Assembly (NCBI GenBank): GCA_026770705.1
Contig: JANJGN010000007.1
Coordinates: 97,402,001 to 97,466,000, forward strand
Direction of reading: 5' to 3'
Length of the DNA: 64,000 nucleotides
DNA from: Isurus oxyrinchus
Taxonomy: Eukaryota
This document shows, in pieces, positions 1 through 64,000 of the stretch; position 1 is the first letter of the stretch, and each line of letters starts with the position of its first letter. The notes beneath the pieces were generated by a model. That model saw only the letters and a program-made list of their open reading frames with translations, did no database searches and was not told the origin of the DNA. The translations under genes were made by a program, and so were the position numbers.

Positions 1-494
1 ATGTAGGAGGCAGAGGGCGATGATAGAATGATGCTTTAGTGGCTGGAAGCCAGTATCCAGTGACGAACCACAGGGATCAGTGCTCGGTCCCCTCTTATTT
101 GTTAATTAACTAAACGACATATGTGACTATGTGGGGGGTAGGATTAATAAGTTTGCGGATGGCACAAAGATTGGCCTGTGGTTAACAGTGAGGTTGAGTG
201 TCTTGGGCTACAGGACAATATAGAGTGGATGGTCAAATTGGCAGATAAGAGGCAGGTGGAAATTAACACTGAAAAATGTGAGGTGATACAGATTGGAGGA
301 AGTAATTTGACAAAGAATTATTCAATGAACGGGCATGGCACTAGGAAATTCTGAGGAACAAAGGGACCTTGGTGTGTGTGTCCATTGATCTCTGAAGCTG
401 GAGGGGCATGTTAGTGGGGTGGTGAAAAAAGCATTTGGGACTGTTACCTTTAACAATCGAGGCATAGACTACCAAAGTGGGGAGGTCATACGGG

Positions 495-890
495 ACAAAA
501 ACAGAATTACCTGGAAAAACTCAGCAGGTCTGGCAGCATCAGCGGAGAAGAAAAGAGTTGACATTTCGAGTCCTCATGACCCTTCGACAGAACTTGAGTT
601 CGAGTCCAAGAAAAAGTTGAAATATAAGCTGGTTTAAGGTGTGTGTGTGGGGGGCGGAGAGAGCTCTCTGTCTCTCTCTTTCTCTCCGCCCCCCCACACA
701 CACACCTTAAACCAGCTTATATTTCAACTCATTCTTGGACTCGAACTCAAGTTCTGTCGAAGGGTCATGAGGACTCGAAACGTCAACTCTTTTCTTCTCA
801 GCTGATACTGCCGGACCTGCTGAGTTTTTCCAGGTAATTCTGTTTTTGTTTTGGATTTCCAGCATCTGCAATTTTTTTGTTTTTATCTCT
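495..890. mobile_element. Penelope-like element terminal fragment in inverted (palindromic) arrangement, 14-bp TSD
   Basis: Arms ~496-662 and ~681-849 are near-perfect reverse complements. Flanked by gaggtcatacggga at 482-495 and 891-904. Each arm carries a hammerhead-like core. Confidence 0.75.
750..788 (+). ncRNA. Minimal type I hammerhead-ribozyme-like motif (Penelope-associated); mirror copy on - strand at 556-594
   Basis: agtt-CTGTCGA-a-GGGTC-atgag-GACTC-GAAA-c-GTC-aact: stem I agtt/aact, stem II gggtc/gactc. The core deviates from CUGANGA at one position. Confidence 0.5.
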
Positions 891-1532
891 GAGGTCATAC
901 GGGAGTTGTATAGTACCTTGGTGAGGCCATAGCTGGAGTACTGCGTGCAGTTCTGTTTGCCACCTTATAGGAAGGATGTGATTGCACTGGAGGGGGTGCA
1001 GAGGAGATTCAACGGCATGTTGCCTGGGATGAAACACTTAAGTTATGAAGAGAGGTTTGATAGACTTGGGTTCTTTGCAGTGATGCAAAGAATGAGGGGT
1101 GACCTTATCGAGGTGTACAAGATTATGAGGGGCGTGGACAGGGCAGATAGGGAGCAGCTTTTCCCCTTAGTTGAAGGTTCAGTCACAAGGGTTCATAAGT
1201 TCAAACTGAAGGTCATGGGGATTAGGGGGGCTGTGAGGAAAAACTGTTTTACCCAGAGGGTGGTGATGGTCTGGAATGCACTGCTTGGGAGGGTGGTGTA
1301 GGATGGTTGCCTCACATCCTTTAAAAAGTAGCTGGATGAGCACTTGGCACGTACTAACATTCATGGCTATGGGCCAAGTGCTGGTAAATGGGATTCGGTA
1401 GGTAGGTAAAGTATTTGTCACGTGCCGGTGCAGACCCGAAGGCTCGAAGGGCCTCCTCTGCACTGTGATTCTGTGATTTTGCTATTCCGATTATTTGAAA
1501 TCAGGAGATGCAAAATATTCAGAACACGAACC

Positions 1533-3865
1533 ACGGGTGATGTTAATCTTAATGAAAATTGGGAAAATCGAATTAGCAGACATAGCCACGAGCAATAATT
1601 CATAGGGTATTCGGGACAGTTTATTGGAACAATATGTTCTTGATACAACCAGGGATCAGGTTATTATGGATCTGGCGATGTGTAATGAGGCTGGTTTAAA
1701 TGATCTGAGTGAAAGATGCCAGAGGAAACAATGAGCATAACATGGTAGAATTTAGCATTCGATTTGAGAGTGAGAAACCTGGTCAGAAGCAAATGTGCTA
1801 AACTTAAATAAAGGTTATTACAAAGGAATGAGGGCAGAGTTGCTTGGACTGGACTGGGAGAGAAGTTTAACAGAAAAGGCAGCTGATGATCAAAGGCAGA
1901 TGCTTAAGAAAATTACTGATGACTCACAGCAAATATACATCCCAGTGGAAACGAAGGATTCTAGAAAGGTAATAAACAAAATATGGTTAACCAAGGAAGT
2001 AAATTATACTCTTACATTGAAAGAAAACATATACAATGTGGCAAAATTAGTGGTAGCGCAGTGGATTCGGAAAGTTTTAAAAACAAATAAAAGATGGCCA
2101 AGATAATGATAAATAGGCAGGAAACAAACTTGAGAGTAGACGAGCAAGTAATTTAAAAATAGACATTAAAAACTCCATTAAATATACAACAGGGAAGAGA
2201 GAGGCCGACGTAAACATAGACCCCTTGGGGACTAAAGCTGTGCAAATAATAATGGGGAACTAGGAAATGGCAGAGGAATTATATAGACACTTTGCATCAG
2301 TCTTCACGGTAGAAGGCACTAGTGGCATTCCAAAAGTAGTAAATAATCAAGGGGCAAAAGGGGTGGAGGAAATAAATACAATAACTACCACTTGAGAAAA
2401 ATTACTTGGGTTACTAATGGGACAAAAGGCTAATAACTCCCCTGGACCTGATGGGTTGCCTCCAAGGATATTAAAGGAAGTCGGGACAAATAGGGGATGC
2501 ACTGTTAGTAATCTTGCAAGCATCCTTAAATTCTGGAACAGCCCCAGAAGTTTGGAAAACTGCCTAAAGTAACATCTTTATTAAAAAAGGAAGGGAGACA
2601 TAAAACAGATAACTCTAGGTGAATTAGCTTAACACCGTACCTGTGAAACTGTTAGAGTCTATTATCAAGGATGTGATAGCAGGACTTTTAGAAATGCATA
2701 ATATAATCCAGCAGAGCCAGTATGGCTTCAAGAAGGGGAAATCATGCCTGAAAATTTGTTAGAATCCTGTGAGGAGGTAACAAGCAAGGTGGTTAAAGGG
2801 AACCAGTGAATGTAAATGTATGGATTTCGAAAAGGTGTTTGATAACATGCCGCACATTCAGCTACATAATAAGAGCCCGTGGTGCTGGGCGTAGCATAAT
2901 AGCATGGATAGAGGTTTGGCTAACTAATGGAAGACAAGGCGTTTGGATAAAGGGGGCATTTTCAGGATGGCAACCTGTAACTAATGGAGCGCCGCAGGGA
3001 TCAATGCTGGGGCCACAATTAGTTTCAATATGTATTAATGAATTAGAAGAGGGAAGGGACTATGCTATCGCCAAGTTTGTGGATCAAACAGAAATCGGTG
3101 AGGAGGCAAGTGTGAGGATCACACAAAGAGGCTACAGAGGGATACAGACAGGTTAATGAGTGTGCAAAAACTTCGCAGATGAAATATAATGCGTGAAAAA
3201 GTGAGGTTACGCATTTCGGCGGGAATAATAGTTGAGCTAAAAGTTACTTAAATGGAGAAAGGCTGCAGGAAACTACAGCACACACGAATTTGGGGGTCCT
3301 CGTGCATGAATCCCAAAAAAGCTAATGCATAGGTTCAGCACGTAATATGGAAGGCACATTGAATCTTGGCCTTCATTTCAAAGGGAATGGTGTATAAAAA
3401 TAGTGAAGCTTTGCTAAAACTAGACAAGACATTGGTTGCGCCACACCTAGAATGCTGTGAACAGATTTGGTCCCCTTATCTGAGGAAGGATATACTGGCA
3501 TTCGAGGTTAGAAGAATGTGAGATGGCCGTCCTCTGACATATAAGCTTCATAGTGGGCTTTACAAGATAGAAGCTGAGAGATTGATTCCCCTTACGGGAG
3601 AACCTAGGAGCAGAGGGCATAATCTCAGAGTAAGGAGTCGAAGATTTAAGGCAAAGATGAGGAGGAATTTCTTCTCTCAGAGGATAGTAATTCTGTATAA
3701 TTCTTTAACAGAGAGGGCTGTAGAGGAGGAGTCGGTAAGCATATTCAAGGCTGAGATAGACAGACTTTTAATCAGTAACGCAAGCAACGATTTGACTCAT
3801 TGAATGGCGGAGCAGGCTTGACGGGCCGTATGGCCGATGCCTGCTCCTACCACTTATGGTATTAT
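1533..3865 (+). mobile_element. Degenerate CR1 LINE ORF2 fragment
   Basis: Fragments read KSPGPDG, QYGF.KGKSC, GAPQGSMLGP, RRNFFSQR; many stops. Confidence 0.85.
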
Positions 3866-3959
3866 GGAGGGACAGGTTCGAGGGGTTGGATAACCTCCTC
3901 CCTCTCCAATTTAATTTGGGTTTTTTTTATGTCCGTATGTAGGCCACTCAGCAGCTTGA

Positions 3960-6950
3960 GTTTGTTTCGCCATTCAGTACGATTATCTGACTGCCAACAT
4001 CACATTTCTGCCAACCGTCGATAACCTTTCACTCGCTCACTGATAAATAATATACATACATCTGCAAAGACTGTGCTTCCGCTTGTGCTTCTCTTTTGAG
4101 GAAGAGAGTTCCAAAGACTCACGAACTTCTGAAATAGAAAAAAGATCCTCATCTCCTTCTTAAATGGGCCATATGTATTTCTGGAACAGTGACCGCTGGT
4201 TCTAGACTTTCTCACAAATGGAAACATCGTCTCGGCATCCACCTGTCAAAATCCTTATACATCTTATATGCTATAATAAATGCATGTCTTAATCTGCAAA
4301 ACCCCAGCCGGTACAAGCTTAGACTGTCCAGTTTTATTCATAAAGCAATCGGTCCACCCTATAAATTAGACTAGGAAGCCTTCTCTAAACGACTTCCAAC
4401 ACATTTGCATCCTTCCTTAAATAACAGGGCCAATGCCACACGCAATACTCCACATGTGGTGTCATGAAAGAATTGCATAAGTGAAGAATAAGGTCTCTAC
4501 ATTTGTATTCAATTCCCCTTGCATGGGCCCTATAATTCTACTATATTTCCTAATTACTTGCCGTAACTTCGTACTAATGTTTCACAATTTATGCACTAGG
4601 GTAGCTAGGCTCCCCTGCATCTCAGATCTGCAATCTCTTACCATTTAGATAATAGGCTCATTTTTTATTCTTCTTGCCAGCATCGGCAATTTCACATTTT
4701 CCCACATAATACACCAATTGTCAGTTATTTTCCCACTCACTCAATCAATCTGTATGCTTTTGGTGCCTCCTTATGTCCTCTTCACAACTTAATTTCCCAC
4801 TTATCTTGAATCATCAGCCAATTTAGCAAACAGGCCTTCGGTCCCTTCTTCCAATAGGATCTTTTGAGGAAGTGAAAAGAAGCATTGATGAGGTCAGCAC
4901 GATGGATGTTTTCCAGATGGATTTTGTAAGGCATCTGAGAAGGCCCCAGATGGCAGACTGGTCTGAAAAGCGAGGTCTCATTGGATACAGGGGTAGCTGA
5001 CGAGTTGAATCCAGAATTGGCTAAGTAACAGAAAAACAAGGGAATTGGTCAATGCATGTTTTTGAAAGTGGAAAGCAGTTTCCAGTGGTGTACCACAGGT
5101 CTCTGTGCTGGATACCTTGCTATTTGTCGGATATATTAAATATTAGACATTAAGCGTGTGAGGCATGTTTGGGAAATTTGTAGGTGATAACAAACTGGCT
5201 ATGTAGTTGATATAGAAGAGGACAGCTGTTGTCTCCAGAGACATATCACCAGAAAAGTGGCAAATGTAATTCAATCCGGAAAATACCAGGTAATGCATTG
5301 GGGAGGGAAAGCAAAGCTAGGAAAAACTGAATTAGCAGGATGATTTTGAGTAATGAGAGACTTTGGAGTGCATATCAACAAGTCCCTGAAGGTGACATAA
5401 GGTGATAGATTAAGCATATGGAATGCTTGCTTTTATTGAATGAAGCATTCAATGCAAAAACGGGGATGTAATGCGGGAACTGTATAAAACTCCTGTTGTC
5501 CACAGCATCAATTGTCTGTACGTGTCTGGACACAATTACAAGGAGGACATAATTACTCTGGGGAGAGTACAGATGAGATTTAAAATACAGTTGCCATTAT
5601 TTAAAAATTGCACTGTGAAGAACGATTGGGTAGTGTTAATTTGTGACCTCATAATCAAGGCGCCTCGAGGTAGCAGCGATCACAATGTGATTGATTTTTA
5701 CATTCAGTTTTAGGGAGAGAAACGTGTGCCTCAAACAAGTATTTTAGAATTCAACATGGGCAGTTGTGAGGGCATGAAAGTAGAGCTAGCTGATATGAAC
5801 TGGTCAATTAAGTTAAGGGATATGTCAATCGAGATGCAATGGCAGGCATTTAAGAGAATATTTCAGAGCACACAGAATCGACACATTCCTTCAAGTAAGG
5901 AAAAGTCCAAGGGGATTACCCACCATCAATGGTTACTTAAAAAGTTAAAGATAATATCAAGCTTCAAAAAAACGAGTTTTGATTGCACAAAGATGGGTGG
6001 CAGGTCAGAACAATGGACATAGTATAACAAAAATAAACAAAAGCCAGGGAGGGAAAAAGAGTAATAAGGAGGGAAAGTTTAGAACAGCTCGTTGCACAAT
6101 ACCAGGCCTGGTATAGCCTGCTCACTGGCTGGTGTCAGAACAGGCTGTTCTAAGATATTATTCAGAAAATATGGTTGAATTGCTCTTCTAGGCTAACTTT
6201 TGCCCATCTGATTTTTGCATCCTATAAGTAAATTGCATTCCCCCATCATGTCCGTGTTACTTTCTGACAAGCTCCCATTATTCCTTCCTTTCCACCCTGT
6301 CCTACCATTTCCCTAGTCTTAGCAGCCTGCACACCACTCCCACAAATCACTTCTCGCCTATGTAATTTCTTATCTCTACCCAGACTACTTCTACATTCTA
6401 GCTTCCTGAACTTAAGCCATCCGTCTCTATTGTGCTAATACCATCATTAATTTACAGGGCCACCCTTTCAGCTTTTCCCAGCTTCCTGTGCTTCCTAGAG
6501 GTCATGCCATCTTCAACATTCAGGTGCGAATTTGTGTCATCCTGCAGCCATGTCACCATAATGACTATCAGGTTGTTCTGATTTATTTCTATTAGCGCTA
6601 TCAGTTCATTAATTTTCCAACGTTTTGTGCATTCAGATACAGAGCCATTGGTTTTGCTCGTTATTATTTTTCCAACCTCTAGCATTATTTGCTGATTAGC
6701 TCTTTGCTTTTTATTCTCAGTTCCTTCCAATCATGGTCTGTGTGTTCATTCCCATTGCCTTTCCTCTTGCCTTGTCTCTACTCTTTGATGTAACACACTT
6801 TCCCAAATTTAGAATTCTCTCTACTTTCCAAAATATGCAGCTTGTCAGAACACTGCTCGATGCATGGTCCAGGTGCAGACCGTCCCCATGAGCCAGGCGC
6901 ACTTTCCCCAAAATTGCTGTCAGCCGACAAGGAACAGAAACTCACTTCTC
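3960..6950. mobile_element. Nested degenerate CR1 fragments in both orientations
   Basis: Minus-strand 3' end at 3960-4860; plus-strand RT and GSSDHN pieces at 4860-6080; minus-strand endonuclease N-terminus and ORF1 esterase (GDGLHL) at 6085-6950. Mirrored at 32740-35750. Confidence 0.75.
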
Positions 6951-7045
6951 CCACATCAATCTTGATGCCATCTCTCTTCTCTCTCCGTCTTAAAAAAAAT
7001 GAACAATTTAAAGGAGTCAGAGAACAAGACAAGGTAAAGACAAAT

Positions 7046-7717
7046 GTCACAAGGTTGCACCCCCCACACTGTGATCACTATACGTTAAAAACATTCCAGA
7101 CCCGATAGGAGGAAGCCTTCTGGCGCCCTGCACACTGGCTTGATCTAGAAAAGGATTCCCAACATGAGGTAAACTAAAAAATGATCCCTTGTTAATTGGT
7201 GGGCAGCAGCAAAGCGACCATTCCGACACCTTGGGTACCTGTCGTGCACTGATTTGTTAGAAAGATTAAAGCAAATGATTACCATTGGGTAAAACAGCAG
7301 TTTCCAGAGAAAAAAGCATAACAGTTTCTTAGGGTCCTCGATGTTAAGGCAAGGTCCTAGTCAGGTAACACTCCTCATCTGGCAGCATTTCTTCACATGG
7401 AAAATGCACTAGGAAAGCTGGAGCTAGACCAATGGAAGAGTTCCCTAACACCTCAACTAGACAGCATAAAGCAGCTATCGCGAGCTACCGAAATCAGCAC
7501 ATTCTATGCCAACCATCTGTTTGTCCGCTTGGATCAGTGAACCTCTCTGAACTGCCATAGGGGTGTCTATTTTTACTCTCTAGTTAGCTAATGCATCTTG
7601 CCTGAACAATTATCTCTCAATAAACTTACTAAACCACAATAAAATTACATACAGGTGCAGATCTACATACCTTAAGTATCTGTGGCTCCCGAACCAAACA
7701 ATTGCATAGACAATTGC
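7046..7717. mobile_element. Possible solo-LTR-like insertion inside a CR1 ORF1 remnant (paralog ~35846-36509)
   Basis: Starts TGTCACA, has AATAAA near its right end, and interrupts CR1 ORF1-like sequence. No TSD found. Confidence 0.3.
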
Positions 7718-8839
7718 AAACGCTCAGGCTCCTCCACTCTTACCTTATTGAGCCCCTTCTACCTGGCTCACAGTCACACCCTCCTGTCCCTGAACATGAA
7801 CCAAACCAAACGACTCTTGGAATGAAGCGTCCAGTTAACTTTCCAATATCTAAAGTTCACAATCTGTGTCCAGCTGCACTCAGCGACAAGCTGCTGTTTT
7901 CATGCTTGCTCAATTCCTAAAAAAAATGACATCTAAATGTTTACCATTGCTAAGACTAGCTTAACGACACAGGCATTTCATTTCACGTGATCCTGTATTT
8001 CAAAGCACACTATCCTCCACGTTGAGCCTGTGCCCGGAGCATGTTAGAATATGGTGAGCATGAGAAATAAGAAGGCGCTGAAGCCAATGTACACAGGTTA
8101 AGAGGAAGATCAGAACTCAGCTGTTTAAAGTACAACCGTGAATGTGACTGCAGAATATATACCTAAAATGAAGATCGTCTTTGAATACTAATCGGAATAA
8201 TAATACCCACGCTCACTGAACACTATTCAACCTGATGCACAATTCGCTGTGAAACCTAATGTTCTGGTTTCTTTCTTTCTGGTTGGGGGAGTGTTCCTTT
8301 GAAATCATCCAATAAAATTGAAATGTTCATCAGAAAACAGAAAAAAAGAGTAGGCAATTCAGCATTTCAAACCTATCCCCTAGCTCAACAAAATCATGGC
8401 TGATTTGCACCTCAATTCCATTTACCAGCCTGCCATCCTGAAATATCGATCCCTTAACATAATAGCAATACGTTTACTTCAGCCTTGACATCATCATGTA
8501 ACCCTGTATCCACAGCCTACGGGTGGAAATATTTAGACCGGCCTTTGTGCCACAAAGTGATTTTTGATTCCACTCCTGAATGACGTGCTGCAGCATTTCC
8601 AACCAGGCAAAATGCTTTCCCTGCAACTGGCATAACGAATAGTTCTTCTCATTTTGAACACCGCAGTTGTGCCATCAATTAAAATTAAACACTCAGTGGA
8701 ATAAGCACAATATCCATTCAACCTTTCCTTGTAATGTAACTCTCGAAAACCCCTGAGTCTGCACTATTTATCTCCAAGGCCATTAATAATTTTTGAGTTG
8801 AAAAGTACGCCAGATGGGGTCTGAAAATGGTAACGAATG

Positions 8840-10660
8840 GAATTGAAGTCCGTGTAATCATCATCGAATATCCCCATTCCTGAACTTATGATGGAAGGAA
8901 CTTCATTGATGAAGCAGCTGAAGATGGTTGCCCTGAGCGCGCTGCCCTGTGGAACTCATGCAGTGATGTCCTGGAAATAAGATCGTTGAAGTCCAACAAC
9001 CACAACCACCTTTCTTTGTGCTAAGTATGACTCTATCCAGTGGTGATTTCTCCCCTGATCCCCATTGATTCCAGTTTTGCTCGGGTTCCTTGATGCCACA
9101 TTGGGTTAAATGTTGCATCCATGCCCAAAGTTGTCACTTTCATCGTCCTGCTGGAAGTGGGCGATTTTCTCCATGTTTGAACAAAAGCTATCATGAGGTC
9201 AGTAGCTGAGTCATCCTGGCAGAATCCAAAGTAAGCGTCCGTGAGCAGGTTATTTCTAAGCAAGTGCCTCTTTAAAGGACTCCTGATGACCCTTTCCATC
9301 ATTTACCGATGACTGAATGTAGACTGATGGGGCAGTAATTGGTCGGGTTAGATTTGTCCTGCAGAACATACCTGGGTATTTTCTTTACATTTTCGGGTAG
9401 ATCTCATTGTTGTAGCTTTACTGGAACAACTTGGCTAGGAACATGGCAAGTCCTGGGGAACAGGCCTTCATTCCTTTTGCCACAATAGTGTCAGGGCCCA
9501 GAACATTTGCAATACCTGGTGCCTTAAGGTTTTCTTTTATATCACGTACAGTGAATTGCATAGGCTAAACAGTGGCGCCTGTGATCCTGGGGGCTGCGGA
9601 GAAGGTCGAAATAGACCATCCACTCGACACTTCTGGCTGATGATTGTTGTACATGCTTCAGCCCTATTTTTGTGCTGATGTGCTGAGCTCCGCCATCATT
9701 AAGGAATGAGGTGTTTGTGGAGCCTCCTTCTTCAGTGAGTTGTTTCATCACCATTATTCACTACTGGATGTGCCAGGAATGCAGAGCTTAGATCTAATCA
9801 ATTGGTTGTGGTATCGCTTAGAACTGTCTATTGCATGGTACTTACACTCTCTGGTACCCATACAGTCCTGAGTTGCAACTTCTTCAGGTTGACACCTCAT
9901 TTCCAGATATGTCTGGTGCTGATTCTGGCATGCCCTCCTGCATACTCAGGGCTTTCTGATAATTGCGTGGGGTATAAGCCAGTCCATGGTGTTGCAAATT
10001 GTGGTTGAGTACAATTCTGCACCTGCTGGTGGCCCACAGCGCCTCATGGATAGCCAGACTATAGTTGCTGGACCTGTACGAAGTCTTTCACTTTTAGTAC
10101 GATTGTTGTTCCACAGATCTATATGGAGGGCATCCTCAATGCGAAGACGGAACAGGACATGAGGATGAGGCGGCCAGTTTGGTGAGGATGAGGTCAAGTA
10201 GGTTTTTTTGCTTCCTCTTGACAGCTCCTGCACCACCTGCCGCAGAAACTCTCTAACTGATATGTCTTTCAGGCCTTGGGCAGCTCAGTCCACAGCGGTG
10301 CTACCACGCCACTCTTGGTGATGGATATTGAATTCCCCTACCTAGATACATTCTGCGCCCTTGCCACTCTCTCATCCCTTCAAGCGGTGTTTAACATCGA
10401 GGAGGAGAACTGATTCATCAGCTGAGGGTTGGGTGGGTTGGTGTGCGCTGTGCGCTACAGGGATTTCCTTGTTCATAACTGACCTGATTTCATGCAACTT
10501 TGTGATGTCCAGAGTCGATGTTGAGTCCCTCTCGTCTACATGCAACTGTACAAACTCTGGTGGGTCTTTCCTGCTGCTGGGACAGCACATACCCAGGGAT
10601 GGTGATGTCTGTGAATTTCCGTGAGCATGACTATGAGGGGACATCTCTGCAATGTTGGCA
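8840..10660 (-). mobile_element. Degenerate L2/CR1-group LINE (paralog 38270-40125)
   Basis: Minus-strand fragments HLLRNNLLT..QFGF.QD, GVSQG.ALSPT.F.C.IN, IGSSDHCTVLVETK. Confidence 0.75.
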
Positions 10661-10699
10661 CAAGCCGATGCCGAGTGGCCCGTTTGGATTCATTCCTTA

Positions 10700-11760
10700 C
10701 AGGTTTTATGGTGGCTCGGTCATTTCAGAGTCAACCATGTTGCTGTGGGCCTGGTTACACATGTGCACAAGTAGATACCATTCGCTAGAGGGGAACCACA
10801 TGTGTTTTTGCGACAGTGGTTTCATGGTCATCTTTATGCTTTTCGTTCCAGGTTTAAATTGAATTAAAGTTCCACCATTTGCCGCGCTGGGATTTGAACC
10901 CGGGTACAGCAGGTATTACCCGGGGTCCGTAAGACTCGGCCAAGACCACTATGCTGCCACCTCCCCTCATCCATCAGCTATCAGCAGCCTTCGACACAAT
11001 TAACTGCAATCCCGCCCCTCCATCATCCAGCCGGCTGGAATTGCGCTTGCTTGATTCCATTCATATCAACAGAACTGCACGCAGCGAATCAGCTCTCATG
11101 GCTTCTTTTCCGTCTCCCGCGCCATTACATTTGGAGACGCCAAGGATCTGGCACGATTCCATTCTATTTCCCGTCTCCATTTTGTTTCACCAAAGAGGAA
11201 GAGGGAGGGATAGTGGTGCAATGGTAAAGTCATTGAACTAATAGGCCAGAGGCGCAAAGTAACCCTGTGTGGGCATACATTCAAATCGAAATAGAGCAGC
11301 TGCTTGAATTGAAATTCAATTAATAAATCTCTAATTATAAAGATAGTCTGACCATGAAAACGGTCATCCATTTTTGCAAAAGCCGTCTGTTGATTAATGC
11401 GCATTTAGAAGAAAAACTGTCACCCTTACACTGCCTGGCCTACAAGTGACACAAGACACAGAGCAATATTGTTGACATAACAGAAAATGCTGCTTGAGGG
11501 CTGGGGGGAGATAAGAGTCACATGTAGGCAGGCATGTTGTGATCTGCGGAGAACATTTGTAAATCAAATGGGAATCTTACGACAATCAATTATAGTCACA
11601 GTTCTGGAGATTAGCTTTCCATTCCAGAATTTGTGAATTAAATTTAAATTCCACTAGTTGCTGAGAAGGTGTTTGCAATCATATCCCCAGAATGTTGGCC
11701 TGGGCCTCAATGTTGCTGCTCCATGAAATAACAATTATGCCTCCGTCTCCCTCTGGCTTT
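10700..11760. mobile_element. Cluster of degenerate tRNA-derived SINEs (paralog 40680-41850)
   Basis: A/B-box-like heads (tggtgcaatgg ... ttcaaatc at 11214-11288; reverse gggatttgaacc at 10889), with bodies similar to the SINE at 14222. Confidence 0.6.
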
Positions 11761-12999
11761 GCCAGCGAAACCATATGACTATATTTAAGCACCACCACCT
11801 GCCAGTTCCCCTCCAAAGTGCACACCACCCTGACGCTGGACTCAAATGCTGCAACTCCCTTCTAAACAGCACTGTGAGTGTGTTTATACTAGATGGACTG
11901 GAGAGATTCAAAGATGCATCTCACCATCACCTTTTCAAGGTTAATTGTGGATACACAACAACTGCTTGCCTTGCCAACGTCCACCACATCCCATGTATAA
12001 AAAAAAAGGTTTACTTGCTACTCCATCACACATCAAGGCAATATTAGGTTCCACTTGTTCGCTAGCTAATAGCGCACAACTCTATCTCGCCACCACCACT
12101 CTGGAGCCGTCCATTATCTTAAACTTGTCTCTCTCAACCTTTCCTGCCACTTTCAGTGATTTATGCATTCATACAGAAAGGTCGCTCTATCGCAGTTTAA
12201 TAGTTTGGTGGTACACAACTTGAATATTGCTGAAAGAAAGGGATTTTGTTCAAAAATTTCATCTTGAAATCATTGGGGCAATCGCAAGAATATCAATGTC
12301 AGGGTAAGCAGCAAATTTATAGTGTATGAGTAGATAGCGTTGATTGTTGGGAAACTGGGTTCTGATTGGTAGAGGCATTGCCACGGAGAATGCACTAATG
12401 CCACTAATGGTGCTTAGCATTGTTTTAAATTTAAACCAGGCAGCCTGACGGTGATTGGTCAAAGCATTGCCCTTAGGAACGAACCAGCGAATGACAATCA
12501 CTTGTTTAGTTTACCTGAAACAGGAGCAATGTGTACACACGTTCTTTCTGTTTCTAAATAACAGTGCCCTGTGTATTAATATATCTAACTTCCAATGCAT
12601 GCAAATGTGTCACATTCCAAGCCTGAGTGACAATCTTAAATTGGTTGTCAGTGTAATTTTTAGCACACTGAGGATATTTAGCAAATGTTGTCCAAAAGCA
12701 GTGTGATATCTAATGTTGGACTCAGGGTTTTCAGTTTTAGAAGCACGGGCTGTTTCTATGTGGTCTGGACCTTGTCCTTTGCGAATAGCGGCTGGGACAT
12801 GCAGATTGGTACGATCCTCCAGCCTTTTCGACGTACGGCCTACATACCGAGAATCGCAATGGTACTGAAAATCATATAACGCATTGACATTTATGTGATA
12901 GGCAAAACGTTCGTTGCGAATATCATTCGTGTTGCTCCTGCACAGTGGCAGCGTGAACCAGCAAGCTTCACCTGCTGCTCAAATTTTTGAGGTACCTTG

Positions 13000-14730
13000 C
13001 CCTTCCAGTGCCAGTTGATCTTGTCACCAGCAGAATTGTTCAGTCGCAATAAACATTACCAAGTTACGAGAAGTAGCAGCCAATCATGATGAGCTACATT
13101 CAGTCACCACCAGCGCCATCAATCTGTCGCTACCATCGCGCAGTCACATTCAGAAACAAATTGCTAAAAGTGCTGATAAGGATTCATTACTCACATTGGC
13201 CGATGAATGTAACAGAGAACATCGATTTAAGGTGATACGAAAAAAGTGGAGACAGCAACTTTAGGAACGCGTTTCTTATTTTAAACAGCGAGTGTTTAGG
13301 ACCTGGAATGAACTGTCTTCAAAAGAGAATTGGATAATTTTCTGCAGGGGAGAACTGCCGTGCAAAGCAGAATAAAAATGGGGAGGCGGGTCGAGGTAAG
13401 TTGCTCTTGCACAGGGCCGGAATGCGCACGGGCGAACTGCCTCCTTATGTGCTGTAAACATTCTATGATTCTTTAAGTATATGATACTAGAAGCACAGAA
13501 ACATCAGTGGTGGCAACCAGTCATCACTGGCACCTGGTCACCCTGAACGCCAGTGCCCACTCATCAGCAGCGGCATCCCCCATTCACAAGCTCCATTAGC
13601 CATCCAGCAGCAGGACAACACAATCACAAGACACGACATCTTTCAGTCTACAGTAAAAGCGCTGCCTCCTGAAAAAGCATCCAATAACTAGCAAAAATAC
13701 AAATCGCCATCAGCGTAGCCCAGTCACCCAACAGCACCATTTCACAATCAACACCAAATATACTCCTCCCCCTGTTATCATCACCAATAGCTAGTCATTA
13801 GCAACATCATGAATAACCAGGAATATTCCCTATCAAAAACAACTCTAACTTATCAAAAGTGCATTCACTTTCCATAGAAAATGCGCGGTCGCCAGCAACA
13901 TCCAAACTCCAACAGGAACATGGGTCACAAGCAGTATCAAACAGACACTGCAACATCATCACTTGTCATCAACACCAATACGGGTCACCAGTAGCAACAT
14001 CTAATTAACAGAATAAATACCTAGACACCAGCACCATCACTTAGTGACAAGCAAGAAAATCGCGATCACCAGCAATTGTATTACTTAGTCTCAAGCAGCA
14101 AAATGCAGCATCCAGTTACCAAAATAATCAACCAGATATCAAGAAATTCATCCATTCACCAGCAGGACCATTGCACAGTCAGCAACAACAACAGCTCCTA
14201 GTTACCATTGCCAACACTTCGGGAGATGGTGGTGTAGTGGCAACATCAATGGGCAAATCGTTCAGAGGCCCAGGCTAATGGTCTGTTCAGGGGGTTTCAA
14301 AACCCACCACGGCAAACAGTGGGGTTGTAATTCAGTTAATACTTCTGCAATTGAAAGCCAACTTCAGCAATGTTGCCCGTGAAACTATTAATTGTCACCA
14401 AAACCTATTTGTTCCTTCAGGGAAATAAATCTGCCATCTGCTAAATATGACGTTGCCCTGGTCTGGCCTACATGTGACTCCAGATCTACAGCAATTGACT
14501 CTTAACTGTCAACTGAAACGGCCGAGTCAGCCATTCAGTTAACGATCAATTAGGGGTGAGCAGTAAATTCTGGCCTTGCCTGTCACACCCACATCCCATG
14601 AAAGAGTAAAGAAACAGTAGCCAGATTACCCAATCACCAGCATCATTGCCCAGTTGCCAGCAAATCGCACAATTAGTAGCAGAACGTTGGTGGCACCAAG
14701 AGAATTAGCCAGACACAATCAGTAACCTGC
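13000..14730 (+). repeat. Highly degenerate ~20-23 bp tandem repeat array (consensus ~CATCACCCAGTCACCAGCAG), interrupted by a CR1 tail and a SINE; paralog 43140-45270
   Basis: Recurrent cagtcaccagcag-like units with strong C/A strand bias. Confidence 0.6.
14222..14614 (+). mobile_element. tRNA-derived SINE with LINE-derived 3' tail (paralog 44760-45157)
   Basis: A-box tggtgtagtgg, B-box-like gtttcaaaacc, tail ggccttgcc..cccacatcccatgaa shared with the L2-like LINE ends. Confidence 0.7.
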
Positions 14731-14762
14731 ACAACATAAAGAACAATTTATTCGAGCGAAGT

Positions 14763-15625
14763 ATCATAGAGTCATAGAAGTCTACAGCACAGAAAAAGGC
14801 CTCTCGGCCCATCGGGTCTGTGCTGGTCAAACAAGTACCTAACTATTCTAATTCAATTTTCCAGCACTAGGCCCATAGACTTGTATGCCATGGTATTGCA
14901 AGTGCACATCCAAATATTTCTTAAATATAATGAGGGTTCATGCCTCTACCATCTTTTCAGGCAGTGAGTTCCTGATTCCTGCCCCCCTCTGGGTGAAAAA
15001 AAAAATCTTCCTCACATCCCCTCGAATCCTCCTGACCCCTCAATCAAGGAGAAAATTCCTTCCCATCTACCCAATCTATGCCCCTCATAATTTTACACAC
15101 ATCAATCATGCGCCACCACCCCCCACTCCCCCTCCTCCTCTAACCCCCCCACCCACCATCCCTTCAATCTCCTCTGCTCCAGGGAAAATAACCCCAGTAC
15201 ATCCAATCTCTCCTCATAACTCTCCTCAAACTCTCCAGCCCAGGCAACATCCAGGTAAATCTCCTCTATACTCTGTCTAGTGCAATCACATCCTTCCTAC
15301 AATGCAAATCCCAGAACTGTACACAATACCCTAGCTGTAGCCTAACAAATGTTTTATACAGCTCCAGCATAAACCCATACTCTTACATTCTTTGCCTATT
15401 TCTAGGAATATGTTGGCTCAGTACTCTCCCTATTTCCTTCTTGAATGAATCCCACTGGTCTAACGCAGATTTACCTAAAGTTGACTGCTCCCATTCCACT
15501 CTGGCCAAATCATACTTGATCTTGTTGAAATCGCCCTTCCCCCAATGTAGAACTCTGACTTCTGACCCATCCTTGTTCATGACAACCTTGAATCTATCGG
15601 AGTTATGATTACTATCTGCAAAATG
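14763..15625 (-). mobile_element. CR1 3' end plus internal fragment (paralog 45305-46190)
   Basis: Reverse tail atcatagagtcatagaa; WGKGDFNKIK-type ORF2 fragment. Confidence 0.75.
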
Positions 15626-16221
15626 CTACCCCCACCCCCACATCGCAACAGTTCATTGAGAGCTGTGATCTATAATTTGAGTGGAGGTACTATCATTTCG
15701 ACCAACCTGGCTGTCATCAGTTCCAATCCTCCAAGTCTGCTGCAAGCCTGAGACATTGTCGGCAGTGGTGTGTAACGTCCTAGGTAGCGAAGGACTGTTG
15801 AGAAAAATGCGATGTTGTCCTGTGTCCAGCTGTGTTTCCATTGTGTAGTCGCAGTTCCCTGTGACCAAACGATGCAGGGAAACGTGAATGGAGCAAGAGC
15901 ACTTCCACCGCAACCGAACAACAGTCTCAGTAATACATTTGTTCAGAGCTGCAGCAGTTCGGAAACTTTCATCTGATGCGAAAATGATACATCTTCACAT
16001 CAACAACTAAGATATGTGGGCGGCTTTAACTGCCACAGCGTCTTATCAGCTCTGACGTGAAAACAAAATCAGTGTATTGAAGTTGTCGCTTCAGCGACCT
16101 TGTGAATCTTTACATCATAACAAGTTCAATGTCAGATTTTCTTCAAATCTTTCCATACGGCACCATCCAGTGTTTCCCACAGACTTGGAGCAACAGTGAT
16201 TGAGTTGTTTGTGTGCGCAAA

Positions 16222-16260
16222 ATGCCAATGCTGGGTGTGCTGTGATACGTCTCAACACTG
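16222..16260 (+). pseudogene. Truncated leader exon of the pseudogene (MPMLGVL*)
   Basis: Aligns to 46807-46845, then jumps to sequence matching 48535 onward. Confidence 0.75.
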
Positions 16261-18490
16261 TCAAAGCCTGCGAACTCGAACATGGCACATGTATCCCTCC
16301 TCGTTGCTATCTCCTCACCAACCGACTATTCATGCTACTGATAAACCCCGACTTCATAATCTTGACCATTAACGTTTTGTATGGCACCTTATCAAATGAT
16401 TTTTGGAAATCCAATTGTACAACGTCGACATTTTCATTTTCGTTTACCCTACCAGTTACATCTTGAAACACAAAGACTGAAACATGCAATACATGTGTCA
16501 AATACGAGTTCGGTTTCTTGAAAGCACGATAGCATTGTCACACCATGTTTTTCGAACTACTTTATTAAGAATTGTTACATAAGTAGGTCTAGCACTTTCC
16601 CGAAGGTGATTCCAGGCTCATTGCCCTGCTATTTTCTGTTTTCTTTCTAACTTTGTTCTCCAAAGCGGCGTTACATTTGCTAACTTTTAATCTGGTGGGA
16701 CCCTTCAGCACCTAGAGGATTTTGGAAAATCGTAACTAGCACATTCACCGTCTCTGCAGACATATATTTTCGCAATTTAGGATGTAGGCCATCAAGACCT
16801 CTTGGTTTGTCGGATTTTAGATATTCAAATTTTCTTCAGTACAGTTTCTCTACTGATATTTAAATGAGATTTTGTGCTGATATCAAGCACCTGGTGCAGC
16901 ATGACTGGGTACAATATATTCCTGGATACAAAGCGTTAAAGAAGGATAGGAAATCAAAGTAAGGCAGTCAAGTCGCAGTATTGATTAAACAGCGTTGCAG
17001 TATGGGAGAGATACTGCGAACAGCAACGGGATATGTTCGGTTAGAGCCATGAAATAATGGTTGTATTTCAAGTACTCGATGTATTTTATAGGAAATCAAC
17101 TCGTGCAGACGACACAGAGGGACAAATTTGCAAGAAACTTAGAGAATTGCAAGAGTTATGGGCTAATTATAATGAAGAACATTTTTTTTCAAAATGGGCT
17201 AGGGTGCTAAGGGCAAAGGTTCCTCCAGGGTCTTCAAGATTTTGTTGTATATCAGCATGTTTTCAGTGCAACGAGGAAGGAGGCAATACTGGAATTAGTT
17301 CTGATGAATGAAGTGGTACAAATGAATCAAGTGTCGGTAGGGTTACCAGGAGGAGAGATCCATTATAAAATCCTAAGCATTGCGTTGGCTATGGAGCAAA
17401 AAAGCAAAGAAGAATTCAGGTAAAAATAAGTAAGTCGGGGGGAGTCAAATTTAATGATGTGAGAATATGCCTGAGCCAGGAAAAATCATATTGAAGATTG
17501 GCGCACCAAACCGTGATGGAAAGACCTTTAAAGGCGATATATTTCAAGTAAATTTTTGGCCTAGGGACAGGAAACGGCGGATGGTGGTGAACAGTTTTTT
17601 TTTCAAATAGGAGGAATTTTGTCACGGGGTTCACCAGGTGCCCGTGCTAGAACCAGTTTTTCTTAACAAATATTAATGACCTAGAATTGAGTATACAGGG
17701 TACAATTTCAAAGGTTTCATGTGACATATAAATTGGAAATATTGTTACCTGAGAGGAGGTTAGTTGTAAACTTCAGAGCACAGCGACCGGCTAGGGCAAT
17801 GGGCAGACAAGTCACGGTAAATTTTAATGCAGAGAACTTTGAAGTGTGTTTAAGACCAGAGGGGCCTGAGTTTTTGTGCTAGTAATTGAAGTTGGCGGTA
17901 TTGATTGCGGAAGTGCTTAATCAGCAAATGGGGTCCATGGCTTTATAAATGCCTCACATTTAGGGCCTTATCATTAGAACCCATTGGAATATTGTGTCCG
18001 GTTCTAAGCATCAAAATTTAGAAATGAAGCGAAACATTATAGAAGTTGCAGAACGATTCACAGGAATGGTTCCACAGATGAGAAGCTTCTGTATTGTGGA
18101 ATGACTTGGGAAGTTGGGTGGTTCTCCTTAGAGAGGAGAAGATTAAGAGCACACTTGATAGAGGCGATAAAAATCATCAGCGATCTGGACAGAGCAAATA
18201 AAAACAATTGTTGCCGTTAGCGATGCTATCAAGAATTTGAGAACATATTAACAAGAGGTTTGATCCAGAAAGCAACCAGAACACAAAGAACACATTGTAG
18301 GCGGCGAGTGGTTACTATCCGAAAGACGCTGCTTGAGAGAGTGATACAAGCAGGTTCAATTAACACCTTCAAAATAAAAAATCTTCCAGAGCTACCGGAT
18401 GAAGGCAGGGGAGTGCAATTAGTGAGTTTCACTTGGAGGGAGCCGACGTGTTGAATGCTACATTTCTCTGTTGGAAGCGTTCTAGGATTC
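16261..18490. mobile_element. Old CR1 fragments in intron 2 (paralog 47800-50600)
   Basis: VDVV.LDFQK.FDKVP on the minus strand; plus-strand RT C-terminal fragments. Confidence 0.7.
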
Positions 18491-19322
18491 TGGCATACGC
18501 ACGGATCTTCGTATGTACACTTGCTTGGGATAACATATTTTTGTGTACACTTATTTGGCTTTTCTCTCTTTTTATTTGTGTTCCGTGAGCTGTGACAAAG
18601 ACTCGAAATTATTTCTGCAATGCGGGAACTGGGGTCAAAACCTGTACCTTATCTCTAAAGTGAATCCATTAAGTTAGTTTTATTACACACATCCTTTTTA
18701 TGTTAGACGTTAAGAACAACGCCCAGGCTGAACTAAAGGCAAGATTGTTTTCCGTGTTACTGTAACTATTAAACACTTCGTGCAACTATCTTACAGAATG
18801 CAATGCCTCCCTATTGGCAAAGCTGCAAACTAGATTGAACAGATATGGCCAATACTTCGCGGCGTTGAAACTCTGGAATTCCTTTCCGAACAGAATGTGG
18901 AATGCAGTTCACCATGCGGAATGCAGCGGTTCAAGCAGGCAGCTCACCGTCACCTTCTCAAGGGCAATTCTGGATGTGCAATTAATGTTTGCCTTGCCAA
19001 CGACGCCTACATCCTACGAACGAATAAAACAACCAAAGGTGTAAATCACAGAGAAGTACCTGACAACAGTTTTAAGACGTCGCACTGATGGATTCTATTT
19101 AACTGCGTCTTATGCTATTTGCAGTGCACACGCATGGAGTCGTTCCTCAGCCATTGCAGAATGAGGGTAAGAATGAAATAAAAACAAATCAAAATTAATC
19201 TCGCGATAACTATCCTTACACTCCAGCTGCGAAAGCGTCTAGCTTCTTGGCTGCCATTCATTTTTTCTCTGATGTAATACACGAATTCCAATTTTAACTA
19301 GTTTATGTTAAATAATCCCCAA

Positions 19323-19600
19323 TGCCGCCAACACCTGTCAAGATTATCCGCCTGTCCTATCCGCCCCTCACACTCCTCTGTACAACTGCTGGCTCCGTAG
19401 GCGGTTAACATCACTTGGTACGAAAATTGCATCGAACGTACATCTGGGATAAACTCCACGGTAATAAAGAAAGAGGAGAGATTATATGAGTCTTCAAACT
19501 TCGTCCGCCCTATGGAGAAAGAACCGGTTTATGCATATCAGGTATCTCCATGTCTTTCTCGAGGATCCAGCCAGCGAGAGCTACAGAGTTCGTGGTCAGG
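19323..19600 (+). pseudogene. Disrupted C1 exon of the pseudogene
   Basis: Aligns to 51398-51679. Acceptor is ccccaa|; 5-nt deletion in the GFFP region; 1-nt insertion; second Cys TGC>TAT; donor gtaaca retained. Confidence 0.85.
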
Positions 19601-19874
19601 GTAACATTCAGGCATTCAAAATAAGCTGTACCTCTGAAAAATATAGAGGCCTGTGAAGCACGTTTTGGTTTCTTAATCTGTACCAAAACTTTCTTATGGG
19701 TGAGTTTGTAGAAATTTGCTGTGCTCAATGCAATATCAAAAATATTTTCCCGAAGTGCCAGACTATAACGTTGTACTTAAAGTACAGTGGTGTGCGATTG
19801 GAGGACATATAATGGTTTGAAAATAAAATTGGCTTCATTCTGAAAGGAAGAGTATTATAATTTGTAATAACATT

Positions 19875-21460
19875 ATTTTTATTCTTTCACGGACTCAGGG
19901 AATTGCTGGCTAGGCCAGCATTTTTGACATACAACTACACTTGAGAAGGTGGTAGTGAGACGGCTTCTTGAACCATTGCAGGCCATGTGATGCAGATATA
20001 CATGCAGTGCTGTCATGAAGGGGATTCTAGGACTTTGACGTAATGGCAGTGAAGGAATGGTGGTGCAGTTCCAAGTTGGGATGGCATATGTGTTGCAGGG
20101 GAATTTGCAGATGAGCATGATCCCATGCAGCTGCTGCCATTTCTCTTCGAGGTGATAGAGCTCGACTGTTTGGCTGGTACTGTTCAAGGTTCTTTGGTGA
20201 GCTCCTGCAGCGCATCTTGCAGATGGTACACACTGCTACCACTGTGCGTCCCTGCTGGAGGTATGAATATGTAATGCGTGGACTGTGTGCCAAACAAGCA
20301 GCCTGCTTTGTTCTTGATGGTTTCCAGCTTCTTAAGTGTTGGAGCTGCAGTCATCCGGGCAAGTGGAGAGTATCCCATCACACTCCCAACTTGTACCTTG
20401 TAGATTGTGGACAGTCTGTGGAACAGTCAGGAGTTGAGCTACTCGCCGCAGAATGCAAACCCTTGGACATGCTTCTGATGACAAAATATTTATATGTCAG
20501 GTCCACTTCACTTTCCGGTCAATAATAGCCCCCACGATGTTGCTAGAAGGGCTTTCAGCGATGGCAAAGCCATTGAATATCAAGGGGAGATGGCACAATT
20601 CTCTCCTCTTGAAGATGGCCATTGATTGGCACATGTGTGGCGTCGTTAGCATGTTCCAGGCCTGAATGTTATCCAGGCCTTGCTGTGTATGGACACGGAC
20701 TGTTTCAGCTTATGAGACTCACCAATCGTACTGAACATTGTGAAATCATCAGTTAACTGCCCCACTTAAATGGAGGGAAGGTCACTGGTGGAGCAGCTGA
20801 AGGTGGTTGGGTCTAGGACACTACCCTGAGGAGCCCCTTCAGCAATGTCTAGAGACAGAGAGCATTGAGCTGCAACAGTCAAAACCAGCTTCCTTGGTGC
20901 TAGATATAATTCCAACTATTGGAGAACTTACCTGCTTCCCATTGACTCCAGTTGTGTGAGGGCTCCTTGATGCCCCATTCAGCCAAATACTGCCTTTATT
21001 TTAAGGGCACTCACTTTTACCTCACCTCTTGAGTTCTGCTTATTTGTCCATGTTTGGACAAAGGCTGTCATGATATCAGGAACTGAATGGCCTTGGCAGA
21101 ACCCAAAGTGGGTGGTTATTGCAGAGTAAGTGCCGCTTGTGTGCAGATTCATTGATATTTCTAATACCTTTGCGGATGATCAAGGGCAAACTTATGGGGC
21201 AGTCGTTGCTGGGTTGGCTGGATTCTCATTTTTTTGTTCACAGAGCATACCAGGGGAAGCATCCATATAGTTCTGCAGATCCCAGTGTTTTAGCTGTAAT
21301 GGAACAGCTTGGGATAGCGGGCGAATAGTTCTGCAGCACAAGTCGTCATTTCTATTACAGGAATGTTTTCAGAGTCCATTGTCTTTGTTGTACCCAAAGT
21401 CTTCAGCTGTTTCTTGATATAACGTAGGGTGAACCAATTTGGCTGATGACTGGCATCTGT
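19875..21460 (-). mobile_element. L2-like LINE 3' portion in intron 3 (paralog 51965-53200)
   Basis: Minus-strand LSTIYK.QV.S.MEHSP, C.I.KM.C.NSP fragments; same 3' tail as the SINE. Confidence 0.7.
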
Positions 21461-22514
21461 GATATCTGAAAATACAAATTCATTGCTAATATCGACAGTT
21501 GGGTGCCATCACTGAATGCTTTCTTGCACTCTTGAAAAAGCACCCTTGACCACTATGGTTTGTGTAGAATCCCTTTGACATTTTTGCATGCAATGTGCAG
21601 TTGTCCCTTAAATCGCATGGGTTTTGTGTTTAAAAACATCCAAATATGTGGTCCTTTTCTCTGAAGCCCTTTGAGTGTCAATATGTAGAAAAACAACCAT
21701 AGTGCTTATGGACCTTTTCAATTAATTTACCAAATAAATCAGCCATGTAAGTCAAACCCGATTTGTTTTTAACAATCTGTGCTCACTTTCATTTAGCAGC
21801 CTATTCTATTTTTTTCAAATACGAAGTAATTTTGTCCCGATTTGAGGTATTTAAATATGTTTGTACTACGTTAGCTCACTGGCCGGTAGTTACTGCATTT
21901 ACACATCGCCACACTTTGAAAACAGGTGTAACAGTTGTCTTCCCTTAAGTATTTTGCACGAATCCATGACGAGGGCCTGACCACCAGATTTCCCACAACG
22001 ATATCTCCAAAAACAGGAGGCAGATCACCTTTGATGTAGTTGATGTCATTCCCTACAACACATTTTTCATCACCTTCGACTAAATCCCCCATAATTTATG
22101 CTCGGTGTCTGGAACTGGGTTTCTTTATTAAACAGTCTAATTGATGTTTCTTTCTGACACACTGTTACAGAGGGAGGGACAGACAGAAGCTCCCAAATAT
22201 AGTTCAGCCTAAACACATGTATACGCTCATCAATCATGAACAATGCTGCATAACGATTGAATAAATTATGACAATTAATGATAATGAAATGCTGATATTA
22301 TCACTGATATTTAATGTGTTGTTACACTGTTGTGTACTTTAGTCATTGAATCCTGCTATTATATGACCCCCAGAATAAGAGGTAATTAGATTGGTATCTT
22401 CTTGAGGTATGATGGCTGTGAAAAGCCGATTCTGTCTGATATCTGACGTTGCCTAATTATTTAGCGTCCTTCTATTTGTAAGATGCTAACATTCGACTTT
22501 TTCCACCCGTTTAG

Positions 22515-22621
22515 CTAACGGTTCCCGTACTGTCCCCTATATTTTTGGATGTTCTGCGGGAGGGTTAATAATTCTAATCCCGATAATTGTGGTCAAACCT
22601 CGGAAATATGTATAACTAAAG
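22515..22621 (+). pseudogene. TM exon of the pseudogene
   Basis: Aligns to 54123-54230; a 1-nt deletion after RK gives TAA. Confidence 0.8.
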
Positions 22622-23158
22622 GTAAGGCGTGAAACTACAGTCGTTCAAAATTGGGTTTTATCGTCTAATTACTGTTCAACCCCGCAGTAGCAGAGCTTAT
22701 AAGGCTCAGTGGGTTCTCCATTTCCAGGGCGGTGCCCATTGCACTAAAAGTAATTGTTCATCTGGAACCCAGTGAGCTGACGAGAACGGACCTAAAATGC
22801 AATATAATGTTTAGATTGTTTTCACTATGCGTGGGTAGTAAGCCTGACGGTATTTCATTATTTACGGCAACAGGGCATCGTGTGAAATCGATAAATTAAA
22901 AACCAGCAATTTTCGTCTGTGAAGGGAGGGACAAAACGTTGAATAGAAATAGTCAATGAAGCCGTGGGAATATAACATGTAACAGATGTTCAGCTGTAAA
23001 ATGAACACATTTTCATTCAGCAGCAGGAAGGGATGTGACGTCCATACTGATGGTAAGTCTGATCACTTCGTTTCAATTTTGGACAACTTTTGCCGATATG
23101 TCCCCGCATCAAGTTTATGATGAAATTTTTCATTGATGTAGCTTTTGTTGTCTAACAG

Positions 23159-23202
23159 GCGCAGAGAATACGGATGCTATACCTGGCCAGTTCGAGGAGC
23201 AG
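23159..23202 (+). pseudogene. 44-nt micro-exon of the pseudogene (GAENTDAIPGQFEEQ)
   Basis: ctaacag|...cag|gtctgt; aligns to 54704-54747. Confidence 0.7.
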
Positions 23203-23860
23203 GTCTGTTTCAGGCTGATGCATTATTGAAATATGCTGCGCACTTAAGTCATCGTTATATCAGTAATGCTGTGACATCAGAGCTTCTCCCGCCAAGTCCG
23301 TACGTCCCCCAGTGTCCTTCTCTGCTCTGATCATGCGGTCAATAACCCATAAGTACAGCAATGGTACGTGAATACATACAATTCTCCAGTCTTTGTAGAC
23401 AGTTGAGGATTTGCATCCTGTAAATGCGGATCCGATGGTTGGTCAAACGTGTGAAGCATAGCTTAGCTCACAGAACAGAAAATGCAGGAAAGGTAAGGCA
23501 GCTTTTGCGAACGGAAACATAGTCAACGCTTCATATTGATATTCAGTCATGACCATTTCAATTCAGTTATCAACGACTTCGTCCCCATCAACAGTTTATG
23601 GAGTGAGGGTGGGGGGAGGGGTCATGAGTGTTTACTGAGAGTTACCCTGTCATTACCCATCCCCAGCCCCAATTCTTCCTCCGCCCAGACCCACTCAGGC
23701 CAAATCCATGCTTCTGAACTCAGCAAACTCTGAACTTTCTATTGCATTAAATGATCAGTTGCACGATCCCACGCCGTGGGCAAATTGATTTCGAGCAGAT
23801 ATTAAGGTAATTGGCATGTGCTTCAGGGAGTTAGTAGTTTCTGTTTCCTTGCTTGACTAT

Positions 23861-25076
23861 TGCTGCAAATAAAGCGTGTTCATGATTTATTTCTTTTAGA
23901 ATATTGCGTTTCGTTTTGAGAATTAAAGCTTTAAGCTGTACATAAATGCGGACACCTGATTGAGCAAATGACAGTAACAACACTGATCTAAATGTAACTC
24001 AAAACACTTTGGTTTATTACACTTCAACGCTAGTTTGTGTGAATCTTGCAAGTTCAGAGTTGATAGTGAAACACTCGAACAATGAAACACTCTAAGTTTG
24101 TAGTGAATGAAAGATTTATACAACTGAATTTGAAATTCAAATTATTAATATGGCTTACTAAGAGAAGCGTGGAAAGTAAAAAATTAATTTACATTTATGT
24201 TTGACAATATCCCAATGGAAGCAACGGCATCATAGAGACGAGCTGTGGGGGTAGCGCTTTTTTGTTTTGTTTGTTTAAAATAGTTTTGTGTGTCGTTGAC
24301 AGAAGCGAGCATTTCACTTTGGGAAACAGCAAGAGGCAGTTGTAGCTTTGATCACCGTGTAGCCCTCGGAATTGGGAAAATAAATGTTAATCAGATCGGT
24401 CTGCCCTTCAATCTGAAGAAATACTAACAATCGTTAACCGTGTGGAACGCAGGTGAGGCTGTATCTCAGATTGGATTTTGTGGGGCTAAAATGCAGTTGG
24501 GAGATTTGCTGTAGCTTGCAGCTCATGGGTTAAATCTACCTGTGCTCCTTGTGGACCCTTGTGGCAGAAAGTAGTCAGTAGAGTTAGCTTGGAAAACTGT
24601 GAGAACGCAGTTAGCCATCTGACGGCAGCCCGAACAAGAAGCTGAGACATCTATAGCCGTGCTATCTGTATTGGAAAGGTAGAGAGTTTCATGGCGAAAA
24701 ATCAAATGGAAGGACCCCAGTAGAATATTGCTGTGGAGCATAGCTGGAACATCGGTGAAATTAAAAGTGAGTTCTGGATGGCTGTGACATAGCGTTGGGA
24801 TGTTTCCCAAAGAAATAAATGAACCTTCAAATTTGTTGCAATGCCTTAAGGAATTATACGGGTGCGGTTAAATAAAAAATCGGACTGAGTTCATAGCATA
24901 ATTAATGATAACAGAAGGTGTTAAATTTCTAACGTTAACACTGTTTGGTTACTTTTCATATTACATTGTTTGGTTCTTTTTTGTTTGTTTAAAAACGTGA
25001 AATCTTGTGCCTTGGTGCTGTGGGTTAATTTCTGGGTGTTCCGCTTTCTGTTTTAAATATTAACTAGATTGTGACA
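23861..25076. mobile_element. Probable solo LTR in the last intron of the pseudogene
   Basis: TG...CA termini (tgctgca / tgtgaca) flanked by the 4-bp direct repeat CTAT at 23857-23860 and 25077-25080. Confidence 0.55.
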
Positions 25077-25199
25077 CTATTACCACGCGGGCAATGTCAT
25101 ACTATCCTATGACCTGCACAATGTATACACTTTCTTCATTGCTATATTGCATTTGATGACTTGATATTCATATCATGTTTCTACACTACAGCTCCTTAG

Positions 25200-25331
25200 A
25201 TAATGCATGAAGGAGAGGCAGAGATTGTATCTTACACTGCTGTGAAATTTCGTGAACAGAAGAAAAATGGGAAACATCAGACTGTCTATGCTCAAGTACG
25301 ACTGAGAAACATAACAGCCCATTCCAACTAG
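25200..25331 (+). pseudogene. ITIM/ITSM exon of the pseudogene, still open (VSYTAV...TVYAQV)
   Basis: Aligns to 56743-56889 with 15 nt fewer in frame between the two motifs. Confidence 0.82.
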
Positions 25332-25355
25332 GACCACTATTGCCTGACCTCAGTA

Positions 25356-25498
25356 ACTCTTTCGAGAACAAACACGTTTCCATCTGTTCCTATTCAGATG
25401 AAGTAACATTGTTTCATAGTTTGCTATTGTGAGATTTGAACTCTTGATCTTGGGGTTACAAACCCAGTACCATAACCACTTGGCTATTTAGGCCAAGC
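25356..25498 (-). mobile_element. Short (143 bp) tRNA-Thr(TGT)-like SINE, specific to unit 1
   Basis: Minus strand reads TAGCCAAGTGG (A box) ... ctgggTTTGTAAcccc ... GTTCAAATC (B box). 13-bp TSD cctgacct(c/t)agta at 25343-25355 and 25499-25511. Empty site in unit 2 at ~56902. Confidence 0.75.
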
Positions 25499-26315
25499 CC
25501 TGACCTTAGTATTGTGCATTGACAATCTGCAACTATAATTTGAGTAACAGGTGCTACTGACATTTCATTGCTGCTCCCACAGGTCATTCAGAGGTGGATG
25601 TTAAACTGACGTATGTGTCTTTGGATTTCGCCTCTTCCCAGAAAACAGACAGAAGGAAACAGAAGGAAAGGAGAACAGCTTATACAGAGATAAAGATAAA
25701 TTAGGCAAACGGAGAACACTGGATTGTACAACAAACTTAAAAGGTCCACGACTATTGAGGGCTGGCCATTCCGTTGTAAGAATATTACGTCTATCTGAAC
25801 ACAGTAGTTTTTTTGTAAGATGCATTTTTATTTATCAGGAAGGGAGGAAAGATCAGAGGAAGTAAGGACAGGAAAACTATGGGCACATGGACCCGGGCCT
25901 TTTCTTTAAATCTTCAAACCCTGCAAAATCCAGGTATCTGTGATATCGTAGGTAACCAATGCGAACAAAGAAGATGGGAGCCACTTGTATCATCAGATGG
26001 GAGTCAATAAGGCTAATCCGTTGAGCCATTTCTGTATTTATATTATTGCATAGCAGTTTTAAATAGTATTTAAATTACAAAACAAAATCTACTTGGCTGT
26101 ATACCTCTCCCCAAGTGTTTATGTTCCACAGGGACCTCCTCCCTCCCTTATTTGTCAAAACTGCTATTTGTTTCTCTATTCCATTCTGTATCATTTGTTT
26201 ATCAAACTTCTCCTGAAATTTGTCTATGTGAGTAGCATCGACTATTCCTTGTCATGGCGAATTGTGTGTGGTAAACATTTTCTGACTACAGAGATTCCTC
26301 ACGGATTTATTTATT

Positions 26316-26318
<3 letters not shown>

Positions 26319-26357
<39 letters not shown>
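26319..26357. repeat. (AT)n microsatellite
   Basis: Direct reading; shorter version at ~57677 in unit 2. Confidence 0.95.
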
Positions 26358-26359
<2 letters not shown>

Positions 26360-27762
26360 ACCTTGTGTCTATGCCTAAAGTTGTTGCCTCAGCCAAAAGT
26401 GGAAGTATCTGTTCTATATCTGCTCTGTCACCCGCTTTTATTGTCTTGAATCGTTTTTGCTATCCTCATATCCCTTGATTATTTTAATACGAACAATTAT
26501 ATCTATTTAGTTATCGGGTATACTCAACGAAAGCGTATTGAAAGACATTTGGGAGATAAATCCAAATATCTACAAGCCTTTGGGTGAAGAAATTCCCCCT
26601 GATCTCCTTTGAATCACATTCTCAGTTGTTCTCCTTGAATAGGCAGAGGGATTCGATTACTCCCTCTGTCTCCCAGTATTGTATGTACAAATTCATCACC
26701 AATCTGCAATAGTGGATAGACATGTCACCACCAGTAATGTATTGGTTGTAGCGAGAACAACTTATTGACTCTGCCATAACTGTTATTGTACCATGGAACT
26801 TCCCCAGCTCACGAACTGGTTAGTTTGCAATAAACTAGCTATTCCAACACTCTCTGTTTTTATCACCCGGTTGTGTTTCCAATTATTGCCAATAATATTT
26901 TAATTGTCTCTTCATTCCCACACACTTGCTACGACTGTGTGTCCTAACAATATATTTCATAGTTCTCCTATATTTTTGAATAATTGTTAATAACTAGTTT
27001 CACATAATCCATCTGACATTTTCAAATTCAGCTTACATAATACCACTACAACTTCCATAATTCACGTTGTTAAGTCTCACCCTCCGTACCTCAGTGCTCT
27101 GGTGCTGGATTGTACTGTTCTTTAGGCGGTGTGTCATTTCTTGATTTCACAGTTAGCCTACAGAAAAGGTCACGCCATCTATTCCTCTTGCATGGTCGCA
27201 ATGGATGTTCATCCATCACCTTTCTGTTAGTGGTGACCATATCCCTGGCTAATTCAGTGTTTGGGTTCTTGTGAATCCCCTCCGAAAGATTTCATGGAAG
27301 TCTTCCTTATCTCCAGCACACAAATTTCCTAAATATTACACGGTACCCGCCTTCATGTCCCTTCCAAAAATATCATCAACCCAACGCTGTGGAAAGAGTA
27401 TTACACAGTTTATCAACGAATTGGCACTAAATGACAGAGATTGGATTGAACAGAAATATTTTCGTGTCCTTTGATCTCATGCCTCATGTGATTGTTGTTT
27501 TTGGTATGTGCCCTGCAAGGCATGTCCTCTCTCTCTCCGACCTTCAACTTCTAATTGATTTATATACAACGGTGTCCACTTGTCAATCAGAGATAAACCC
27601 AGGCCTCCTTTTCTTTATCTTCCCCACAAACTTTCCTTGTTCAACAATCAACAAAAGGCTCGATGCTGGATGTCATTCTAGCGGCAATGAAATTCCAGAT
27701 TGAGGAATATTTGCTTTCGTATCAATTTTAAACCCTTGTCAGATATCAGTGTTTGAGCCCCG

Positions 27763-27803
<41 letters not shown>
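27763..27803. repeat. (AT)n microsatellite, absent from unit 2
   Basis: Direct reading; unit 2 has only gatagatatg at ~59319. Confidence 0.95.
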
Positions 27804-27807
<4 letters not shown>

Positions 27808-29299
27808 AAGTTGGTTTATCTATCAAGCATTCAATAGTGCCTTGATGATTTAACCAAGTTTTCTTATACCTTTTTTGATTTTCTACAAACGTAAATCTCG
27901 TTTAATTGCAAATTGTCTCCTGACCTGTCAATTGAAATTCCACGTCGCTTCCTTGCATAAAAACTATATAGAAACAGAGCGTATCATTTCGCCTAGTAGC
28001 CTGTTCGGACATTCAAGAATATAGTGGCTGAACTGTGACACAGCCCCATATTACCAACTTTGACTCACACACCTTATTATGTTCTGAAAATCGGAGGTCA
28101 GTAGCCAGAGAATTTTTGGAATATAAAAATAGAAATTAATCTAGCACCGATTGTCATTTATGGAATTAATATACAGGTGTCCACCATCCGTTATGTGTAG
28201 AGGTGCTTGTCCACTTCGTTCCTAATTCTAGATTTCCAACCAACAGCAATAGTTTTTCTCTACACTAACAGATTATTCATATCTCGAAAACTTCAATCAA
28301 ATCACAATTTCCCCATCTGAATTGCAAGGAATGTCACCATTGCGTATGTAATATCCCTTCGTAATTTGATTCTGAGACTTTGCTAAATCAATGCTGTCAT
28401 GACAAGAGGGCAAATTTTACCTTCCCTCAGACTTCTCCATTAATTCATTTGACTCTAGATGTGGTGCGCAGAATTGCTCAAAACAATTCGTTCACTTTCA
28501 GGCAACTTCGCCTGCTTTTAGTAGGGGCAAATTTTAATTGTGACCCATGAGTACAACCCAATAACACTTTAGCACTTTAGCACCTTTTGTATTGACTTCT
28601 GCCGAATCATCGTCGCTGGGGAATTAAAGGGATATTTGCAACAATGTTCTTAAGTACGCAACTCCGGAGATGGAATTTTGTCTTTTAAAGTGCTCAGTGT
28701 AATGTCACACATGAGTAGTTTATCACAGCACAGACTGCAGGAGGCACGCAGAGACCTGAATGGTTTGACCGTTCCATTTGCCATTATCAGAGAATCCAAT
28801 GAAGCTTTAAATTTATCCTTTGAGACCTGATAAGTAATACAAAAGATGGTGAATCTTGTTTCTAGGAGTACTGTCCAATTATCTATCTATATCTGTGTGT
28901 AATTGGAAGATATACCCAGTGCCATCCGGGCGTCATCCATTCACTGACATGTTAGTGCACATCAGCGAATAAACTGAGTGACTTAATGCTACCCTATCCA
29001 TTCCGAGAGATATCGTGGCTAGTTTTACCTCACCTTCCTGAGATAAATTAACTCAAAGGAAAGGCAATGAAACTGAGATCTTCCAGGTATAATGGTTTAA
29101 TTGTAGTCGTGCAACACTGAGCAATTGATGTACACCTCTGTTTCTGGACAATTGCTCCATTACATCCATGTCAGCCTCAGGTACAACAGGCCTTCCTTCC
29201 TGTGTTTCTGGCGGTTCAAATGTTATTAGGAATGCGGAATTCGAAACACTAATGTTTCAGTCATGACCTTATTGAATGGGTTATTAACAATATTGATAA

Positions 29300-32200
29300 T
29301 ACTACCAACGACATTGATGGGACTAGAAAGGAAGTTCTCAAATAATTTGAACAGATATGGGCGAAATTAAAAAGCAGAACTTCGAACGTAAAAATATTGG
29401 GATTACTACCTGAGCCACAGGCAAACTGGTATAGGGAAAGTAAACTCTAAAAGGAAAATGCGTGGTCCAAAGTTTGGTGTAGGAGGAATGCATTTCTGTT
29501 CATGGGGCACTGGCACCAGTATTGGGGTAAAATGGAACTGTTACGGTGGGATGGGCTTCACTTGAACCGTGCTGTTACTTAATCCTGGCGAATTGAATAA
29601 CCAGGACTGTAGAGAAGGTTTTAAACCGAATGGTTTGGGGGGTGGGAGGGGCGGTTCCTGGAGAGGAGAGAGAAATGCTAACAAATCAAACGGATATGGC
29701 AGCATTGATTAACAACTATTTAGGTATTGATACCCAGAGCGTGACAGCAAGGAGCAGGGTGCACAAAGATAAAAAAAAAAACAGAAAATAGTGTCAAGTG
29801 GAGAAGAATGGCTGAAGAGGCAAGCTTAATGTTTTTACAGTTGAATGATGTAATATTAGGAATAGAATTAATGAATTAACGGCACAAATAGGGGTGATCA
29901 GGTATGATCATGTAGCCATTACGGAGATGTGGTCAAGGGGAACAAATCTGGGAATTAAAGCTTCAGGGGCATGTGGCTTTTTGAAAAGACGGGAAGGAAG
30001 GAAAGGGTGATGGGGTAGCTTTCTTAGTATGAGATGAAATAAGAACGATAGCAAGACATGATCTTGGATCAGAAGATATAGAATCTATATGGGTGGCCGT
30101 AAGAAATAACAAGGAGAAGAAGGTGGAAGCAATCTATAGGCCCCCGAACAGTAGCTATATTGTTGGACAAATAATAAATCAGGGGAAAATAAGGGCATAT
30201 AAATAAGGCAGTACACGGGTGACTTTAATCTTCATGCAAATTGGGAAAATCAAATTGGCAGAAGTAGCCACGACCAAGAATTCATAGAATGTATTCGGGA
30301 CAGTTTCGTGGAATAATATCTTGTGGATCCATTCGGGGATCAGGTTATTTTGGATCTGACGATGTTTAATGAGGCAGGTTTAAAAAATAAACTCAGAGTA
30401 AAAGATGCCGGAGGAAACAATCAGCATAACATGGTAGAGTTTAGCATTCAATTCGATAGTGAGAAAGCTGGTGGGAAACAACTGTGCTGAAATTAAATAA
30501 GGGTTATTCCAAAGGAATGAGATCAGAGTTGGTTGGATTGGACTGTGAGAGAAGTTTAACAGAAAAGACAGTTGATGAACAATAGCAAATGTTTAAGAAA
30601 ATTGTTCATGACTTACAGCAAACACATATCCCAGTGAGAAAGACGGACTCTTGGAAGGTGATAAACCAAGCATGCTTAATCAAGGAACTTAATTATTGTT
30701 TAAATTGAGAGAAAAGATGCAATGTGGCAAAATTAGTGGTAACACCGGGGATTGGGCAAGTTTTAAAAACAAACAAAATATGACCCAGAAAATAATAAAA
30801 AGGGAAAATTAATCCTCAGGATAAACGAGCAAGTAATTTGAAATGGACAGTAAGAGCTTCTGCAAACATACAGAAAGGAAACGAGAGGTCGAAGTGCACA
30901 TAGACTGCTTACAGTATAAGGATGGGCAAATAATAATGTGGAACCAGGAAATGGCAGAGAAGTTGAATAGACACTATGCATCAGTCTTCACGGTAGAAAG
31001 TACAAACAGCATTCCAAAAGTACTAAATAATCTAGGGGGAAAAGGGGTGCAGGGAATAAATACAATAACTACCACTAGAGGAAAAAGTACCAGGGAAACT
31101 AATGGGACTGAAGGCCGATAAGTCCACTGGACCTGATGGGTTGCATCCTATGATATTAAAGGAAGTAGCCACACAAATAGTGCATGCACGGTTAGTAATC
31201 TTCCAAGAATCCTTAAATTCTGGAAATGTCCCAGAAGATTGGAAAACTTCCAAAGTAACTTCCTCATTAAAAAAGGGAGGGAGGCAAAAAACAGTACCTG
31301 TTGTCCCGATAGCTTAACAGCCATCACTGGGAAACTGTCAGAGAGTATTATAAAGAATTTGATGGCAGGACATTCAGAAATGCATAATATAATCAAGCAG
31401 AGTCAGTATGGCTTCAAGAAGGGGAAATCATGCCTAGCAATTTATTAGAATCATTTGAGCGAATACCAAGCAGGGTAGATAAAGGGAAACCAGTAGATGT
31501 AAATATTTGGATTTTGAAAAGGTGTTCAATTAGGTGTCACACATAAGTCTACCTAATAAGATAATAGCCCATGGTGCTGGGGGTAGCGTAAAAGCATGGA
31601 AAGAGGGTTGATTAACTAATGAAAGACAGGGAATTGGGATGGCAACCTGCAACTAGTGGAGTGCAACAGGGATCGGTGCTGGGGCCAGAATTACTTCCAA
31701 TATATATTCATGGCTTAGATGAGGAAAGTGACTGTGACATCCCCAACGTTGTGAATGAAACAAAAATAGGTGGGGAGGCAAGTGTGAGGATCACACAAAG
31801 AGTCTACAGAGAGTTATGTACAGGTTACGTGAGTGAGCAAAAACTTCACACATGGAATAGAATGAGCGAAAATGTGAGGTTATGCATTTTGGCGGGAAGA
31901 GTAGTTGAGCTAGAAATTATTTAAATTGAGAAAGATTTCAGGAAACTACAGCAAAGCAGGATTTGGGGGTTCACATGCATGATTCCCAAAAAAGCTAATA
32001 CACAGGTTCAGCAGGTGACAGGAAATGCAAGTTGAATGTTGGCCTTTATTTCAAAGGGACTGATGTATAAAAATAAGGATGTGTTGCCAAAGCAGTACAA
32101 CGCACTGGACATACCAGATTTAGAATGCTGTGAACAGTATTGGTCCCTTTATCTGAGGATGGATATAATGGCATTCGAGGCAGTCCAGAGAAGATTCACT

Positions 32201-32670
32201 AGGTTGGTCCTGGGTATTAAGGGATGTTCTTATGAGGAGAGGTTCAGCAGGTTGGGCCTGTGTTCACTGAAGCTTAGAGGAATGGGAGGTGACCTTATTT
32301 TGACATATAAGATTCTTAGGAGGGATTACAAGATGGAAGATGAAAGATTGTTTCCCCTGACCGGAGAACCTAGGACCTGGGGGCATATTCTCAGAATAAG
32401 GGTTCGCCCATTAAAGGCAGAGATGAGGAGGAATGTCTTCTCTCAGAGGGTAGTGGCCTGTATAATTCTTTAACAGAGAGAGTTATAGAGGCTGGATCAT
32501 TAATATATTCAAGGATCAGGTAGAAAGATTTTCAATCAGTAAGAGAATCAAGGATTATGTCCAAAAGGCAGGAATGTGGAGTTGAGGATTATCAGATCAG
32601 CCAAGGCTCATTGAATGGCGGAGCAGACTCGATGAGCTGAATGGCCTACTTCTGCTCCTACATCATATGG
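29300..32670 (+). mobile_element. Long degenerate CR1 LINE (ORF1 esterase C-terminus plus ORF2 EN-RT)
   Basis: TNDI, GLLPEP and DGLHLN ORF1 motifs; AITE.W, YRPP, KSTGPDGLHP, QGSVLGP, AVQRRFTRL; CR1-type 3' end. Confidence 0.88.
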
Positions 32671-35600
32671 AGGGACAGCCTCGAGGGGCAGAATGACCTC
32701 CTTATCCACCAATTTCATTTTTTATGTTCATATCTGGGACCCTCGAGCTTGTTTCGCCATTCAGTACAATTATGGCAGATCTGACTGGACGTTAACTTTA
32801 CATTTCTGCCTACCCTTGATAACCTTTCACTCACTCACTGATCAATAGTATTTCTACACCTGCCATAAAAATATGCAAAAACTGTGCCGCGGTTTGAGGG
32901 AGAGTTCCAAAGACTCACGAACCTCTGAGGGAAAATAAAACTACTCATCTCTTTTTCAGGTGGGCCATATGTATTTGTTGAACAGTAACTCCTAGTTCTA
33001 GATTTTCTCACAAGAGGAAACATCGCCTCTGCACCCACCTGTCAAAACCCCAAATGATCTTTATGTTCCAATAAATTCACCTCTTACTCTTCTAAACTCC
33101 AGTGGGTACAGACCTAGCTTGCCCAATCTTTCTTCATAAGACAATCAGTCCATTCTATAAATTAGCCTAGGAAACGTTCTCTGAATGGCTTCGAACACAT
33201 TTGCATCCTTCCTTAAATAACAAGGCCAATGCCGCACACAGTACTCCAGATGTGGTCGAAAGAATGCCTTGTATAAATGGAATAAGGTCCCTATATTTCT
33301 ATTTCATTCCCCTTGCGATGAGCCCTGAAATTCTTTTAGATTTCCTATTTACTTGCCATAACTTTATATTAATGTTTCAAGACTTATGCACTAGGATAGC
33401 CGGTTTCCCCTGCATCTCAGAGCTCTGCAATCCTTTTTTTTATTATTCCTGCCAACACTGGCAACTTCACATTTTCCCACATTATACTCCAGTTGCCAGA
33501 TATTTTCCCACTCACTCAATCTATCTATAATCATTTGGTGCCTCCTTATGTCCTCTTCACAGCTTAATTTCCTACTTATCGTTGAACCACCAGTAAATTT
33601 AGCAAACAAGCCTTCGGTCCCTTCATCCAATAGAATCTTTTGAGGAACTGAAAAGGATATTGATGAGGTCAGAGCAGTAGATGTTTTACATATTGATTTT
33701 AGTAAGGCATTTGAGAAGGTCCGAGATGACAGACTGGCCAGAATATCGAGGTCCCATGGGATACAAGGGAAATTGATGAGTTGAATCCAAAATTGGCTCA
33801 GTGTCAGGAAATAAAAGGGAATTGGTTGATGCATGTTTTTGCAGTTGCAAGCAGTTTCCAGTGGCGTACCACAGAGCACAGTGTTGGATACCTTGTTATT
33901 TGTCGTATTTATTAAACATTTGGCCTCAGCGTGGGAGGCAATGATTGGAAAATGTGTAGGTAACACAAGAACTGGCTACCTAGTTGATATTGAAGAGGAT
34001 AGCTGTTGTCTCCAGAGTCATATCAATGGCTTGGTTGAGTGACCAGAAAAGTGGAAAATGAAATTCAGTCCAGTAAATATCGGGCAATACACTGGGGAGG
34101 CAAAACAAACCAGGACATACTGAATAAACAGTAGGGTTTTGAGAAGGGTTGTGGAATGTGAGACATTGGATTGCATGTCAACAAGTTCTGGAAATTGACA
34201 TCAGTTGGTAAATAAAGGATATGAAAATCTTTCTTTATTGGACGAGCTATTGAATACAAAACGGGGATGTAATGCTGGCATTGTATAAAACTCTCCTTGT
34301 CCACAGCTGCAATTTTGTGCACGTGTCTGGACATCATATTACAGGGAGTACATAATTACTCTGGAGAGAGTACAGAGGAGATTTAAAAGAAAGTTGCCCG
34401 TGCTTGAAAATTGCACAATGAAGAACAACTGGGTAGTGTTAATTGGCGACCTCATAGTCAAGGCGCACCTATGTAGTAGCGATCATAACATGATTGAATT
34501 TTGCATTCAGTTTCAGGGGGAGAACTGTGGGTCAAAAACGAGCTTTTTAATCTTAAACATGGGCAGCTATGAGGGCATGAAAGTAGAGCTAGCTGAAATG
34601 AACTGGCCAATTAGGTTAAGGGATAGGTCTATAGATATACAATGGCAAGCTTTCAGAGGAATATTTCATAACGCACAGAATAGGCACATTCCAACAAGAA
34701 AGAAAAGTTCCAATGGGCGACCTTAATCAGTGGTTAACTAATATCAAGTTTCAAGAAAAAAAAATTTGATTACGAAAAGATGGGTGAGAGGTCAGAAGAC
34801 TGGACAGAATTAAAATTAGAAAAAACAGCAGCAAGGAAAATAAAAGATTAATAAGGAGGGAAAAGTTAGAGTAGCTCGTTGCACAACACGAGGCCTGGTG
34901 TAGCCTGCTCACAAGTTGGAACCAGATCATGCTGTTCTATGATATTATTCCGAAAACATGAATGAATTGCTCCTCTATGCTACCTTTTGCCCATCTGATT
35001 TTGCATCCTATAAGTAAATTGAAACCCCCCCCCCCCCCCCCATCATTTCCATGTTACTTTCCGACAAGCTCCTACTATTCCTTCCTTTCCACCCTGTCCT
35101 ACCATGTGGCTACTGTTAGGGGCCTGCGCACCACTCCCACAAATACCTTCTCGCCTTTATCATTTGTTATCTCTACACAAACCACTTCTCCATTTTAATT
35201 TCCTGAACTCAAGCCGTCCGTCTTTTTTGTGCTAATACTATCATTAATTTACAGGGCCTTTCAGCTTTCCCCAGCGTCCTGTGCGTCCGAGATGTCATGC
35301 CACGTTCAACGTCCAGGTGCTAATTTATGTCATCCTGCAGCCCTGTCTCTGCAATGGATATCAGATTGTACTTATTTATTTCTATTTGCGCAATCAGTTC
35401 ATCATTTTTCCAACATTGTGTGCATTCAGATAATGAGTCATTAGATTTTCTCGGTATTATTTTACCAACCTCTGGCCTTATTCGCTGATTTGCTATTTGG
35501 TTTGTATTCTCAGTCCCTTCCAGTCTTGGTCTGTGTGTCCGTTCCCATATTAATGCGTTTCTCTTTTGCCTTGTCTCTACTCTTTGATTTCTACACAGAT

Positions 35601-38600
35601 TTCCAAACTTAGGACGCTCTCTACTATCCTAATATTGCAGTGAGAACACTGCTGGGAGCATTGATGGTTCAGGTACAGACCTCCGACGTGGGGCAACCCC
35701 ACTTGCCCCAAGATTGGTGTCAGTGGACCAGGAACAGAAACCCACTTCTCCCACATCAATATTCATGCCATCGCTCTTAACATTCCCTCTGAAAATACAT
35801 TGAACAATTTTAAGGAGCTAGAAACCAAGTCAAAGTAGAGACAAATGTCACAAGATTGCTATCCCAGCACTAGAAGCACTAGACGCTGAAAACATTCCAG
35901 GCCCGATAGCAGGAAGCCCCCAGGAGCCCTGTGCACTGGCGTTATCTAGAAAAAGATTCCCAGCATGAGGTAAACTAAAAAAGGACCTCTTGTTGAGTTA
36001 TGGACAGCGGGGAAGCGACCATCCTGAAACCTCGGGTAGGTGTCGTGCATTGATTTGTTAAAAAGATTAAAGCAAACGATTACCATTGGGGAAAATAGCA
36101 GTTTCTAGATTTTAAAAAATATATCAGTATATTAGGGTGCTCAGATACAAGGAGAGGTCCTAGTCAGGTAACACACATGGTTCTTTACATGGAAAATGCC
36201 CAAGGAAAGCTTGAGCTAGACCGACGGAAGAGTTCCTTTGCACCTCCACCAGACAGCAGAAAGCTGCTATCGCAAGCTACCGAAATCAGCACATTCTGGG
36301 CGAACCATCTGTTTGTCCTTTGGGACCAGTGAACCTCTCTGAACTGTCATAGACTGTCTATTTTTACTCTCTATTTGGCGAGTGCATCATGCCTCAAAAA
36401 TTGTTTCTCAATAAACTTACGAAACCACCATAAAATTTCTTACAGGTACAGATCTACATATCTTAAGTTACTCCGGCTCCCGAGTCAAACAATTACACAG
36501 ATAATTGCAAAGGCGTCCTCCATTCATACCATATCGAACCCCTTCCCTGTCTCGCTCACAGTCACACCCTCCTGTCGCTGAACATGAACCAAACCAGACG
36601 CCTCTTGGAACGAAGGATCGAGTTAAATTTCCTCCGCCCCCCTCCCCCCCACCCACCCCCGCCTCGCTATGTGTTACAACGCTTACAGTAAGTTTCCGCT
36701 TGTTTGGTTCTGAGCCGCAATCAGTTACCGCGGGCATGTTAGCCTTGAATCGTACTGCGTCCATGAGCTTTCACGTTCTGCAGCTGCCACATACCACATT
36801 CGATGCATTTTTAGCGCAATTGACTAATTAGTTATTTTACTGATTACATTTTAATTAACTTCTCAAGCCCTGCTGATGTTTATATTATTATTATTTCAAC
36901 GAATGTTCTCGTAACCGCGATTGAAATTCCTACTTAACATAAACAAGAATTACTCGCCAGTCAACCTTACAAGCTTTACTAATATCAACAAAACTTCTAC
37001 TTGTGAAAACAACTTACTATTAGTACAACTACCCCAGTTTTCTAAGGGAAATCAGAATAATTCTTGCCATCAACTACCTGTTTCCTTGTGATGCAGTACT
37101 TGATTCTCTCACGACTGAAACTATCCCTTCTGGAGCCAAGATCTGAGCTTTTTCTTTCTGGATATCCCGGGACCACCGATCCCATGATCTTTTCTGAAGA
37201 TTCTTGAAAATGTAGCTATTTAAGTGAACAGCACCTCTTCCCTTGCTACAGTGAATTTCCTCACCCACCAATATCAAAAGTACACACTCTGTGTCCAGCT
37301 GCACTTAGCGACATGCTGTTGTCTTCATGCTTGCTCAATTCCACGAAAAAAGATGATATATAAATGTTTATCATTGCAAAGACTAGCTTTAAAATACAGG
37401 CAGTTTTTTAATTCATTTCACGTGATCATGTATTTGAAAGCCCACCATTCGCCACGTTGAACTTGCGCCCCGAGCATATTTGAAATATGGCGAGAATGGG
37501 AAATAAGAAGAAGCTGAAGCCAATGTATAAAGGTTAAGAGAAAGATCGGAACTCAGCTGTTTAAAAGTACAACCGCGAATGTGATTACAGAATATATAAA
37601 TAAAATGAAGATCGTCATTGAATACTAATCGGAATAAACATCGTCACGCTGACTGAATATTATTCAAGCCTGATGGACAATTCGCTGTGAAACCTAATAT
37701 TCCGGTTCATTTCTTTCTGGTTGGGGGGGGGGTGCTCCTTTTAAATCGTCCAATAAAGTTGAAAGAATCATGGAAAACAGAAAAAAGAGAAGGCATTTCA
37801 GCATTTCCAACCTGTCCCCCAGCTCAATAAAATCATGGCTGATCTGTATCTTAATTCCATTTACCAGCCTACGGTCCACAACTGTTGATCCATTAACATA
37901 ATAGCAAAACATTTACCTCAGCCTTGACATGATCACATAACCCCGTATCCACAGTCTACGGGGGGAAACATTTAGACTGGCCTTTGTGCCACAAAGTGAT
38001 TTTAGATTCCATTCCTGAGTGACGTGCTGCAGCATTTCCAACCAGGCAAAATGCTTTCTCTCCAACTGGCATAACGAATACTTATTATCATTTTGAACAC
38101 AGCGATTGTGCCACCAATTAAAATTAAAAACTCAGTGGAATTAGCACAATATCGATTCAATCTGTTCCTGTAATGTAACCCTCAAAACCCCGTGAGTCTG
38201 CACTATACATCTCCAAGGCCATTATCTAATTCCTGAGATGAAGAGCACGCCAAATGGGCTCTGAAAATGGTAGCGCATAGTACTGAACATTGCGCAATCA
38301 ATATCGAATATCCCAATTTCCGAGCTTATAATGGAAGGAACTTCATTGATGATGCAGGTGAAGATGGTTGGGCTGAGGGCTCTGCCCTGAGAAACTCCTG
38401 CAGTAATATCCTGGAAGTGACATGGTTGAAATACAACAACCACAACAATTTTTTTTTGTACTAGGTATGACTTCAACAAGTGGAGAGTTGCTCCCCTGAT
38501 TCCCATTGAGTCCAGTTTTGATAGGGTTCTTCGTTGCCACATTGGATTAAGCATTGCATACATGTCCAAGGTTGTCACGTTGACCACCCCTCGGGAGATC

Positions 38601-40160
38601 AGCACTTTTGTCCATGTTTGAACAAAAGCTATCATGAGGTCCATATCTCAGTCATCCTGGTGGAACCCAAACTGATCGTTCGTGAGCAGGTTATTCCTAA
38701 GTAAATGCCGCTTGATAGCACTGTTGATGAGCCCTTCCATAATATTACCATGATCGAGCTTAGACTGATGGGGTGGTATTGGCAGGGTTAGATTTGTCCT
38801 GCTTTTTGCGGATGGGATATACCTGGGCATTTTTTATCACATTGCAGGGTATGTGTCAGTGTTCTAGCTGTACCGGAACAACTTGGCTAGGGTCACAGCA
38901 AGTTCTGGGGAACAGGCCTTCATTACTATTACCATAATAGTGTCAAGGTCCACAACTTTTTCAATACCTGGTGCCTTTAGGATGTCTTTTTTATCACGTG
39001 CAGTGAACTGAATAGGCTAGAAACTGGCGTCTGTGATGCTGGGGTCTCCAGAGAAGGTCGAGATGGACCATCCTCTCATCACTTCTGGCTGACGATTGTT
39101 GCAAATCCTTCAGCCTTAGCATTTACACTGATGTGCTGAGCTCCCCCATCATTGAGGAATGAGATATTTGTGGAGCCCCTTCTCCAGTGAGTTATTTCAT
39201 CTCCACTATTCACTATTGGATGTGCCAGGAATGCAGAGCTTACATCTAATCCATTGGTTGTGGTGTTGCTTCAAACTGTCTATTGCATGCTACTTGCTCC
39301 CTCTGGTGCCCATGTAGTCCTGGGCTGCAACTTCACCAGGCCTGATGCTGATCCTGGCATGCCCTTATGCACACTCAGGGCTTGTTGATAATGTCAGCGT
39401 GGGGTGTAAGCCGGTCAATTATGTATCAGATTGTAGTTGAGCACAATCCTGCAGCCGCTGGTGGCCCACAGTGCCTCATGGCTAGCCAGTCTATTGTTGC
39501 TAGGCCTGTACGAAGTCTATCACTTTTAGCAAGTTGGTCAAGATGGAGGGCATCCTCAATGCGAAGATGGACCTTCGTCTCCACAAGTACTGTGCAATGA
39601 TCACTTGAACCGATGTTGTCATGCACAGAAGCCTCTCCGGCAGCCAGGTTGGTGAGGGTGACGTCAAATATGTTTTTCCCTATTGTTAGTTCCCTCACCA
39701 CCTGCCGCAGAACCTGTCTAGCTGCTATGTCCCTTAGGACTGTCCATCTCAGTCTGCAGCGATGCTACTGAGCCATTTCTGTTCATGGATATTGAAGTCC
39801 CCCACCAAGGGTGCATTCTGGACCCTTTCCACTATCTGTCCTTCTTCCAAGTGATCTTCAACATGGAGGAGCATTGATTCATCAGCGAGGGTGTGGGGGT
39901 GGGGGTGTGTTGGGCGCTGTGGACTACCTGGGAAGCAGCAGGGTATTTATTTGCTCATATCTGACCTGATGCCATGAGACTTCGTGAAGTCCAGAGTCGA
40001 TGTTGAGTCCCACCCGTCAACATGCCAATGTACAACCTTTACTTGATCTATCCAGCTGCTGGGACTGGATATACCCAGGGACGGTGATGCTGGCAGCTGG
40101 GAGTTTCCATGAGTATGATTATATCAGAAAAAGCTGATTAATCTCGCTAATAACCAACAG

Positions 40161-40596
40161 CTGCAGATTGTTGCTCAACTATAATCTGTAACATCATGAA
40201 CTGGCTTATTTCCCAGGCTAACACTATCACCAAGCCCTGAGTGTGCAGAAGCATATGGCAGGATCAGCACCAGGCGTATCTGAAAATGAGGTGTCAACGT
40301 GGTGAAGTTGCAACTCAGGATGACATGGGTACCAGACAGTGTAGGTAGCATGCAATAAACAGTTCTAAGTGGTACCACAAGCAACGGGTTAGATCTGAGC
40401 TCTGCAGTCGTGGCACATGCAGTAGTGAATATTCGCTATAAAACAACTCACTGCACATGGAGGCTCCACAAACACCTCATTCCTCAATGATGGGGGAGCT
40501 CAGCACATCAGTGCATTTGCAGCAATCGTCAGCTAGAAGTGACGAATGGTCCATCTCGAACTTCTCCAGAGCACCCAGCATCACGGACACCAGTTT
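40161..40596 (-). repeat. Inverted copy of 39021-39454, specific to unit 2
   Basis: Reverse-complement alignment; absent at the equivalent site of unit 1 (~10640). Confidence 0.8.
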
Positions 40597-41655
40597 TTAA
40601 ATATCGAGTGGTCTGTGTGGATTCATTCCTTGCATGTCTCATGGTGGCGAGGCTATTTCAGAGCCAACCATATTGCTGCGGGGTTGGTATCACATGCAAA
40701 CAACCAAATTCCATTCGCTAAAGAGGGACCGCATGGGATTTTACGACAGTAATTTCATGGTCGTCATTACGCTTTTAATTGCCGATTTGTATTGAATTCA
40801 AATTCCACCATCTGCTGTGGTGGGATTCAAACGCGGTTACCTAAGGAATTACACTGAGTTCCTAATCCTCTGCCAAGACCACTACGCCGCCACCTCCCCT
40901 CACTCATGAGCTATCTGCAGCCTTCGACGCAGTTAACTGCAATCCCTCCCCTCCATCATCCAGCTGGTTGAAATTGCCCTTGCTTGATTCCATTCCTGTC
41001 AATAGACCTGTACCCAGAGAACCAGCTGCCATGGGTTCTCTTCCCTCTCCCACACCATCACATTCGGAGATTCCAAGGATCTTGCATTACCCCATTCTAT
41101 TTCACGTCTCCATTTGTTTTCCACCAACGTGGACGAAGCAGGGACGGTGGTGCACTGGTGAAGTCATTGAGCTAATAAGCCAGTGGCGCAAACTAATCTT
41201 ATGTGGGCGTGCATTCAAATCGCAACAGAGCTGGTTGAATTGAAATTCAATTAATACATTTGTAATTATAAGAATAGTCCGACCATGAAAATTGTCATCC
41301 ATTTTGGCTAAAACCCGTCTGCTTGATTAATGTGCATTTAGAAGAAAAGCTATCACCCTTACACTGCTTGACCTACACGTGACACCAGGAGCAGAACAAT
41401 ATTCATGACATAACAGAAAATGCTACTTGAAGGCAGAGGAGAGAGAAGAGTCACATGTAGGGTAGGCAAATTTTGTTCTGCGCAGAACATTTGTGAATCA
41501 AACGGGAATTTTACGACAATCAATTATAGTTACCGTTCTGGAGATTAGCTTTGTATTCCAGAATTTGTGAATTAAATTTAAATTCCAACAGCTGCCGAGA
41601 AGGTGTTTGAAATCATATCCCCAGAACGTTGGCCTGGGCCCCAATGTTACTGCTC

Positions 41656-41821
41656 CGGCTGGGACATGCTGTTTGTTATGACCCTCCACCCATTAGGACG
41701 TACGGCCCACATACCTAGAATCGCACTAGTATTGAAATTCATATACCACGTAAATCATTTGTCTGATGGGCAGAACGTATTTTGGCTTGAGGGACTCTTC
41801 CTGTTTGGTGCGAATATCACA
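41656..41821 (+). repeat. Direct copy of 42907-43074 inserted 1.25 kb upstream, specific to unit 2
   Basis: About 4 differences in ~167 bp; absent from unit 1 at ~11722. Confidence 0.9.
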
Positions 41822-42731
41822 CGTATTATTCCGCCATCTCCCTCTGGCTTTTCCAGCCACACCACATGACTATTTCAAAGCACCACCACATGGAAGTTCC
41901 CCTCCAAACTGCACAGCGCCCTGACGCCGGACTCAAATGCTGGAACTCCCTTCACAGCAGCCGTGTGAGTGTGTTTATACTAGATAGAGTGGGGATATTC
42001 AAGGCGGCATCTCACCATCAACTTTTCAAGGTTAATTATGGATATGCAACAAATACTTGCCTTGCCAACGTCGACCACATTTCATAAATTTAAAAAAATG
42101 TTCACTTGCTACTCCATCACCCATCAAGGCAACATTAAGTTCCACTTGTGTGTTAGTAGCACACAGCTTTATCTCATCACCACCTCTCTGGAGCCGTCCA
42201 TTATCTTTAACTTGTCTCTCCAAACCTCTCCTGCCATTTTCAGAGACTTTTGCATTGATATATAAACAACGCTCCATCGCATTTTAATTGCTTGGTAGTA
42301 CAGAACTTGAATATTGGTGAAAGAAAGGGATTTTGTTGAAATTTCTCATCTCGACTTTATTGGGACAATCGCAAGAATACCAATGTCAGTGTAGGCAACA
42401 ACTTTAGGGTGTATGAGTAGACAGTGTTGATTGGTTGGAAACTGGGCTCTAATTGGTAGAGGAATTGACATGTAGAATATACCAACTAATGGTGCCTGGT
42501 AGCTAACTGCCAAGCATTGTTTTAAATTTAAACCAGGCAGCTTGGCTAATTGGTCAAGGCATTGGCCTGAGGAATGAACCAGCGAAAGGCAATCACTTTG
42601 TTGAGTTGAAGCAGGAGCAACGTGTGTACATGTTCCTTCTGTCTGAAAATAATATTGCCCTGTGTATTAATGTATCTAGCTTCCGGGGCACGCAAATGCA
42701 TCACACTCCGAGCCTCAGTGAGAATCTTAAA

Positions 42732-42809
42732 TTGGTTGTCAGTGTACTGAGGATATGTAGCAAATGTTATTTGGTTGTCAGTGTACTGAGGATATGTAGC
42801 AAATGTTAT
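42732..42809 (+). repeat. Perfect 39-bp tandem duplication
   Basis: ttggttgtcagtgtactgaggatatgtagcaaatgttat x2. Confidence 0.92.
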
Positions 42810-43413
42810 TTAATCGCAGTATGACATCAAATGTTGAACACTGTGTTTTGAGTTTTACAAGCACGCGCTGTTTGGATGTGGTCTGTACCTTGCCCATTGC
42901 GAACAACGGCTGGGACATGCTGTTTGGTATGACCCTCCACCCATTAGGACGTACGGCCCACATGCCTAGAATCGCACTAGTATTGAAATTCATATACCAC
43001 GTAAATCATTTGTCTGATGGGCAGAACGTATTTTTGGCTTGAGGGACTACTTCCTGTTTGGTGCGAATATCACATGTGTTGCTCCTGCACAGTGGCAGCG
43101 TGAAACAGCGAGCTTCACCTGCTGCTCAAATGTTTGACATACCTTGCTCTTCCAGTTCCAGTTTTATCTCGTCACCAGCAGAATTGTTTAGTCACAATAA
43201 ACATTACCAAATTACGAGAAGTTGCAGCCAGTCATGATGAGCTATATTCAGTTACCATCAGCGCGATCAATCTGCCACTACCATCACGGGGTCACATTCA
43301 GAAACATACTGTTTAAAGCGTAGATGGGGATTCACTACTCACATTGGCAGATGGATGCAAAATCAGAGAACATCGATATAAGATGATGTGAAAAAAGGGG
43401 GGACAGCAACTTG

Positions 43414-43810
43414 ATGGTACTGGTGTTGATGACTGGGTGATGATGTTCCAGTGTCTGCTTGATTCTGCTGGTCACCCTATGTTCCTGTTAGAGTCTGGAT
43501 GTTGCAGGAGACCATGCATTTTCTCTGGAAAGTGAATGCACTTTTGCTAACCTAGAGTTTATGTTGATAGGGAATATTCCTGGTTATTCATGATGTTGCT
43601 AAGGACTAGTTATTGGTAATGATAACAGACTGAGAAGTTTATTTGCTGGTGATTGTGAAACGGTGACTGGAATACGCTGATTGGGATTGGTACTTTTACT
43701 AGCTATTGGATGCTTTTTCAGGTGGCAGTGCTTTTACGGTAGGCTGACAGGTGATGTATCTCGTGATTGTGTTGTGCTGCTGCTGAATGGCTAATCAGCT
43801 TGTGAATGGG
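43414..43810 (-). repeat. Inverted copy of 44118-44514 (397-bp arms, 307-bp spacer), specific to unit 2
   Basis: Reverse-complement alignment above 90% by eye; replaces ~20 bp present in unit 1 at ~13262-13280. Confidence 0.9.
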
Positions 43811-46439
43811 AGCTTTAAAAAAAGCAACGAGAGTTTAGGACCTAGAATGAACTGTCTTTAAATGAGAATTGGATAATTATCTGGAGAGAAGAACTGCAGT
43901 GCAAAGCAGAATAAAAATGGAGAGGTGGGTCAAGATAAATTGCTCTTGCAGGGGGCCGGAATAGGCACGGTCTAATTGCCTTTTTCTGTGCTGTAAACTT
44001 TCAATGATTCTGTAATTATATGATACCAGAAACACAGAAACCCCAGTGGCGGCATCCAGTCATCACTGGCACCTGGTCACCCTGAACGCCCTTGCCCAGT
44101 CAGTAACAGCAGCATCCCCCATTCTCAAGCTGATTAGCCATTTAGCAGCAGCACAACGGAATCACGAGATACATCATCCATCACCCTACTTTAAAAGCAC
44201 TGCCACCTGAAAAAGCATCCAACAGCTAGTAAAAGTACCAATCACAATCAGCGTATTCCAATCACCATTTCACAATCACCAGCAAATAAATTCCTCAGTC
44301 TGTTATCATTACCAATAACTAGTCTTTAGCAACATCATGAATAACCAGGAATATTCCCTATCAACATAAACTCTAGGTTACCAAAAGTGCATTTACTTTT
44401 CAGAGAAAATGCATGGTCTCCTGCAACATCCAGACTCTAACAGGAACATAGGGTGACCAGCAGAATCAAGCAGACACTGGAACATCATCACCCAGTCATC
44501 AATACCAGTACTATTCAGTCACCAGTAGCAACATCTAATTAACCGGATAAATACTTAGACACCAGCAGCATCACTTGGTGACCAGCAAGAAAATCGCAAT
44601 CACCAACCTTTCATTCACCAGCAACTGTATTACCTAGTCTCAAGCAGCAGCATCCAGTAACCAAAAGGATCAACCACACATCAAGAAATCAATCCATTCA
44701 CCAGCACGACCATTGGACAGTCAGCCACAATAGCTTCTAGTTACCATTGCCAAGCTTTTGGGAGATGGTGTTGTAGTGGTAACATCACTGGGCAAACAAA
44801 CCAGAGGCCTAAACTCATTGTCTAGTAACAGGGTTTCAAATCCCTCTCCGGCATCTAGTGGGATTGTAATTCCGTTAAAAATTCTGCAATTGAAAGCCAA
44901 CTTCAGCAATGTTGGCCGTGAAACTATTGTTGATTGTCACCAAAACCTATCTGTTTCCTTCAGGGAAAAAAATTTGCCATCTGCTAAATATGATATTGTC
45001 CTGGTCTGGCCTACATGTGACTCCAAACCTACAGCAACTGACTCTTAACTACCTGCTGAAATGGCCTGTCAAGCCATTTAGTTCACAGTCAATTAGGGGT
45101 GAGTAGTAAATTCTGGTCTTGGCAGTGCCACCCACATCCCTTGAATGAGTAAAGAAACACCAGCCAGATTATCCAATCACCAGCAGCATGGCCCAGTTGC
45201 CAGCAAAATCGTGCAATTAGTGGCAGCACTATTAAGGCACCAGCAAAATTAGCCAGACACCATCATTAAACTACTGAACATAAAGTACAATTCCTTCTGC
45301 CGAAGTATCATACAGTCATAGAGTTATAGAAGTCTATAGCACAGAAAAAGGCCCCTCAGCCCATCGAGTCTGTGCCGGTCAAAAAAGTGCCTAAATATTC
45401 TAATTTAGTTTTCCAGCACTAGGCCCATAGCCTTGTATGCCATGGCATCGCAAGTGCTCATCCAAATTCTTCTTAAATGCTATGAGGCATTCTGCCTGTA
45501 CCAGACTTTCATGCAGTGAGTTCCAGATTCCCACCCTCCTCTGGGTGAAACAGAATCTTTTTCACATCCCCTCTAACCTTCCTGTCCCTTACATTAAATC
45601 TATGGCCCCTGGTTTTTGATCCCTCTGCCAAGGGGAAAAGTTCCTTCCCGCCTATCCTATCTATGCCCCTCATAATTTTACACACATCAATCGTGCCCCC
45701 CTACCCCGCACCCCCCACCCCCCACCCCATCCCCCCTCAATTTTCTCTGCTCAAGGGAAAATAACCCCAGTCTCTCCAATCTATCCTCAAAACTAAAATT
45801 CTCCAGCCCAGTCAACATCCTCGTAAACCTCCTTTGTCTAGTGCAATCACATCCTTCCTATAATGCGGATCCCAGGACTGCACGCAATACTCTGGCTGTG
45901 GCCTTACAAGCGTTTTATACAGCTCAGCATGGCCTACCTGTTTTTACATTCTATGCCAACATTCTAGAAATATGTTGGATCAGTAATCTCCCTATTTCCT
46001 TCTTGAACGAGTCCCACTGCTCTGATGCTGATTTACCTAAAAGCAGCGTCTGCCAGTCCACTCTCGCCAAATCACATCTGATCTTATTGAATTCTGCCTT
46101 CCCCCAATGTAGAACTCCGATATCTGACCCATCCTTGTCCTTGACATGAAAGCCTTGAATCTATCGGAGTTATGATCACTATTTGGAAAATGCCCCCACA
46201 CCCACACACATCCCACACCGGCCCACATCGCAACTGTTGATTGAGAGCCTGCCGTATAAATTCAGTGGAGGTTCGATCGTTTCTACCAACCTGGCTGTCA
46301 TCAGTTCCAAACATCCAAGTCTGTTGCATGCCTGACAGATTATCTGCAGTGGTGTGTAATGTCCTAGGTAGCGAAGAATTCTTGAAAAAAATGCGATGTT
46401 GTCCTGTCATCCAGCAGTGTTTCCATTGTGTAGTCGCAG

Positions 46440-46806
46440 TTCTCTGAGACCAAACGATGCAGGGAAACCTGAATGGAGCCAGAGCACTTTCACCGCAACC
46501 GAACAATAGTATCAGTAAAAAAATTCTTCAGAGCTGCAGCAGTTCGGAAACTATCACGTGATGCGAAAATGTTCCATCTTCTCTTCAACAACGAAGATAT
46601 GTGGGCGGCTTTAACCCTCACGGCCTCTTCTCAGCTCTGACGTGAAAGTAAAGTCAGTGTATTGAAGTTGTAGATTCAGCCAACTTGTGAATCTTTAAAT
46701 CACAACACGTTCAATGTCAGGTTATCTTCATATCGTTCCATACGGCACCCCCCAGTGTTTGCCACGGACTTGAAGCAACAGCGATTGAGTTGTTTGAGTG
46801 CGCAAA
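46440..46806 (+). promoter_or_regulatory. Probable TATA-less proximal promoter of the receptor gene
   Basis: Non-repeat sequence directly upstream of the ATG, well conserved with 15850-16221. Motifs present in both copies: ACCGCA (RUNX-type, 46492), CGGAAA (ETS-type, 46545), GGGCGG (46603), TGACGTGA (CRE-like, 46638). Confidence 0.45.
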
Positions 46807-46861
46807 ATGCGCCAGCTCGATGTGCTGCGATACGTCTCAACACTGGGCATCATTTACACGG
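46807..46861 (+). CDS. Exon 1, leader/signal peptide MRQLDVLRYVSTLGIIYT
   Basis: ATG in context aaaATGc; phase-1 donor G|gtaaat; short 188-bp intron to the V exon; paralogous ATG at 16222. Confidence 0.75.
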
Positions 46862-49800
46862 GTAAATATATTTACACATGTCTGATAAATAAGAAGAGAG
46901 ATGAGAACTGAGTAGATATCACTTAGGTAAAATGTTTATTGTACAGTTTCCCAGTTCCTTTTGTTCTATAATTTGTAATATTTCCTCTTTATTCGTGTTG
47001 CTAATCATTGTCTTTGCGCATAAACGCTATTTGTGCTTATTTCTGACAGTAGCTGATGGGGCCACCCTCTCAGCGACTCAGTTTCCCGTTCGTGCGATTT
47101 CAGTGAAAGGTGCAAATGTTTCTATGAATTGTTCGTTCGGGCTTTTCGATTCCAACGCATGGATGAATGTTTATTGGCGGAGAGGCAGTAAGAACAGGAC
47201 ACTGGATGTGACTGCAGACGAAAGGAAAGTAATGATACCGTTGAAGCAAGGATCATCCGAACTCCACCTGCTGAATGTGAGTTTCCAGGATGCAGGAGTC
47301 TATCATTGCAGCGTGAGAGACAGGGCAGGAAAGATTTCCAATGGGAATGGGACTGAGCTGATTGTACACGGTGAGTGAGAGGGAACGGGTAAAGAGTTAG
47401 GATAAAATTATGAAGGTATACCTTACAAAATAGTTAACAGAAGAGCAGCAAGGCATTTGTCTTTCTTTGGAACTGTTATTGCTTATCGCAATTGGCAGCG
47501 ATCCCTTTCCGTTCACCCGGAGCTGCAACATTCATCGATCTGCGGATATCATAACTACTGATCTCAGCCAATCATTGTTGCTTAATGCTCTATCATTTAG
47601 TTAACTGTATTTTATTTAATTTAGTTAATTTCCTGAGTATGAAAATCTCTGGATTGGCTGGAATTTATTGATTATTCCTATTTCTCGTTGAGAAAATGGT
47701 AGTGTCTATTTTTCTTGAATCACTCTTGCGACGTGGTGAAGGTCCTAGCACCGTGCTATCACGGAGGGGTTCCAGGATGTTGATCCAATGAGGACCACCC
47801 TCTTAGCTGAGACATATCTCCCGTGTTCAAAATTCCTCAGGCAGTGGAAACAGCCGCTCCTTTTCTACCCTGTCAAGTCCCCATCAGAACCTTGTATGTT
47901 TCAACGTGATCACGTCTCATTCTCCTGACCTCTGGAAAACATAAACCCAATTTGCTCATTCTGTCATCATAAGGCAATCCTCTCTATCCGTAGACCAATC
48001 TACTGAACCTTCCCTCCATTGCTTCTAATTCAATAATAGGATGTATTAAACATGGAGATCAAGCAAAAGATAGAATGACGGTGTTGGGTCGCTAAAGCCC
48101 GGTGCACGCGTAGCAAAAGTTATTTATTCTTGTCTTCCAATCCCAGTACAATAAAGGTCAACATGCCATGTTTCTTCCTAATTGCCTATTGCGCCTGCAT
48201 GACAATGTTCTATGTTCCTTGTACGAGTACCCAAGTCCCTCTAAACACCATCATTGACAGGATTCATGTTAACAACATATTCTGCTTTACCGTTGTTACG
48301 AACGAAATTCATGCCTCACACTTGCCCACATTTTACTCAATCTGCGAACGTGTTGCTCGCTCACTTAACTATCTGTCTCTCTTTGCAGCCTCTTTGTGTC
48401 CTCATCACAACCTATATTCCCACGTAGCTTTGTGCTGAAGGAAGCTTAGATACATTCCGTCTCTTTGGCGAAGTCAATAACATAGATTCTAAAAAGCCGT
48501 GCCTCCAGAGCTGTTTCTCATGGCATTCCACTTGTCACAGCCTGCGAACTCGAACAGAGCATATATATCCCTCCTCGCTGCTGTCTCTTCACCAACCGAC
48601 TATTCATGCTGATATATTACCCCCAACTCCGCATACTTGGCCATATGCATTAACCTTTTGTATGGCACCTTATCGAACGACTTTTGGAAATCCAATTACA
48701 CAACGTCGACTTTTTCATTTTATTTAACTTACTAGTTACATTCTCAAACAAAAAAATAATAAAACATGCAATAAATGTGTCAAACACGAGTACCGTTTCT
48801 TGAAAGCACGATAGCATTGCCACACTATGACTTTCGACGTACTTTATTAAGAATTGCTTCATAAGAAGGTCTAGCACTTTCCCGAAGGTGATTCTAGGCT
48901 CATTGCCCTGTTATGTACTGTTTACTTTCTCCCTTCCTTCCCTAATAGCGGCGTTGCATTTGCTAACTTTTAATCTGGTGGGACCCTTCAGCACCTAGAG
49001 GATTTTGGAAAATCGTAACCAGTACATTCCCCGCCTTTGCAGACAAATATTTTCACAATTTAGGATGTAGGCCATCAGGTTCTCGTGGTTTGTCGGATTT
49101 TAGATTTTCAAATTTTCTTCAATACAATTTCTCTATTGATGCTAAAATGATAGTTGTGCTAATATCAAGCACCTGGCTCAGCAGGGTGCACGACAGGGCA
49201 TTAAGTATTCCTGGATAGAACGCGTTAAGGATGGATTGGAAATCAAAATAAGGCAGACAAGTAGCATTATTGATCAAACAGTGTTTGCAAAATGGGAGAG
49301 ATAGTGCGGGCAAGAACGGGATTTGCTCGGTTAGAGCCATGAAATAATATTTGTATTTCAAGTGTTCGATGTATTTTCAGGGAAATCAATTAGTTCACAT
49401 GATACAGAGGGGCAAACTTGCAAGAAATTTAGAGAATTGCAAGAATTATAGGCTAATTATAATGAAGGACTTTTTTTTTAAATGGGCTGGCGTGTTAATA
49501 CAGTTAAGGGCAAGATTTTCTCCAGAGTGTTCAAGATAATGTACATCACCATGTTTTCAGTCCAACGAGGAAGTAGTCAATACTGGATTTATTTCTCAGG
49601 GATGAAGTCGTTGAAATGAATCAAGGTGTGTTACCAGTATTAGAAAGTCATTTTAGTGTCCTGAGCTTTACGTTGGTTATGGAACAAAAAATCAAAGAAG
49701 AATCGAAGTAAAGATAATTAAGTGGAGGAGAGCCAAATTTCCTGATGTCTGAGCCCGCTAAAATGATATTGAAGATTGACACACCAAAGTGTAATGGAAA

Positions 49801-52800
49801 GACCTTTAAAGGCGATATGTTTCAAGTACATTTCTGGCCTAGAGACAGGAAACAGAGTGTGGTGATGAACAGTTTTTCTTTCAAATAGGAGGAAAATTTG
49901 TGATCGCGTTCAGAGGATGAAGAGAATTTTGAAGTGAGTATAAGACTAGAGAGGCCTGCAAGCGTTTTGTGCAAGTAACATACGTTGGCGGCATCGATTG
50001 CAAAAGTGGTTTATCAGCAAATGGGGCCCATGGCTTTATAAATGCTTCACATTGAGGGCCTTATGAATGGACCCCATTGGAGTATTCTGTCTAGTTCTAA
50101 GCATCACGCTTTAGCAATGAAGCGACACATGATAGAAGATGCAGAAAGATTCAAAAGAATGGGTCCATAGATGAGAAGCTTCAGTAATGCGGAGTGATTT
50201 GGGAATCTGGGTGGTTCTCCTTGAAGAAGAGAAGATTAAGAGCACATTTTGTAGAGGCGATAACAACCATAAGCGATCTAGACAGAGCAGATAAAAACAA
50301 TTGTTGCCGTTGGCGATGCAAACGAGAACTTGAGAACATATTGGCGAGAGGTTTGGTCAAAGAGGCAAACAGAACACAAAGAGGAACATTGTAGACGGCG
50401 AGTGGTTAGAATCGGGAAGTCACTGCCTGGAAGTGTGATTCAAGCAGTTTCAAACAAGCCCTTCAAAATATAATTTGGAGCTTTTAAAGAATCTTTCAGA
50501 GCTACGGGATAAAGGCAGGGGAGTGGAATTAGTGGGTTTCAGTTGCAAGGAGCTGACGTGTTGAATGCTACATTTCTCTGTTGGAAGCGTTCTGTGATTC
50601 TACATACACACTGATCTCCGTAACTACACTTGCTTCGGATAACATTTTTGTGTACATTTATTTGGCTTTTCTCTCTTTTTATTTGTGTTACATGAACTGT
50701 GACAAAGACTCGAAATTATTCCTGCAGAGCGCGAACTGTGGTCAAAGGCTGTACATTATCTCGGAAGTGAATCCATTAAGTTAGCTCTGTTACATACAAC
50801 CTGTTTTATGTTAGACTTTATGAACAACGCCCAGGCTGAACTAAAGGCAAGACTGTTTTCCCTGTTAGTGTAACTATTACACACTTGGTGCAGCTATCTT
50901 ACAGAATGCAATGCCTCCCTATTGACAAAGTTGTTAACTAGATAAAACAGATACGGCCAATACTTCACGGCATTAAAGCTCTGGAATTCCATGCGGACTG
51001 CAGCGGTTCAAGAAGACTGTTCACCGTCACCTTCTCAAGGGCAATTCTGGCTGTGCAATAAATGCTTGCCTTGCCAACAACGCCTACACCCTATGAACGA
51101 ATAAAGCAACTGAAGGTGCAAATCACACAGAAGTATCTGGCAACAGTTTTAAGACATCCTTGGCGGATTCTGTTTAACTGGGTCTTATGTTAGTTGCAGT
51201 GCACAGGCATAGAGTGGTTCCTCAGCCATTGCAGAATGAAAGCAGGAATGAAATAAAAACAAACCAAAATTAATCTCGGGAGAACTATCCCTGCACTCCA
51301 GCTTCTAAAGATTGTAGATTCTTGGCTGTCATTCTTTTTTTTTGGCACGTCATACACGAATAGCGATTTTAACTAGTTTCTGTTAATTAATTCCCAGTGC
51401 CGCCAACGCCTGTGAAAGTTACCCTCCTGTCCTCTTCGCCCCTCACACTTCTCTGTACAACAGCTGGCTTCTTTCCAGCGGCGGTTAACATCACTTGGTA
51501 TGGAAATGACATCGAACTTATATCTGGGGTAAACTCCACGGTAAAATGGAACGAGGAGGGATTATATGAAGCTTCCAGCTCCGTCCGCCCTGTGGAGATC
51601 GAACAGGTTTATAAATGCCAGGTTTCTCATGTCTCTCTCGAGGTCCCAGCCAACAGTAGCTACAGAGTTCGTGGTCAGGGTAAGATTCACACATTGAAAA
51701 TACTGCTCCAAGCTGTATCTGTGAAAGATATAGGGGCCTGTCAAGTACTTTTTCGTTCCTTACCCTGTCCCAGAACTTTCTTAATGGGTGAGTTTGTAAA
51801 AATTTAGTGTGTTCATTACAATATCGAAAATTGTTTGACGAAGTGCCAGATTATAACGTACTACTTAAGATACATTGCTGTGCGATTAGAGGACATATAC
51901 TGGCTTGAATAGAAAATTGGCTTCATTTTGAAGGGAAGAGATTTATCATCTGTGATAGCATTCTTTTTATTCTTTCACAGGCTCAGGGAATCGCGAACTA
52001 GGCCAGCATTTATTGCCATATATAACTGCCCTTGGGAAGGTGATAGTGAGCCGGCTTCTTGTACCACTGCAGTACATACCCAGAGCTGTTATGAAGGGGG
52101 TTCTCGAATTTTGATGTACTGGCAGTGAAGTAAAGGTAGTGCAGTTGCAAGCCGGGATGGTATGTGCTTTGCAGGGTAATTTTCAGGAGATCGTGTTCCC
52201 ATGCAGCTGCTGCCCTTGCCCTTCGAGGTGGTAGAGTTTCAGGGTTTGGACGGTGCTGTCGAAGGATCTTTGGTGAGTTCCTGCAGTGCATCTGATAGAT
52301 GGCACACAGTACTGGCACTGTGCGTCCCTGCTGGAGGTAGTGAATATCTAACCTGTGGACAGGGTCTTAATCAAGCCAGCTGCTTTGTTCTGGGTGGTTT
52401 CCAGCTTCTTCAGTATTGAAGATGCACTCATTCAGGCAACTGGAGAGTGTTCCATCATACTCCCGACTTGAACCTTGTAGATTGTGGACAGTGTATGAAC
52501 AGCCAGGAGTTGAGTTACTCGCCACAGAATGCCTACCCCTGGGCATGCTGGTCTTGCCAAAATATGTATGTGTCTGGTCCAGTTCAATTTCTGCTCAATG
52601 GTTGCCCCCACGATGTTGATAGAGGGGCACTCAGCGATGGCAATGCCATTGAGTGTCACGTGTAGATGGTAAAATTCTCTCTTGTTGGAAATGGCCATTG
52701 ACTGGCACTTGTGTGCTGCGGATAGTATGCTCCAGGCCTGAATGTTGTCCAGGCCTTGATGCGTATGGACACGGACTATTTCAGTATCTAAGATGCGCCA

Positions 52801-55800
52801 ATCATACTGAATACTGTGCAATCATCATTAACAGCCTCACTTATGATGGAGGGAGGGTCGCTGGTGAAGCAGCTGAAGATGGTTAGGTCTAGCACACTAC
52901 CCTGAGGAATTCCCTCAGCAATGTCCAGAGACTGAGAGCATTGACCTGAACAGCCAAAACCAGCTTCCTTAGTGCTAGTAGATATGACTCCAGCAATTGG
53001 AGACCTTACCTGATACCCATTGACTACGGTTTTGCTGGGGCTCCTTCAGCCAAATACTGCCTTGATTTTGAGGGCACTCACTTTCCCCTCACCTCTTGAG
53101 TTCAGTTTATTTGTCCATGTTTGGACAAAGGCTGCAATGAGGTCAGGAACTGAATGGCCTTGGCAGAAGCAAAAGTGGGTTGTAAGTGCCGCTTGTTTGT
53201 TGAATCGATTCATCGCATGGATTTATTTGTTTAAAAATATCCTAATATCTGTTCCTTTCTCTAAAACCCTTTGAATGTCAATTTATAGAAAAACAACCAC
53301 AGTGCCTATAGACCTTTTCAATTAATTTCCAAATAACTCAGTCAAGTAAGTAAAAATCAATTTGTTTTTAACAATCTGTGCTCATTTTCAGTTAGCAACC
53401 CATTCTCTTTTTTGAACCGCCAAGTAATTTTGTCCTGATTTATTGTATTTAAATATTTTTGTGTTAAATTAGCTCACTGGCCGGCAGTTATTGAATTTAC
53501 ACATCGTCACATTTTGAATAAAGATGTAACAGTTGCATTTGTCTAATCATTTTACACCAATCCATGACGAAGGCCTGACCAACAGATTTCCCACAATGAT
53601 AACTCCGAAAACAGGAGACAGATCATGGCCTGGTTCATATAGTTGATGCCATTCCCAAGAACTCATTTTTCATCACCTTCGACTAAATCCCCCATAATCC
53701 ATGCTCGATGGCTGGAACTGGGTCTCTTTATTAACCAGTCTAATTGATGTATCTTTCCGACACACTGTCACAGGGAGAGGGACAGACAGAAACTCCCAAA
53801 TATAGTTAAGCCTAATGGTATGTATACACCCATCAATCATGAACAATGCTGCATAATGATTGAATAAAATATGACAATTAATCAGAATTAAATGCTGATA
53901 TTATCACAGATAGTTTAAGTGTTTTACACTGTTTTGTACTTTAGTCGTTCAATCATGATACAATATGATCCCAGAATAAGAGGGAGAATGTAATTAGCTT
54001 AGTATCTCAGTGAGAGACGATGGCTGTGATTTGTCGATTGGGCCTGACATCTGATGTTGCTTAATTATTTAGCATCCTTCCCTCTGTAAGATGCTAACTT
54101 TCGACTTTTTCTACCCGTTTAGCTCACGGTTCCGCTACTTTCCCCTATATATTTGGATGTGCTGGGGGAGGACTAATAATCCTATTGCTGATAATTCTTG
54201 TCAAGGTTCGGAAAATATGCATAACTAAAGGTAAGACGTACCACTATACTAGTTCAGAATTGGGTTTTATCGTCTAATTACTGTTCAACGCTGCCGTAAC
54301 AGGAAGCTTTTATGGCTCAGTGGGTCCTAAAATGCAATGTAATCTTTAGATTGTTTTCACTATGCGTGGGCAATAATCCTGACGGCATTTCATTTTCTAC
54401 TGTAACAGGGCGTGGTTCTGTAATCTATAAATCTATAAATTAAAAAAAACCACCAATGTTCGAATGTCAAGAGAGGGGCAAAACCTTGAGTAGAAATAGT
54501 CAACCAAGCCCTGGGAATATAACATGTAACAGATGTTCCGCTGTAAAATTAACACCTTTTCATTCAGTAGCAGAAAGGGATGTGACGTCCCTACTGATAA
54601 GTATGATCACTTCGTTTGAATGTTGGATAAGTTTTGCCGGACATGTTCCCGTATCGAGTTCATGATGGAATTGTTCATTGATATAACTTATGCTGTCCAA
54701 CAGGCACAGGGATGACGGATACTATACCCGGCCAATTCGAGAAGCAGGTCAGTTTAATGCTAATGTGATATTGAAATATGCTGCCCACGTACTTCATCGT
54801 TATATCAGTAATGCTGTGACACCAGAGCTCCTCCCGCCAAGTCCGTACGTCCCTCAGTGCTCATCTCTGCTACGATCATGCAGTCAATCACCCATAAGTC
54901 CAGCGATGGAACCCGAGTACATGAAATACACCAGCCCTCGTAGACATTCGAGGATTTGCATTCTGTAAATGCGGATCCGATAGTTGTTCAAATGCGTGAA
55001 GCAGCATAGCTTAGCTCAAAGAACAGAACATGCAGAACATACTCAGTAGGTCAGGCAGCATTTGTAAAGGGAAACAGAGTTAACGTTTCATTTTCATAAC
55101 CAGTCATAACCCAGCTCAATACTGTTATAAACGACATCGCCACCCATGAACATTTCGGGGAATGAGGGAGGGAGGTTGCGGGGAGGGGCTGTGTGTTTAC
55201 AGGGAGTTTCCCCTGCCATTACCTATCCACAGCCCCAATCCTTCCTGCGCGCAGGGCCACTGAGGCCAAACGCATGGTTCTGAACTCAACAAACCCTGAA
55301 CTTCGTCTTCCGTTAAATCAGTAGCACAATCCCACGCCTTGCATAAATTGACTTCGAATAGGTATTTAGGTCATTATCAAGTGCTTCAGGGAATTAGTTG
55401 TCTCTGTTTCCTTGCTTGACTATTGCTGCAAAAGAGTGTTCATCATTTAATTGTTTTAGAATATTGCCTTTAGGTATAGCTATTAAAACTTTAGCTGTAG
55501 ATAAATGCGGACATCTGGTTGAGAAAATGAGATAAACAACTCTGATATAAATGCAGCTCAATGAACTTGGGTTTATTACGCTTCAACTGTGGTTTGTGTG
55601 ACTCTTGTAAGATCGGAGTTGAGAGTGAAATACTCGAACAATGAATTATCCAGCTCTAAGCTTGTAGTAAAAGAAAGAGTCATACAACTAAATTATAAAT
55701 ACAAATTATTCATATGGGTTAACAAGGGAAGCGTGGAAAGTAAAATAATTTATGTTTGAGGACATCCCTGTACAAGCAATGTCGTCATGGAAGCGAGGTG

Positions 55801-56889
55801 AAGCTTTTTTGCCGTTGTTTGTTTAAAAAACTTGTGTGTGTTTGCTGACAGAAGCGATAAGTTCACTTTGGGGAACAGAAGGAGACATTTGTTGCTTTGA
55901 TCTCCGTGTAGCTCTCGGAATTGGGATAGGAAAGACAATAAATGTTAATCAGTTAGTCCTGTCCTTCAATCTGAGTAAATACAAATTTCATCATTTACCG
56001 TGTGGAATACAAGTGGGGCAGTATCTCAGATCGGATTTTCTGAGATGAAAATACAGCTCATGGGTTAAGCTAACTGTGCTCCCTTTAGAGCGTTGTGGCA
56101 GAAAGTAGTTAGTAGAGTTAGCTTGGAGAACTGACAACGCAGTTGGGCATCTGAAGGCCATCCAAACAAGAAGCTAAGACATGTATAGTCGTGAGTTGTG
56201 TATCGGAAAGGTAGAGAGTTTCATAGACAAAAAGCTAATGGAAGGACCCCAACAGAATCTTACGCTGGAGGTTCGCTGGAACACTGGAGAGATTATAAGT
56301 GAATTCTGGAGGGCTGTGACATGGGCGTTGGGATGCATCTTAAATAAGTAAATAAATCTTCAAATTTGTTGCAATGTGTTAAGGAATTATAGGGGTGTGG
56401 TTAAGTAAAAAGTAGAACAGAGCTCATAGCATAATTAATGATAACCTATGATGTTAAATTTCTAATGCCAACATTGTGTGGCTCTTTTTGATATTACATT
56501 GTTCGGTTCTTCATTGTTTGTTTAAAAACGTGAAACCTTGTGCCATGATGTTATGGGTTAATTTCTGGGTGCTCAGATATCTGCTTGAAAAATTAACGGT
56601 CCTTTGCAGGATTGTGACACTATTACCAGACGGGTTATGTCATGCAATCCTATGTCCTGCACAATTTATATGCTTCCTTCGTTGCTCTATTGCGTTTGAT
56701 GACTTGATATTCATCTCATGCTTCTGCACTACCCTTCCTCAGACACAGCATGAAGGAGAGGCGGAGATTCTATCATACACTGCTGTGAAATTCCGTGAAC
56801 AGAAGAAAAATGGGAAACGCAGACATCAGGAAGACCAGACTGTTTATGCTCAGGTACGACTGAGAAACATAACAGCCCATTCGAACTAG
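46807..56889 (+). CDS. Six-exon IgSF type I membrane receptor (leader-VJ-C1-TM-ITIM/ITSM), 318 aa; non-rearranging antigen-receptor-like (SIRP/NKp30/VJC1-like) inhibitory receptor. Exons 46807-46861, 47050-47370, 51398-51679, 54123-54230, 54704-54747, 56743-56889
   Basis: Manual splicing gives 55+321+282+108+44+147=957 nt, an open frame ending in TAG at 56887-56889. All introns are GT-AG with compatible phases 1,1,1,1,0. Domain motifs are diagnostic, and every exon except V has a paralogous counterpart in the upstream copy. Confidence 0.88.
47050..47370 (+). CDS. Exon 2, V-set Ig domain with in-exon J-like segment
   Basis: Acceptor ttctgacag|, donor G|gtgagt. Motifs: TQFP, G.NVSMNC, VYW, L.L.NV.F.DAGVYHC, GNGTELIV. 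Confidence 0.93.
51398..51679 (+). CDS. Exon 3, C1-set Ig domain
   Basis: Acceptor ttcccag|, donor G|gtaaga. C1 signatures: LLCTTAGFFP..VNITW, NEEGLYEASS, YKCQVSHVSL. Confidence 0.93.
54123..54230 (+). CDS. Exon 4, transmembrane exon AHGSATFPYIFGCAGGGLIILLLIILVKVRKICITK
   Basis: Branch-like gctaac, pyrimidine tract, acceptor gtttag|, donor G|gtaaga. A ~21-residue hydrophobic run is followed by basic KVRK. Paralog at 22515-22621. Confidence 0.88.
54704..54747 (+). CDS. Exon 5, 44-nt cytoplasmic micro-exon GTGMTDTIPGQFEKQ
   Basis: caacag| ... cag|gtcagt. It converts phase 1 to the phase 0 needed by the last exon. Same length and splice sites in the paralog (23159-23202). Confidence 0.75.
55424..56619. 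mobile_element. Probable solo LTR in the last intron of the intact gene
   Basis: Same termini and CTAT repeats (55420-55423, 56620-56623) as in unit 1. Confidence 0.55.
56743..56889 (+). CDS. Exon 6, cytoplasmic tail with ITIM (LSYTAV) and ITSM (TVYAQV)
   Basis: Acceptor cccttcctcag|; translation TQHEGEAEILSYTAVKFREQKKNGKRRHQEDQTVYAQVRLRNITAHSN*. Confidence 0.88.
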   Translation, partial: TQHEGEAEILSYTAVKFREQKKNGKRRHQEDQTVYAQVRLRNITAHSN

Positions 56890-59800
56890 GACCACTAGTA
56901 TCTGACCTCAGTAATGTGCATTGACAATCTGCAACTATAATTTTGAGTAACAGGTGCTACTGACATGTCATTGTTGCTTCCACAGATCAAGCAAGGGGCG
57001 GACGTTAAACTGATGTATGTGTCTTTGGATTTCGCCACTTCCCAGAAAACGGAATGAAGGAAGCAGAAGGATATGGGAACAGAGTATACAGAGATAAAGA
57101 AAAAATAGGCAAACGGTGAACACTGGATCTTATAACAAACTTAAAATGTCAATGCTTTTTGCAGTTACATTGGCTGGCCATGCTGCTGTATGAATATTAC
57201 GTCCATCTGAACATAGTAGGTTTCTTTTAAGCTGCATTGTTATTCATCAGGAAGGCAGGAAAAAGCAGAGGATATTAGGAAAGCAAAACGCTGACAACTG
57301 GACCCGGGCCTTTTGTTTTAATCTTCAAACTCTGCAAAATCAAGGAATCTGTGTTTGATATATAGTAGGTTGGGAATCGATAAGGCTAATGATTTGGGCC
57401 ATTACTATATAAGGCTGCATTGCAGTCTTAAATTGTATTTAAAGCACATAAAAAGCTAATCGGCTTTCTACCTTTCCCTCAGTGTTCATGTTCCACAGGG
57501 ACCTCCTCCCAATCTTATTTATCAAAATCCATATTTGTTTTTCTATTCCATTCTATATCATTTGTTGATCAAACTTCTGAAATGTGCCTTTGTGAGTCGC
57601 ATCGATTTTCCCTTGTGATGGGGAACTGTGTGTGCTAAACATTTTCTGACTAAAGAGATTCCTCACAGATGTATTTATATATATATACATATATATATAA
57701 AACCTTGTGTTTATGACTAAAGTTGTTGTCTCAGCCAAAAGTGGAAATATCTGTTCTGTATCTACACTGCCAACGGCTTTTATCATCTTGGAATCCTCCA
57801 TCAGATCACATATCAGCTTTAAAGTCAATCATAAATAAGAAGATGAGTCAGCTATTCAATAGGATGATGGATAATATTCTACCTGAACTGTTCGTTTTCG
57901 CTATTGCCATATCCCTTGACTATTTCAATATGCAATAATATATCTATTTATTTATCGGATATACTCAACGGTAGAGCATCCAAAGACATTTGGGAAATAA
58001 ATCCCAAGTATCTACAAGCCTTTGAGTGAAGAAATGTCCCCTGATCTCCATTGAACCACATTCTTAGTTGTTCTCTATGAATAGGAAAAGGGATTCGATT
58101 ACTCCCTATATCTCTCAGCATTGTATGTACAAATTCATCACAAGTGTGCAATACAGGATGGGCATGACACCACTAGTAATATCTTGGATACAGTGAGCCT
58201 CATTGTTTGACCATGCCATAATTGTTGCTGTACCATGCAGCTTCTCCGGCTCACGAACTAATTATTTTGCAATGAACCGCATATTCCAACACTCCCTATT
58301 TTTAACACCCTGTTGTGATTCCAACTTGCCAATAATATTTTTAATTGCCTCTTCATTCCCACACACTTACTTCGACTGTTTGTTCATCCGAGCCCTGCTG
58401 TGGCTGTTAATCCTCGGCATTCTGACAAACTTCACTTTCTTGACGATTTTAATTGGTTCTCGTTACATCCCCAATCTTCCTTACCCTTTCCTTCCAGTTT
58501 GCAGTTACCTCCTGATGATACATTTTATCGTTCTCCTATATTTTCGAATAATTGTTAATAACTCGTTTCACATAACCCATGTGACAGACTCAAATTTAGG
58601 TTAAAAACAACCACTTCAACTTCCATAATCAACGTTGTTAAGCTTCACCCTCAATATTTCAATGCTCTAGTGCTGGAATGTACTGTCCTTTAGGCGGTGT
58701 GTCCTTACTTGTTTTCACAGTTAGCCTGAAGGAAAGGTCATGGCATCCATTCTTCTTGCATGGTCGCAATGTGTATTTGCCCTTCACCTTTCTAATAGTG
58801 GTGACCACATCCCTGGTCAGTTTAGTTTTTGGGTTCATGTGCATCCCATCCGAGAGGGTTCAGCAACGTTTCCCTTATCTCCAGTATATATAATTCCTAT
58901 ATATTATATAGTGACCCTTCCAAAAATATCATCAAACCTATGCTGTGGAAATGATATTACCCAATTTATCAACGAATCGACACTAAACAACAGAGATGGG
59001 TTTGAACAGAAATGTTTTTGTGTCCTTTGATGTCATGCCTCACATGATTGTTGTTTTTGCTATGTGCCCTGCAAGGCATGTCCTCATTCCCTTCAACCTT
59101 CAACTTCTAATTGAGTGATTTACAGCCGTGTCCCCTTGCCAATCAGAGATTAGGCCCAGGCGTCCCTTTCTTTACCTTCCCTACAAACTTTCCTTCTTCA
59201 CCAGTGGGCAAAGAGTTCGACGCTGGAGGCTATGCTAGTGGCAATGAAATTCTAGATTGAAGCATATTCGCTTTAGTATCAATTTTAAACCCTTGTCAGA
59301 TATGAGTGTTTGAACCCCGATAGATATGTTTTAAACTTGGTTTATCTATGGTGCATTCATCAGTGCATTGATGATTTAACCAAGTTGTCTCAAACGATCT
59401 TTGAAATTCTGGAAAACATATATTTTGTTTCATTGCAAATGTCTCCTTACTTGTCAATTGAAATTCCAGGTCCCTCCCTTCCATAAAAAAACTATATAGA
59501 AACAGAAGTATATCATTTTGCCTCTCGAGTCTGTTCGGCCATTCAAGAATATAATGGCTGATCTGTGAAAAAGCCCCATGTCCTCAATTTTGACTCATGG
59601 CCCTTATTATGTTTTGATGACCAACAATCATCAACCAGATATTTTTTTTAAATATAAAAATAGAAATTAATCTAACACGGATTGTCATTTATGGAATAAA
59701 TATACAGATGTCCACCATCTGTTACGTGTAGAGGTGCTTGTCTACTTCATTCCTAATTCTAGACTTCCAACAAACAGAAATAGCTTTCTTCACACCAACA

Positions 59801-61829
59801 GGCCTATTCAAACTTCAAGCAAAGCTCAATTTTCCCATCTGAATTCCAAGGAATGTTGTCTTTGTGTATGTAATATCCCTTCATAATTTGATCCTGAGAC
59901 AATGTTGTATTGACACGAGGGCAAATTATATATTCCCTCATATTTCTCCATTAATTAATTTGACGCTAGATGTGGTGCCTAGAATTGCTACCCCCCAAAA
60001 CACTTCTCACTCACTTTCAGGCAACTTCGCTTCCCTTTTAGTTAGGGATAATTTTAATTTCGATCCATGAGTAAACCCCAATAACACTTTAGCACCTTTT
60101 GTTTTGACTTCTGCCGAATCCTCATCTTTAGGGAAGTAAAAGAACACTCGTAATAGTGTTCTGCTACATCACAACTCCAGAGATGTAATTTTTACTTTTA
60201 AAGTGCTCAATGTAATGCCGCATGCGAGTAGTTTATTACAATACAGACTGCAGGGGGCAGAGAGACCTGAAATGGTTTGCCATGTACATTTGACATTATC
60301 AGATAATCCAATGGAACTTTAAATTTATACTTTGGGACCTGATAAATAATACGCGACACACGGTGAATCTTTTTTTTTCCATGATTACTGTCTACACATC
60401 TATCTATACCTGTGTGTAATTGAATGACATACCCAGCGCCATCCGGGCATCATCCATGACCTGACATATTAGCGTACATCAGTGGATAAACTAAGTGATT
60501 TATCACTACCCTATCCATTCCGAGGGATATCGCGGCCCATTTTACCTCACATTCCTGAGATAAATTAATTCAAAGGAACGGTGATGAACCTGAGATCTTC
60601 AAGCTATAATCATTTAATTCTAGTCGCGCAACACTGAGCAATTGATTTACTCCTCTGTTTCTGGACACTTTCTCCATTACGCCCATGTCAGCCTCAGTTG
60701 CAACAGGCTGTTGTTCCCGTGTATGTGGCTGTTGTTTAAATTTCAGACTCATTTAATGTGGTGACTTTTGAGAAATGTCGCATGCCATGAAAAACGAGAT
60801 ATAAACATTAATGAACAGGATTTCCTTCTATATCTGATTTTATTCCAAAAAAGAAGCGCCCTGTTACTGGGTTCCGCTAACAGATTAAGTCAAACTAGTT
60901 GGTGACTCTGATCTGGCATTTGACCTTCCACATATTGATGCTCTGGCCGCTTCAGGGACGGCAGAAAAAGCAGTGAGTTCACGTCAACGCAGCAGCTGTG
61001 CTGACGGGAATGTAAAGTAGCAATTCAATTTATAGAGGTTAATGTTGCATTATACAAAACGAGGAGCCAATGTATGTTTAATTTTTATTTGAACAAATAA
61101 CCGTTCATCTATTTGTATTTGCACAACACAGTTCATATCAATTATGTGGAGTGTACATAATCAGCTTTTTCAACGTGACGAGGAAGCCACTGTGAAGTTC
61201 TTCCCGCTCTCCATCGTTAGCGAAAATCAGGATTAAATTAATTGATGTTCTTTCCTATGACGCCATGACATATTTCTCCTGCAACGGCTTATAAAATGAC
61301 ATCGACCTGACAAGTCGCTTTTCCTTCTTTTTTTCTCTTCCCGTGGATATGGTCTGATCAGAGTATTATCCCATGCATTTTCCCCATTTTTATTTCAGAT
61401 TTGCAGTATCTGCAGTACTTTGATATTACAACAAATGATTTATATCAGTGTTGTATCCTTTGGGGTCGGTTTAGGTCTTTACAACAATTGCTCAGGAGTT
61501 AGAAGAGGTTTTAATTAGTCTAACCTTTTCTGGGTAAGTATTGATATAACCCCGGCGGAACCATCCGAATGTTGTGATTTAACCCGCATTTTCGGATGGT
61601 TCCCAGCGCAGCGTAATTGTCCAGAGGAACTATGAATTTCTGGGCAATTGTCATGTAAACCTCACCTGGGAACTTCCCAGAGGGGTTCCCGAACTCATCT
61701 TTGGAATACCCCTCCAAATCCGATGCTGCGGAGCAAGAAGGTTACGGGCCGTTATGTTAAGCATGCATAAAACAATACTTCCACATCAACTGATGTATTT
61801 ATTCGACTTCTAGCCATCGCACGTTAAAG

Positions 61830-62335
61830 ATGCAGAAACGAATCGTGGGAATGATTCCAGCGGTAAGAAACGTAAGCTACGCAGACAGACAGGAGAAGTT
61901 GGGACTGTTTCCCCTGGCAAAAAGAAGCCTGAAAGATTTGATAGAGGGGTTCAAAAGCACTGACGGAGTAGATGGGGGGAAATAATCTTCCCAGTAATAG
62001 TAAGATGGAGAACAAGAGGATACAGAATTAAAGTAAAAGAAGTAATGGAGATATAAGGACCAATTGTTTCACAAAACCAATCGTTAAAATCTAGAATGCA
62101 CGGCCTGAGGGATAGAGGAAGCAGTTTCAATCTAGGCATTTCAGAAGGATTGGATTACTATGTAAGAAAGAAGACTTTGCAGGGCTAGAGAGAGAAGGTG
62201 GTGCATGGCATTAATTGCATTGTTCATTCGGAGAACCGGAAATCCGATGGGCCGGATGTCCCTCTTCAACAACCCCGTAATTCTGTGAACTGTTTTTCTC
62301 CCCATATTCTGTGAACTGTTCTTCTCCCTATATTT
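61830..62335 (+). mobile_element. Old CR1 3' fragment ending in a 26-bp tandem duplication
   Basis: CR1-like 3' sequence with attctgtga tail; attctgtgaactgtt(t/c)ttctccc repeated twice. Confidence 0.6.
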
Positions 62336-62559
62336 CTCCTTAGACATGTACTGTCCACCTTCGTGATTTTTGGCGCCCCGGTTGTCAATGCTCCTCTGGA
62401 AAATGACCCAGCGCTCCCTTGCAGATGTTCTTTGTTTAATGGGTACCAGTCATGCGGTGTTTGAGCGTGATTGAATCAATGACTAATGATAATGGAAGAA
62501 AGGAACATATAACTGCCAAGATGACGCGAGTATTAATGCAATGAAACACTAAACAGGGT

Positions 62560-62660
62560 AAAACCAAAGAAAGTATTGGAGAAAATCAGCAGGCCTGACA
62601 GCATCTGTGGAAAGAGAGAAAGTTAACGTTTCAAATCCACTACGACTGGTCTTCAGAACT
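62560..62660 (-). mobile_element. Degenerate Penelope-type terminal fragment with hammerhead-like core
   Basis: Minus strand agtt-CTGAAGA-ccagtcgtagtggattt-GAAA-cgtt-aact; similar to 495-594. Weaker relatives at ~23470, ~55020 and ~61300. Confidence 0.55.
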
Positions 62661-63834
62661 CCGGAATGAAGTGCAATTTGATGTATGGAGACCATATTTT
62701 GGAGCAGGTCAAGCCATAGTACGCGGCAAACATTCTGAGATTGATCTCCCAGGTGTGCACCCCATCTACTTCATCAATGCTATTAACAGCAGCCCTGTGG
62801 ATATCAGAATTTTACTATCTGCTTTAGTTCAGTTGCACATGTGTAACACGTCACTCACTTCCCCTTTTCAATCACATTCTTGTTGTTCTTTCCGTCTATT
62901 TGTTATCTAGTGCGCGCGTATCTGTGTGTGTGGTTTATTTCTGTCTCTTTCCATAGCTATGCTGTATTGCTCTTTGTTCACTGCATTATTACCCTCGGTT
63001 GCTGCCTCTTGAGCGAGACAGTTCAAACGCATCAACAGTGATGCTGCTGACCGACGAACGTCCTGCAGCAATGGTCAGTACCTCTGTGCGCGAGCGCTCC
63101 ACTGTTTCTGCTCCAATCCAATGCATTTGCACCACTGCTGAGAACTGGATATGCTATTTTTCCTACCAATTTCAATAACGTCAGGATAACCCATGCTATG
63201 CTCCAATAACCATTATTGTCTCACTTATTTAAACTATACATATTGATTTCTACACTCTTTATGTCCTCTTCACAATTTGCTTTCCCTACCTATCTTTGTA
63301 AATCCTATATTTGTATGGATACACAGGTCTGTTTTTTAACCTCTTTTGTTTCTAACTTCCCACAATTTACAAAAAGACTTAAGTTTGAGGAGATCAAGTA
63401 AGATGGTGTTTATGAGTTGCAATCGTATATGCATTTGCTCGTACGTACATAATACAAATACACACACGTAAAATGCATCTGCACATATATATATGGAAAA
63501 CAGAAAGCTTTCTTTCCCCGAAGGAAAATAGCAGGGGCAACACATACTAAAACAAAAGCAAAAACATCACAAATAGAATACAAACATAATAGTTACTTAA
63601 AACATAAACACACACATAAGGCGTGCACACTCCAAGCACAAGAAACATGCACATGAAATACACACATTGTTTCCTATGCACACATGAAACTCACATAAAC
63701 ATGCTAACTGCACAGACATGCAAAACTGAAGAATTAGTCTGGACATTCGTCCAGTGATGTTTCTTTATAGATCAGCTGGGTAAGTACAAATAACACAGAG
63801 ATACACACAAACGCACCTATATAATATGGAGCAG

Positions 63835-64000
63835 CACTGCCAACCAGTTACCAACAGCAGATTGAAAGAGACATGAGTCACCAGCAACATCATCACTCAG
63901 TCACCAATCGGATCACCTATCCATCAGTAACATGACCTCCAATAGAACCAAACCATCACAATAAACATTAACAAGCTACCAGCAGCAGCAGTCAGCCATC
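63835..64000 (+). repeat. Start of another copy of the degenerate CAGTCACCAGCAG array
   Basis: Same units; 63956-63999 matches 43192-43235 at 35 of 44 positions. Confidence 0.6.

What the first reader, a model, noticed from the sequence alone, without database searches (positions are those of the whole stretch)
46807..56889. Intact non-rearranging VJ-C1 antigen-receptor-like gene with an inhibitory ITIM+ITSM tail, in a tandem birth-and-death array
Seen: six exons scattered through TE debris splice into a 318-aa leader-V(J)-C1-TM-cytoplasmic protein that the ORF track shows only in pieces. Established: C1-set domains are largely restricted to Ig, TCR, MHC/B2M, tapasin, SIRP and some B7-family members; a V+J+C1+TM chain is the architecture of a TCR chain; non-rearranging VJ-C1 genes (PRARP/VJC1-type) are discussed as antigen-receptor precursors. 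Here that ectodomain has no RSS and no charged TM residue, and it is wired to a phosphatase-recruiting tail. Inference: a cartilaginous-fish family of germline-encoded inhibitory (NK/myeloid/T-cell) receptors related to the antigen-receptor ancestor, possibly undescribed or only auto-annotated as SIRP-like.
Basis: partly seen in the sequence, partly recalled or inferred. Interest (0 to 1): 0.9.

Follow-up and report, generated by a model that had tools for sequence, protein, structure and literature searches.

The report
Shark SIRP-like V-C1 inhibitory receptor gene
This is a real, apparently intact shark immune-receptor gene (one antibody-like V domain with a built-in J motif, one C1 domain, a membrane anchor and an inhibitory tail); it is one more member of a large shark, ray and chimaera gene family that public annotations already hold under inconsistent automatic names.

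Summary
All six predicted exons are present with canonical GT-AG sites and Ig-type phase-1 junctions. They encode leader, V-set domain with J motif (GNGTELIV), C1-set domain (YKCQVSH), uncharged transmembrane segment and a tyrosine-motif tail. No RSS occurs in the window.

The 3' end needs correction. Homologues splice after TVYAQ to a seventh exon (56986-57057). This gives about 330 aa with ITIM, ITSM and ITIM. A TGA there removes the ancestral fourth motif.

The window holds two roughly 30-kb tandem units about 80% identical. The upstream copy lacks its V exon and has a broken C1, so it is a pseudogene.

At least 88 related proteins exist in 14 chondrichthyan species. NCBI names them SIRP-alpha-like, tapasin-related-like, NCR3LG1-like, CD276 homolog or Ig-lambda-like. 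Some relatives have short tails and a membrane arginine, which suggests an inhibitory/activating paired system.

It is not a true SIRP, because it has one C1 domain rather than two. Profile scores place it about equally far from Ig light chains, SIRP-alpha and UrIg2.

Expression is untested: no RNA run held the locus. This scan had already met the family on nearby DNA of the same genome (s1-300789). Verdict: a new member of a known kind, of moderate interest.

The parts
46807..46861 (+). Exon 1: split leader (MRQLDVLRYVSTLGIIYT, then the first base of the next codon)
   Evidence: ATG and donor gtaaat read. It matches the homologue leaders (MSAFDLPSYLSVLGIIY and similar) by tblastn.
47050..47370 (+). 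Exon 2: V-set domain with a germline-joined J motif (…SNGNGTELIVH); Cys27, Trp42 and Cys86 of the exon
   Evidence: Pfam V-set 3.4e-10. Family V HMM 5e-38. AF2 pLDDT 87 with the G strand split at the G-x-G bulge. Best structural match NKp30, then VNAR. No RSS.
51398..51679 (+). Exon 3: C1-set domain (FFP…NITWY…GLY…YKCQVSH)
   Evidence: Pfam C1-set 2.4e-11. Family C1 HMM 1.4e-33. AF2 pLDDT 93. All top fold matches are MHC class II beta-2 C1 domains.
54123..54230 (+). Exon 4: connecting peptide and transmembrane segment (FPYIFGCAGGGLIILLLIILV) with stop-transfer KVRKICITK; no charged residue in the membrane span
   Evidence: It is the only hydrophobic stretch between C1 and the tail. Splice sites read. 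It matches the family pattern GCAxGGLIILLL.
54704..54747 (+). Exon 5: 44-nt cytoplasmic exon (GTGMTDTIPGQFEKQ)
   Evidence: Candidate listed. tblastn to homologue GTEISEDIPGQFEEQ.
56743..56853 (+). Exon 6: cytoplasmic exon with ITIM LSYTAV and the start of the ITSM, TVYAQ; ends at donor CAG|GTACGA
   Evidence: Homologues have an exon junction exactly after TVYAQ.
56854..56889 (+).
   Evidence: Homologue gene models do not use it.
56986..57057 (+). Exon 7: IKQGADVKLMYVSLDFATSQKTE then TGA. It completes the ITSM as TVYAQI and adds ITIM LMYVSL.
   Evidence: Acceptor ttgttgcttccacag read. tblastn to homologue tails.
57058..57108 (+). Former coding tail now behind the premature TGA (RKQKDMGTEYTEIKKK, old stop TAG); it holds the ancestral fourth motif TEYTEI
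   Evidence: The paralogue and homologues read R at the TGA position.
16222..16260 (+). Upstream paralogue: leader remnant, cut by a 1.7-kb deletion that removed the V exon (the equivalent of 46846-48532)
19323..19600 (+). Upstream paralogue: C1 exon with an in-frame stop, two frameshifting indels and loss of the second cysteine
22515..25701 (+). Upstream paralogue: transmembrane (22515-22621, 1-nt indel), cyt1 (23159-23202), cyt2 (25200-25295, 15-nt deletion) and last-exon (25583-25701, 1-nt indel) remnants
1532..60733 (.). Two tandem duplication units of about 30 kb (1532-29216 and 30214-60733), about 80% identical. Each holds one receptor gene copy in transposon-rich spacer.
   Evidence: Self-alignment. 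Weak reverse-transcriptase hits.

Best explanation
The locus encodes a type I membrane receptor. It belongs to a large multigene family, seen so far only in cartilaginous fish, with the layout leader, germline V(J) domain, single C1 domain, transmembrane segment and tyrosine-motif tail.

The window copy falls in a subfamily shared by sharks and rays and is of the inhibitory type. The likely mechanism is inferred from the motifs and from how SIRP-alpha, PD-1 and PECAM-1 work. The V domain binds a ligand. Src-family kinases then phosphorylate LSYTAV (ITIM), TVYAQI (ITSM, 23 residues downstream) and LMYVSL (ITIM). The tandem SH2 domains of SHP-1/SHP-2 dock there and damp activating signals in leukocytes.

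Other family members have near-identical ectodomains but short tails and a transmembrane arginine. The family therefore probably works as an inhibitory/activating paired-receptor system. It evolves by tandem duplication, rapid protein change and gene death.

Shown: gene structure, domain types, motifs, family membership, the dead paralogue and the absence of RSS.
Inferred: expression, phosphatase recruitment, the pairing logic and the cell type.
For: - Gene anatomy and canonical splice sites.
- V-set and C1-set by Pfam, by family HMMs and by structure models and fold search.
- Trees place the window V in a 17-member clade with support 100, containing sharks and rays. They place the C1 in a 19-member clade with support 92.
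- Across 88 family proteins, long tails carry ITIM/ITSM motifs. Short-tail forms have an R in the transmembrane segment followed by IVDH.
- Inhibitory and short-tail genes of one species have sister ectodomains: P0161/P0178, P0183/P0020 and P0016/P0159.
- The reading frame has been kept. With the measured neutral divergence from the paralogue (15.7% mismatches, 1 indel per 100 nt), I expect about 3.6 stops, 4.3 frameshifts and 2.1 splice-site hits. The chance of staying intact by luck is about 5e-5.
- In a roughly 4%-diverged related genome (DNA contigs X1 and X4), all five listed indels are intronic.
- The ESM Atlas's nearest named clusters for homologue P0151 are SIRP-alpha-like, score 0.96.
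Against: - There is no RNA evidence at all. The only runs holding the locus are DNA, and the small putative RNA runs hold only transposon scraps.
- A TGA in exon 7 truncates the tail relative to homologues. This could be early decay.
- Exon divergence from the paralogue (15.9%) equals the intron divergence.
- All 9 differences in the C1 exon against the related genome change the amino acid. This fits diversifying selection but also fits relaxed constraint.
- No ligand, adaptor or phosphatase binding has been tested for any member.
Confidence: 0.68

Rival explanations
1. The copy is a young or transcriptionally silent pseudogene. It still looks intact, but it is already drifting in a birth-and-death cluster where neighbouring copies are dead.
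For: - A premature TGA removes the fourth tyrosine motif.
- The tandem neighbour is dead.
- An earlier follow-up found two dead copies 194 kb upstream (an AI note that I did not re-test).
- Exon and intron divergence are equal.
- There are 9 nonsynonymous and 0 synonymous changes in C1 against a related genome.
- No RNA was found.
Against: - About 990 nt of frame and all 12 splice dinucleotides are preserved, although roughly 10 disrupting events are expected under neutrality.
- The stop lies in the last exon and leaves three motifs. Tail length also varies among intact family members.
- The related genome shows no indel in the five exons covered.
Confidence: 0.22
2. It is the shark orthologue of SIRP-alpha, a true SIRP family member that binds a CD47-like ligand on self cells.
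For: - NCBI's most frequent automatic name for relatives is SIRP-alpha-like.
- The ESM Atlas's nearest named clusters are SIRP-alpha, score 0.96.
- The family profile hits the SIRP-alpha ectodomain 2wng at 1.6e-27 and aligns GAGTELSV with the family J motif.
- The ancestral tail has four tyrosines, as SIRP-alpha's does, and short-tail partners with a basic membrane residue exist, as with SIRP-beta. The comparison with SIRP-alpha and SIRP-beta is from established knowledge; the family features are.
Against: - There is only one C1 domain. No second C1 exon exists in the gene, nor in the 88 relatives.
- Ig light chains score higher than SIRP-alpha against the family profile (60-65 against 53 bits).
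- With the window's own exons, SIRP is not among the best 60 PDB hits for either V or C1.
- No bony-vertebrate SIRP appeared in the sequence searches. The word-index method limits the weight of this.
Confidence: 0.07
3. It is a direct, little-changed descendant of the two-domain VJ-C1 precursor of antigen receptors. On this reading it is kin of UrIg/UrIg2, or the cartilaginous-fish counterpart of avian and fish PRARP, rather than a SIRP-like innate receptor. This overlaps with the best explanation in mechanism and differs in ancestry.
For: - It has a single-exon VJ with a split leader followed by C1, as in UrIg and UrIg2 (PMC12227049).
- That paper predicts a two-domain VJ-C1 ancestor.
- UrIg2 (9dmx) is the second-best PDB hit of the family profile and of the window C1 exon.
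- TCR-alpha V and NKp30 are the best single-domain V hits.
Against: - Whole-chain UrIg2 scores are summed over three C domains. Its V-C1 stretch alone scores below IgL and SIRP-alpha.
- UrIg and UrIg2 have three or more C domains and are single-copy and conserved or MHC/AgRC-linked. This family is multicopy.
- In this scan's unchecked notes, MHC markers lie on other sequence pieces.
- No PRARP sequence was available to compare.
Confidence: 0.12
4. It is a B7-family ligand (NCR3LG1/B7-H6-like or CD276-like) rather than a receptor.
For: - Some relatives are auto-named NCR3LG1-like or CD276 homolog.
- CD276 is hit at 2e-9 by the C1 exon and at 3e-23 by the profile.
Against: - The V domain carries a G-x-G-T-x-L-x-V J motif and resembles NKp30, VNAR and TCR V most closely.
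- The tail has tandem ITIM/ITSM motifs with SHP-type spacing.
- Paired short-tail forms with a membrane arginine are a receptor trait.
- CD276 scores below IgL, SIRP and UrIg2.
Confidence: 0.04

Closest known systems
SIRP family (SIRP-alpha inhibitory; SIRP-beta activating via DAP12)
   Same: - The N-terminal V domain has a J-like G-x-G-T-E-L-x-V motif and is followed by C1-set domain(s).
- The inhibitory members have four tyrosine motifs ancestrally, of the types xxYAxL and TEYAxI.
- Sister genes have short tails and a basic membrane residue.
- The genes form a multigene cluster.
- SIRP-alpha is the nearest named cluster by language-model features and is a strong profile hit.
   Different: - This family has one C1 domain, not two.
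- Sequence similarity to SIRP is no greater than to Ig light chains.
- Relatives were seen only in cartilaginous fish.
- The ligand is unknown.
- The window copy has lost the fourth motif.
UrIg / UrIg2 (non-rearranging shark VJ-C genes; PMC12227049, PDB 9dmx)
   Same: - Both occur in cartilaginous fish.
- Both have a single-exon VJ, a split leader and no RSS.
- Their C1-set domains are similar: UrIg2 is hit at 9.6e-12 by the window C1 exon.
   Different: - UrIg and UrIg2 carry three to eleven C domains.
- They are antibody-like, and the UrIg2 V-C1-C2-C3 fragment forms a disulfide-linked dimer.
- They are expressed in liver and gill and map to the MHC or the antigen-receptor complex.
- The gene here has one C1, an ITIM/ITSM tail and many tandem paralogues.
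PRARP genes of chicken and other non-mammalian vertebrates (Fu et al. 2019, J Immunol; cited in PMC10751288; details recalled from memory, paper not held)
   Same: As I recall it, PRARPs are non-rearranging V(J)-C1-TM proteins with inhibitory-type cytoplasmic motifs. That is the same two-domain layout.
   Different: No PRARP sequence was available from any tool, so similarity and orthology are untested. As I recall, PRARPs are a linked pair of genes rather than a large tandem family.
NKp30 (NCR3)
   Same: It is the best structural match of the window V model (3noi, E 1.4e-9, 26% identity). It has a germline VJ-type V domain.
   Different: NKp30 has no C1 domain. It has a membrane arginine and a short tail, so it is activating.
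Rearranging Ig light chains and TCR chains
   Same: They share the V-J-C1 order and phase-1 exon junctions. They give the highest per-stretch profile scores (60-65 bits for lambda and kappa chains). TCR-alpha V chains are the best full-length, single-stretch matches of the V exon; the very top rows of that search are multi-Ig proteins such as contactin, DCC and titin, whose scores are summed over repeated domains.
   Different: V and J are fused in the germline and there is no RSS. The membrane span has no charged residues. The tail signals on its own.

Membership tests
Chondrichthyan V(J)-C1 receptor family (unnamed; NCBI names SIRP-alpha-like, tapasin-related-like, NCR3LG1-like, CD276 homolog, Ig-lambda-like) | V-set domain ending in N-G-x-G-[ST]-x-L-x-V, directly followed by VPPTP and a C1-set domain | tested here: met
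   Window exons read …SNGNGTELIVH | VPPTPVKV…. Family HMM scores are 5e-38 and 1.4e-33.
Chondrichthyan V(J)-C1 receptor family (unnamed; NCBI names SIRP-alpha-like, tapasin-related-like, NCR3LG1-like, CD276 homolog, Ig-lambda-like) | Falls inside the family in trees of both domains | tested here: met
   V lies in a 17-row clade with support 100. C1 lies in a 19-row clade with support 92. Best identities are 63% (V) and 65% (C1).
Chondrichthyan V(J)-C1 receptor family (unnamed; NCBI names SIRP-alpha-like, tapasin-related-like, NCR3LG1-like, CD276 homolog, Ig-lambda-like) | Inhibitory-type members have a GCAxGGLIILLL membrane span, a 44-nt IPGQFEEQ exon, and a tail of ITIM, TVYAQ, LTYASL and TEYxxI | tested here: met
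   The last motif is present in the DNA but lies behind a TGA.
SIRP family | Ectodomain of one V and two C1-set domains | tested here: not met
   One C1 exon only in the gene. Nearly all of the 88 relatives show one V and one C1.
SIRP family | Groups with SIRP d1/d2 to the exclusion of Ig, TCR, UrIg and B7 domains | tested here: inconclusive
   Profile stretch scores are IgL 60-65, SIRP-alpha d1-d2 53 and UrIg2 V-C1 46 bits. No tree with SIRP sequences could be built.
SIRP family | CD47 binding; location in the SIRP gene cluster (conserved synteny) | not testable with these tools
There is no binding assay.
Rearranging antigen receptors (Ig, TCR) | V segment ending in an RSS, with separate J segments | tested here: not met
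   V and J are in one exon that ends at a splice donor. There is no heptamer or nonamer in 46700-47700 and no RSS-like pair in the whole window.
Rearranging antigen receptors (Ig, TCR) | Charged transmembrane residues for assembly with CD3 or CD79 | tested here: not met
   The membrane span FPYIFGCAGGGLIILLLIILV has none.
UrIg / UrIg2 | Single-exon VJ with a split leader | tested here: met
   The criterion is taken from PMC12227049.
UrIg / UrIg2 | Three or more C domains; linkage to the MHC (UrIg) or to the IgH/TCR-alpha-delta complex (UrIg2) | tested here: not met
   There is a single C1. Linkage was not testable. The scan's unchecked notes put MHC genes on other pieces.
PRARP | Sequence orthology to chicken PRARP1/2 | not testable with these tools
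   The paper is not held and no tool supplied a PRARP sequence. The likeness in architecture rests on memory only.
ITIM/ITSM inhibitory receptors (functional class) | Cytoplasmic [SIVL]xYxx[IVL] and TxYxx[VI] motifs spaced for tandem SH2 binding | tested here: met
   LSYTAV comes first, then TVYAQ(I/V) 23 residues later, then LMYVSL 13 residues later. Phosphatase binding itself was not tested.

The most novel reading that the evidence does not exclude
The family is an independent, ancient lineage of two-domain VJ-C1 membrane receptors. It would be the layout that Flajnik and colleagues predict for the pre-RAG antigen-receptor precursor, surviving in cartilaginous fish as a fast-evolving inhibitory/activating paired system. 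On this reading it is sister to SIRP, UrIg and Ig/TCR rather than derived from any of them.
Probability: 0.15. Interest if true: 0.8.

Novelty: new member of a known kind. Interest (0 to 1): 0.45.

Why it matters
C1-set domains joined to a J-bearing V domain are the signature of antigen receptors and of a few relatives (SIRP, UrIg, PRARP). A large, uncharacterised V(J)-C1 family is present in sharks, rays and chimaeras. It has inhibitory and putatively activating members and chaotic automatic names. That makes it a useful, testable addition to the debate on what antigen receptors looked like before the RAG transposon. It also bears on the innate receptor repertoire of the oldest jawed vertebrates.

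The single gene in this window adds little beyond a clean, nearly intact exemplar with a dead twin beside it. The value lies in the family, which deserves a proper name, a phylogeny and expression data.

Tried and rejected
- **RNA evidence.** The look-up of sequencing runs found no RNA holder. Read laying on 51300-57200 showed X1 and X4 to be DNA contigs of a genome about 4% diverged. X7 and X8 held only transposon scraps. Expression is therefore untested, not refuted.
- **Full phylogeny.** A tree against SIRP, PRARP, NKp30, B7H6, UrIg, IgL and TCR was not possible. The searches returned only chondrichthyan family members, and sequences may not be typed in.
- **PRARP paper.** It is not held. 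Searches for PRARP text gave only one citing sentence.
- **Prior description.** Literature searches for a description of the family found nothing. This is no proof that none exists.
- **Tail-only ESM Atlas search.** Scores were 0.80 or lower (C1orf162, LST1), so it gave no support for any tail homology.
- **Exon 5.** Alternative candidates were rejected in favour of 54704-54747 on homology.
- **A second C1 or V exon.** None is hidden in the introns.
- **Joined model.** The joined spliced protein was not assembled or searched. All searches were exon by exon, by reference, and protein lengths are arithmetic.

Full report
**1. What is in the sequence**

Between 46807 and 57057 on the + strand there is a multi-exon Ig-superfamily gene. 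I read each exon and its splice sites directly.

| Exon | Coordinates | Notes |
|---|---|---|
| Leader | 46807-46861 | ATG, donor gtaaat |
| V | 47050-47370 | acceptor ttctgacag, donor gtgagt |
| C1 | 51398-51679 | acceptor attcccag, donor gtaaga |
| Transmembrane | 54123-54230 | the only strongly hydrophobic stretch between C1 and the tail |
| cyt1 | 54704-54747 | 44 nt |
| cyt2 | 56743 onward | |

The first four junctions are phase 1, as is usual for Ig-superfamily exons. All searches were exon by exon, and protein lengths are arithmetic.

**2. Domains**

- Pfam calls the V exon V-set (3.4e-10) and the C1 exon C1-set (2.4e-11, 44 bits against a cut-off of 21).
- The V exon ends in SNGNGTELIVH. 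This is a G-x-G-T-x-L-x-V J motif fused in frame to the V, and a splice donor follows it.
- There is no heptamer or nonamer within 46700-47700 and no RSS-like pair anywhere in the window.
- The C1 exon has the FFP…W…GLY…YKCQVSH pattern.
- AlphaFold models built on a 50-sequence family alignment are confident: pLDDT 87 for V and 93 for C1.
- The V model has a G strand broken at the diglycine bulge and almost no C'' strand. Its best PDB neighbours are NKp30, shark VNAR, PD-L1 V, CD79b and TCR V.
- The best 50 neighbours of the C1 model are all MHC class II beta-2 domains, with TM up to 0.86 and about 30% identity.
- The membrane span FPYIFGCAGGGLIILLLIILV has no charged residue.

**3. The 3' end needs correcting**

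A HMMER scan of 1.84 billion proteins with the V exon found close relatives at 44-61% identity. Their sequences continue after TVYAQ with TKQG/IKQG…LTYASLDF…EYxEIK.

In the window, TVYAQ ends at 56853 and is followed by GTACGA. A good acceptor (ttgttgcttccacag) lies 132 nt downstream. It opens an exon reading IKQGADVKLMYVSLDFATSQKTE, then TGA at 57055-57057. After that comes RKQKDMGTEYTEIKKK and the old stop TAG.

The homology-supported model therefore has seven exons. Their lengths total 993 nt, which is 330 aa. The tail carries ITIM LSYTAV, ITSM TVYAQI 23 residues later, and ITIM LMYVSL 13 residues after that.

The TGA stands where the paralogue and homologues have arginine. It removes the ancestral fourth motif.

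It cannot be excluded without RNA.

**4. The array**

The window aligns to itself with a period of about 30 kb. Windows 1532-29216 and 30214-60733 match at about 80% identity.

The upstream unit carries the same gene in ruins:

- A 1.7-kb deletion removed part of the leader, intron 1 and the whole V exon.
- The C1 exon (19323-19600) has an in-frame stop, a 5-nt and a 1-nt indel, and has lost its second cysteine.
- The transmembrane and last exons each have 1-nt indels.
- cyt2 has a 15-nt deletion.

The spacer is transposon debris, with weak reverse-transcriptase matches.

**5. Is the downstream copy kept by selection?**

Non-exon divergence between the two copies is 15.7%, with one indel per 100 nt. 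Of the indels, 85% are not multiples of three.

Giving half of that divergence to each lineage, I expect about 3.6 new stops, 4.3 frameshifts and 2.1 splice-dinucleotide hits in the 993-nt coding sequence. The chance of staying intact by luck is about 5e-5. The frame has therefore been protected for most of the time since the duplication.

The protein sequence itself is not conserved. Exon divergence (15.9%) equals intron divergence.

DNA contigs from a related genome about 4% diverged (X1 and X4, from two studies) give a second view. They show nine differences in the C1 exon, all nonsynonymous, and two of them destroy N-glycosylation sequons. The chance of nine out of nine being nonsynonymous under neutrality is 0.05-0.08. 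All five indels listed against that genome are intronic.

This is the pattern of a fast-evolving immune receptor. It is also compatible with recent relaxation of constraint.

**6. Expression**

No run on record as RNA holds the locus. The two small putative RNA runs I laid hold only transposon fragments. Expression is untested.

**7. The family**

- Cluster look-ups and two word-index searches returned only cartilaginous-fish proteins.
- Fourteen species are represented: Heterodontus francisci, Heptranchias perlo, Scyliorhinus canicula and S. torazame, Mustelus asterias, Carcharodon carcharias, Cetorhinus maximus, Chiloscyllium plagiosum and C. punctatum, Hemiscyllium ocellatum, Mobula birostris and M. 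hypostoma, Hemitrygon akajei, and the chimaera Callorhinchus milii.
- There are often a dozen or more genes on one chromosome.
- The automatic names are inconsistent: SIRP-alpha-like, SIRP-beta-1-like, tapasin-related-like, NCR3 ligand 1-like, CD276 homolog, Ig lambda-like, MHC class I- or II-like, or uncharacterized.
- Eighty-eight fetched proteins have a V followed immediately by one C1.
- In domain trees the window gene sits in a well-supported subfamily of sharks and rays that contains no chimaera sequences. Support is 100 for V and 92 for C1.

Tails fall into two types:

- Long tails with ITIM/ITSM motifs behind a GCAxGGL…LLL membrane span.
- Short tails behind a different span that has an arginine near its outer end and finishes in IVDH. 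Examples are P0178, P0020, P0159, P0082, P0029 and P0200.

Genes of the two types from one species have sister, nearly identical ectodomains: P0161/P0178, P0183/P0020 and P0016/P0159. This is the hallmark of inhibitory/activating paired receptors. Adaptor pairing is an inference.

**8. Relation to known families**

A family profile searched against PDB sequences gave these scores per aligned stretch:

| Target | Bits |
|---|---|
| Ig lambda / kappa V-C | 60-65 |
| SIRP-alpha d1-d2 | 53 |
| SIRP-alpha d3 | 48 |
| UrIg2 V-C1 | 46 |
| CD276 | lower |

- With the window exons alone, the best full-length, single-stretch V hits are TCR-alpha V and NKp30. The very top rows are multi-Ig proteins (contactin, DCC, titin) whose scores are summed over repeated domains.
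- The best C1 hits are Ig CH domains, UrIg2, CD276, TAPBPR and MHC.
- The ESM Atlas puts SIRP-alpha clusters nearest to homologue P0151, at 0.96. A tail-only query gave nothing usable.

The gene works like SIRP-alpha in layout and probably in signalling. It fails the SIRP membership test on domain number, because no second C1 exists.

It shares the single-exon VJ and split leader of UrIg and UrIg2 (PMC12227049) but not their many C domains.

As I recall it, PRARP has the same two-domain layout. I could not obtain the paper or any PRARP sequence.

I found no paper in the held library that describes this family.

**9. Context in this scan**

Earlier notes on the same genome report the same kind of gene:

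- 194 kb upstream: two dead copies, followed up, with the same conclusion about the family (s1-300789).
- 930 kb upstream.
- 66 kb downstream.
- On other sequence pieces.

In those notes the MHC-type genes and an NCR3-like/C4 cluster are on other pieces.

**10. Verdict**

It overstates the novelty, and the tie to the antigen-receptor ancestor remains open.

The gene is a new, probably functional member of an uncharacterised but publicly annotated chondrichthyan V(J)-C1 paired-receptor family. SIRP is the closest named family.

Noticed in passing
window 51680-51760 (+), just past the C1 donor: Reading through the C1 donor gives GKIHTLKILLQAV…. Its first nine residues or so resemble the start of the short-tail (arginine-bearing) membrane segment that follows C1 in P0020 (GRFHTINIFRLILG…). 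This may be a relic of an alternative short-tail ending encoded directly after the C1 exon. The resemblance is weak.
   Followed up: partly
other species' proteins P0178, P0179, P0020, P0159, P0082, P0029, P0200, P0201: These are short-tail family members with an arginine in the membrane span and a conserved IVDH(L/F)K ending. Their ectodomains are sisters of ITIM-bearing genes from the same species. They are candidate activating partners. No such copy lies in this window.
   Followed up: partly
window 51466-51655 (C1 exon) against DNA contigs of runs X1 and X4: All nine differences from a related genome about 4% diverged change the amino acid. T32P and T47M remove N-glycosylation sequons. Exon divergence is 3.2%, against 4.1% in the flanking intron.
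   Followed up: yes
window 43414-43810 and 44118-44514: A 397-bp inverted repeat at 94% identity lies about 2.3 kb upstream of the gene's start. It is much younger than the 80%-identical tandem units and is probably the ends of a transposon.
   Followed up: no
window 2806-3156 (+) and 38222-38644 (-): Degenerate reverse-transcriptase ORFs (Pfam RVT_1 at 7e-4 and 5e-5, below the cut-off). The spacer between the receptor genes is LINE-type debris that was duplicated along with the genes.
   Followed up: partly
P0004, P0005, P0014 (other species): Annotated isoforms join the V exon directly to the transmembrane exon and skip C1. Because both junctions are phase 1, the same skip would stay in frame in the window gene.
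   Followed up: no
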